NCBI RefSeq assembly: GCF_004010195.1
Contig: NC_057719.1
Span: 31,042,957 to 31,106,956, forward strand
Source: Chiloscyllium plagiosum
Taxonomy: Eukaryota
Direction: 5' to 3'
DNA length: 64,000 bases
Positions 1 to 64,000 of this stretch are shown here, piece by piece. The translations under genes were made by a program, and so were the position numbers. The notes under the pieces were generated by a model, which was not told where the DNA came from, did no database searches, and worked only from the letters and a program-made list of their open reading frames with translations. Position 1 is the stretch's first letter. Each line of letters starts with the position of its first letter.

Positions 1-267
1 CCCGAAGAGTGCTAGCAAACCTACCCTCCAGGATATTGGTGCCCTTCTGGTTCAGGTGCCACCCGTCCTGTTTGTACAGGTCCCACCTTCCCCAGAATGC
101 AGTCCAATTGTCCAAATATCTGAAGCCCTCCCTCCTACACCAGCCTTGCAGCCACGTGTTCAACTGCACTCTCTCCCTATTCTTTGCCTCACTGTCACGT
201 GGCACCGGCAACAACCCAGAGATGACGACTCTGTCTGTCCTAGCTTTTAGCTTCCAGCCTAACTCCT
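1..267 (-). mobile_element. CR1 LINE ORF1 fragment (SGNH esterase domain)
   Basis: Minus strand reads RVVISGLLPVPR...QLNTWLQGWCRREGFRYLDNW...DLYKQDGWHLNQKG, containing the esterase DGxH motif; homologous to 62276-62500. Confidence 0.85.
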
Positions 268-1009
268 TGACCCCTGGTTTTGGATTTTTCCACAAGAGGA
301 AATCTCCTTTTTGCATCCAAACTATCAAGTCCTTCCTGGATCTTATTTTTCATTTAAGTCAGCTCTGGCTCTTCTAAACTTCAGAGAATACAGGCCCAGC
401 CTCTCATATTACAGTGTGCCTATTTTAGATTTTAGTGTAGTACTCCTTCTGTAAGCTGCTTCCAATGCATTAACATCCTTTGGTAAGTGGGGTGACCAGT
501 ACTGTATACAGTACTCCAGATATGATCTCATCAGTACCCTGTATAACCTCCCTGTTTCTGCATTCAATTTCTTTTGCAATAAAACATAGCATTCTCTTAG
601 CTGTCCTGATTACTTGCACTGCCTGTATGCTAACCTTCTGCAATTTATTGCACTTCTTTCAGTCTAGTGTACTGTGTTTGCTGCTCACAGCATGCTTGCC
701 TGTATACTGGTGAGAGCAAACATAAAGTGGGTGATTGCTTTCTGCAACACCTCTTTGTTTGTAGCAATGATTCCAACCCTGCCGAAATTTGCCATTTCAA
801 TACATCATCTTGCACTCATTAATACATTTCTGTCATGGGCCTGCTGCAAAGTTTTGGCATTAGAAACTCTGTTTCAATGGCCAGCAAGCATGACTGTTCA
901 AAGAGTGAATGTCACAGTTTCAATTTTATTACTATATTTGTGGTATAACCTCTGGTTTATTAGCACAGATCCATTTGCGGTGAATATGCATTTTGGTTCT
1001 CTCCTTATG

Positions 1010-1790
1010 TCAGTGAGACATAGAGATATACACCATGGAAACAGACCCTTTGGTCCAACTTGTCCATGCCAACCAGATATCCCAACCCAATCTGGTCCCA
1101 TCTGCCAACACCTGGCCCATAACCCTCCAAATCCTTCCTATTCATATACCCATCCAGATGACTTTTAAATGTTGCAATTGTACCAGCCTCCACCAATTCC
1201 TCTGGCAGCTCATTCCATACACGTACGTGCAAAAGTTGCCCCTCAAGTGTCTTTTATATCTTTTCTCTCTCACCCAAAACCTATGCCCTCTAGTTCTGGA
1301 CGCCCCTACCCTAGGGAAAAGAATTTGACTATTTATCCAATCCATGCCCCTCATTATTTTGTAAATCTCTATAAGGTCACCCCTCAGTCTCCGATACTCC
1401 AGGGAAAACAGACCCAGCCTCTCCCTATAGCTCAAATCATTCAACCCTGGCAATATCCTTGAAATCTTTTCTGAACCCTTTTAAGTTTCACAACATCTTT
1501 CCAATAGGAAGGAGACCAGAATTGCACGCACTATTCCAAAAGTGGTCTAACCAAAGTCCTGTACAGCCGCAACATGACCTCCCAACTCCTGTACTCAATG
1601 CTCTGTCCAATAAAGGAAAGCACACCAACTGCAGCCTTCACTATCCTATCTACCTGCGACTCCACTCTTAAGGAGCTATGAACTTGCACTCCAAGGTCTC
1701 TTTGTTCAGAAACACTCCCTATGACCTTACGTTTAAGTGTATAAGTCCTGCTAAGATTTGCTTTCCCAAAATGCAGCACCTCACATTTAT
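1010..1790 (-). mobile_element. CR1 (HER1-like) LINE 3' fragment
   Basis: ORFs 1531-1779, 1142-1453 and 1005-1232 give CR1 ORF2 C-terminal motifs (LYRTLVRPLLE, GLFSLEYRRLRGDLIE, WNELPEE). Confidence 0.9.
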
Positions 1791-2154
1791 CTTTGGAAGG
1801 TTGGTGTGGACTCGACTGGCCAAATGTTGGGATTCTATGATATTTTGGTCAATGGACGATTTCACTCATGTTTAAGCAACACTGGCAAAGTATTATAAAC
1901 ATGTTCACACTTCAATTAGAATGGCCATTTATTTAATAGTTAACAATTGTATAAGCAGTCATTATTAGTTACAAGGTTTAATATTTTAAATATATTTCAG
2001 TTTATAAAGTACTATTTCCATTATTGATTCACAAGCTATTTCCTTGAATGAGGAGATTACCTGCTTTGACATTTTCAGTGTGTATTTGGACTGCTAATAT
2101 GAAATAAATCCCTCCAATTTTATATTAACCTTGAACTCTGAAGAACTGTGCATA

Positions 2155-2395
2155 CAGTGGAAACTCGATTATCCGAATGAGATGGGCGGGCAGTATTTCC
2201 TTCGGATAATCGATTATTCGGAAAATTGATTAAATGCCTTTACTCTGGGGCTCGGAGCTTTAAAGTCTGCTCCCCGTTCAGGAGACAAGCAGCAGCACAC
2301 ATTGCAGGGCACCCTGCCCCCAACACCGACCCCCGCTCGCCCCTAGAACCCAGTCCCCGTCCCCCAACCCGGTCCAACCCACCCCCCCGCATAAA
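2155..2395. mobile_element. pogo/Tigger-like DNA transposon end (truncated)
   Basis: TA followed by CAGTGGAAACTCGATTATCCGAA with internal repeats of the TTATCCGAA motif; same terminus type as 44220-44279. Confidence 0.6.
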
Positions 2396-2779
2396 AGATT
2401 ATCTCTCCAACCACTTTGTTAGTATTCTGACTAATTTTATAATAAAGTCGATAACAAGTTCTTCTGTGGTGGCTATCTTAATATTAGAGTTATTGCACCT
2501 GCATCACCTCTTTATCAACATTTACCATATGTCTTTAGTTTAGCTCAGAAATGACTGATGCCCGTTATAAGAGAAAAATGAGAATAGCTTGTATTTAGTG
2601 TCAACATTTATTGCTGTAACAACAACAGCAAAAGGTGATTGCTATTTCCCCTCTCAAACTGACAACTTAAGGGCTCCACATAGGTCAGAAGTTGCTGTCA
2701 GTAATTATATGCTTCTCCCCCTCTGTTTCTCTATCGAAACTGCTATTGCCTGTAATCAATTAGATATATCCAAGATGGA

Positions 2780-5700
2780 GGGTGGGAAAACGTTGTGGCT
2801 GTAAGAACTGCTTCTTTGAGGTATTTTAGGTGTTGGAAGTGATTTCCTTGAATTCCAGGAGCAACAATTACTGCTTTATATGCAGTTGCATTGTTTTAGA
2901 ATGTTGGAGAAAAAAATGTCAAAACAACGGCACTTTTATAAAGGAGAAGGACAGACAAAAGGCAGCACATGGTCAGTGAAGGAGAGAGAGAAATAAGCCT
3001 CCACTGTTAATTGACACAACAGTGAATCTGCATAGGTACTGCCTTTGCTATATGAATTCATGTATCTCTGGACATCGGAGTGCATCTAGAAAAACTTAAC
3101 AACAGCAAAATTCACAAGTGATCTTGAAGGAACCTGTGTGGGAGAGCTCACAGCACAGGAACAGATAAGTGCATAATTTTAACCTGTAACCTTGCGGTAA
3201 GTCTACAGTAGTGAATAGAGTGTATTCTTTCTTGATTGTATGTTTTATTGAAATCTGTCTCTTGATTAAATTGTAAAAATATACACTGTAAGTACTAAGT
3301 TAGCCTGGAGCACTTTTTATTTACAGCAAAACATGATGCTATTTTCTGGGTCTGTAGATTGTGAAGGAGCAAAGATGGCCTTTAGTAGAATGATATGCTC
3401 ATCTTGTTGGATGTGGGAGTTGAGGGAGAGTGTACATGTTACTAATGATTATGTCTGCAGGAAATGTCTTTGGTTGCGAATCCTATCAGATCGCATAGAT
3501 TGGTTGGAGCAACAGTTAGAGGCAGTGAGGAATTTATAAGAACCAGGGGGTGTGATGAATGGCATTTATAGGAAGGGAGAAAAGCCACAGATATAGTCAG
3601 ATAGATAGGTTAACTCTTGGAAAGGTAGGAGAAGTAGGCAGTTAATACAGGAGTCTTCTGTGGCTATCCCCACTTCAAATAAGTATGCTGTTTTGGAAAC
3701 TTTAGGGTGTGATGGACTCTCAGGGGAGTGTACCCCGAACATCCAAGTTTCTGGTATCGAGACAGACTAAAGGAAATGAATGGTACATCGGGTTCCAAGT
3801 GATCAGTTGTGTTAGGGGACTCTCTAATCTGAGGCACAGATGTTTGCAGATAAATGGAAAGCCTTCAGAATTGAGATAATGAGAGTCCAGAGATAGCATG
3901 TTCCTATGAGGGTGAAAGGAAAGGCTGGTGGTTGGAGGCAATACTGGAAGACTAGAGAAATTGAGGTTTTGGTTATGAAAAAGAAGAAAGCATGTGTTAG
4001 GTGTAGAGACAGGAGAGATTGAGAGAATCCTTAGAAGAGTATAAAGGCAGTAGGGGTATACTTAAGAGGGAAATCAGAAGGGCAAAAAGGTGAATAAGAT
4101 AGCTTTAGCAAATAGGGTAAAGGAGAATCCAAAGGGATTTTATAAATACATTAAAGACAAAAGGATAACAAGGAATAGAATAGGGCCCCTCAAAGATCAA
4201 CAAGGCAGTCTGTCTGTGGAGCTGTAGGAGATAGGGGAGAAACTAAACAAGTATTTGTATCAGTGTTTACTGTGGAGAAGGTCGTGGAACATATAGATTG
4301 TGGGGAAATAGATAGTGACATCTTGAAAAAATATCCAAATTACAGAGGAGGAAGTCCTGGGTGTCTTGAAAACACATAAAAGTGGATAATTCATCAGGAC
4401 CTGATCAGGTGTACCCTAGAACTCTGTGATAAGCTAGCAAAGTGATTGTTGGGCTCCTTGCTGAGATATTTGCATCATTGATAGTCACAGGTGAGGTGCT
4501 GGAAGACTGCAAGTTGGTTATTGTGGTACTGTGAAGGTGGCAAGGTGAAGAAAGGTGGCAAGGACAAGCCAGGGAAGTGTGGTGAGCCTGACGTCAGTGG
4601 TGTGTAGAATGTTGGAGGGAATCCTAAGGTGATAAAGTACAGACAGGATTTATAAGTATTTGGAAAGGCAAGGATTAATTGGGGATAGTGAGCTTGGCTT
4701 TGTGCGTAGGAAATCATGGCTCACAAACTTGATTATGTTTTTTGAAGAAGTATCGAAGAGGATTGATGAGGGTAGAGTGGTGGATGTGGTCTGTATGGAC
4801 TTCAGTAAGGTATTCAACAAGGTTCCCCATGGGAGACTGGTTAGCAAGGTTGGATTGCATGGAATACCAGGAGAACTAGCCATTTGGATACAGAACTGGC
4901 TCAAAGATAGAAGACTGTGTGGTAGTGGAGGGTGCTCTTCAGACTGGAGGCTTGTGACCGGTGGTGTGCTACAAAGATGGGTTCTGGGTCCTCTACTTTT
5001 CATCATTTTTATAAATGATTTGGATGTGAACATGGGAGGTATAGTTAGTAAGTTTGAAGATGACACCAAAATTGGAGGTGTAGTGGACAGCAAAGAAGGT
5101 TACCTCAGTTTACAACGAGATCTTGATCAGATGGGCCAGTGGGCTGAGGAGTGGCAGGTGGAGTTTAATTTAGATAAAAGCGAGGTGCTGCATTTTGGGA
5201 AAGTGAATCAGAGCAGGACTTATACGCTTAATGGTAAGGTACTAGGGAGTGTTGCTGAATAAAGAGACTTTGGAGTGCAGGTTCATAGCTGCTTGAACGT
5301 GGAGTTGCAGATAGATTGGATAGTGAAGAAGGCGTTTGGTATACTTTCCTTTATTCATCAGAGCATTGAGTGTAGGAGTTGGGAGGTCATGTTGCGGCTG
5401 TACAGGACATTTGTTCGGCCACTTTTGGAATATTGCGTGTAATTCTGGTCTCTTTCCTATCGGAAGGATGTTGTGAAACTTGAAAGGGTTCAGAAAAGAT
5501 TTACAAGGATTTTGCCAGGGTTGAATGATTTGAGCTATAGGCAGAGGCTGAACAGGCTGGGGCTGTTTTCCCTGGAGCGTCGGAGGCTGAGTGGTGACCT
5601 TATAGAGGTTATAAAATCATGAAGGGCACAGATAGGATAAACAGACAAAGTCTTTTCCCTGGGGTGAGTGAGGGTATAGGTTTAGAGTGAGAGGGGAAAG

Positions 5701-5962
5701 ATATAAAAGGGACCTAAGGGGCATCATTTTCACACAGAGGGTGGTGCGAGTATGGAATGAGCATCAGAGGAAGTGGTGCAGGCTGATACAATTGCAATAT
5801 TGAAAAGGCATCTGGATGGGTACATGAATAGGAAGGATTTCAAGGGATATGGGTCAAGTGCTGGCAGGTAGGACTAGATTAGGTCAGGATATCTAGTCAG
5901 AATGGATGAGTACCAAAGGGTCTGTTTCCGTGCTATACATTTCTATGATTCTATGACTCTGT
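2780..5962 (+). mobile_element. CR1 LINE with 5' UTR and ORF1 start, internal deletion, RT and 3' tail
   Basis: 5' UTR homologous to 45000-45270 (-); ORF1 CxxC..CxxC finger plus zipper (CSSCWMWE..CRKC); jump near 3850 into the ORF2 linker; RT motifs in 4660-5262 (MDFSKVFNKVPH, KFEDDTKIGG); tail TTCTATGATTCTATGA. Confidence 0.9.
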
Positions 5963-6509
5963 AACTGACAAGAACTTCCCCTTTATAGTGTAATGTAGCT
6001 GTTAATTCAAATCAGTCAAATAAGTTTCAAATCATATCGTAAGCCTTAGTTGCTGCTGAAAAATGTACTTAGCCTTGGAAAACTAATTATACATGTGTAA
6101 TGTCAATGTTTTCCATTTTGAGAAAAGTTTCATGTTCTTTGATATAAACATTTAAATTTGTTGAATATTTGAGCTTTTTAACTATTAATTTTGCTCTGTG
6201 AAAAGTTAATAAAAGTGAATGATTATTGATACATCTTATTTCCATTTCTGCTTGAGACAGTTCTTCAATTAGGCAATTCTACACTGTTTGCTGCATCCTA
6301 AGCTAACTGTAGCAATTCTTGCAAATAGTTTGATTCCATTTAATGGGTTTTGCATTTGTCAGATCCATAATGTAAATACCCAGCCATCTTAGACGTTGTG
6401 CCTTCAAATCACTGGAGTATTTCATAGTCTTTTTAGATTGCAATCAGTGGTTTCCAGCCAGTAATTTCATAATATCACTTTTTATTCGGCATGATTTTGT
6501 AACATGACT

Positions 6510-6900
6510 TTTTAAATTCTTTCCTGGGATATCTATGTCTTTGGCAAAGCCATCATTATTGACAATTTGCTCTCCATGTGTCCATTTGACTGTGATTGTT
6601 CGGCCATGTCAGGCAGCAGTTAGAAGTCAAAAATATTGCTGTGGCTCTGGAGTTGGATGTGAGCCAGATCAGGTAAGATTGGCAGACTCTGTTTTCTAAA
6701 CAAATTGGTGACCCAGATGAGGTTTTCGAGCAATGAATGATAGTTTGAAAGACATTATTATTGAAACTAGCTTTCAGTTCGAGATTTATTAATTGAATTT
6801 AAATTCCAACTGCTGCCATGGCAAGATTTGAAGCCATGCCCTCAAGAATATTAGCCTAGGTCTCTGTGACATTATCATGCCACCATCTCATGATTTCCCT
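6510..6900 (-). mobile_element. Old tRNA-derived SINE (SacSINE1/DeuSINE-like)
   Basis: Diverged homolog of 60460-60810. Confidence 0.5.
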
Positions 6901-8513
6901 GTTGTTATTTTAAGACCTTGTTCTATGCAAGTTGGCGGCTGTATTTTCAACATTAAAATAGTGACTACACTTCAAAAGAACTAAATTTCCTGTTAAGGTT
7001 TTGAGAAGTTCTGGGTTTTAAAAGGATGTATATAAATGTATACTTGTTCTGTCTTTTTATGGATTGTGCCCGTACCTCGTTCCTGATCTTATTTATTCAT
7101 AATACAGTGATGAATTGTTAGTGGCAGGATATATTGTGTTTGCCCAGTCACATTCTTACTATTATTGGTTGATAGCAAGTGAGTTTGATATGAAAGACTT
7201 CTTTCATTTTATGTTCCTTTTCTTACTGTGGTTAACCTCAATGATCTGTCAGAAAATGTGTTGTGCCAGTTAGTTGATATTTTAATCATCAGTAGACGAT
7301 ATTGTATGAACCCTTTACTTGGGTTGAGATGAGATCCTAGATTTCAGTTGCAAGTTTACCGCTGTGATATATTTAACAACCTTCATCGGAAAGCTACCTG
7401 CATAATTTGGTAAAAATTGGCCATCTAATTTAATGAGGCTTCAAGGATGTCTAATATAGAAAGTGAAAAATCAAGGATATATTTGGAGTTTCTTTTCATA
7501 GGAGGAGGGCTTTAAACTAATTGAGAGGGAAGGTTTGGGAAATATTGGCTTCCAAAGCAAGAAAATATGGTAAAATTACTGGGCAGCAATTTAGTTAATG
7601 ATACCCAGGTGGGACAGGAAGGGACAGAGAATACAAACATAGAAAAATAGCATAAATAGGGTCAAAAGGGAATTAATGGCTATGTACTTAAATGCTTGTA
7701 GAATTAGGGGCAAAATAAATGAGTTAATCACACAAAAATGGGTTTAATTGGTCTGATCGTATAGTCATTACAGAGATATGGTTACAAGGAGATCAAAGCG
7801 AGTACCTAAATATTCAGGAGTGTGATGTTTTGAAAGGTCAGGCAGGAAGGAGAGGGTGATGGGTACTATTGTTCACACAAATCGAATATCTATCATTTCA
7901 AGAAGTGATCTTGAATTGGAAGATGTAGTATCTATATTTCTGGAGGTGAGAAATAAAAGGGGAAAGAAGACACTGGTGGCAATAGTCTGTACGCTTACTA
8001 CCAGTAGCTATATGGTGGGGCAGAGAATCAATCAGGCAATAATGAGTGCCTATAACATTCGTGGGTCATTTTAATTTTCATATAGATTGGGATAGTCAGA
8101 TTGGCAGAGGAAGCCAGAAGGAAGAATTCATAGTATATATTTGGGACAGTTTCCTTGAACAGTATGTTGTGGCTCCAACCAGAGATCAGGCTATTTTGGA
8201 CCTGGTGATGTACAATGAGACAAATTTAATAAATAATGTCAGAGTAAAAGATCCCTTCAGAAACATTGACCATAATATGTAGAATTTAACATTCAGCTTA
8301 AGAGGCAAGAACCTAGGTCGGAAACAATTGTATCTATTTTAAAAGAGGATAATTACAAAGGAATGAGAGCAGGATGGCTGGAGTGGATTGGAGAAGGAGT
8401 TTAGCAGCAAAGACAATTGAGGAACAATGGCAGACCTTTAAGAAAATAGTTCGTGGCTCACAGCAAAGGCAGATTTCAATGAGGTTGAAGGATTCTCAGA
8501 AGGAGATAAGCCA

Positions 8514-8640
8514 GGAGAAAGTGAGGACTGCAGATGCTGGAGATCAGAGCTGAAAAATGTGTTGCTGGAAAATCAAAGCAGGTCAGGCAGTATCCAAGGA
8601 GCAGGAGAATCGATGTTTCGGGCATAAGCCCTTCTTCAGG
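8514..8640 (-). mobile_element. Penelope-like element end (family A) with hammerhead motif
   Basis: Flanked by direct repeat AGGAGATAAGCCA; minus strand has CTGAAGA-A-GGGC-TTAT-GCCC-GAAA-CATC. Confidence 0.8.
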
Positions 8641-9760
8641 AGATAAGCCAACCATGGTGAACTAGTCAAGTTAAAGATAGCATTAGATTGAAAGAAAAAA
8701 TATACAATGTGGCAAAGATTAGTAGTAACCAAAGGAATAGGATGTTTCCAAAACCCAATAACAGAAAACCAGAAAAAAAGAAAAAATAAACTTGGAGGAT
8801 AAACTTGCAAGTTGTATCAAGATGGACAACAAACGCATCTTCAAATATATGAAAAGAAAGAGAAAAGCTAAAGGGCCTCTGTTCACTTTAGAAAATGAGG
8901 CTAGGGAAATAATAATGTGGACCCAGGAAATGACAAATGAGTTGAATAAATACTTTTCATCAGTTTTCACAATAGAAGACACTAATAACATCCCAAAATT
9001 ATTAAACATTCAAAGGTCAAAAGGAGGAGAGAAAATAAAGATCACTACAGAAGAAGTGCTAGGGAAACTAATAGGGCGAGAAACTGGTAAATCCCCTAGA
9101 CCTGATGGATGCATTCTAGGATATTAAAGAAAGTAGCTACAGAGGCAGTGGAGACTCTGGTAATAAGCTTAGTGAATTCTGGAAAAGTTTCAGAGAATTC
9201 GAAGTCTGACAATGTTACATCTTTATTTTGAAAGGGAAGGAGGCAAAAAAAGGTAATTAAAGGCAAGTTAACTTATCATCTGTTATTGGAAAAATGTTAG
9301 TATTATCAATGATGTAATAACAGAACACTTAGAAATGCATGAAGAAGGAGAAAGTTACATCTAACAAATTTACTAAATTCTTTGAAGAGGTTAAAAGCCT
9401 CTATGAAAAGGAGAAACAGTGGATGTAATATATTTAGACTTTCAGAAGGCGTTTCATAAGGGGTTCTCCATTTGGCTACTTCAAAAGTTAATATCCTGTG
9501 GTGTTGGAAATAATATATAAACATGGATAAAGGATAGGCTTACTAACAAAATCAGAGGGTTACAATAAGGGGACATTTTCAGGATTGCAACCAATAACTA
9601 GTGGTGTGCCACAGGGATCAGTATTGGGGTCACAGTTATTTAAAATGTATATCAATCACTTGGATGAGAAAAGTGAACGTACTTTAGCCAAGTTTGCAGA
9701 CAACACAAAATTAGGTGGGAAGGCACATGGTGAAAATGACACAACGAGGAATACTGTATG

Positions 9761-10712
9761 TAGGTAGTTCATCTATAACATGGTAATTGTGTTTCCATGT
9801 GACATTGTGTTATAGAAAATCGGGCAATAAAAGTAATGGAGCCTATGGGAAAAACAGGGTTAGGGACTCCAGTTTAACGAACCTAGCCATTTATGGTCAG
9901 TTACAGAAACGCCAAGTTGTTACAAGCAAAATTTCCCAATGTATTATTGTGTTCCCAGCTCCTTGTGGAGTGGAGTTTACCAGAACCCGGCTCTCTGCCA
10001 TTAAACTTTGGGAAACTTCTGAAAGTTTTTTTTGGCACAAGTAAGATCTCCTTTTCTTTGAGGGGGTAGCTAATGGGCTGAGATGCTCTGTATGGCTGGA
10101 GGTTTTGATGGGTCTTCACTTCAGAAAGAATGAGGGGTTGAGATTTTCAGATCCTCCCCCTATTTTAAAACGGAGACTAGGTGAACTGGGATCAGGCATT
10201 ACTGGGTGATGCGTGGGTGGGGATAGGTAATGATCGCCAGTATGTCTGACTTCAGTTTCGCACTCCCCCGCCCCACCATCACACACCTACACCCTTTCTA
10301 GTAAAGTTTCTGTGTGTTGAAGCTTCGGATAGCCAGCAACTGAGATTCTGCTTAACAAAAGGCCCTGCTTACTCTCCAACACTCACTGGACATCACTGTA
10401 TTTGTACCTTCTTTCGCTCCCTATCACCATCTCTCTCTTCCTGCTCCTCAACCCCTCAACCCCATGCATGATCTCAGTAAGCATTCCAGTAAAATATTCC
10501 AATGTTCACTTCCCCTACCTTAGTTGCAGATAGAAGCTAAACATACGCAGAGACGACAACCTGTTGCAATAAATGCACCAGCAGAATAAATCACAGTCGG
10601 CTGGTAATACGGGGATTGAATCGCGTAACAGCGAACGGGAGTTCACTTTATTAAAAAAGTCTGCAATTCACAAATCACGTTTATGAAATATGTGTTATCG
10701 GAGAAATACCTG
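9761..10712. mobile_element. pogo/Tigger-like non-autonomous DNA transposon inserted in the CR1 RT
   Basis: Imperfect TIRs TAGGTAGTTCATCTATAACA and (revcomp) CAGGTATTTCTCCGATAACA, TA at the right end; CR1 sequence continues across it. Confidence 0.7.
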
Positions 10713-11481
10713 TATACAGTTTAAGTGGGTGAGCAAAAACTTGGCAGATGAAGTATAATGTGGGGAAATGTGAGGTTATGCACATTGGCAGAAAGAAAAG
10801 AACAGTCGAACATTATGTAAATAAAGGAACTCTGCAGAAAGCTGTGGAACATAGGAATTTGAGAGTCCTTGACCATGAATTACAAAAAGCTTGCGTCCAA
10901 AAGTACAGGGAATAGGGAAGGCAAATGGAATGTTGACCTTTAATTTAAAGAGAACAGAATATGTAAGTATGAAGATTTTTCTAAAACTATACAAGGCATT
11001 CATCAGACCACAGCTGGAATACTGTGAACGTTTTTTGCCCCTTATCTTAGGAAAGATACACTGACATTGGAGGCAGTCCAGAAGGTTTCACTAGGTTGAT
11101 ACCAGGTATGGAGGGACTGTCTTATGAGGAGAGGTTAAATACTTTGGGCTTGTACCTCGTTGGCATAGCAGAATGAGAGACAGCCTTAGTAAAACATATA
11201 GGATTCTTAAAGGCCTTGGCAGGTTAGGCGTGAAAAGGTTGTTTCCCCTTGTGTGAGAGTCTACAGCTAGAGAGCATAAGGAGTTGCACATCTAACACAG
11301 AGGTGAGGAATTTCTGCTCTGAGACTTATAAAGCTGTGGTATTCTTGACTATAGAAGAATGTTGAGATTTGGTCATCAAACATATTCAAGGCTGAGAGAG
11401 ATTTTTAATCTGTAAGTGTCATCACGTTCTCACGTCAGTCGAAGCAAAACACTCGGAGACACAGTGTAGTTTTACCTCACT

Positions 11482-12115
11482 TAAACACAGAGAGCTCGAA
11501 TCTCAATTAAGCACAGACAACTCGAACTCCAATACAACGCAGAGGACTTGAACCTCAAATTAAGCTCACCCAGGGGACTCGAACCTTAATTTAACCCACC
11601 AAGGGAACTCGAACCCCAATACAGCACAGAGAACTCAAACTTTGATTAAACCCACCCATGGCACTCAGACCCTAATACAACACAGAGAACTTGAACTTCA
11701 GTTAAGCCCATCCAGGGGTATTGAACCCCAATACAGTGCAGAGGACTCAAGAACTTCAATTAAACTCACCCAGGAGACACAAAACCCAATACAGTGCCGC
11801 GGACTCGAACTTCAGTTAAACCCATCCAGGGGACTCAACCCCCAATACAGCAGAGAGAACTCGAACTTCAATTAAGCCCGCCCAGGGGACTCAAACCCCA
11901 AAACAGCACAAAGGACTTGGACCTCAATTAAGCTCAGTGATGGGACTCGAACTTCAATACAGCGCGGAGGACTTGAACCTCAAATTACGCTCACCCAGGG
12001 GACTCGAACCTTAATTTAACCCACCAGGGGAATTCGAACCCCAATACAGCACAGAGAACTCAAACTTCAATTAAACCCACCCAGGGGACCTCAAACCCCA
12101 ATACAGTGCAGATGA
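11482..12115. repeat. Minisatellite of about 22 units of 26-31 bp in the ERV leader
   Basis: Recurring (G/A)ACTCGAAC(C/T) core with alternating spacing of about 26 and 30 bp; block 11521-11660 recurs at 11946-12085. Confidence 0.9.
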
Positions 12116-12299
12116 CTGAACGAATTACCATTCGAGGAGTCCGTTGAACAGAGAGCAATTGAACGAGGGGACCATTTCCGTCACACAGGAATATCGAGAG
12201 GGACCAAGGCTTAAAATCTTACCTTGTAGGCCCATCCGTCTCGAGATACCAATGTTTCAGGTGATCACCAACACCGTCCGATTCTAACTATTTGTTTGG

Positions 12300-12317
12300 A
12301 TCCTGCCGACTATGCCA
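12300..12317 (-). promoter_or_regulatory. Primer binding site, tRNA-Ser
   Basis: ATCCTGCCGACTATGCCA matches 17/18 to the vertebrate tRNA-Ser 3' end as I recall it (ATCCTGCCGACTACGCCA), 4 nt from the LTR edge. Confidence 0.85.
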
Positions 12318-12505
12318 AAATTGTCGTCTCGTTCCCGTTCAGTCAAAACAAAATGCTCAGAGACACAGTATCGTTTTACCTCCTTCATCTTTATTCCAGG
12401 CCTTGGAGGGAGAGAGAACGATCGCCCATGTACACAGGGACATGAGTTCTCGGTCACTATGAAACAGCAGTTTCTTAATGAATTATATAGTCACTTATAA
12501 TTCAT

Positions 12506-12815
12506 GGGCGGCACGGTGGCACAGTGGTTAGCACTGCTGTCTCACAGCGCCAGAGACCCGGGTTCAGTTCCCGCCTCAGGTGACTGACTTTGTGGAGTTT
12601 TCACGTTCTCCCCGTATCTGCGTGGGTTTCCTCCGGGTGCTCCGGTTTCCTCCCACAGTCCAAAGATGTGCAGGTCAGGTGAATTGGCTATGCTAAATTT
12701 CCCGTAGTGTTAGGTAAGGGGTAAATGTAGGGGTATGGGTGGGTTGCGCTTCGGCGGTTCGGTGTGGACTTGTTGGGCTTAAGGGCCTGTTTCCACACTG
12801 TAAAGTAATCTAATC
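12506..12815 (+). mobile_element. HE1-type V-SINE inside the ERV LTR
   Basis: tRNA head GGGCGGCACGGTGGCACAGTGGTTAGCACTG..GGTTCAGTTCC, V-core, TAATC tail. Confidence 0.9.
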
Positions 12816-13317
12816 TTTTAGGGAGGAGCATCCAGATATGGCAACATACATATTGATTAGGTGACCGTTACAATCAGTGAGTTCAGTAGTAGAGATTAAG
12901 CCATATACTGTTACACAATGAATGTACTTAACCTTGTTAACTGGCTTCACATAATGAATACTTTTCACCTTGTTAACTGATTTTACATACTGAATGTTTC
13001 TTCATCTTGTTAAATGGCTCTACGTAATGAATGCTTTTTCACCTTGTTAACCTTTGCCTCCAGCACCTCATTGTTTACTGCAAGTTCTTATCTGATCTGA
13101 GTCATGCTTAGCTGAACCTTTTGTTTCACAAAACTTAACTCTTTCCCTACTTGCTCATACCCTATGCACATTCCCATAAGGAAATCAAAGGTTATGGGAA
13201 AAGGTGGGGAAGTGGAGTTGAGGATTATCAGACCAACCGTGATATCATCGAATGTCTAAGACGTGAGTGGCCTACTTCTGCCCCTATGTCTTGTTGTCTC
13301 AAGGAAGAAATTCCAAT

Positions 13318-13857
13318 GTTGCGTACAGTTCTAGTCTCTTTCCTTTCGGAAAGATGTTGTGAAACTTGAAAGGGTTCAGAAAAGATTTACAAGGATGTTG
13401 CCAGGTTTGGAAGATTTGAGCTATAGGGAGAGGTTGAATAGCTAGGGCTGTTTTCCGTGGAGCATCAGAGGCTGAGGTGTGAGCTTATAGAGGTCTACAA
13501 AATCATGAGGGGTATGGATAGGATAAATAGACAAAGTCTTTTCCCTGGGGTGGGTGTGTCCAGAACGAGAGGGCATAGGTTTAGGGTGAGAGGGGAAAGA
13601 TATAAAGGAGACCTAAGGGGTAATTTCTTCACGCAGAGGGTGATGTGTGTATGGAATGAGCTGCCAGAGGAAGTAGTAGAGTCTAGTACAATTGCAACAT
13701 TTAAAAGGCATTCGGATGGGTATATGAATAGGAGGGTTTTGGAGGGATATGGGTCAGGTGCTGGCAATTGGGACTAGATTGGGTTGGGATATCTGGTTGG
13801 CAAGGACGAGTTGGACCGAAGGGTCTGTTTCCGTGCTGTACATCTCTATGACTCTAA
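13318..13857 (+). mobile_element. CR1 LINE 3' fragment
   Basis: ORF 13457-13777 (LIEVYKIMRG..WNELPEE) plus CR1 3' UTR. Confidence 0.9.
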
Positions 13858-14137
13858 ATCATACCTTATATAAGTGTATCAGAATGCAGTGCAGAATATA
13901 ATGTTACAGCTACAGAGAAGGTACTGAGTAACTCTTAATATATGAGACTCCTTTCATAAGTCTGATAACAGCAGGGAAGAAGCTATTCTTAAATTTGTTG
14001 GTACATGTTTACAACTTTTATATCTTCTGCCCAATAGAAGAGGGTAGAAGACAGGAATACCGGGGTGTGAGGGGTCTCTGATTATGTTGGTTGACTTCAC
14101 ACGGTAGTGGGAAGTGTAGACAGAATCTTTGGAAGGA

Positions 14138-14942
14138 ACTTTCCCTTGCACCTGCAGGAGGGGTAACACCTGCCTGTTTACGTCCTCCCTCCTCAGTATC
14201 CAAGGGCCCAAATATACCTTACAGGTGAAACAGCACTTTACCTGCACTTCACTCAATCTAGTCTACTACATTTGCTGCTCACAATGTAGTCTCCTCTACA
14301 TTGGGAAAACGAAACGTAGACTGGGTGACCACTTCACTGAACATCTACTTTCTGGCTGCAAAAAAGACCCTGAGCTTCCAGTTCCCTGTCACTTCAACAC
14401 AGCACCACGTTCTCTGACCAACATCTCTGCCTCAGGCTTGTTGCAGTGCTCCAGCGAAGTTTTGCGCAAGCTACAAAAAAAAGGCCCCATTTTCTGCTTA
14501 AGAACTCTACAGCCATCTGGAGTCACATCAAGTTCAACAATTTTAAGGCACCTTCTCCCATGTCCTTGCCCCAACCTCTACACAACAGACCTTGTTTATC
14601 ACATGGTCTGCTATTACACATAACCCATTGTTAGCCACTAATAGTCCCTATTAGTAGCTATTCATTCTTCTAGGCTGATCATTTTCCACTCCTTTCTCTA
14701 CCTAACTGTTCTCTCTCTTTAGGCTCCATCTCCACCTATCTTTTACTCCCTACCCTCTTCCCCCACCTTATGTTCTTCTTTAAAAACAATTTTTTCCTAG
14801 CTACCGTCAGTTCTGAGGAAGGTTCACTGCCCGAAATGTTAACTCTGATTTCTCTGCACAGATGCTGCCAGACCTGCTGAGCTTTTCCAGGAATTTCTGT
14901 TTCAGTTTCTGATTTTCTGCATTCACAGTTCTTTTCTGTCAA
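14138..14942 (+). mobile_element. Penelope-like element 3' part: GIY-YIG endonuclease plus terminal repeat with hammerhead (family B)
   Basis: ORF 14129-14623 has FTCTSLNLVYYICCSQCSLLYIGKTKRRLGDHFTEH; hammerhead core at 14813-14840; flanking TGGAAGGAA repeat. Confidence 0.9.
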
Positions 14943-16299
14943 TGGAAGGAAGGCTTGTTTTGGTGATGGTTTGGGCTGTGTTCACAACTGTCTGTAGTTT
15001 CTTGGGATCTTGGGCGGAGCAGTTGCCATACCAAGCTGTGATGCATTCAGATAGTATGCTTTCTGTGGTGCATTTATAGAAATTGGTAAGAGTCATTCTG
15101 GATCTGTGGAATTTTTGTAGCCTTCTGAGGAAGTAGAGGTGTTGGTGGGTTTTCTTGATTGCAGTGTCAACATGGATGGAGCAGGATAGATTGTTGGTAA
15201 TATTTAATCCTAGGAACTTAAAGCTTTCGACCACCTGCACCTCAGCACCATTGATGCAGACAGGAGCATGTCCTCCACACTGTTTCCTGAATTCAATAAT
15301 CAACTCCTTCATATTGCTGAGGGAGAGGTTGTTGTCTTGTCACCATGCCACTAAGCTGTCTTTCTCCTTCTTGTATTCTGTCTCATCATTGTTTGAGATC
15401 TGACCCACTACAGTGGTGTCATCAGCAAATGTGTAAATGGAGTTAGAGCTGAAATTGGCCACTAGTTGTGAGTGTATACGTAAGTGACTGAGTATGCAAT
15501 CATGTGGGGCACCAGTGTTGGGGATTATTGAGGAGGAAATGTTGTCATATATCCTTACTGTTTGTGGTCCACGAGCCAGGAAATTGAGGAACCAGATACA
15601 GAGGGAGGAACAGAGTCTTAGGTCTTGGAGTTTGGAGATGAGCTTTGTTGGAATTATGGAGCTCAAATCAATAAATAGGAGTCTAAAGTAGGTGTCCTTG
15701 TTGTCCAGATGTTCCAGGGATGCGGGTAAGGCCAGGGAGATGGCAACTGCTGTGGATCTATTGTGATGATAGGTGAATTGTAGCTGATCAAGGCAATTTG
15801 GGAAGCTGGTGTTGATGTGTGCCATTACAAACATCCTGAACCACTTCGTAATGATGGATATCAGCGCCACTGGGCGTTAGTTATTAAGGCACATTGACGA
15901 TCACTCTGGGATGATAGTGGTATTCTTGAGGCAAGTGGGAACCTCACTCGAGAGGTTAAAGGTGTCTGCAAATACTCCCACCAGCTGATCCTTGCAGGAT
16001 CTGTGTGCACAGCTGGGGACTGCATCTGGGCCAGTTGCATCCCATGGATTCACCTTCAAGAAGGCCAGTCTGACAATTGCGGCAGTGACTGTGAGTACAG
16101 GTGCACTCGATGCTGTCAGGGTAGGTGACATAATTTCATTGATCTTCAGTTCAAAATGAGAATAAAATTCATTGAGCTTATTGGAGAGGGATGCATTGTC
16201 AATGATGCTACTCAACTCTACTTGGTAGCCCATTATATCCTTTCCACAGTTGAAGTGTGTCTGTGTCATTAATCTGAGACCTAGTTAAAATGATATTGT

Positions 16300-18696
16300 G
16301 GGGATCCAGGGTAGCGGCGATCTGAGAAAATCTCACTGCAGAGCTCCGCATCGCAGCACAAGCGGGACGAACCTTTAACCCGCCCAACCCAGGCCATCGC
16401 GATATCTTGGGACTCCGGAAACATTGTGGAATCCCAAGAAACTTCTAAAAATTAACTTATCTGTGTTTCCAGCCGTCAAGAGCTGCCGAAAAAGTGTGGT
16501 GGGGGGCGGGGAAGCATCCGAGGTCAGGTCTGCAGTTCAGCTTGCAGCAGCCTCAGAGCTGATTACTTTCAAGCCCTGGTGAACGAGCTCATGAAATCTC
16601 TTGAGATGCTGGGAAACAGATTGAAGAGAAGAGAAGCTGGCTCCAATCTTTCTCATGCTGAAGAAGCATGAACAGCAGCTGGGAGACCTGGAGAAGAGGA
16701 CGGATGAGGTGGAGCACAGGGTTTCAGTGGTGGAAGCTGATGCCAGTTCATCCAAGGATAGGATCCAAGCCCTGGAGACACAGTTCTGTAATTTGCACGA
16801 CCAAGTGGATGATCTTGAGAACAGGGCAGGAGAAAAAAATTTCGATCATCGTCTGCCTGAGGGTAAAGAAGGTGAGCGGCCTGCAGAATTTGTTTAAGAT
16901 TAGCTGCCGAAATTCCTTGACTTGGAGGCTGGCACGGAAGGATTGAAGATAGAGAGGGCTCACCGGTTCGCAGTGCAGAGATTGGGTCTGGGTCAACGTC
17001 CTCATCCTGTCCTGGTGCGGTTCCATCATTACCGGGATAAGGAGAGAGTCATGGAGGCTTCCAGAGTCCAGAAGAAGGATCTGAAGGCCCTAATTTACGA
17101 GAGCTCTAAGATCATGTTCTTTCAGGACTTCTCAGCGACGGTGATCCAGAAACAAAAATCTTACGACAGTGTCAAGAGAAGACTGAGGGAGCTTGGGATT
17201 CAGTACTCCCTGAATAACTGTAACTGCCTCTCAGATTTGGGGGAGTGGACCTTCCAGATGTTAAAAATTACCAATTAAGCTTGCTCTTGACCTACGTGAT
17301 TGGATTTGTGGGGATCCTCTTTCAATATGGCTAGATATCGAAGCCTCCCAGGCAAGGTGCCCCTTTACCAGTTTGCTGTTTTTGAACAAAATAAGGACAG
17401 TTAGGGGATATTGCCATAACCCAAAAGTCATCAATGCTGTTAAAGCATGGAGGGCAATTCAGCATAGGGAAGGCAATATTGGCAAAATATCTTTGTTTAT
17501 GCCTTTAGTGGGTATGGCATGTTTTCAACCGGGGATGATAGTTTCAGGATTTAAATGTTGGGCAGCGAGGGGGGTGTCTTGCATGGGCGATTTATTTGAG
17601 GGAGACATAATGATGTCCTTCGATCAGTTAGTACGGAAGTATGAGTTATCTAATTGAGACCTCGTTTGCTTTTTTTTCAAGTTAGGGATTTTATTCAAAA
17701 AACGACGACACTTTTGACTGATCCTAGTGCTAAGAGTACACTTTCTGTCAGTACTTTATATTATTAATTGGGGAGTGTCTTCTCAAATGAGTTTGATCGA
17801 CTCTGCAGGATGTGGGAGAGAGAGTTGGGTGTTGAAGTCTCCTCAGAGACATGGGAGGATATTTGGGAGAATGCAAGGAAGATATCAATATGCATGTTTT
17901 ACAGTTGAAGATTCTCCACAGGGTCCACTTGGCTCCGGACCATTTGTCAAAATTTAAATCAGGGGTATCTTCAGCAGGTCCCAAGTGCAAGGTCTGCACG
18001 GCACTCTAACCCATTGTCTTTGACGTTGCGATAGGCTTCAAACAAATTGGAGTGTTGTGGCGGGCGCTATGGAGAGGAATTTGGATGTAAGGATATAAAA
18101 GGACATTATCTCTCTCCTTTTGGGCCTGCCCACTGTATTTCCTGCAGACGCGCATAAGAAAACCTTTTCAATATTCTCACTTTCAGTGCAAGAAAGAATA
18201 TCTTGCTCGGTTGGATATTCGAAAAAACCCCAGGCCTGTCAAGTTGGCAGAAGATTGTTATGGAACATATTCCCCTGGATTTTCTCACAAATATGGTACA
18301 CCGCAAAACTGAGAATTTTTATAAGAAATGACAGCCCTTTTTGGAAAACCTTGACACAGGTTTATCTGCCACACTAACAAGGGCTTTTATATGGCCGTAA
18401 CGATTGTGTTTTACGAGTTCAATATCCAGGGAGGAGGAACTGTGAACATATGAGCATTTTGTTTGACTGGGCTGAGTTATTTCTATTTATTTGTTTGGTG
18501 TTGGATATTTATTTAGTTAAATAGCCAGTTTGGAGTTTTTCTTATTCTATATTTTCCATATATGTTTGTACATTTGTACATGAGGGTGGGTTGGAGATTT
18601 TTTTTTAATTTGGGTTTTTTTTTACTGTTTAAAAGTGTATTGTTTTATACTTGTAATATTGAAAAAATCTATTTTTTCAATAAACATATTTTTTTT
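16300..18696 (+). mobile_element. L1-clade LINE with both ends present and most of ORF2 deleted
   Basis: ORF1 coiled coil/RRM (VDDLENRAG, KIERAHR, FFQDFS), ORF2 C-terminal remnants, T-rich 3' UTR, AATAAA near 18679, 12-bp TSD AAATGATATTGT. Confidence 0.85.
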
Positions 18697-19457
18697 AAAT
18701 GATATTGTATCTTGGCGTTCTTGATGGTTTTGTGAAGTATTCTCGAACCACTGCTCTGGTACTCTTCCACATTCGTCAATAAATGAATTAGAGTTAGTGT
18801 TATTCTAAGTGTTGTTAGAGAACTGTGAAGGAATTATATTGAATTCTCTAATACAAAATAAATCATGTGTTGAAAAAAAGGCATATTAGAAAAGCAGTGT
18901 TTTAATGAGTCTATTGTATGTGTGGCCCAGATCTTCTGGTTTCCAAACAGTCAGAGACTGGATGGACCCTGACAAATGTGCTACTGGACTGCTTGAAAGT
19001 CCCTGCACTCTGATTATTGGGTAGTTGTCCTTGAGTTTGAAACTTCCGATGGCTTACTTTGCTGTATCTGGAACCCTCTGAAAATGGTTAGTCAGAGACT
19101 TTGGAGAGTTCTAATGTACTTAATTTTATAATTTCCAGGGAAAAATTAGAGTTTTAAAACCCACTCTAACTCCGTCATAACTATGAAACTGACGCACCCC
19201 TCAAACAAAATTTCTCGCGTTGATCCCATTACTTCAGATCCAACCACCTAGAACAAGCCCCCTTCTCACAAGACATCTGTCCCACACTACCCCCTCCACC
19301 ATTTACTGGTCACCCTACCTTTCACCCAATTAATTGGCAGTCTGTCCCCTCATCCATTAAATGAGCACCATAACCACACTAGAAATATGCAGCTCCAGAG
19401 TGGAGTAAGTAAGAAGGATCAGAGTTATAATGCAACTGTGATTACCACTCTTTGGAA

Positions 19458-19776
19458 ATTAGATTAGATTAGATTACATTACAGTGTGGAAACAGGCCCT
19501 TCGGCCCAACAAGTCCACAGCGACCCGCCGAAGCGCAACCCATCCATACCCCTACATTTACCCCTTACCTAACACCACGGGCAATTTAGCATGGCCAATT
19601 CACCTGATCTGCACATCTTTGGACTGTGGGAGGAAACCGGAGCACCCGGAGGAAACCCACGCAGACATGGGGAGAATGTGCAAACTCCACACAGTCAGTC
19701 GCCTGAGGCGGGAATTGAACCCGGGTCTCTGGCGCTGCGAGGCAGCAGTGCTAACCACTGTGCCACTGTGCCGCCC
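19458..19776 (-). mobile_element. HE1-type V-SINE
   Basis: Reverse complement of the 12506-12815 consensus with (GATTA)n tail. Confidence 0.9.
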
Positions 19777-21199
19777 ACCACGGAAAGTTTGGCTCTATAT
19801 ATTTGCAAACCGTACCAATGTATTGGAGGAAGTATATTGAATCAACATTGAGTATATGGTGGTTTAAACTATGGCCTTGAATCTTATTAGCTTGAATGGA
19901 ATTCCTGTTTCCAACCCAGAGCAGACAAATGTTGTCTTCTTATCTTCTAATACAGGACCCATCTCACCTTGTCTATTGTGGCAATTTGAGGCAGTAACAT
20001 GAAAAATCTTTGCAGAAACCACTTACCCTTTTCATGGCACTAGCTGAGATATTTCAGTGTAAACAGTTTAAATGTTACAAAGCCTTTTTGAGAGGCTATG
20101 GGAGAAGGTAAATGTGGAAGAGACTGAGAAAATCATGTGGCTTGTTCTGTGTGTGTGATGAGATAGTGGTAGGTGGTTGACAGGGAAGGCGTGTCCCAAT
20201 TTTGGAAGTCAGTTACTCAGCAGTTAAAAGGCAGTTTTTAATTCTCTAACCTTTCCTGGTTAACTCTCCAGTTTGAAGCTTTTGAACCCTCAGAAGTTTG
20301 GAGGATTCCATGCCTGGAGTAAGTTGCCCAACCTAAGTTTAAACGTCACAGTCAATTGTCTGCAACTGTTTAGAGTCCAGAAGGTCTGGACAAATTATCA
20401 ATTTAAACTGCAAATTGGGTTACTATTTCATTCAAGTTACTGGATTTATAAAGTAATTGAACAGTCGAATCATGATTAGAAAGTAGAGATTAAAAAAGTA
20501 ATTTGGACATCTGCAGCAGTCACACTATTGTTCTTCACAAGGAAAGTTAAGGATGTGCAGTAAATTGGTGTATTTTCTGAACTTGTGGTAACAGCCTCAG
20601 GTGAAAACCTCAAATGAATCATGCGTGGAAAAGCCTGAAACATCCCTACAGCAATATCCATGCTAAGGTGCATGCCTGTGCAGCTACCTATGCCATGCAG
20701 TTCTTGTTAGGTATTAAATTCTGCGCAAACAATGCTGTGGATAAAGATATGGAAGCTAGGGAATTCAGGGAACTAAGTAGCGATGTCTTGAAAAAAGTCT
20801 GTATTACAAAAGAGGAGGTGCTGGAAGTATTAAAATGCATAAAGATAGATAAATTCCCAGGAGCTGATCAAGTGTGGGAAGCTAGTGGAGAAATTGTGGG
20901 GCTCCTATCGGAGATATTTGTATCAGTGACAGCCATAGGTGAGGTCCTGGAGGACTGAAGGGTGGCTGACATTGTGCCATGGAACTACAGACAGGTGAGC
21001 CTAATGTCAGTGGTGGGTAAGTTGTTGGAAGGAATTCTGACAGATGGGATCTCCATACATTTGGAAAGCCAAGGACTGTTTGGGGATAGCCAGCATGGCC
21101 TAGTATACAGTAAATAATGTCTCATGAATTTGTTTTACTATTTTTGAAGATGTAACCAAGAAGAATGATGAGGGCAGTGCAGTGGACATTATCTACATG

Positions 21200-21565
21200 A
21201 CATCAGGTTATAATCCAACAGGTTTATTTGTAACCACAAGCCTTTGGAACACTGCACCTTCGTCAGGTGAAGTGATTTCAAATAAACCCATAGGACTATA
21301 ACCTGGTATCATGTGATTTCTCCGAGGAGAAAGTGAGGTCTGCAGATGCTGGAGATCAGAGCTGAAAATGTGTTGCTGGTAAAGCACAGCAGGTCAGGCA
21401 GCATCCAAGGAACAGGAGAATCGACGTTTCGGGCATAAGCCTGATGAAGGGCTTATGCCCGAAACGTCGATTCTCCTGTTCCTTGGATGCTGCCTGACCT
21501 GCTGTGCTTTACCAGCAACACATTTTCAGCTCATGTGATTTCTCACCTTGTCCATCCCAACTCCA
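21200..21565. mobile_element. Fold-back PLE family C fragment containing a fold-back PLE family A insertion
   Basis: Outer: CAGGTTATAATCC...GGACTATAACCTG inverted ends. Inner (about 21323-21532): perfect inverted arms and TSD ATGTGATTTCTC. Confidence 0.85.
21441..21468 (+). ncRNA. Minimal hammerhead ribozyme core (PLE family A)
   Basis: CTGATGA-A-GGGC-TTAT-GCCC-GAAA-CGTC; palindromic ACGT stem III; 5' arm of helix I lost to the inversion. Confidence 0.75.
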
Positions 21566-22799
21566 CTACATGGACTTTAGCAAGGCGTTCAACAGGGTAC
21601 TGCATAGTAGACTGATTAGTATGGTAGATCACGTGGGATCTGGGGAGTGCTTGTCAATTGGATACTAAATTGCTTGATGGTAGATGACAGAGGAAGGTGG
21701 TAGAGGTTTGTTTTTCAGACTGAAGGCCTGTGTCCAGCGGGGTGCTGCAAGGATCGTGCAGGGTACACTGTTGTTTATCATTAATATTGATGATTTAGTT
21801 GAGAGTACAAAAGGCATGGTTGCTAAGTTTGCAAATGATATCAAAGTTGGTGGTATTGTGGACAGTGAAAAAGATTATCCAAGAATACAGTGGGATTTTG
21901 ATCAACTGAGCCAATGGGCCAAGGAATGGCAGGTGGAATTCAGGTAAATGCAAGCTGTAGCATTTTGGTGAGACAAACCAGGGAAGGACTTAGACAATTA
22001 ATGGTAGTGCCTTGGGGAATGTTGCCGAACCGAGAGATGTAAGGGTGCAGATAGTTCCTTGAAAGTGGCATCGCAGGTAGACAGGATGGTTAAAAAGTTG
22101 TTTGACATGCTTGTCTTCATCGGTAAGAGTGTCACATATGGAAGTTGGGATGTCATGTTACAACTGTACAGGACATTGGTAAGGCTGCATTTGGAGCATT
22201 GCATACAATTCTGGTTGCCCTGCAATAAGAAGGATGTTATTAAACTGGAAAGGGTGCAATAAAGATCTACAAGGATGTTACCATGACTGGAAGATTTGAG
22301 ATATAAGGAGAGGCTGTGACTATTCACCCTGGAATATAGGAGACTGAGAGATGATCTTATAAAGGTTTTTATAATCAGGAGGAACATAGATAAGGTGAAT
22401 AGCCAAAATCTTTTCCAAAACTAGAGGGTGTGGGTTTAAGGTAAGAGGGGAAACATTTAAAAGGACATGAGGATCAACTTTTTCACACAGAGGGTATTGC
22501 ATATATGGACCGAAATGCCAGAGGAAGTGATAGAGTTGCCTACAATTACAACATTTAAAAGACATTTGGACAGATACATGGATAGGAAAGGCTTTGAGGG
22601 ATATGGGCCAAATGCAGGCAAATGGGACCAGGTCAGTTTAGGAAACTTTATTGGCATGGGTGAGTTAAGCCAAAGGGGCCTATTTTCATGCTGTAAACCT
22701 CTATTACTCTATAACAAATTTAAAAGTACCACACATGGCATAATTTTGTTTGAGGCTAGTACTTTTTTAAAAGAAGCATTGATTAATTTTATTTATCAT

Positions 22800-24318
22800 C
22801 GTCACATACTTAGATATAGTTTTGCATGCTATACAGGCAGATTGTACCATACAAAGTGTGTCAGGGTGGCAGAATACAGTTCAGAATATGGTGTCACAGC
22901 TGTGGAGAAGACGCAAAGAGAAACAGGTCAGAGTTACACTTGAGAGGTCCATTCAAAAGTCTGATAACAGCGAGGACAAAGCTGATCTTGAATCTATTCA
23001 TGCATGTATTCAAACCTTTCATGTTTTCTGTCTAACAGAAGAGAGTATAACTGGGGTGGGAGGGGTTTTTGATAATGTTGGTTGCTTTCCAGAGGCAGCG
23101 GAAAGCGTAGATGAAGTCAATGGATGGAAGACTGGTTTGCATGATGAACTGGGCTATGTTCACGACTGTCTATTTTCTTGTGATCTTGTAAAGGGCAGTT
23201 TGCCAAACCATGCTATGGTGTATCCAGATAGAATGCTGTCTATAGTGCATCTATAAAAATTGGGAAGAGCCCTTGTGAAAATGCTGAATTTCCTTAGCCT
23301 CCTGAGGAAGTACGGACGTCATTGTGCTTTCTTGACCGTCGCATAAATGTGGGTAGGCCAGGGCAGATGGGTGATTATCACTCCCAGGAACTTGACACTC
23401 TCGACCAGATCCACCTCAGCACCACTAATGCGGACAGGAGCATGCTCTTCACTCCACTTCCTGAAGTCAATAAGCAATTTCTTAATTTTGCTCACATTGA
23501 AGGAGAGATTGTTGTCTTTACACATGGGCAGCACAGTGGTTAGTAATGCTGCCTCACAGTGACAGAGACCCGGGTTCAATTCCCACCTCCGGCAACTGTG
23601 TGGAGTTGCATGTTCTCCCCGTGTCTGCGTGGGTTTCCTCCGGGTGCTCCGGTTTCCTCCCACAGTCCAAAAATGTGCAGATTAGGTGAATATGCCATGC
23701 TAAAAATTGTCCGTAGTGTTAGCTGAAGGGGAATGGGTCTGAGTGGGTTGCTCCTTGGAGCATCGGTGTGGGCTTATTGAGCCGAAGGGCCTGTTTCCAC
23801 AATATAAGTAATCTAATCTAATGCCGGTAAGCACTCAATCTCTTTCCTGTATTCAGTCTTGTCATCATTTGATATCCGACCTACAATGGCATTGTCATCA
23901 GCAAACTTGGAAATGGAGTTGGGGCGAAATTTAGCCCCGCAGTCATGAGTGTATAAGGAGTATAGTAGGAGGCTGAGTGCACAGCCTTGTGGGGCACTGA
24001 TGTTGAGGATTGTGTCACCTATTCTTACTGATTACCATCTATGGGTCAGGAAGTCAAGGATCCATTACAGAAGGGGAGCCGAGATCTAGGTCTCGGAATT
24101 TAGAGATGAGTTTGTTTGAAATTATGGTGTTGAAGGCAATAAGTAGGAGCTTGATTTAGGTATCCTTGTTATCCACATGTTCCAGGTATGGATTTAGGGC
24201 CAGGGAGATAGCACCTACTGTAGACCTGTTGTATCAGCAGGTGAATTGCAAAGCATGAAGGAAGTTTGGTTGGCTGTAGTTGATGTGAGCTATGTCTAAA
24301 CTCTTGAAGTACTTCAAC
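22800..24318 (-). mobile_element. Rex1/Babar-clade LINE 3' fragment
   Basis: CKDNNLSFNVSKIKKLLIDFRK..VESVKFLGV; homologous to 13860-15800. Confidence 0.8.
23526..23822 (+). mobile_element. HE1-type V-SINE
   Basis: tRNA head, V-core and TAATC tail; interrupts the Rex element. Confidence 0.9.
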
Positions 24319-24319
24319 T

Positions 24320-24422
24320 ACAACACCAGGTTATAGTCCAACAGGGTTGTTTGGAAGCACTAGCTTTTGGAGCGCTGTTCCTTCATCAGATGTTCGGACT
24401 ATAACCTGGTATTGTGTGATTC
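24320..24422. mobile_element. Short fold-back PLE family C end with degenerate hammerhead
   Basis: CAACACCAGGTTATAGTCC...GGACTATAACCTGGTATTG inverted arms; minus strand CTGATGAAGGAACAGCGCTCCAAAAGCTAGTG. Confidence 0.75.
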
Positions 24423-24967
24423 CGAAAAGTCTTAAGTTGAAGGGTTTTCAGGGCAGTTTATTTATAGCTAACTGATAATGCCTCAGGCAACAAGCTTCCA
24501 AGTTTTTGAAAAAAAAACACCTGTTCAATGAAAAGGGAGTGGCCATTTCTCCCCGCTCAGCTTCACTCTGGTTTAGTTTGGTTTTTAGTAGTAGTGTTTT
24601 GAAGCTGCTGGACCCAAAGAAGCAGGTCCAGGCCGGTACTCTCTGACTTCTATCCTGTAAGACCCTGTGTTTGATGTTTCCTTTTGTGCCAAGGGGTGTT
24701 GATGGGGTTTGTTGCAAATATTGGAACAGCATCATTAAGTTAGGATAATCTGTCGGGATTTCAGAGAGGTTAGGTTATTCTGTATTCTGTTCTCTTTTGT
24801 TTGTGTTTCATTTGGCAATCTTGTAAATAAATTCCGTTTTGTTTAAAACTAAATGGTTTGACCAATGGCATCTCTCCTGGAGTACCCACTTTACACCTGC
24901 TTAAAACAGCAAACAAACTGTGCTACTTTCTTGAAATGTTTTGAGGCATCTGGCCTGGTCCATGACA
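24423..24967 (+). mobile_element. Truncated solo LTR related to the Gmr1-type element LTRs
   Basis: Reverse-complement homolog of 27867-28681 and 33412-34048; ends TCTGGCCTGGTCCATGACA. Confidence 0.8.
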
Positions 24968-25257
24968 TTAACAAGTGTCATTTGTGACATAAATGCAAGG
25001 TGGTGGCAATCTCTAACAAGAGAAAATCTAAACAGTTCTTCTTGACATTCAGTGGTATTAATGCTACATTCCCTATGGTCAATATCTTGGGGAGTTTATC
25101 ACTGAATCAGAACTGAACTTTACCAATCATTTAAATATTGTGACTACATGAGCATATATCTTGTAAATGATATATAGTCTTTAGGAATTCTGCAGCAAGT
25201 AACTCACCAGCTTACTCTGAAACCTGTTCACCATCTACAAGCATAAACCACTGATGT

Positions 25258-25566
25258 GATTAGATTAGATGACATTACAGTGTGGAAACAGGCCCTTCGG
25301 CCCAACAAGTCCTCAGCGACCTGCCGAAGCGCAACCCACCCATACCCCTACATTTACCCCTTACCTAACACTACGGGCAATTTAGCATGGCCAATTCACC
25401 TGATCTGCACATCTTTGGACTGTGGGAGGAAACTGGAGCACCCGGAGGAAACCCACGCAGATACGGGGAGAATGTGCAAACTCCACACAGTCAGTCGCCT
25501 GAGGCGGGAATTGAACCCGGGTCTCAGGCGCTGTGAGGCAGCAGTGCTAACCACTGTGCCACCGTG
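25258..25566 (-). mobile_element. HE1-type V-SINE
   Basis: Near-identical to 19458-19776. Confidence 0.9.
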
Positions 25567-25883
25567 ATGTTATAATTTCCACTTGCCTGGATCTGTCGAA
25601 TCTCCAACAACACTTAAGAAGCTCACTGCACACAAAAACAAAGAAGCTCATTTTCACTGGCACCCGATTCACTACCACCACACAATACTTCCAGTATATA
25701 TACCATCTACATACACATCTCAGCAGCTTGCCAAGGCTTTCTTGATAGAACCTTTCAATTCCAAGAGAGGTCTAAAAGGACATGGGAGCACTAACATTTG
25801 CAAGTTTCTCCCTCCCTCCCCTCCCCATCACCCTCCATCTTGACTTGTAACCATATTACTGTTTTTCCACTTTCGCAGGTCAA

Positions 25884-26018
25884 ACCAGTTCTGATGAAGT
25901 GTCACTGGACTCAAAACATAAACTCTTCTTTCTTTTCACAGATGCTGCCAGACCTGCATAGTATCTCCAGCATTTCTGCTTTCGTTTCAGATCTCCAGCA
26001 TCCGTAGTTCTTTGTTTT
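25884..26018 (+). mobile_element. PLE family B end with degenerate hammerhead
   Basis: CAGTT-CTGATGA-AGTGTCACTGGACTC-AAAA-CATA-AACT followed by CAGATGCTGCCAGACCTG. Confidence 0.7.
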
Positions 26019-26621
26019 ATACAGAAGACAGTCAGGATAAATGGGTATTTTTCTGGTTTGAAAGATGTGCCACAAGTGGAGTGCCACAAGATCAATTCTA
26101 GAGCCGCAATTATTTACTATCTGTCTAAATCACTTGGAGGAGAGGGTATAATGTATCCATATTTGCTGATTAAACAAAATAGTTCAAAGGGCATGTGGTG
26201 ATGTGGACTTAAGGAATCTGCGAAAGGTTGAGTGAGTGAGCAAAAACCTGGCAAATGGTGTTTAATATAGGTAAATGTGAGGTCATGCACTTAAGGAAGA
26301 AGCATCAAAAGAAAGGGTATTAGTTACAGAATAAAAGGACATTAATTTTAAACAGAAATGCAAAGGAATTTTTTTCTCCCAGAGGGTAGTTAATGTCTGG
26401 GATTATCTACCCCAGAGACGTTTGGAGACTAGATCATTGAAAATATTAAAGAGTATGTAGATATATTTTTGAAATATTAGCCAAGGCTAGATCAGCCATG
26501 ATCTTGTTGAACAGGGAGGCAAGCTTAAGGAACCAAATAGCATATTCTTATTTTTTTATGTTCTTATATGGACTGCAGCAATTCAGAAGGCAGATTAGTG
26601 CAACCTTCTCAAATAAGTTTA

Positions 26622-26915
26622 GGGCAGCACGGTGGCTCAGTGGTTGGCACTGCTCGGATGACTGTGTGAAGTTTGCACATTCTCCCCGTGTCTGCGCGGG
26701 TTTCCTCTGGGTGCTCAGGTTTCCACCCACAGTCCAAAAATGTGCAGGTTAGGTGAATTTTGGTCATGTTAAATTGCCCATAGTGTTCAGAAATGTGTAG
26801 GTAAGGTGCATTAGTCGGGGTAAATGGAGGGCAGGGGAATGGGTCTGGGTGGGTTACTCTTCGGAGGGTTGGTGTGGACTTGTTGGGCAGAATGACCTGT
26901 TTCCACACTGTAGTG
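26622..26915 (+). mobile_element. HE1-type V-SINE (deletion in head)
   Basis: GGGCAGCACGGTGGCTCAGTGG head, V-core, CCTGTTTCCACACTGTAG tail. Confidence 0.85.
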
Positions 26916-27187
26916 ATTCGAATTCTAAGTAGGGAACAGCTGGCATTTCTAATGACTTCCATATGCCAAGAAGTTTTGTTAAATTTTTTGTTGAATTGTT
27001 AAATATGTTTTCACCCTCTTCCTGGGGAATAATGCCTTCCCATTGCAAATGGTAACCTGTAGTGAAGAAATTCATTCAGTACCTTTGTTTGGTATTTTAG
27101 AACTCTCAATATTAGAACTGAAGCAGCTATCATTGCAAAGGAAATCCTATTGGGTATAATCATATACCAAATCATATTTGTATTTGA

Positions 27188-27648
27188 TTTACAAAGATGT
27201 TGCCAGGGTTGGAGGGTTTGAGCTATAGGGACAGACTGCATAAGCTGGGTCTATTTTCCTGGAGTGTCAGAGGCAGAGAGGTAACCTTATAGAGGTTTAT
27301 AAAATCATGAGGGGCATGAATAGGGTGAATAGCCAAGATCTTTTCCCCGGGGTAGTGGATTCCTGAATGAGTGGGCATAAGTTTAAGGTGAGGGGGAAAG
27401 ATTTAAAAGGGACCTAAGGGACATTTTTTTTATAGGCAGAGAATGGTGCTTGAATGGAATGAGCTGTCAGAGGAAAGGGCGGAGGCTGGTACAATTACAA
27501 CATTTAAAAGGTAAATGAATAAGAAGGGTTTAAAGGGATATGCGCCAAATGCAGGCAAATTGGATGATTACTTTAGGATATCTGGTCAGCTTGGACAAGT
27601 TAGACTGAAGAGTCTGTTTCCAGTCTGTTCAGCACTATGATTCTTTGA
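27188..27648 (+). mobile_element. CR1 LINE 3' fragment
   Basis: Aligns by eye with 5500-5960. Confidence 0.85.
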
Positions 27649-28282
27649 TTTGAAATTTTTAGGAAGTCAGATATTTCTCTGGATGCTCATACCTGCCTAG
27701 ATTTTCTGAATTGTATTTTTGGAAAACATTCTTTGAGCCAACGCATTTTTTTTGTCCCTTAACTTTGTAGCAGATGACATTTACAATGTTTGAAATAGCA
27801 CTTTTTGGCTCACTGCAAAGAAAATCTTTGTATAAATGTAATGATGCTACATTTCCTTAGTATAAGTATTATGGACCAGGCCAGACCCCTCAAACCTTTC
27901 AAGAAGGTAGCCCAGACCCTAACTTTGCTAGTTGTTTCAAGCAGGTGTACAGTGGGTATTCCAGGGGAGAATTAGCTGGTCAAACGGCTTAGTTTTAAAC
28001 AAAACACAATGTATTTACAAGATTGCTGAATGAAACATAAAGTACAGAAAACGGAATACCGAATAACTTAGCCTATCCGAGAACCCAACAGATTATCCCA
28101 ACTTAATGATACTGTTCCAGATACTTGCAACAATCTCCATAAAACACCCCTTGGCACAAAAGGTAAAATCAAACACAAGTTCTTACAGGATAGAAGTCAG
28201 AGAGAGAGAGTACCAGCCTGGATCTGGGTCCAGCAGCATTTTTTCACTCTACTGCTACAAACCAAACCAAACCAGACAAAAC

Positions 28283-28465
28283 GGAGTGTGGTGCTGGAAA
28301 AGCACAGCAGGTCAGACAGCATCTGAGGAGCAGGAGAATCCTAATTCCCGATTAAGGTCTTATGCCCAAAACATCGATTCGCCTGCTGCTTTGCTGCCTG
28401 ACCTGCTGTGCTTTTCCAGCACTACACTCTGGCCTCTGATCTCCAACATCTGCAATCATTTCCCC
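28283..28465. mobile_element. Fold-back PLE family A fragment in one LTR only
   Basis: GAGTGTGGTGCTGGAAAAGCACAGCAGGTCAG...CTGACCTGCTGTGCTTTTCCAGCACTACACTC; absent from the partner LTR. Confidence 0.8.
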
Positions 28466-31400
28466 AAAAGCTGAGCTGGGAGAACAGGCCACCCCCCTTT
28501 AATTATACAAATGTTTTTTTTAAACTTGAAAGCCTTCTGCCTGAGGCAGTATCAGTTAGCTATAAAGAAATTGGCCCTAAAACCCATCCAAACTCAGACT
28601 TTTCGGAACCTGTGGTTTTGTGACCACCTGAAGTAAAAGCTAAGGACAGCATAACCTAGTTAAAGGAACAGCTTCATCATACTTCCCCTTTTAATAAAAG
28701 AACCATCAATATCTAAAGATGGCTTCATTTTAAAACCCCTTTAAAAATTGTTAGTACTCCAAAACACACAAATACATTATATTGACTATAAACATGCAAA
28801 CATGCACAACTACATTCTGATTCAGTCTGTGGTACGCCTGCCACCGAACTTCTCTGTTTCTCATTCGGGTTTCGACAATGCATTAACAATCGCATTTTTT
28901 CGTCCTGTCACATGCACAATTTTTAAATTGAATGGCTGTAACAACAAGCTCCTTGTAAACAGTATGGTGTTTTTGTCCTTAAATTTCTCTACAAACATCA
29001 GTGAGTTATGATCAGTGTATATGATTGCCTCAGATGCGTTCCTGGTAACATAAACACGGAAATGTTGTAATTCCAACACCAAGCTCAAAGTCTCCTTCTC
29101 AACAGTCAAATATTTCTGCTGATGCATGTTCCACCTCCTGGAGAAATACCCGAGAAATCTTTTTATCCTCTCATTGTCTTCTTGCAAGAGCACAGCACCA
29201 AAATCCACATCACTTGCATCGATAGCCACCTTGAATGGTTTTGCGTAATTAGGTGTGGCTAATACCAGGGCAGTAGTTAACACAACTTTTAGGCTGTCAA
29301 ATGCCTTCTGCTGTCCACTGAAACTTATTGCTTTTCTTTAGCAATTCAGTGAGTGGAGCACCACACTCTTAAAATTAGGTACAAATTTTTGATAAAATTC
29401 ACTCAATCCCAGGAACCGTGGTATTGCTCTTTTTGTCGATGGTAAGGGAAATTCCCCAATTTGTTTTTGCATCCCATAGGCCCATTTGTCCATGTCCAAT
29501 AACATAGCCCTGGAAGGTGACTTGCGCTTTGGCAAATTCATTTTGGCTAGGTTTATCACCAAGCCTACCTTCCGAAGTCGACCAAATGTTGTACATGTTC
29601 CTTCAGGTCATCACCAGGTCATCTATCTAAATGACACAGTTGGGTAATCCGGCAATGACCTTAGTCTCTGAAATGTGGCTGGCGTACTTTTCATGCCAAA
29701 TGGCATGACTTTGATACAGTCCATTCAGGATGACGAAAGTTGAAATTGCCTTTGCTCTTTCTGACAAAGGTACCTGCCAATATTCTCTCAGTAAATCCAA
29801 CTTATAAATATAAGTTGCTTGTCCTACCTTCTCCAAATGCAGAATCAGATATGCATCAGTCTTTGCAATTGCATTGACTTTGTGATAGTCCACGCATAAC
29901 CATTGGGTACAATCTGGTTTGGCACCATTACTATCGGTGAGCTCTAATCTCTGTAACTCACTTCGATTATGTTGTCTTGGAGCATGCATTCAATCTCCTT
30001 TTGAACCTGTGCCAACCTTAGAGGGTTACGCCTATGAGGATGTTGCTTAATCAGAACAGCATCTCCTATATCTTCATGATGCATAATTAGGTTAGTACTT
30101 CGCAGCTTATTTCCACTTATCTCCCCATGTGATAGTAATTCAGGTCATTTTAATTTTCCTCTGGAAGGTAACTCAATAACTTATCCCGATTATTGACAAC
30201 TTCCTCCATTGTCCAATTTAATTTGAGGAATGTCCAATTCAGAATCCTCTGAACTTGGTTCTTCCTTCTGTGTTGTAATCAATAACACCTTCTCCTATTG
30301 CTTTCCTTCCCTGTCAAAATAACTTTTGAGCATAATCACATGACATACTGTGTGAGATTTCTTTTTGTCTATCAAGTAGTTCACTTCACTCAGCTTCCTT
30401 TTAAAGGCTCACTGTTACTGGAAGTAACACCAATACCATATCCCCAATAGCAAAATTGCAAATTTTTTATTTCTTGTCTGCTTCCTGTTTCATTGTACGC
30501 TGTGATATTTTAAAATACTGTCTTGCCAATTCCCTAACTCTGTTTAATCATTCCCTAAAATTTGACACATACTCCGAATATGTGGTCTCTGTATTCTGAC
30601 TTACCAATTTCTCCTTAATCAATTTTAACAGTCCCCTCACTTCATGCACAAAAACTAATTCAAATGGACTGAATTTTGTCGATTCATTTGGTGCATCTTT
30701 GATCGCAAACAGCATAAACAGAATTCCCTTATCCCAATCATCTGGTTAGTCTTGATTACAAGCCGTCAACATGGTCTTTAATGCCTGATGCCACCTTTCC
30801 AGTGCTCCCTGTGATTCAGGATGGTATGCAGTAGATCCTAAGCTGTCCATAACCTCCTTGAATAATTTTGATGTGAAGTTTGACCCATGATCTGATTCTG
30901 CCTCTATCGGTAGTTCGTATCTAGTGAACATTTGATTAATTCCTCTACAATCCTTTTAGCTGTGATATTGTGTAATGGATAGCCTGTGGAAGTCTAGTCG
31001 ACCCATGCATTATTGTTAACAAATACTGCTTCCCACTTTTTATTTAAGGTAGGGGACCCATGCAATAAATTAAGACTCTTGTAAAAGGTTCCTCAAATGC
31101 AGGAATAGGTATTGAAGATGTGGGTTTTATTACCGCCTGTGGTTTTCCAATTACCTGACGTATAACACATCTGGCAAAATCCAACTGCATCCTTGCGCAG
31201 TCCAGGCCAGTAAAATGTTTTGTATTTTAGCTTGTGTTTTTCTCACTCCTAAATGACCCCCAAGTGGTAGCTCATGCGCCACTTGCAACACCTCCTTCTA
31301 TACCCCACTGGCAATATGATTTGATTAACTTTTGCCGATTTCTCATCTGCCTGAATATGTGTTGGTCTCCATTTCCTCATCAAAACGTTATTTTTAAGGT

Positions 31401-31906
31401 AATAACATTCAGGGATACATTAGGATTCCTTTTCTGTGTATGCCTTTTGATACAATTGCTTTAAGTTTTCATCTTTCTTCTGTAACTCAGTTAATTTATC
31501 TGAGCTAAAGATGTCTGCATTGTCATCTATCTGTTCCTGTTTTTGTCTCAAAAATCTGGTCAAAGAGGGTGTCTGCTAATTCCACTTCAGCTGCCTTATC
31601 TGTTTTCTTTGATCTCTCCTGTTTCAACTGGCGATTTTGTGACCTCATTACCACAGTCAGGAAGAATTCCAGGATATGTGTCCTGCAATAGTTCAATTGC
31701 CTGAGTTTCCACTGGCTTTTCAACCACAGTAGGCAGCACTCCCACCAGTGAATCAGCTATATCATTAGCAAAGACAAATTGTATTCCGAGAGCTGAGAGT
31801 TTTTCCAGTACTCCTACCATGAATTCTCCACTCTTCATTGGACACTCTAGCCTCACTTTACATAATTGAGCGCTTTTTAGCTCACCATGAAATACTGTTA
31901 CGAGTA

Positions 31907-32255
31907 CAGGTACACAATCCTTTATCCAAAATGCTCAGGACCAGCTGGTATTCTGAAATTGGAATTTTTCGAATTTCGGAATAAGTGACAGTTCAACAGT
32001 GAAATTTTGTAAATATCATACTGGACAGCAGACTCACTGTGAGTAATAGGTCCTGAGACAGAATCGAGGCCTGCCAGTGCAAGGCCACGTTTCCCCTACG
32101 TTGCATCTGAGTGACATGCATCGAGTGAGTGTGGAGTTGGGTTAACAGTTTGCACACCAAACAACCTTGTTAATGAGATTAAAACTTCACAAAAAAGCCC
32201 TTCGGATTTTTCAGTTTTTCAGATTTCAGGATTTTGGATAAAGGGTTGTCTACTG
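31907..32255. mobile_element. pogo/Tigger-like MITE inside the Gypsy pol
   Basis: TA TSD on both sides; TIRs CAGGTACACAATCCTTTATCCAAAAT and (revcomp) CAGTAGACAACCCTTTATCCAAAAT. Confidence 0.85.
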
Positions 32256-33734
32256 TACCTTTTCTGGCAATCGTCCTTCAGAAGTACGTATCCCCACATC
32301 TTTCAGCACCATAGACTAAGAGAATCCTGTGTCTCTTAATATTGTAACCTCTTTACCTACTGCTCCTGGCCTGTGTGAATAAACTTTACCTTTGCAGTTA
32401 CTGTATATGTTTAACAACATCTGGTACTTGCTCCTTAACTAATGTCTGACAAGCTTGTACGTTCTAGTACAGCTTTCTAGCCTCCACTGTGCTTTCTGTT
32501 ACCACTCCAACAAAATTCACTGGCTTATTGTGTTTTCCTACATCTGGGTTCCCAGTGCTCCTCCTAACCTGCCAACACTATGATTTCATGTGGCGTACTT
32601 TATTGCAGTGAACACCAGAGCTTTTTAACTTGCCTGTCCCCTTCAAGGGTTTCCTTTTTACCCTGTGGTAAGTTACCCATATGATCTTCACCAAGATCTA
32701 CCTTTCCCTTTCCACATGAGGATTTCTCTTTTCCCCAATTTCTAATCTTTGTAGATTGAAATTGATTCTGGAAGCCAGACTTTGTTTTATGGACCAACTC
32801 ATAATCATTAGCCATTTCAGCTACTGGTCATGCAATTTTAACTCTGCTCTTCTACATAAGTTCCCCCTACTTCAGAAAGTAAATTTTTGAACTCCTGTCT
32901 AAGTGCCAGTTTCTGAAGTTCATACTCTCTCTTTCTTCCTTTCCTCTTGCTTCATTCTCTCTCTCGTTCTCTCTCTTTTCTCTTTCTTTTTCCTCTGCTT
33001 TTAATCATCCTTCCTTGTCTTTTGCCTCTAAATCAAGCTGCTTCATTTTTAATTGAATTTTAGCCATCTCTAAAGATTGTGATGGTGTTTCCAGCAAATT
33101 TGAATGCTGAGCTACTGCTGCAATTATTTCTCCTTTCCTCACAGAAGGAGGCAGTTTCAACTCCAGCTTGTCTGCTAATTCTAGCAGCTTGGTCTTAATC
33201 AACTCTTGTAAAACCCCCAAGGTCACATCTTCCAACCCCAGAAAATTCTTGGTCAGTGAAAGAGCCATTGCTCTCCCAAGCACTGTTTAAACCAACCAAA
33301 ATCAACACCTGGAACAAAAGATACTAGCGCCTACCACTTGCTGCCCTCGAGTCGAACAACTCCAAACCCAGTTCGGAACTACAGAACAAATCCCGCAAAA
33401 AGACCCCAGTCTGTTGTGGACCAGGCCAGACCCCTGAAAACCTTTCAAGAAGGTAGCCCAGACCCTAACTTTGCTAGTTGTTTTAAGCAGGTGCAAAGTG
33501 GGTATTCTAGGGCAGAATCAGCTGGTCAAACCACTTTGTTTTAAACAAAACAGAATTTATTTACAAGATTTCTGAATGAAACACAAAGAACAGAAAACAA
33601 TACCGAATAACTTAGCCTATCCGAGAACCCAACAGATTATCCCAACTTATTGATACTGTTCCAGATACTTGCAACAATCCCCATAAATACACCTTGGCAC
33701 AAAATGTAAAATTGAACACAAGTTCAAAAAGGAT

Positions 33735-33765
<31 letters not shown>

Positions 33766-34472
33766 TGTACCAGCCTGGATCTGGGTCCAGCAACATTTTT
33801 TCACACTACTGCTAAAAACCAAACCCAACCAGTGAAAAGCTGAGCTGGGAGAATTGGCCACTCTCCTTTCAATATACAAGTTTCTTTAAAACTTGAAAGC
33901 TTTCTGCCTGGAACAGCATCTGTTGTCTATAAACAAATTGGCCCCAAAACCCATCTAAACTCAAACTTTTCGGAACCTCTGTTTTTACTACCTCCTGAAG
34001 AAAAAGCCAAGGACAGCATAACCTTGTTAAAGGAACAGCTTTGTCTCATCAGCAATAGATGTTTAAAATCTAGTGATTAGAAGTGTCGACTTCTTAAAAG
34101 AATCTCTAGAAAGAGAAATGCAGTGATTTGAAAAAACAAGCAAAATGTATTATGTAATAGTATATTGGTAACTTCAATTAATTACAATAACATAATTTGT
34201 ATTTTGTGGTCAGTGACAAAAAGAATGCACTCACCATAAATGTTCCTCTAATTTTTGAGATGTCTGAATAGATTTCTGAGAGGTCTGAGCAGTATATTTG
34301 AACCAAAAACATCTATTTAGCAGAAGTCATATGGCAGTTTTCTCATGGTCTATTTATCAACTATTAATGTTATAAATACCTGCTAAATAAACATAATTGT
34401 TTACTTGGCTCAGAAGTCTGGGACCAGTTTAGCACTAGTACTTCATACAATATGCAACCAAAAGATGATGTG

Positions 34473-34785
34473 ATTAGATTAGATTAGATTACTTACAGTG
34501 TGGAAACAGGCCCTTCGGCCCAACAAGTCCACCCTGACCCGCCGAAGCGCAACCCACCCATACCCCTACATTTACCCCTTTACCTAACACTACGGGCAAT
34601 TTAGCATGGCCAATTCACCTGACCTGCACATCTTTGGATTGTGGGAGGAAACCGGAGCACCCGGAGGAAACCCACGCAGACACGGGGAGAATGTGCAAAC
34701 TCCACACAGTCAGTCGCCTGAATTGAACCCAGGTCTCTGGCGCTGTGAGGCAGCAGTGCTAACCACTGTGCCACCGTGCCGCCCA
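34473..34785 (-). mobile_element. HE1-type V-SINE
   Basis: Full consensus, (GATTA)n tail, flanking ATGTGA repeat. Confidence 0.9.
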
Positions 34786-34859
34786 CAATGTGAGGAATTT
34801 CTTAACTCCTTTGTTATCAGCTTTGTCTTTATTTGCTGCCCAATGATTGTGTACCACAT

Positions 34860-36830
34860 CCAGGCTGATATTTTGTCTAGGTGAAATGTATGACTGAATT
34901 TGCATCAGGTTTTCCAAATGATCTATTTCTAATCTATTTAGATTTAATCAGGTTTATTAGGCTATCACCACAATCACGGTAAGCACTTGATGCCCGAAAT
35001 GTTGCACAAATGTCCCGAAGCATGCACATTTCTTGAAACTGTTTGTCTTTTCGGACATCAACTTGCTGAATGTCTGAGTGGAACTCATCTTGACGTTTTC
35101 CACAACTACAAATTTGAGATTGGAATATTGTACACTTGGTTTTGTGGTTACTCTTCACAGTTTGTTATGATGGAAATATTTCAATATCAGTTGCACCATA
35201 TTGTCTTTCAAAATTCACAATCAGCTTTCTTGGTGGTTGCAGCCTGATCAAATGCATTTCACTCCAATAGCTTCCCTTCTGGAAATCTGCTTTTCGTATT
35301 GTTACAAAGCAGTTAAATAAATTGAAGGCTTACTGCAGTTTCAACTTTTTTGTCTAGAGCAAGCAGAATTATCTTAACATCATCATCCAATAACGACATT
35401 GAAATAGATACTGGGTCTTCAGTCTATCAGAAACATAGAAAATAGGAGCAGGCCATTTGGCCATTCAAACCTGCTCCACCATTCAACATGATCATGGATG
35501 ATCATTCAACTGTGTACCCTGCTCCTGCTTTCTCCTATACCCTTTGATCTCTTTAGCCCTAAGAGCAATCTCCTTCATAACAACATTCAATGTTTTGGCC
35601 AAAATAGCTTTCTATGGCAGAGAATTCCAAAGCTGATACTCTCGGAGAAGAAACTTCTCCCCATCTCAGTGCTAAATGGCCTATCCCATACCCTTGGACT
35701 GTGACTGCTCAATTATTGTCAAACAGCTTCTCTGAAAGAATTTGCACAAAATCATATAAATTCTAGTATGAAGCAGGCCAGTTGACCTGCCAAGTCCACA
35801 CTGACCCTCAGAAGTGCGTCGCCCACATTTGTCCCCCTCTACCCTATCTCTGTAACCCTGCATTCCTCAGGCACAACCATGGACACTATGGGCAATTTAG
35901 CATGGCCAATCCACCTAACCTTTGGACTGTGGGAGGAAACCAGAGCACCCAAAGGAAACCCACACACACAAGGGGAGAATATGCAAACTCCGCACTGACA
36001 ATTGCTTGAGGTTGGAATCAAACCCAGGTCTGTGGTGCTGTGAGACACTGAGCCATTGTGCCGCCCAGTGATGCCCATTTACCTACAACGTCATTCATAA
36101 TGCCAATGCAATGTACTGTTGTGGATTTGGAAGCATTTTCAGGCAATACTGGTTTATCTGATTGTTGAACTTATTCACTTGCTCTGGATAGGAGTTGATC
36201 TAAACATTGTAGTTTTGCACTTGTGTCTTGACAGCCACGTCACTCCATTCAGCGGTCAAAATGCTACTGCATCACACTCTGTGACTGGCAAACTCTTCGA
36301 ATTGTCCTCTTTTCATAGATAACTGCTGAACATTGAAATGCTTCTGAAAACATTGTGTAAAATATACATATTTGAGACCTGCTTCCATGTATCATCAATT
36401 ACAAGATATTCTCTATGAGCAATGTTGTTCTGACAAATGTTTGATTTTCTATCATAACACTGCTGTACTCTATTTTTCTTTCCAAGCTTAACAGAATGTC
36501 CACCATCTATAAATCACAGTCAGTGTTAATATAAAATTGCCTGATTGCTGTTACAGTGGAGATGCTGTTGCAAGCTTTGATTTCAAGGTTCCTGTAGATA
36601 ATCTTGGAAGCAATTTCAGATTTTGTTTGAAACTTGATAGATAAGGTCAAGTTTTTTTTGCTATGAAGCATCTGTACTTGCATCTACTATCAATGTATGA
36701 AAACACAATTCATCCAGGAACTGGTTCAGTATGACAAAGTTAATCACTCTACAAATTTAACACATAATTCTTGCTGCATCAGTTGTAAGTAATTGCTGTA
36801 TACTTCACCACAAGACATCATGAATATCTT
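34860..36830 (-). pseudogene. Ancient hAT (Tip100/ZNF862-like) transposase fossil, interrupted by CR1 and SINE
   Basis: Minus-strand remnants in hAT order: HTLIVDASTD, EQ..IAHREYL, PLNGVTWLSRH, and dimerisation domain ICATFRASSA....SLINLIKSK...HLENLMQI; many stops and frameshifts. Confidence 0.7.
35750..36066 (-). mobile_element. Older HE1-type V-SINE
   Basis: GGGCAATTTAGCATGGCCAAT..GGACTGTGGGAGGAAACC core. Confidence 0.75.
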
Positions 36831-36975
36831 GCATAGAAAGCATGGACTCACTCACGGGACATGGGCATCACTGATTGGGCCAGCATTTATTGCCCATCCT
36901 CATAGTTGCCCTTGAGAAGATGGTGGTGAGCTGCCTTCTGAACCAATGCAGTCCATGTGCTGTAGGTAGACTCAA

Positions 36976-37087
36976 GGAGAAAGTGAGGTCTGCAGATGCT
37001 GGAGATCAAAGTTGAAACTTTATTGCTGGAACAGCACAGCAGGTCAGGCAGCATCCAGGGAACAGGAGATTCGACGTTTCGGGCACA
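36976..37087 (-). mobile_element. PLE family A end truncated within hammerhead helix II
   Basis: GGAGAAAGTGAGGTCTGCAGATGCTGG...TCGACGTTTCGGGCAC. Confidence 0.75.
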
Positions 37088-38389
37088 TTTTGGATCAGAT
37101 TCTGCTGCTTTAGGAGCAAATAGTACTGTCAGTTTCATGATAAGTGAAAATTTCACTGATTCATACCTTACTGTGTTAAAAATGACATTTTGGTTATGGT
37201 AGTTTTGGAAAGCCAATCCTTTTTGAAAAACAGACCGGATTTACTATCAAGTTTGAAGACTCATTTGTGTTCTTTTCTTAATAAGTTTGAATTAAGGTTT
37301 AAAATATCAAAGAAAAATGTAATTTTCTTTTTACATTATGTCCTTCTGGAGTGGCTGCCTGCTTCCAAGACCTCATGTTGCCTGATGCTCCAGGTCACTG
37401 CAGACTGTAAACTGTAAACTCCCTTCACCTGGAACTTTTGTATTATGGCCTGGTCTTTTTACCCCTCCCCAAGCCAGCCTCCTATTGCTTCCCTTCTGGA
37501 CTTGTATTTGATCAGAATCTGGAGTTGTAATGGTGTGGAAGAAACTATATGAGTACTAAATAACAATTCATGGTTCAGAAGTGTTGGCCTGAACAGTGAG
37601 ATTGTGGAGAATTATGGGGTTTGTCTGTTTTAGATTCAACTTTCAATCTTTCGACATCTGTAGGCTATCTATAGCATCCAGTAGCCCATTAAGCAGGCTG
37701 AGCAGTCAATTAGATTGAAGAATTCTCAGAGAATAAACCAGGAAGTGGAAAATCATGGATTATTATTCACTTTGAAATAACCTGACACAAATCATGGTTA
37801 GGGTTGGATAGGCAGTTTAGATTGGGGTTGAAACTGAAATATCATCAATATGTTAAAAAATATATAATATTGTGGAATGAGAGAATGACATTTCACACAT
37901 ATAAGGTGAAAGGGCCAAAGATAATGTTTCATAATTGGCTTAGTGTGCCATTAATGGCTCAGTTACATCTAATTTTAAAAGCTTTTACAATGCCCCTTGT
38001 CCATAAGAGGTTGAGGTTCACATTCCATCATTGATTCTATGTTGTTTCTATTTGTTAAACTTCCGATATTGCGCCCTGTGAAGCAGCAGGATATCACAGA
38101 CAGCAAATTGCAAATTTTTGATGTATCACAATAATGGCAAATGCTGATGTTTTTCCTGACCACTATTACAGTCACAAATTGCATGCCAAAGCATTGTCAC
38201 CCAGTGAACTGAGCAATTGTTCCTTAAAATACAAGTCCACTGGAGGACTTGAATATACATTGTGTCGATCTTTGTTGGTCTATAAAAATTATGTTTTTTT
38301 GAGACTGATTGAATAATTGATCTGAAAAAATACCTTATTTTGGATTATATTTTTAAGAAACTTAATGTTGGATTTTCTTTCCCTTGAAG

Positions 38390-38513
38390 GTTCAACCATA
38401 CAATAATGTGCAAATGTCTCCAAAACAAAGGACCGAAAATATATTTTTTACTAGAAAACCTAATGTCAGCAATTCAAATCTTGAGAATAACTTGGCTAGT
38501 CTGACAAACTCTG
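38390..38513 (+). CDS. Probable internal coding exon of an unidentified host gene (124 bp, phase 0 to 1)
   Basis: Acceptor TTTTCTTTCCCTTGAAG|G, donor G|GTAAGT, open frame VQPYNNVQMSPKQRTENIFFTRKPNVSNSNLENNLASLTNS, in unique AT-rich flanks. Confidence 0.6.
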
Positions 38514-41500
38514 GTAAGTTATTGTTTGAGATTTACTAGAATTGTACTGAGTTTCAAGTCATTTGATGATTTGTAATTCTTGTTATTTAATTTTCTGGAT
38601 CATACTATTTGTTCTTATTACTTTGTCTACACATTCATAATGGGACTTCCTTATCTATAAACCATCTCCGTCTTCCTGAAAAATTGCAAAAATTCTCAAA
38701 ATAGCTTAGAATGAAATGCCACCTTGAAAAGATGTTACTAATGATCATTTGCCTACCATGTGAAATAACTCCACAGAGGCTGGTATCCCATCACCAGGTC
38801 ACTCTTTCTTTACATGTGCGTAGTACTTAGCATTGGTCCAGCTCTCTCAGAGTCAGCTCTCAGAGTCACCAGAACTTCCTGTTTATGTCTGCCAGCCAGT
38901 GTTGATAAATGATGCCCACTGTCTGTGACCAACACTTCAGCGAGCCCACGTATTGCAAAAAATGCCCACAGGTTTTTCTATCATCATCCCTGTATTGGAC
39001 AAATGAACTCTATGAAGGTCCAATTACTTTGAGTGGGTGTCCACGACTAAGGACATTGAGCCCATGAAAAGGCTGGAATAGTCAAGTGTAACCGAGTCCA
39101 AGGTCTACCTGGCCATTCCCACAAATGTAGGGGAGCTACTGGCAGTAATTTTTGTCCACTGCCCCATCATTGAAGCTTTGTATCTACATCCAATCCTGGT
39201 TACCAGACACAACTTCTCACCAATATCTTCATTTTGGAAAACCCCTGGATGACTCTGGTGGAGTTAACCAGTATCTGGCATTTGCTACTTGGCTACCTGG
39301 ACCGTGTTCCAGCCCATTGCTGAATTTAACCTGAAACTATAGGAGGCACAGCCTTGACCTCTTTGAGTAGTCCTAGTAAGGATTTGTTGTCTGTTACTAT
39401 TACAGATTTACCTGTGTTAAGATATTGATGGAACTTTCACAAGATGACTGCCAAACCTTCCTACTCTATCTACGTATATTCGTGCTCTGCATCAGCCAAA
39501 ATCTGGGAAACATATGCTATTGGGCATTCCTTTCCATTGGGCCATCTGTCGGCCAACACCACCCCAATACCATACGGAGAGACATTGCCTGAAGGCACCA
39601 GATCTCGCTTGGGATCATAGTGTGCCAACATCTTAGACAGTGGTAGCTGCTTCTTCATTTCCCGACATGCTATGTCTTGGTTATGGGGCCATTTTCAAGG
39701 CTGACCTTTTTTCAATAGCAGATGTAAGGGTGCCAGGTTACATAGAGTCAGAGTCACAGAGATGTACAGCATGGAAATTGACCTTTTGGTCCAACTCATC
39801 CATGCTGACCAGATATCATATCAACTTTCTGTAATAATTCATCAGTCCAAGGAAAGACCTAAGCTCTGGTACACTCGTGGAAGCGGAGGTACTTTTGATC
39901 ACCCTCATGTCATCTTCCAACGAGTTTAACCCAACTTTGTCAACTCTGTAGCCCAAGTAGGTCACTTGGGGTGCCTAGGACACATATTTCTCCCTACTAA
40001 GGCAGACACCCCCTTGAAGAAATGTCTAAGGACTATGTCCAAGTTTTCTAAGTGTTCTTTATTGGTCTTCCCTGTTATGAGCACATCATCCAGATAAATG
40101 GCAACTTGGGGCAGACCTTATAAAATGTTCTCCATCATGTGCTGTGAAATGGCACAGGCTGATGATAGCCCAAATGGCAGTACATACGCATGGCTCATGT
40201 CCAGCTTCATGAAGAACAGACCCCCTGCGAGCTTTGCTCTAGGTCCTCTATGAGGGAGGTTGGGTATTTATTAAGCTGCAAAAAGCTCCTTACCGTTTGT
40301 GTAAAATTCTCACAAAGGCGAACCGACCAATTGGGCATCACAATTGGTACGACTGGTGTTTCTCATTCCACAAACTGTACTGGTTTGACAATTTGTGCAT
40401 TTTCCAGTCTGTTGATTTCTGCCTCTACTTTTGCACATTAGGTTAAATTGCACTGGACAGGCCTTGCAGAATTGTGAAAATGCTTCCTGGTTAACATGCA
40501 AGATGGCCTTGACTCCTTTCATAGCTCCTAGTCTTTCCTGAGAAACCTTTGATTATTTAATAGGACTTCACTCAAGTATTCATCTGCTAATTGAAAAATG
40601 TTGAGCCAATCAAGGTGAATCTTTCTCAACCAATTTTGCCCTATCAGGCTTGGGCCCAAGCCTTTTACTACAATCAGTGGTAACTGAACCAGCTACTTCC
40701 CATAAAAGAATGGAACTGAAGTTGTACCCTTAATCTGTAAATGTTTGCCAGCTTAGCTTCTCAGTCTATCTGAGGTCTTGCACAAACGTAAGAATTGGAG
40801 AGGAGAGTGAACTTTGTTAAGACAAGTTCTGCAGTCACTGATACAGCTGCGCCAGTGTCAACCTCCATTAGAACTGGGTGACATTTAACCAAACATTTAT
40901 TTTGATTCATTTTGATTTGGATGTTGCTAGGCAATTTAACTGTTCCAAGCCAGACGTACGTTTGCTTCCCAAAGTGTGCACTTGCCTGGATACTGGCCTA
41001 TGAGTTCTCTAACTCAGTTCAGGCCTAGTAGGACTCTTTTGCATTGAATCTGCATATCAGCAGCAACTATAATGGCTTGCTGGCCCAGATCGCGAAGAAA
41101 ATGGTTGATCGAGGCTTGGCTTTGTTTTAGGGTTTTGCTATGGGCTGACCTAGAGTCCCCTTGCTCAGGATATATCTTGAGTGAGGCTCTTTACTCAAGT
41201 GGTGGCCTGGAGACAGTGTCTACTTCCGCTGGCATGCTCTCTAACTCATATGCTCCACTAGCCACATTTTCCAATGATAAAGCAAGTTGCAGTGCCAGTT
41301 TGAAGTTCAAAATCACACAACACCAGGTTATAGTCCAACAGATTTAATTGGAAGCACACTAGCTTTCAGAGTGCCGCTTCTTCATCAGGTGGTTGTGGAG
41401 GACACAAATGTAAGACACAGAATTTATAGCAAAAGTTTACAGTGTGATGTAACTGAAATTATACATTGAAAAATACCTTGATTGTTTCATCTGTTCGAAT

Positions 41501-42668
41501 ACCATGATGTGTAAATCACAAAACATTTTTTAAAAAGTTGCATTCTCAGGTTAACTTTAACAATTGGTGTTAGCTAGACAATATGTTGAAGGTGTTGGCC
41601 CCGTGTTCTCTGTCTGTGCCATAACAGAGTCTTACATAAATTCATGCAGTTTTTGAGCAAAGTACGATGTAACTCTGCAAGTACGAATTCACCCCATATA
41701 TGTATATGTATATGTGTGCATGTGAGTCTTTGTGTATGTATGTATGTGTGTATGTGTCTGTGTGTGTGTGTCTGTCTGTCTGTCTCTGGGGTGGGGGTTG
41801 TGAAAAGTGGCCGAGCAGAGGCTGATAACTAATATTCATATCCATAGTGAGGGCCTCAACCGGGACCTTGGGTTCATGTCACACCACAGGTGACCACCAT
41901 TGCAATGTACACACACATGGACACTCCTGCGCGCGCACACACACACACGCACTCCTATACACACATATACACAGACACGCACGCACGCACACACACACAC
42001 ACTACCACACTCACACATGCATCCTCTCAGAGACTTAGACCACTCTACACTCACGCACACACATATACACTCTCTCTCACAGACACTAACAACTCCCCAC
42101 CCCAGACACAAACACACTCCTACTAATACCCACGCCCCCCCCCCACTCACACATGCACCCCTCACAGATTTAAGACACTCTACATTCACATACACACACA
42201 CATATACACTCTCTCTCACACTCTCAACCCCCCAACCCAGACAGACAGACACACACGTGCACACACACACATACACAAAGACCCACATGCACACATATAC
42301 ATAGACATTTGTGGGGTGAATTTGTACTTGCAGAGTTACATTGTACTTTGCTCAAAAACTGCATGAATTTATGTAAGACTCTGTTATCTCACTTTTTAGT
42401 TGGAATCAGTCTAAACATTATGGCACAGACAGAGAACACACCTTCAACATATTGTCTAGCTAACACCAATTAGTACAGTTAATCTGAGATGCAACTTTTA
42501 AAAGAAAGTTTTGTGATTTACACATGAAAGAAGTGAACCTATCATGGTATTCGAACAGATGAAAGACTCCACAAACAACCAAGGTATTTTTCCATGTATA
42601 ATTTCAGTTACACCACACTGTAAACTTTTTCTATAAATTCTGTGTCTTACAATTGTGTCCTCCACAAC

Positions 42669-42703
42669 CACCTGATGAAGGAGCGGTGCTCCGAAAGCTA
42701 GTG
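42669..42703 (+). ncRNA. Minimal type I hammerhead ribozyme (PLE family C)
   Basis: CAC-CTGATGA-A-GGAGC-GGT-GCTCC-GAAA-GCTA^GTG: helix I CAC/GTG, helix II 5 bp, palindromic AGCT stem III. Confidence 0.85.
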
Positions 42704-44139
42704 CTTCCAATTAAACCTGTTGGACTATAACAGAGAGTTACCTGGACACTTTGTTTCAGGAGGCAGTCACACCTGGGAGATTAAGTAATTCACATTCAGT
42801 TGGTGATCAGGGACATCAGAGTGTGACTATAAGTGAGGCAGGCAGGGGGAACTTGAGTTCAGGAATGCTAGAGCCTCAGCCCTTGACCTTGTCCAACAGG
42901 TATGAGATTCTTGCTCCCTATATGAATGAGGAAAAGGGCTCCGGACAGGATGAGCCAGCTGACCACGGAACCATGGTGCAGAAGGCCATTCAAGAGGGGG
43001 GAGCAAAAAAACAAGTAGTTGTTATAGGGGATTCTATAATTAGGGGGACAGATAGTATCCTATGCAAGCCGGATCGGGAGTCTCGCATGGTGTGTTGCCT
43101 GCCCGGTGCCAGGGTGCGGGACATCTCCGACCGGCTTGAAAGGATATTGGAGCGGGAGGGGGAAGATCCAGTTGGGACTAACAACATAGGCAAAGCTGGG
43201 GGGGAGGACCTGTTTGGGGATTATCAAGCACTAGGAAGGAAATTGAAGTACAGGTCCTCAAGGGTCATAATCTCCGATTACTGCTCGAGCCACGTGCCAA
43301 TTGGCATAGTGATAAGAAAATTAGGTAAGTAAACACATGGCTAAGGGATTGGTGTGGGAAAGACGGATTCCACTTCATGGGGCATTGGCATCAGTTTTGG
43401 AACGGGGGGGATCTGTACCGTTGGAACGGTCTCCTCCTGAACCGATCTGGTACCAATGATTTAGCGAAGAGCATAAATAGGGTGGTCATTAGGACTTTAA
43501 ACTTCTGAGTTGGGGGGAAGGGAAAGTGAAAGCGACAGGGAGTATGGAGTTAAATGGAAAGATAAGCAGGAGGATAGCATGTATTCAGGTGGATTTAACC
43601 TTGAGGCAGATTAGGAATGCAACAAAAAAGGAAGGATAACTTAGGACATCTTATGACTTCCAATATCTCTAATGATAAGAATGTTAGCATTAAGGCACTT
43701 TACCTGAATGCTCGTAGCATTCGTAACAAAGTAGATGAACTAACGGCACAGCTCATCGTGCATGATTATGATGTGGTAGGCATCACAGAGACATGGTTGC
43801 AGGGGGTTCAGGACTGGCAGTTAAACATCCAAGGATTTACAATTTATCGAAAAGACAGGGAGGTGGGCAGAGGGGGCGAGGTGGCCTTGTTAGTTAAGAA
43901 CAAAATTAAATCTATGGCACTGAATGACATAGGGTCGGATGATGTGGAGTCTGTGTGGGTGGAATTGAGGAACCACAAAAGCAAAAAAACCATAATGGGA
44001 GTTATGTACAGACCTCCTAACAGTGGTCAGGACCAGAGACGCAACATGTACCGGGAAATAGAGAAGGCATGTCAGAAAGGGAAGGTTACAGTGATCATGG
44101 GAGACTTCAATATGCAGGTGGACTGGGTAAATAATGTTC

Positions 44140-44279
44140 ATTTGGAGACAGTGCCTGTTTAATTGCTGTAAACAAAAAGCATGATCACTGTTGATGTAAT
44201 GTTTCTGCAGGACCTGGAGATCTCCTTTGGATAATCCAATTTTCGGATAATTGGTATTCGGATAATCGAGGTTCCTCTG
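44140..44279. mobile_element. pogo/Tigger-like transposon end
   Basis: Three TT(C/T)GGATAAT motifs ending CGAGGTTCCTCTG; abuts a minus-strand CR1. Confidence 0.65.
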
Positions 44280-44280
44280 T

Positions 44281-45270
44281 TCCATCAAAATTGGCCTTCC
44301 TCCCATTTAGAACTTCAGCTTTTAGATTTGGTCTATCCTTTTGCATTACTATTTTATATCTAATAGAATTATGGTCACTGGCCCCAAAGCGCTCCCCCAC
44401 TGATACCTCAATCACTTGCCCTGCCTTATTTGCCAAAGATAGGTCAAGTTTTGCACACTCTCTCGTAGGTATATCCACATACTGAAGCAGAAAGTTTTCT
44501 TGTGTACACTTAACAAATTCCTCTCCATCTAAACTTTGACTACGATGGTAGTCCCAGAGTATGTTTGGGAAGTTAAAATTCCCTATCATAACCACCCTAT
44601 TATTCTTACAGATAACTGAAATCTCCTTTAAAATTGGTTTCTCAATTTCCCACTGACTATTGAGGGTCTACAGTACTATTCTTCTATTCCTACCCTCACT
44701 AGCTCGTAACACCGGATATTATCCAGATATTACCACTCGAGGAGCTCCTTTTTAAAATTCTTAACTTTCTATATTACCAGACAGAATCTCATCCTTCTGC
44801 CTTCCTATGTCATTCGTTCCAATGTGTACAACGTCCTCCTGCTGGTCCCTCTCCTCTTTGAAAATATTCTGCGCACTCTCCAAAATATCTTTGATCCTGG
44901 CACTAGGGAGGCAACACACCATTCTGATTTTTCGCTGATGGCCGCAGAAATATTCACTGTTCATTTTTTTTTTTAGACGCACTCCAATATCCAAAGATAC
45001 TTAAACTCACAACAGCAAAGGCAGTAGCTGTGCAGACCCACTGCTGAGAGAGCCAGCAGCGTGGGTTTCTTTCTGACCTTGTGTTCTCTCCATTTGTCTC
45101 TCTTCCTCCCTTTTAAAGGACGCTGTTTTGATCTTTCTCCCCCACAGTTCCAAAACAATGCAACAGCATATAAAACAGTAATTACTGCTCCTGGAATTTG
45201 AGGAAATCACCTCTCCAATAGCCAAGATACCTCAAAAAGCAGTGCTTACAGCCACAATTTTACTGCCAAA
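44281..45270 (-). mobile_element. CR1 5' portion (5' UTR, esterase piece, APE piece) with deletions
   Basis: MVCCLPSARIKD..HIGTNDIG and IGNFNFPNILW..SDHNSI; UTR homologous to 2780-3000. Confidence 0.8.
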
Positions 45271-46564
45271 TTTTAATGTGATAGGTTGATTTGTACATTT
45301 GGTTGCTGCATCTCCCTTCAAAACAGTGACTGCACTTGCAAAAAATAAACCATTGTTTGTGAAGTGTTTAGAATCATCTGTGAATGGAATGTGATGCGAC
45401 AGAAGTACTATCGTTTTCTTACTGTTACATTGAAATTTTTTTCTTCTTTTGAATGTATACAGAAAATGACAAAAAAAAGTTGAAAGAGCCAGTTTCAAGA
45501 TAGAAACAGTCTGATGTAATTGAACAGCTGAAGATTTTCGGAGGATGCGACTGTATGATTGTACCTGGCTTCTGTTCCTATTCTTACCTTCTTATCTACT
45601 AAATGTTCCTCATAACTTTACCCTTTATCAATAAAACAATTAGCCATCTTCAAACTTGTTAAATCTTCTGTTTCCTCATTTTGCCAAAGCAAATAAGCTC
45701 AATTTTTCTAATATTTCCTTCCAGCCAGATTTTCTTTCCTTCCCAGAAGTGAACATCGATTGGGTCAAATTAATGTCTGACCTAATTAATTCATTGAAAA
45801 AATCCCGCTAATAATGAAATCCGATACTTATTTACTACTTTTCTTAAGTAAATTAATTTATCTTCTGTAATTCGCAGGTTATTTTCTTGATCAGTATGTT
45901 GTACTGTGATTCCATTTTACATGTATTCCATTTCCTTGGTTCCAAACAATTTATTTCACAATGACCAGATTAAATTGTGCAAATCGTTCTTTTACAGGAA
46001 AGTACCAAAGAGAAAGGAAAGATTGGATTTAATTCCTCTTACACAGAACCATAAAAACAAGACAGTTGGGGCTGTTCAACCTATCTAGTCCATGCTGACC
46101 CAAAGACACCCAGATGCCCTTCCTAATTTCATCTTTCAGCACACAGCCCATAGACATGCTTGAATCTTTCTCTAATATTCAGGCTGCCTTCTTACTTGAT
46201 GGCATCTGCAAAGATTTTACTCATACAACTTCAATATAGGAGACTAGGACCCGTGGCACAGCCTTAGAATTAGAGGGGGTCAATTCAGAACAGAAATGCG
46301 GAGACGTTTCTTCAGCCAGAGAGTGGTGGGCCTGTGGAATTCATTGCCGCAGAGTGCAGTGGAGGCCGGGACGCTAAATGTCTTCAAGGCAGAGATTGAT
46401 AAATTCTTGATGTCACAAGGAATTAAGGGCTAAGGGGAGAATGCGGGTAAGTGGAGTTGAATTGCCCATCAGCCATGATTAAATGGCGGAGTGGACTCGA
46501 TGGGCCGAATGGCCTTACTTCCACTCCTATGTCTTATGGTCTTATAACCTGGTATTGTGTGATT

Positions 46565-46928
46565 TTCAACTTTGTACACCCCAGTCCAACACCGGCATCT
46601 CCAAATCATGTTTGAGGTTCAGTTGCACTTCAGCCAGTAGGAGCTTTTGCATGGTCACATCATTAATCCCACTTGCCAAATGGTGTCTCAGTATATCATT
46701 AAGCGTTAAACCAAAGTCACACGCCTCTGCCAGTCATCTTTACCTCTTCAACTTTGTACACCCCAGTCCAACACCGGCATCTCCAAATCATGTTTGAGGT
46801 TCAGTTGCACTTCAGCCAGTAGGAGCTTTTGCATGGTCACATCATTAATCCCACTTGCCAAATGGTGTCTCAGTATATCATTAAGCGTTAAACCAAAGTC
46901 ACACGCCTCTGCCAGTCATCTTTACCTC
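46565..46928. repeat. Perfect 182-bp tandem duplication
   Basis: 46565-46746 is identical to 46747-46928; TTCAA microhomology at the breakpoints. Confidence 0.95.
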
Positions 46929-47117
46929 TTCAAAAATCCCGTCTTGGATTCCCCTGGTTCTCAAACAGCTGAGTAAAACTGATAGCATCTCAGAATTAGA
47001 TTAATTAATATTCCTTAACTCCGTCAGCTCTTGAAAAGTTTTCGTATCTGGTGCCTCAGGAAACATTAGGCTTTTAATAACTGAAAAAGCTGAGCGTCCA
47101 CAATCTCAGGATAATTA

Positions 47118-48872
47118 AAAACTGAAAAACTGTGGATGCTGTAAATCAGAAACAAAAACAGTAGTTACTGGAAAGGTTCAGCACATCTGGCAGCATCTGT
47201 GAAGAGAAACCAAAGTTTCTCAGGTCTGGTGACCCTTCCTCAGAACTGATGGTAGCTAGGAAAATGTCAGTTTATGTGCAGGAGATAGGGTGGAAGGAGA
47301 GGTTAAGGAGTAAGTAGGGGTAGAGCCCAAAGAGAGAGAAGAATAGTTGGACATACAACAGAGTTGATAACGATCTGGCTGGGAGGATGAGTAGCTGTTA
47401 ATGGTGACTAGGCAGAAGTGGGTACTGCAGATGCTGGAGATTAAAGTCAAGATTAGAGTAGTGCTGGAAAACCACAGCAGGTCAGGCAGCATCTGAGGAG
47501 CAGGAAAAATCAACATTTTGGGTAAAAGCCCTTCATCAGGAATGAGGCTGGGAGCCTCGGGGCTGGAGAGATAAGTGGGAGGTGGTGGGGCTGGGGGGAA
47601 GGTAGCTGAGAGTGCAATATGTGAATGGAGGTGGGGGTGAAGGTAATAGGTGGGAGAAGAGGGTGGAGCGGATTGGTGGGAAGGAAGATTGACTGGTGGG
47701 ACAGGTCATGAAGATGGTGCTGAGCTGGAAGGTTGGAACAGGGGTAAGGTGGGGGAGGAGAAATGAGGAAACTGGTGAAGTTCACTGATGCCATGGGGTT
47801 GAAGGTCCCGAGGCGGAAGATGATGAGGTGTTCTTCCTCAAGGCGTCAGGTGGTGAGAGAATGGTGATGGAGGGAGGCCCAGGATCTGCATATCCTCGGC
47901 AGACTGGGAGGGGGAGTTGAAATGTTCGGCCATGGAGCAGTGGGTTGATTGGTGCAGGTGTACCAGAGATTTTTTTTTAGATTAGATTAGATTCTCTACA
48001 GTGTGGAAACAGGCCCTTCGGCCCAACAAGTCCACACTGCCCCTCCGAAGAGAAAACCACCCAGACCTATTCCCCTACCCTATATTTACCCCTGACCAAT
48101 GCACCTAACTCAGTGGGCAATTTAGCATGACCAATTCACCTGACCTGCACATCTTTGGATTGTGGGAGGAAACCGGAGCACCCAGAAGAAATCCACGCAG
48201 ACAAGGGGAGAATGTACAAACTCCACACAGATCGGCGGGAATCGAACCCAGGTTCCTGGTATTGTGAGGCAGCAGTGCTAACCATTGAGCTACCATGCCG
48301 CCCCTTTAAAGCAACGACCAGCCCAGACACGGCATGGCACTGCAAACCTCTCTGAAGGGCTCTGCGAGAAGGCGTCCGGTTTCCCCAAAGTAGAGGAGAC
48401 TGCATCAGGGGAAAGGGATATAATAAATGACACGTGTAGAAGTGCAGGTAAAACTGTGATGAATGTAGAAGGCTCCTTTGGCGCCTTGGATGGAGTGAGG
48501 GGAGAGATGTGCGCGCAGGTTTTGCAATTCCTGCGATGGCAGGGGAAGGTTGGTTGTTGGGGTGTGGACTTGATCAAGTAGTTGTGGAGGGAACGGTCTT
48601 TGCGGAAAGCAAAAAGGGATGGGGAGGGAAATATCTTCCTGGTGGTGGGGTCCGTTTGGAGGTTGTGGAAATGTTAGCGGATGATATGATTTATGCAGAA
48701 GTTGATGGGGTGGATGGTGAGGACCGGAGGGTTCTGTCCTTGTTGGGGTTGGAGGGGTGGGGTTCGAGGACGGAGGTGCGGGACTTGGATGTTAATGGTG
48801 ACTGTTAGTGGCTAACAATTGGTAGTGTGTAATGAGAGACTGTGTGATAACAAGGCCTGGTATGTGTGGTCT
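47118..48872 (-). mobile_element. PLE family B end containing a PLE family A GIY-YIG fragment (about 47411-48789)
   Basis: Inner element flanked by TSD TGTTAATGGTGACT; TFPCHRRNCKTCAHIS motif; degenerate hammerheads near 47225-47248 and 47510-47545. Confidence 0.8.
47978..48303 (-). mobile_element. HE1-type V-SINE inside the PLE
   Basis: Consensus head, core and tail. Confidence 0.9.
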
Positions 48873-48879
48873 AGGATAT

Positions 48880-49480
48880 AACATAGAACATAGAAAAATA
48901 CAGCACAGTACAGGGTTGCGCCGATCCAAGCCCACCTAACCTACACTAGCCCACTATCCTCCATATGCCTATCCAATGCCTGTTTAAATGCCCATAATGA
49001 AGGAGAGTCCACCACTGCTACTGGCAGGGCATTCCATGAACTCACGACTCGCTGAGTAAAAAATCTACCCCTAACATCTGTCCTATACCTACCACCCCTT
49101 AATTTAAAGCTATGCCCCCTCATAATAGCTGACTCCATACGTGGAAAAAGGTTCTCATGGTCAACCCTATCTAAACCCCTAATCATCTTGTACACCTCTA
49201 TCAAGTCACCCCTAAACCTTCTTTTCTCCAATGAAAACAGCCCCAAGTGCCTCAGCCTTTCCTCATACGATCTTCCTACCATACCAGGCAACATCCTGGT
49301 AAACCTCCTCTGCACCCGTTCCAGTGCCTCCACATCCTTCCTATAGTATGGCGACCAAAACTGCACACAATACTCCAGATGTGGCCGCACCAGAGTCTTA
49401 TACAACTGCAACATGACCTCAGGACTCCGGAACTCAATTCCTCTACCAATAAAAGCCAGTATGCCATGTGCCTTCTTCAC
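48880..49480 (-). mobile_element. Young CR1 3' fragment with an open frame
   Basis: ORF 48941-49510 has uninterrupted CR1 C-terminal motifs; tail (TTCTATG)n. Confidence 0.9.
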
Positions 49481-49487
49481 CGAAAAA

Positions 49488-49569
49488 TGACAGTGGCGGG
49501 ATCCGAACACACGCCCCTTTTGAGACTGGAACCGGGATCCAGCACCTTAGACCGCTTGGCCACACTATC
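49488..49569 (-). tRNA. tRNA-Leu-derived sequence (probable pseudogene or element head), apparent anticodon CCG
   Basis: GATAGTGTGGCCAAGCGGTCTAAGGTGCTGGATCCCGGTTCCAGTCTCAAAAGGGGCGTGTGTTCGGATCCCGCCACTGTCA, 82 nt, colinear with vertebrate tRNA-Leu(AAG/TAG); followed by TTTTT. Confidence 0.8.
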
Positions 49570-49935
49570 AGGCACTATAGGGGAGTTCAGTCCCAAACAT
49601 TATCTTAGTGCCTGAAATAATACTGAGATTTCCCTATCAGGAGAACTACTCATTGATTTTCAACTGCTCCAATGTCATTTGCCCATAAAAAGTACATTCT
49701 TTCCACATATTGGGCCCTGTCTTCATCAGCAGGACCAAATGAATCAAGCTTCCCAAATAATGGCATGATGCCAGAAATGCTTACCCAAACTCAAAGATGA
49801 CCATTGCAAGCGAACTTCTTCAGGAGGGTATTTATTTCTCTCATTGCCACTGAATTAACTCTGCAGATCTCCACTAGTCTGGCTTCCTCAGAGACAGCTC
49901 TCAGAGTCAATAGAACCTCTGATACTGCTGTTTAT

Positions 49936-50169
49936 TTTTTTTTAATCTTAATCCCCACACTACCGGCTAGGTGCGGTAGTGCTTATTTTATCCCCAGCAC
50001 CCATGGTGTGTGTGTGCAGGTGTGAGACACAGTGAAAGACACAAAGTGCACGAATCTTTATTCAAATTCCACCACCAGGAAGACAGGAAAACACCCGGGT
50101 GGCCAGTGACAAACACTGCCCTTCGCATCAAAGGGCAGTGCTGTGTGATCAAAACAGTGAAGGGGAGGG
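49936..50169 (-). mobile_element. Poly(A)-tailed retroposed fragment (L1/Tx1-like 3' UTR) inside the Gypsy LTR
   Basis: 16-bp TSD TGATACTGCTGTTTAT, poly(A) tail on the minus strand, AATAAA, two hairpins. Confidence 0.75.
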
Positions 50170-51320
50170 TGATACTGCTGTTTATATCTGTCAGCCAGGG
50201 CTCCCTGATTGGACCAACTTAGCCCCCATCAGGGAATTCATATTCTGTGAGGTCCACTTGCCTGACCTTGTTACAATCACTATACCATGGATCAGCCTTA
50301 GCTCAGTAAAGATTAACTTAATCTTATTTGTCAGAGTTAAAAAGCAACAACACCAGGTTATAGTCCAACAGGTTTATTTGGATGCACTAGCTTTCAAAGT
50401 ATTATTTGTCAAGTAATTATTTGCATTTTGGTTCCTTGAATATATAAAGTATAGCTTATAACATGCTTCAGGAAAACTAGGCTACTGATTGATGTACAAA
50501 AGGTAGGATATCATCATTAGTGGAAATTGATATTGGATTATTGCAATGTACTTTCTCTTAGTGCAAGCAATTGTATTACTGTTCTAATTATCTTCATATG
50601 ATGGCTTAAGCATGTGATGAAATGATTGTCGAAGTAAATGTGGATCCTCATGGTTGGGTTATATTAGACAACGAGACCTGGATAGTTTCTAGGCTTGGGC
50701 TGACAAATGGCAGGTAACATTCACATCACATAGGTGCCAAGATAGATCCCTCCATCAAGAGAGAATTGAATCGTCTTGACTTGACATTCAACAGCAATAT
50801 TATCATTGAATCCTATGCTATCAATATCCTGAGGGTTATCATTGATTAATAGAAATACTATGGCAACGAGAGGAAGTTAGAGGCTAGGACTACTGCAGTG
50901 AGTTCCTCATCTCTCCAAAGCCTGTCCACCATTAGTCACAAATCAGGAGTGTGATTAAATACTGTGCACTTGCGCCTGGATAAGTGTAGCTCCAACAAGA
51001 CTCAAGAAGCTTGTCCTGATCCAGGACAAGCAGTTGGCTTAATTGGAACTCACAAATTCAACAAGCAGTAGCAGGAGTGTGTGCCATCTGGAAATGCAGT
51101 GCAGATATTCACCAGGGCTTCTTAGACAAACCTTCCAAATCCATGACTACTTTCATCTAAAAGTACAAGGGCAGCAGATATATGGGTGCACGACAACATC
51201 AAAGTTCTTCTCCAAACCACTCATCATTTTGACTTGGAAATATATTGCCGTTCCTTCACTGTTGCTAGATCAAAATTCTGGAACACCCTCCCTAACAGCA
51301 TTATGGATGCACCCACATTA

Positions 51321-53616
51321 AAGAACAAAGAAAGTTTACAGCCCAGGAACAGGCCCTTCAGCCCTCCAAGCCTGAGCCGATCCAAATCTACTGTCTAAAC
51401 CTGTCACCAAATTCCGAAGCATCTGTATCCCTCAGCTCCCCACCTACTCATCTTAAATGAATTTACTGTGCCTGCCTCTACCACCTCTGCTGGCAACGCA
51501 TTCCAGACGCCCACCACCCTCTGTGTGAAGTACTTGCTGTGTGTAGACCCCCTTAAACTTTCCACCTCTCACCTTGCAAGCGTGACCTCTCGTTATTGAA
51601 TCCTTCACCCTGGGAAAAAGCTTGTCTTTATCCACCCTATTTATACCCTTCATGATTTTGTAAACCTCAATCAGGTCCCCCCATAATCTCCTTTTTTCTA
51701 ATGAAAACAAACCTAACCTACTCAACCTCTTTTCATAGCTAGCACCTTCCATACCAGGCAACATCCTCGTAAACCTTCTCTGCACCCTCTCCACAGCGTC
51801 CACATCCTTTTCGTAATGTGGCGACCAGAACTGTACACAGTATTCTAAATGCGGCCGAACCAATGTCCTGTACAATTTTAACATGACTTGCCAGCTCTTA
51901 TACTCAATACCCTGTCCAATGAAGGCAAGCGTACTATATGCCTTTTTGACCACTCCATCCACCTGTGCAGCAACCTTCAGGGTACAATGGACCTGCGCAA
52001 CCTTCAGGGTACAATGGACCTGCACTCCCAGATCTCTCTGCCCATCAGCTTTTCCCAAGGCCCTTCCGTTCATTGTACAATTTGCTCTAGAATTAGTCTT
52101 GCCTAAATGCATCACCTCACATTTGTCTGGATTGAGAACCATCTGCCACTTTTCTGCCCAACTCTCCATTCTATCTATATCCTCCTGTATTCTTTGACAG
52201 TCCCTTATGCTTTCTGCTACTCCACCAATCTTTGTGTCATCTGCAAACTTGCTGATAATACCAACAATGCCCTCTTATGGATCATTTAAGTATATCACAG
52301 ACAACAGTGGCCCCAGCACTGATCCCTGTGGAATACCACTGGTCACCTTTCTCCATTTCGAGAAACTCCCTTCAACTACTACTCTCCAGTTCTTTACCAA
52401 CCTAGCTAGAACACCCTGTACACCATGTGACTTCACGTTCTCTATTAGTTTACCATGGGGAACCTTAAACACCTTACTAAAGTCCATGTATATGACATCA
52501 ACAGCCCTTCCTTCATCTATCAACTTGGTCACTTCCTCAAAGAACTCTTTAAGTTGGTAAGGCACGATCTCCCCCGCACCAAACCATATTGCCTATCACT
52601 GATAAGCCCATTCTTTTCTAAATATAAATGGATCCTCTCCATCAGTACCCTGTCCAGCAACTTTCCCACCACCGACGTCAGGCTTACTGGTCTGTTGTTA
52701 CCCGGTATAACCCTACTACCCTTCTTGTATGGGGGACAACATGAGTAACCTTCCAGTCCTCCGGCACCTCACCCGTATTTAAGGATGCCACAAAGCTATC
52801 TGTCAGGGCCCCAGCAATTTCCTCTCTCGCCTCCCTCAGCAACCTGCGATAGATCCCATCCAGTCCTGGGGATTTGATGTCAATGTGATCCAGACTAATC
52901 AAACTTCTATCTCTAATCTCAAGATTCATCATGTTCCTCTCCTCAGTGAACACTGGTGCAAAGTAATCATTCAGAATCTCACCCATTCTCTCAGGTTCGA
53001 CACACAGCCTTCCTTCATTATCCTTTAGTGGACTAATCCTTTCTCTAGTTACCCGCTTGCTTCTTATACAAGAATAAAATGCTTTGGGATTCTCCTTAAT
53101 TCTGCTCGCTAAAGCTATTTCATGACCCCTTTTAGCCCACTTGATTCCTCGTTTAAGTCTTGAACTACTCTTCCAATATTCCTCAAGGGTCAGTTTCGTT
53201 CTTAGCTGCCTAGACCTTATCTACGGTCCTCTTGGCTAGTCGTACAATTTCTCCTGTCATCCACGGTTCACGAATCCTGCCCTTCCTATCCTTTGCCTTC
53301 AAGAGACATGCCTATCCTGCACTATCTTTAACCTATCTTTGAAAGCCTCCCACATATCAAATTTGGATTTCACTTCAAATAGCTGTATCCAATCCACATT
53401 TCCGAGCACCTGCCTAAATTTCATATAATTGGCCTTGGTCCAGTTTAGTACGCTTCCCTTAGGACCACTCTCATCTTTATCTATGAGCATTCTGAAACTT
53501 ACAGAATTGTGGTCACTGTTCCCAATGATAACCCCCACCGCAACTTCTACCACCTGGCTCGTTCCCCTGTACCAGGTCCAGTATGGCCCCTTCCCTCATT
53601 GGACTATTGACATACT
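51321..53616 (-). mobile_element. CR1 LINE from APE end to 3' tail
   Basis: GNSDHNSVSF, KSPGLDGIY, YMDFSKVFKVPH, SGIPQGSVLGP, 238-aa C-terminal ORF; internal 27-bp in-frame duplication at about 51970-52023. Confidence 0.9.
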
Positions 53617-53913
53617 GACAAATGTACAACTATGGTTCAAAGTGGCATTCTATCACCAGCATCTCAAGGGCAAAAATGGATGGGCAATAAATGCTAGCCA
53701 GTCAATGAAGTCCACACCCTCTGAATAAATTTTTTAAAAGTTTATATAATATGGAATCAGAAATTATTCTATATGCTCAAGGCGCAGATGCAGCAATTTG
53801 TGTGAAGTAGGTACACCCATCATGCTGTTAGGAAGTGTGTGGCAGGATTTTATTGTCGTAGTAGTGAAGGAACAGCGATAATAGTTCCATGTCTGGCATG
53901 TGGCTTAACAGGA

Positions 53914-54007
53914 TGATTCCTGAAGAAGGGCTTGTGCCCGAAACGTCAATTCTCCTGTTCCCTGGATGCTGCCTGACCTGCTGCGCTTTTCCAGCAACAC
54001 ATTTCCA
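53914..54007 (+). ncRNA. 94-bp PLE family A insertion made largely of a hammerhead motif
   Basis: 18-bp TSD GCATGTGGCTTAACAGGA; CTGAAGA-A-GGGC-TTGT-GCCC-GAAA-CGTC at 53920-53947. Confidence 0.8.
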
Positions 54008-55066
54008 GCATGTGGCTTAACAGGAAACCTGCAGCTGGTGGTGTTCCCACAATTTGCTGCTTTTGTCCTTCTAGGTTTAGAATGCATTGCCTTGTTGAAG
54101 GAGGTTTGGTGACTAAATGCACTGAATTTTAATTTGGTGGATAGGGTGTTGATCTTTGTCCTGAACAGTGTTGAACTTCTTGAGTAATGTTGCAGCTGCA
54201 TTCAAGTAAGTGGATCATATTCCATCTCACCCTTGACATGTGCCTTGTAACTGCTGGATAAGCGTTCTGGGGCAAGGAGGTGAGGTAATCGCTGCAAAGT
54301 TCCCAACTTCTGAATTGCGGTTAAGTAAATCAACCTTATGTAGGGTTGGCAGTGTAGGTGCTAAGGTGATCTACAGTTGTAACATGTGACAATTTGTAGA
54401 TAACATTGTGCTCCCACCCTCTAACCTACTTTTGTAGCCACAATGGTAAACCCCAAGCTGTTGAGTGTATTCAGCAATGGTAATGATGTTGAATTTTGAG
54501 GAGAGTTGTTCAGATTTCATTTGTTATTTTCATAGGTTCCGAGGTGAGCGATGGTAATGATCTTGAGAGGAGATGTTGAGATCTCTGTTGTTATTTTCCA
54601 AAGTTCCGAGGAGAGCTTCTGGTAGATAGCTTCATTATCCAAGAAGTCCTAATCAAAGTTGGCTTACTGATTCATGATCAGTGACTGACCTCACTCCTGA
54701 AATAAAGAAACATGGTCATAATAAGCAGTCAGCAGTCATTGCAAACCCAAGATAGTGTTGTAGGGAAGCCACCATATGCCAGCATCTTCATTTATTTATC
54801 AGTTACTTTTTCTTAAACACAAGGTCAGGTATGATGTTGTTCACTGAAACCTGTGACATTCAGTTCCATTCACATCTTCACCTAGGCAGCTCATCCTAAT
54901 CTACTGCAGCCCCTGTGGTTGAAGTGGTAATATGCATCGTTTGTATGTCCAGCAAACTTTAATGTTGTGCCTTCCATCCCAGTTCCACCAGCCAAATCAG
55001 AACTATGGCTTACAACATCAGGCTACTGTGTGATGTGGTGCCACCATCTTTAAGTGACCACAAAGT

Positions 55067-55270
55067 AAAAACCAAAAGAACTGTGGATGCTGTAAATCAG
55101 AGACAAAATTAGAAATGGCTGGAAAAGCTTAGCAGGTCTGGCAGCATCTGTGGAGAGAAATCAGAGTTAACATTTCGGGTCAGTTCTGAGGAAGGAATGT
55201 TAACTCTGATTTCTCTCCACAAATGCTGCCAGACCTGCTGAGCTTTTCCAACAATTTCTATTTTTGTCTT
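55067..55270. mobile_element. Fold-back PLE family B end
   Basis: Inverted arms of about 74 bp around TCGGGTCAGTTCTGAGGAAGG; flanking TGACCACAA repeat. Confidence 0.8.
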
Positions 55271-57079
55271 GAAATGACCACAATCCCGACTTCAACATGT
55301 TTCTTCATTATCATTATGAAGTAATATGTAACACTTTTTGAACCACTGTTAACCCGAATAGCTGCACCAATTTAAAGAGAAGATCTATCATTATCTGTGG
55401 ATGGGTAAGACATACAATTATGTCAGTATTGCCTGCATATCAAGACCAAAGAAAGTTGCATTTTTTGACTTGCTACAGTATATATAGTTTTCTTACAAAT
55501 AGCTAGTCCACAGCACAAGTAATGTTCAACATACAATAATAAATAATAACAAAATAAAGTTGAGCTGGGCAATATAAAAGTTAGTTAATATGATGGTCTT
55601 AAACTAATCAAAGAGGATTCAATTTTTTTAAATGCTGTCTGTAATATTAAACATTTTATTGTTCATTTCTGATAGATGAAAGCTGCTAGGTATGTAGAAT
55701 AATGATCTGAGTTCCATATTTTAACACTGAGTGAAATCCTGGATAAAAGACAAAGATCAATTTGGTATAAACATTAAATTATATGCTGAGGAATACTTTT
55801 TTTGTTCATTAATTACTGAAAACTAATATGCAGGTGCAGCAAGCAGTTAGGAAGGCAAATGTTACATATGCCTTCATCACAAGATTTGTGTGCAAGAGTA
55901 AAGATGAGACCACACCTGGAGTATTGTGTGCAAGTTTGTTTCCCTTACCGAAGGAGGGATCTACTTGCAGAGTACAGCGGAGGTTCACCAGACTTGATTC
56001 CTGGGATGGTGTGAGTTTCCTATGGTATACGATTGAGGATATTGGACCTATCTTCTCTTGAGTTTAGAAGAATCAGGAGTGACCACTTTGAAACTTTTGA
56101 AATTCTTAAAGGGTGAGAAACGTGGAAACGCAATTATTAGCATATTCAAGAAAAAGATTGATAAATTTCGAGACACTAACTACAGTAAAGGATATTGAAT
56201 AGCATTGGAAAAAGATGTTAACAGAGATATTGACCATGACCTAGGTTGGTGCATCAGGCTTAAGTGGCTGAATAATCTACTCATGCTGTTATGCTTGTAC
56301 CCTAAATTTTTTGCAGCCTTAACAAATTAGCTGTATTAAGTAAATAGGCAGAGTTACTTGTAGCACAAAACTTTAGAATAATTGAATAAATTCCAAATGT
56401 ATTTTTCTGATTTTGATTTATATAATGGAAGCAGTAAATTTTAAAGCTCTGCAACAGTTAGACCTGGCTTGTTATGGAAACGTTTTGTTTGATTAAGGGA
56501 CCTGTGATTGTTGCTACAGAAACCTTTTTACGACTGACTCAGTTTATATGAGAAAGACCAATTAAGCAGAATTTTCAGTGCTTCATTAGTTCCTTGTTAT
56601 AGTACCACCATTATGCACCAAGCCTTTTTTTCCTTCCCCTGTTGTGCTTAACCAAGAGCCAATATGACACTATTACACAATAATAATTTTGAAATACTTT
56701 TTCTTTTATATTCTGAGGGTGTTCTGCAAGAAGTATTTCTACAAATGAACCACAAACATGCCACAGTTAATTTTTATTTTTCATGAAACTGGTTTATCTG
56801 AAAATAACTTTCAGTCTTGCATATAATTTAATCTTTTGTGTATGTACTTTTCACCATTATAGTGGTGAAAATGCTTATGTTTTGTTTAAGCTGTAACTAA
56901 TATTCAGAGAATCTATAGAGTTTTGGAAAGTCAGAAGGTTAATGTGATGATACCATAAATCATATGAATAAAAATGAGGCCTCCTAAGATGTTCTACACT
57001 CCTGGAGATTAAATGCAATACAGTTTACTGTAATACGGCCAGTTCTCACTTTAATAAGCTTCAAGCTTACTTTTAGGGA

Positions 57080-60000
57080 CCCAGGGAAATAGTGAGAAAA
57101 GCGATCAATCTGAGACTGGTAAAGTTAGGAAAAGGAACGAGTCAAACAGACAGGGTAGAAGGAACAAAGCAGAGAACAAGGTAGGAATGATAAATTAAAC
57201 TGCATTTATTTCAATGCAAGATGCCTAACAGGGAAGGCAGATGAATTCAGGCATGGTTAGAAACATGGGACTGGGATACATATCAATTATAGAGATGTAG
57301 CTCAGGGATGAACAGGACTCGCAGCTTAGTGTTCCAGGATACAAATGTGCTCGGAAGGATGGAAAGGGGGGGGGGCAAGAGAGGAGGGGGAGTGGCGTTT
57401 TTTATAAGGGATAGTATTACTGCTGTACTTAGGGATGATATTCCTGGGAATGCACCTGGGAAGTTATTTGGGTGGAACTGAGGAATAAGAAAGGGATGAT
57501 CACCTTATTGGGATTATATTATAGACTTCCAAATCGTCAGAGGGAAATCAAGAAACAAATTTGTAAGGATATTTCAGTTATCTGTAAGAATAATAGGGTA
57601 GTTATGGTAGGGGATTTTAATTTCCCAAATATAGACTGGGACTGCCATAGTGTTAAGGGTTTAGATGGAGAGGAGTTTATTCAGTGCGTACTAGAAGATT
57701 TTCTGGTTCAGTATGTAGCTGTACCTCCAAGAGAAGATGCAAACCTTGACCTCCTCTTAGGAAATAAGGCAGGGCAGGTGACTGAAGTATCAGTGGGGGA
57801 GCACGTTGGGGCCAGTGACCATAATTCTAGTAGTTTTAAAATAGTGATGGAAAAGGATAGACTGGATCTAAAAGTTGAAATTCTAAATTGGAGGAAGGCC
57901 AATTTTGACAGTATTAGGCAATAACATTCAAAAGTTGATTGGGGGCAGATGTTCACAGGTAAAGGGATGGCTGGAAAATGGGAAGCCTTCAGAAATGAGA
58001 TAATGAGAGTCCAGAGAAAGTATATTCCTGTGAGGGTGAAAGGAAAGGGTAGTAGGTGTATGGAATGTTGGATGACAAGAGAAATTGAGGGTTTGGTTAA
58101 GAAAAAGAAGGAAGCAGGCATAGACAGCAGAGATCGAGTGAATCCTTAGAAGAGTATAAAGGCAGTAAAAGTATACTTCAGAGGGAAATCAGGAGGGCAA
58201 AAAGGGGATATGAGATAGTTTTGGCAAATATGGTTAAAAAGAAACCAAAGGGATTGTATAAATACATTAAGGACAAGAGTGTAACTCCAGATAGAATAGG
58301 GCCCCATAAAGATCAACAAGCCAGCCTATGTGTGGAGCCGCAGGAGATGGAGATACTAAATGAGTATTTTGCATCGTGTTTACTGTGGAGAAGGACATGG
58401 AAGATATAGAATGTGTTGAAATAGGTGATGACTCCTTGAAAAATGTCCATATTACAGAGGAGGAGGTGCTGGATGTCTTAAAATACATAAAGGTAGATAA
58501 ATCTCTGGGACCTGATCAGGTTTACCCTAAAATTCTGTGGGACGCAAGGGAAGTGATTGCTGGGCCCCTTGCTGAGATATTTGTATCATTGAAAGTCACA
58601 GGTGAGGTGCCTGAAGACTGGAGATTGGCTAATGTGGTACCACTATTTAAGAAAGGTGGTGAAGACAAACCAGGGAACTATAGACCAATGAGCCTGATAT
58701 CAGTGGTGGACAAGTTGTTGGAGGGAATCCTGAGCGACAAGGTTTACATATATCTGGAAAGGCAAGGACTGATTAGAAATAGTCAACATGGCTTTGTGCA
58801 TGTAAAATCATGTCTCACAAACTTGATCGAATCTTTTGAAGAAGTAACAAAGAGGATTGATGAGGGCAGAGCGGTAGATGTGATCTATATGGACTTCAGT
58901 AAGGTGTTCAATAAGGTTCCTCATGGTAGGCTGGTTAGCAAGGTTAGATCTCATGAAATACAGGGAGAACTAGCCATTTTGACACAGAACTGGCTCAAAG
59001 GTAGAAGACAGAGGGTGGTGGTGGAGAGTTGCTTTTTCAGGGAGACCTGTGACCATTAGTGTGCCACAAGGTTCGGTGCTGGGTCCATTGCATTTTATCA
59101 TTTATATAAATGATTTAGATGTGAACATAGGAAGTAAAATTAGTAGGTTTGCAGATTACATCAAAATTGGAGATGTAGTGGACAGCAAAGAAGGTTATTG
59201 TGGGCGGCACGGTGGCACAGTGGTTAGCACTGCTGCTTCACAGCGCCTGAGACCCGGGTTCAATTCCCGCCTCAGGCGACTGACTGTGTGGAGTTTGCAC
59301 ATTCTCCCCGTGTCTGCGTGGGTTTCCTCCGGGTGCTCCGGTTTCCTCCCACAGTCCAAAAATGTGCAGGTTAGGTGAATTGGCCATGCTAAATTGCATA
59401 TAGTGTTAGGTGAAGGGGTAAAGATAGGGGAATGGGTCTGGGAGGGTTGCACTTCGATGGGTCGGTGTGGACTTGTTGGGCCGAAGGACCTGTTTCCACA
59501 CTGTAAGTAATCTAATCTAATAGTACAATGAAATCTTGACCATATGGGCCAATGTGCTGAGGAGTGGCAAATAGTGTTTAATTGAGATAAATATGTGAGA
59601 TAAATTTTGGAAAGGCAAATCTTAGCAGGACTTATATACTTAATGGTAAGGTCCTAGGGAGTGTTGCTGAACAAAGAGACCTTGAAGTGCATGTTCATGG
59701 CTTCTTGAAAGTCGCAGGTAGATAGGATAGTAAAGAAGGTGTTTCGTTTCTTTCCTTTATTGGTCAGAACATTGAGTGTAGGAGTTGGGAGGTCATGTTG
59801 CGCTGTACAGGACATTGGTTAGGCCACTGTTAGAATATTGCATGCATTTCTGTTCTTCTTTCTATTGAAAAGTTGTTGTGAAACTTGAAAGGGTTCAGAA
59901 AAGATTTACAAGGATGTTGCCAGGGTTGGAGGATTGAGCTACAGGAAGAGGCAGAATAGGCTAGGTCTGTTTTCCCTGGCGTGCCGGAGGCTGAGTGGTG

Positions 60001-60380
60001 ACCTTATAGAGGTTTATAAAATCATGAGGGGCATGGATAATATAAATAGAAAAGGTCTTTTCCCTCGGGTAGGGGAGTCCAGAACTAGAGGGCATAGGTT
60101 AAGGGTGAGAGGGGAAACATTTAGAAGGGACCTAAGGGGCAACTTTTCACACAGAGGGTGGTGCCAATATAATGAGCTGCTAGAGGAAATGGTGGACGCT
60201 GGTACAATTACAACATTTAAAAGGCACTTGGATGAGTATATGAATAAGAAGGGTCTGGAGCAATATGGGCCAAGTGCTGGCAAATGGGAGTGGATTAGGT
60301 TGGAATATCTGGTCGGCACGGATGAGTTGAACTGAAGGGTCTGTTTCAGTGCTGTACATCTGTCTGACTCAATGACTCTA
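57080..60380 (+). mobile_element. CR1 LINE, near-complete decayed ORF2 (APE-RT) and 3' end
   Basis: ORFs 57472-57924, 58376-59059, 59049-59200 and 59934-60335 give APE and RT motifs in order. Confidence 0.92.
59202..59521 (+). mobile_element. HE1-type V-SINE inserted in the CR1 RT
   Basis: Full consensus with TAATC tail. Confidence 0.92.
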
Positions 60381-60459
60381 GTTATCAACAACTCGTTACC
60401 AAATTTCTTTTTTTCTATCTTGTCATATATCAGAAGGGTTTATTCTAATGCAAACACTT

Positions 60460-60810
60460 TTATTATTCAATCACGGAATGAGGGCGTTTCTGGCAAGGTC
60501 AGCAATTATTGTCCATCCCTAATTGCCCAGAGAGCAATTAAAGTCAACCGCATTGCAGTGGATCTGGAGAGACATGTATGCCAGACCAGGGAAGGATAGC
60601 AGTTTCCACCCCTGAAGCACATCAGTGAACCATCTGGAGTCAGATGAACAATTGATTCATGGTCATCATTAGACTCTTAATTCCAGATTTTTATTGAATT
60701 CAAATTGCAGCATGTACTGTGGCAAAATTCAAACCTGAGTCCCTAGAACATTTCTGAGGTCTCTGGATTATCAGTCCATCAATAATACCGCAAGGCCATT
60801 GCATCCCTAA
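60460..60810 (-). mobile_element. tRNA-derived SINE, SacSINE1/DeuSINE-like
   Basis: Minus-strand A/B-box head (TGGCCTTGCGG..GGTTTGAATT) and central GGTTCACTGATG..CTGGTCTGGCATACATG core; family name is from memory. Confidence 0.55.
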
Positions 60811-60889
60811 TTTTCCAGGTTTAAAAGCTATAACCTTTCAAAATATTGTTTTGAGTTATTTAAAAAGTAGTGAAGTTAAAGCTAACAAT

Positions 60890-61186
60890 AGCATGGTGGC
60901 TCAGTGGTTAGCACTGCAGCCTCACAGCACCAGGGTCCCAGGTTCGATTAAGCCTCGGGCGACTGTCTGTGTGGAGTTTGCACATTCTCCCTGTGTCTGT
61001 GTGAGTTTCCTTGCATAGTCCAAAAGTGTGCAGGTTAGGTGAATTGGCCATGCTAAATTGCCCATAGTGCTAGGTGCATTAGTCAGAGAGAAATGGGTCT
61101 GGGTGGGTTACTCGTCAGAGGGTCAGTGTGGACTTGTTGGGCCAAAGGGCCTGTTTCCACACTGTAGGGAATCTAATCTAATCTAA
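60890..61186 (+). mobile_element. HE1-type V-SINE
   Basis: Head, partly deleted core, (TAATC)n tail. Confidence 0.88.
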
Positions 61187-61844
61187 AAAAACACCTAACC
61201 TTTCAATTTTACACCATAATTCAAGAATACTTTACTATTGTTCTTTGAAATATTATTAAATTGGTGTAAGCAACAGTAATTCAACTGAATTTTTTTACCA
61301 GCACTTATTCATTATTCTTAAAAGAATTGCAGGAACATTTTAAGAGCCTTAAGCTTCATTACTGTGGTTTTTGTTGTCATCAGAATGCACTTTATTGTTT
61401 TGCTCTTTCAAAACCATGTGTATATTCTTTATATTTACAGTGATATCACATTGAATCAAATTTGAAAAATCCATAATTCTGGTTGTATCAAATTTGTCAG
61501 TATTTCCTGCTGGCAGAATAGCCAATTCAATTGAATGACACCCATGATACCCCAAAGTTATGGGCTCTTAACTCTGTGTTAAACAAAATCATGCCAGCCT
61601 GGCATATGGCTGCACAAACTAATAAAGTGGAATTAGACCACACAAAGGACAAGATCGTAGAGGTCTGGACAAGCCCCCATTTGACTTCAAGATTTTCCTG
61701 TGACAATAAAATAAAACAAAGAACTGCATATGTTGGAGATCTGAAATAAAAACTGAAATTGCTGGAGAAATTTAGCATGTTCTGATGAACAATTTCCAGA
61801 CTCGAAAGATTAGCTCTGCTTTCTTCCCACAAATGAGCATGGAA

Positions 61845-63925
61845 CATTACAGTGCAGTACAGACCCTTCTGCCCTCGATGTTGCGCCGCTCTGTGAAACC
61901 AGTCTGAAGCCCATCTAATCTATACTATACCATTCTCATCCATATGCCTATCCAATGACCATTTAAATGCCTGTAAAGTTGGCAAGTCTACAACTGATGC
62001 AGGCAGTGCATTCCACGCCCCTACTACTCTCTGAGTAAAGAACCTACCTCTGACATCTCTCCTATATCTATCACCCCTCAATTTGAAGCTATGTCCCCTT
62101 GTGCTAGCTATCACCATCTGAGGAAAAAGGCCCTCACTGTCCACCTGATATAACCCTCTGATTATCTTGTAAGTCTCAATTGAGTCACCTTTCAATCTTC
62201 CTTTCTCTAAAGAAAACAGCCTCAAGTCCCTCAATCTGTCCTCGTAAGACTTTCCCTCCATACCAGGCAACATGCTAGTAAATATATTGGTACCTCTCTG
62301 GTTCAGCTGAAGACCATCCTGTTTGTAGAGGTCCCACCTACTGCAGAGGGAGCCCCAATTATCCAGGAATCCAAAATCTTCCCTCCTGCACCATCCCTGT
62401 AGCCACGTGTTCAACTCCTCTCTCTCCCAATTCCTCGCCTCACTATCACATGGCACGGGTACAAACCAGAGGTAACAACTCTGTTTCTCCTGGCTCTAAG
62501 CTTCTGTTGGAGAATTGAGCCCAATTAATTAGAGATCATAAACACATAGATTGGACTGAGAACTGACTGAGGATTTATTTAACTAACAGTGGTATCGCGG
62601 TAGAGACTTGACTCCCACTGAAACAGTCACTGACAGGCTGTTCAGAAGGAACCACAGCTTCTTCCCCGAACAGAGAATACAGTGGAGATTTATACCCTTA
62701 CAACACTGACGTGTGAGTTATGAGACAACGGTGTGAGTTGTACAACAAAGAGAAATAAAGATCATTTATTAAAAAGATTCGTGTCCAGTGTCTGACAATG
62801 AGTTTCTTAATTGACTCGGGAGATTCTGATCCTTGGCTGGAGTAGATGTTAGTGGGTTTCATCCTGGTGTCATTGTGTTCGTATTGTTGAGGGGACAGGT
62901 GAAGTACCCTTGGTGAGTCCTTGTCTGGGTACTCTTTGTAAAGGCTTGACTCCTAGTGAGAGCAGCTGTGCCCTAAGGACATCAGAGGTGCTGGGCTATT
63001 GTGGAGTGCGAGGCTAATCAGTTAATCTGAAGAAGTATGTTCTATTGGTCTGGGGCTGGATGAATCATGTCCAAAGGTATGTGTGTTGTCTGGGGCAGCT
63101 GGTTTGGCCAATTTGAGGCATTGTGGGTAGGCTTAGTGGCTAAGTGCAGATATTTTGTGTTATCTGTTTTGTGGCCATGTCATAGTGAGGCCGGGACCCG
63201 TATTTTCTCCCACAGCTTCAATCCTAGCTCCCTGAATTTCTCCCTTAAATCCCCATCTCTTTTCCTACCTATGTCATTGCTGCCTATGTTAATGACAGCG
63301 TGGGGCTACTTCCCCCTCCCCCACAAAGATCCCGAAAACACGATCAGAGACATGTTGAACCCTGGCACCTGGGAGGCAACACACCAACCATGAGTCTCTC
63401 TCGTTCCCACAAAACGTCATGTCTGTCCCCATAACTATGGAGTTCCCAATGATTAATGCTCTGCTTCTCTTCCCCCTTCCCTTCTAAGCAACAGGGATAG
63501 ACTCTGAGTCAGATACCTGTGCCCCATTGCTTACCCCTGGTAAGTACTCCCACCCAAACAGTATCCAAAACAGTATACTTGTTGTTGAGGGGAACGGCCA
63601 CAGAAGATCTCTGCATTGCCTGCTGGTTCCCTTTCCATCCGCTGACAGTAACACATCCACCTTCTTGTAGCTGAGGTGTGACTACCTCCCTGTAACTCCT
63701 CACAATAACCCCCTCTGCCTCACGAATGATCTGAAGTTCATCCAGCTCCAGCTCCAGTTCCCTAATGCAGTTATCGAGGAGCTGAAGTTGGGTGCATTTC
63801 CCACAGATGCAGTCAGCAGGGACACTGCTGGTGACCCTTACCTCCCCCATTCTGCAGGAGGAGCATTCAACTGCCCTAACCTCCATTGCCACTATTCTAA
63901 ATTCCCTACGAGTCTACTGAAAACT
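61845..63925 (-). mobile_element. CR1 ORF1 joined directly to an ORF2 3' end, with a solo LTR inserted
   Basis: ORF 63509-63892 zinc finger/zipper; ORF 61920-62456 runs from the esterase (DLYKQDGLQLN) straight into MLPGMEG..LFSLEK..WNALP. Confidence 0.8.
62505..63214. mobile_element. Solo LTR (710 bp)
   Basis: TG...CA ends, terminal inverted TGTTGGAGAA/TTCTCCCACA, 5-bp TSD GCTTC; CR1 ORF1 is continuous across it. Confidence 0.85.
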
Positions 63926-64000
63926 AAAAGAGATGCTGGCAAACCTGCTGAGATTTTCCAGCAACTTCTGGTTTTTGTTTACCTCTGATGGGGTGATCAA

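Follow-up and report, generated by a model that had tools for sequence, protein, structure and literature searches.

Is the hammerhead-like motif at positions 42669-42703 of the window (the whole stretch of 64,000 nucleotides of Chiloscyllium plagiosum DNA analysed here) an intact ribozyme, which element brought it there, and what could it do within a host transcript? A preliminary description of the stretch had called it an intact minimal hammerhead, one of many from three Penelope families, and had suggested that such copies could pair within a host pre-mRNA. We examine these points in turn, from the motif itself to its carrier, its relatives across the genome and the transcripts of its family. 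Coordinates of the features are collected in Table 1.

The motif and its relatives in the window

The letters of the motif read, in order, CAC (42669-42671), CTGATGA (42672-42678), an extra A, the stem-loop GGAGC-GGT-GCTCC (42680-42692), GAA, the palindrome AGCT (42696-42699), A17 at 42700 and GTG (42701-42703). Stem I comprises 3 bp and stem II 5 bp, the palindrome stands where helix III would be, and A17 closes the UA cut triplet. The motif has the core of the minimal hammerheads of Penelope-like elements (PLEs), CUGANGA and GAAA with an NUH triplet, together with the extra base between positions 9 and 10.1, the G10.1-C11.1 pair and a palindromic 15.2-16.2. A strict descriptor (core boxes, stem II of at least 4 bp, palindromic 15.2-16.2, NUH and stem I of at least 2 bp) matched the window once, at this motif, against a mean of 0.01 and a maximum of 1 match in 100 shuffles. 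The scan that had been proposed therefore recovered the target and confirmed that it is intact. The same descriptor gave 36 matches in 80 spread stretches (782,877 bases), compared to 1, 1, 0, 0 and 1 in five shuffles. The bare core pattern was weakly enriched in the window (14 versus 6.68 expected), a count reached by one of 100 shuffles. Rfam yielded nothing that reached the gathering score, nor a hammerhead family when E values up to 10 were allowed, which is not counter-evidence because the motif is without helix III, and the fold of the target monomer was no better than that of shuffles (z −1.18). We conclude that the motif is almost certainly a PLE minimal hammerhead, which is a known kind of ribozyme (PMC4209133); as a single motif, it is ordinary.

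All 13 copy positions of the preliminary description hold a copy that is recognisable by eye, 7 on the plus and 6 on the minus strand, and a search with the tails recovered 12 of them, missing the copy at 61782. Twelve of the 13 fail the strict descriptor through a decayed palindrome, a broken stem I or II, or core changes. The density, claimed to be high, is average: the tail search gave 22 hits over the 64 kb of the window (344/Mb), counting the target's split tail as one of them, versus 316/Mb in a genome-wide sample, and the window holds a single strict-intact motif versus about 42/Mb in that sample.

Table 1. Features of the window, with position, strand and remarks.
Feature	Position	Strand	Remarks
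Minimal type-I hammerhead, family C	42669..42703	+	Predicted scissile bond between 42700 and 42701; 12,186 exact copies genome-wide
Poly(A) hexamer ATTAAA (42710-42715) and equivalent of the family poly(A) site (42727-42730)	42710..42730	+	From reads on paralog L003
TATAAA box	42632..42637	+	40 nt before C3
PLE direct arm	41801..42731	+	Last 29 codons of RT-endonuclease ORF (41804-41890), 3' UTR with (CA)n, hammerhead, tail start
Inverted (head-to-head) arm of the same insertion	41306..41763	-	Hammerhead core 41364-41388, stem II broken
CR1-like LINE, later insertion into the PLE tail	42732..46546	+	PF03372 at 43605-44159
Displaced remainder of the PLE tail	46547..46609	+	GU-rich tract and AC-rich optional extension
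Left target-site duplication	41298..41309	+	11 of 12 bases equal to 46610-46621; overlaps arm end by a few bases
Right target-site duplication	46610..46621	+	Partner of 41298-41309
Family A head-to-head palindrome	21361..21530		Core 21441-21464 (+); 5' strand of stem I replaced by inverted arm
Family B copy: GIY-YIG remnant, then decayed hammerhead (14813-14840)	14120..14900	+	PF01541, E 0.0094, below Pfam cut-off
Family A copy: linker remnant (CX4CXXC) and decayed hammerhead (47512-47539)	47455..48673	-	Copy split by a SINE-like repeat
Family A stub beginning at the hammerhead 5' edge	53916..54010	+	Core intact, stem I broken
Intron of TOGARAM1/FAM179B	1..64000	+	First coding exon about 20 kb to the left; further exons from about 14 kb to the right

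Families and covariation

Covariation was tallied over 472 copies with full flanks from 160 stretches, with 23 of 495 copies left out at an edge or gap. The tally was anchored on the descriptor, and a MAFFT alignment of 11 copies that was one column off in the 3' half was excluded. Exact core boxes were found in 153 of the 472 copies. Stem II is GGGC/GCCC in family A, GGGT or GAGT with ACCC or ACTC in family B, and GGAG/CTCC in family C. The first pairs of stem I are C-G and U-A in family A, U-A, U-A and G-C in family B, and C-G, A-U and C-G in family C, in which the third pair is U-A in 3 of 35 copies. At the centre of 15.2-16.2, C-G is found in 69 of 103 family-A copies versus G-C in 31 of 35 family-C copies. 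The extra base is A in 148 of the 153 core-intact copies and N17 is G in 3 of them; family B is old, and none of its 11 core-intact copies keeps a Watson-Crick palindrome. The tally supports three Penelope families with different self-complementary stems and a palindromic stem III, as previously proposed, and the covariation expected of them is present as compensatory stem differences between families around a fixed core. The copies are related by descent, so that this evidence amounts to four families rather than 153 events, and the motif counts are not independent. A fourth hammerhead family, with stem II GGGT/ACCC and 13 copies in the sample (L142:4710-4750, L073:4344 and L138), was absent from the preliminary list.

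The family-A palindrome at 21361-21530 folds at −117.3 kcal/mol (z −18). More head-to-head palindromes, with junctions in or beside a hammerhead, lie at 21200-21320, 24320-24421, 28285-28428 and 55101-55273; these would give long double-stranded intron hairpins, and they draw chance Rfam microRNA matches. The tails of families A and B (e.g. 53965-54000 and 14860-14895) share an ATG-led MLPDLL-FSSN with third-position differences, possibly the start of an ORF. Two other repeats were also seen, a decayed LTR-retrotransposon remnant at 28861-33000 on the minus strand (RT_RNaseH, Pfam E 1e-25), and an array of 56-57 nt tandem repeats at 11430-12120, which was left unmasked by the 1.6-Mb sample.

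The carrier element

The target stands at the end of a 5'-truncated Neptune-type PLE, the insertion of which has an inverted arm and a target-site duplication and the tail of which was later interrupted by a LINE. Its direct arm matches a natural long copy, L039, at 78% over 950 nt. Inverted 5'-truncated arms, a tail at one end only and target-site duplications are likewise described for PLE insertion units (PMC8557442, PMC3846280). The LINE (3.8 kb), presumably a CR1 from its ORF and 3' end, entered at 42731, within 1-4 bases of the family poly(A) site, and separates the poly(A) hexamer from the GU-rich downstream element, which is shifted 3.8 kb away. TATAAC flanks this LINE on both sides, either by chance or through an AT-rich target preference.

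In long copies, the family-C hammerhead lies about 700 nt behind an RT/GIY-YIG-type ORF. In L039, the ORF encodes a YIDD RT and a CX4CXXC linker, and its YLIRC..C..WYIG endonuclease lies 725 nt ahead of the hammerhead. Motif reading thus places a C-terminal GIY-YIG-type endonuclease, with two cysteines between its motifs, behind the RT, and the linker ahead of it, CHGGRCKTC, fits the CX2-5CxxC pattern. This linker is given for Neptune and Nematis, not for Penelope/Poseidon (PMC8557442), and is a difference from the Anolis Poseidon PLE, PAc (PMC11167929). Profile matches to the PLE protein were weak (RVT_1, E 1.4e-5 on L043), Pfam gave no GIY-YIG match on family C, and the best PDB match had an E value of 0.95. 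By its predicted protein, the carrier is probably an endonuclease-bearing PLE of the Neptune type. Window copies of families A and B likewise trail endonuclease or linker remnants (Table 1).

Family C has two 3' ends, at about +52-63 (41 of 94 copies) and +88-99 (41 of 94). This resembles PAc, in which two 3' ends also define an optional AC-rich tail behind the hammerhead, the RT starting at two internal sites which define the tail (PMC11167929). The PAc ORF starts at stem II (PMC11167929), whereas in family C the ATG of the core meets a stop after 8 codons.

All 16 ORF-bearing loci that we examined for a full tandem pLTR-ORF-pLTR were truncated, broken or gapped; one locus with a nominal 990-residue frame was rejected on account of an assembly gap. 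L044:3543-4469 shows an in-frame fusion between a hammerhead followed by 30 nt of tail and an internal segment of the RT ORF, with an inverted tail flanking, and a template jump near the poly(A) site could have made this junction. The type I hammerheads of non-LTR retrozymes in vertebrates, among them one cartilaginous fish, are related to PLE pLTRs, but retrozymes form head-to-tail tandem arrays (bioRxiv 10.64898/2026.07.22.740005), whereas the copies found here occur dispersed, either singly or head-to-head, and are associated with PLE ORF remnants. A retrozyme identity was therefore rejected, as the window copies do not form head-to-tail tandem units each with a hammerhead.

Abundance and 5' ends of genomic copies

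Exact intact motifs of family A number 70,570 in the genome (3.56 Gb), in addition to those of family C (Table 1), and reversed controls gave 0. The two patterns together amount to at least 82,756 motifs, compared to about 4,000 in coelacanth and about 9,000 in Xenopus, which were found by other search methods (PMC4209133). Tail copies of all families numbered 495 in 1,566,289 bases from 160 evenly spread stretches, which extrapolates to about 1.1 million; strict-intact copies (66 of 472) extrapolate to about 150,000. Stubs of 85-120 nt are the dominant form in the genome, and for 222 of the 472 copies a head-to-head partner lies no more than 250 nt away.

The 5' ends of family A and C copies were analysed in 329 scored copies of 344 examined. 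In family A, 84 of 146 at-risk copies stop 28-35 nt before the cut site versus 1 of 52 at 44-59 nt, and in family C the respective numbers are 30 of 57 and 2 of 15. Per nucleotide, the stop rate at 28-35 nt is 0.10 in A and 0.09 in C, and at 44-59 nt it is 0.001 and 0.009. Copies starting at the scissile bond, the fossil that a cleaved template would leave, showed no excess (13 of 222 in A, 4 of 84 in C), and the stop rate at the cut site (0.010 and 0.008) was similar to that at neighbouring positions. The pile of 5' ends at the front edge, combined with no excess at the cut site, indicates that templates were uncut or re-joined there and that synthesis stopped at the front edge. The flanks of edge copies are mostly unrelated, a few copies being diverged subfamilies misread as truncations, and a duplication of at least 9 nt, counted without a chance control, was seen in 13 of 86 edge copies. 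The stop was sharper in paired copies (67 of 92 at risk) than in solo copies (47 of 111).

Promoter-like motifs at the front edge

In 10 of 11 long family-C copies, TATAAA lies at −38 to −40 from C3, which is about 30 nt ahead of the piled 5' ends. Family A has TTATCT 33-36 nt before C3 in 34 of 40 long copies. An initiator-like YYANWYY stands at the edge in 30 of 40 family-A and 4 of 4 family-B copies, and was found in none of 11 family-C copies within −7 to +2 of C3. The commonest family-A start, 4 nt before C3 (23 of 142), coincides with the initiator A. From the usual 30-nt TATA spacing, transcription of the target would be predicted to start near 42662-42664. We infer that Pol II initiation takes place a few bases ahead of the core, with a TATA or TATA-like box about 30 nt upstream and an initiator in families A and B. 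This start is read from DNA alone; read length and subfamily divergence both confound the increase in read depth close to the 5' edge. A TATA box and an Inr-like motif have likewise been noted in a rotifer pLTR (PMC8557442, PMC3846280).

A used poly(A) site behind the ribozyme

Canonical Pol II poly(A) signals consist of A(A/T)TAAA, a cut 10-30 nt later, a GU-rich element behind it and an untemplated A tail. Transcript reads of family C came from one poly(A) single-cell run (about 2% read, no deduplication), the organism of which may differ from that of the window; they were placed on the paralog L003:1330-1700 (window offset 41099), and are not reads of the target locus. A sister run gave 0 reads. 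Of the 3,634 family reads on L003, 1,296 end in poly(A) (589 at 1628 and 707 at 1631), with A-runs on the sense strand of the hammerhead. These ends lie 27-30 nt past the scissile bond, 12-15 nt past A(A/T)TAAA (1611-1616) and just before the GU-rich tract, and the sense read depth falls there from 1,928 to 528. Across the scissile bond (between 1601 and 1602) the depth does not drop (1,809, then 1,917), and no shared read ends at the bond were found in this poly(A) library, from which a cleaved 3' product of about 30 nt plus tail would be lost. The reads carry many variants (e.g. AATAAA in 715 of 1,880), so many loci contribute to them. No genomic copy with an A-run (eight As) at the poly(A) position was matched, versus 30,631 exact hexamer-site-GU copies. 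A further 198 reads with A-rich ends at L003:1690 and low agreement (0.48) were set aside.

Of 94 family-C copies, 74 have the hexamer at this place, where the various subfamilies keep either AATAAA or ATTAAA, and neighbouring hexamers are kept in 44-66 of 94. It was found at that place in 0 of 378 copies of families A, B and D (A 0 of 250, B 0 of 115), and the layout is therefore shown for family C only. AATAAA occurs within 60 nt in 17 of 250 family-A copies. One family-A subfamily, with a stem I of 4 bp and copies 98-100% alike, has AATAAA about 50 nt past the cut site, a candidate second poly(A) site (window 37017-37090, minus strand; L064, L073).

Family C thus has the canonical signal at the family level; at the target locus, the LINE has moved the GU-rich element away from the hexamer. 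We conclude that family-C transcripts end in poly(A) about 30 bases past the uncut ribozyme. A used poly(A) site behind a PLE hammerhead is new here: our literature search found no PLE poly(A) site or LTR-like order, and supplements and subscription papers may hold related observations. The available text of PMC4209133 reports neither a poly(A) site nor piled 5' ends, both of which are shown by the family described here. In the main texts of PMC3846280 and PMC2377424, 'polyadenylat' and 'AATAAA' occur 0 times, whereas family C has a used site, and the mentions of 'polyadenylation signal' in the available text of PMC6765202 concern Clec2, not PLEs.

The host gene and the fate of the target

To the left of the window, at a distance of 20 kb, a long exon matches FAM179B (5DN7, E 6e-115); on the same side (L051-L053), TOGARAM1/FAM179B has a BTB-BACK-Kelch gene as its head-to-head neighbour. 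We take this neighbour to be KLHL28, in an arrangement as in mammals. A search inside the 64-kb window revealed no convincing exon; small exons may be present. The host gene is on the plus strand, and plus-strand copies therefore lie within its pre-mRNA, as had been suspected. The further suggestion that copies with the same palindrome could pair there fared worse, as the window holds no second intact sense copy and folding predicts that the target pairs with the antisense arm, which lies 1.3 kb upstream. In the predicted equilibrium fold of 41300-42740, all motif bases but one pair with this arm, and the predicted probability of the closing pair of stem II is 0.80 without the arm versus about 0 with it; for a nascent intron, equilibrium folding may overstate such pairing. 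The prediction is thus that the target is buried by the upstream antisense arm, and the target hammerhead is likely inert at this locus. The nearest intact-looking sense AGCT copy that we saw is about 25 kb downstream, in L055. Over 154 kb of TOGARAM1, 23 copies are in sense and 23 in antisense orientation, a weak test because n is 46 and many copies are in head-to-head pairs.

Discussion

On balance, the target is probably the intact hammerhead of a truncated, LINE-interrupted Neptune-type PLE in a TOGARAM1 intron, likely inert there, and in an active element the hammerhead probably lies in a short repeat between the predicted start and the used poly(A) site. With a poly(A) site behind and a TATA box ahead of the piled 5' ends, this repeat is likely U3-R-U5-like, with the hammerhead in R. 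A retroviral LTR carries the promoter, start, poly(A) hexamer, poly(A) site, GU-rich element and RT start within one terminal repeat, and its reverse transcription yields minus-strand strong-stop DNA. The PLE repeat would have the same order, namely promoter, start, hammerhead, poly(A) site, GU tract and RT starts. We regard this as an analogy of function and not of membership: PLEs have no tRNA primer or integrase, priming takes place on nicked target DNA, and it is tandem insertion that creates the repeat.

Transcribed at unit length from a tandem, the RNA would contain exactly two hammerheads, the first following the cap and the second preceding the poly(A) tail. The two, being on one transcript, could form a dimer, and their paired cleavage would strip both cap and tail. 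If reverse transcription began at the internal sites of the 5' copy, it would proceed off the 5' end of the RNA and give stubs of 85-120 nt, like strong-stop DNA. At the target locus, the antisense arm would be transcribed first and pair with the whole motif, and the LINE parts the hexamer from its GU-rich element. We offer a wider version of this scheme tentatively and hold it to be rather doubtful. According to it, the pseudo-LTR would be a functional U3-R-U5 with the hammerhead filling an R of 60-65 nt, and paired copies, with the element's protein, would cut off cap and poly(A) together and turn an mRNA into a template. The million-odd stubs would be integrated strong-stop cDNAs, and the more than 30,000 spread poly(A) signals, rather than the ribozyme, would be the main route to shortening host transcripts.

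The stubs could alternatively pile at the 5' edge because cDNA folds back or switches template on the ribozyme stems, not because the RNA starts there, with the hexamer as a chance cryptic signal that serves host read-through transcripts only. Almost half of the sampled copies have a close head-to-head partner and paired copies stop more sharply than solo ones; self-priming has been proposed for such junctions (PMC3846280), and the reads cannot separate element transcripts from host read-through. However, solo copies have the same peak, which fits the family-A initiator A at −4 and the 30-nt spacing from family-specific TATA-like motifs, and the hexamer of family C is kept more often than its neighbours. 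We therefore judge fold-back improbable, if worth keeping in mind. Much less credible is that sense intron copies pair via their palindromes, as the preliminary description had envisaged, and cut TOGARAM1 pre-mRNA. The host gene is on the plus strand, the target is fully intact, the copy in L055 could be a partner, and dimer and trimer constructs of the Schistosoma motif were cleaved weakly in vitro, minimal hammerheads cleaving weakly and as multimers only (PMC4209133). Against this stand the absence of an intact sense partner in the window, the predicted full pairing of the target with the antisense arm, the even orientation of copies in the gene and the family reads without ends at the cut site. 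The Anolis PLE hammerhead, too, is inactive without the element's protein, and a search of RNA-seq data found no ends at its site (PMC11167929).

It is more improbable still that the hammerhead appearance is a by-product of other constraints, such as a promoter or a protein-binding site, and no longer a catalytic fold. A stem I of 2-4 bp, the monomer fold and the silence of Rfam would agree with this, as would the spread of Naiad PLEs without hammerheads (PMC8557442). But the core boxes, the extra A, the G10.1-C11.1 pair, the palindrome and NUH are kept while the stems change in matched pairs over four families, and in the Anolis motif C3G and G8C abolish cleavage, which the double mutant partly restores (PMC11167929). 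We thus retain the reading of a PLE hammerhead set between a predicted start and a used poly(A) site.

In several respects, the hammerheads found here resemble those described for metazoan PLEs, which are of type I without a real helix III, with a palindromic 15.2-16.2, an extra base between 9 and 10.1 and a G10.1-C11.1 pair. These also occur in several families per genome, mostly as solo copies of truncated PLEs with opposite-strand pairs close together, and are positioned in the flanking repeat of the PLE (PMC4209133). The likeness to PAc extends to uncleaved RNA as the template and to RNA-seq data without ends at the cut site (PMC11167929).

The interest of the family lies in what PLE hammerheads may do: in Anolis, the hammerhead depends on the element's protein, insertion in vitro does not require it, and RNA-seq showed no cleaved ends (PMC11167929). 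Families A, B and C all have hammerheads and only C has the hexamer at this place, so that orientation bias in introns can separate an effect of the ribozyme from that of the poly(A) site; families A and B are a natural control within the genome for the poly(A) effect of family C. A used poly(A) site behind the ribozyme, together with a predicted start before it, makes it possible to test concretely which parts the ribozyme takes off, and at what stage.
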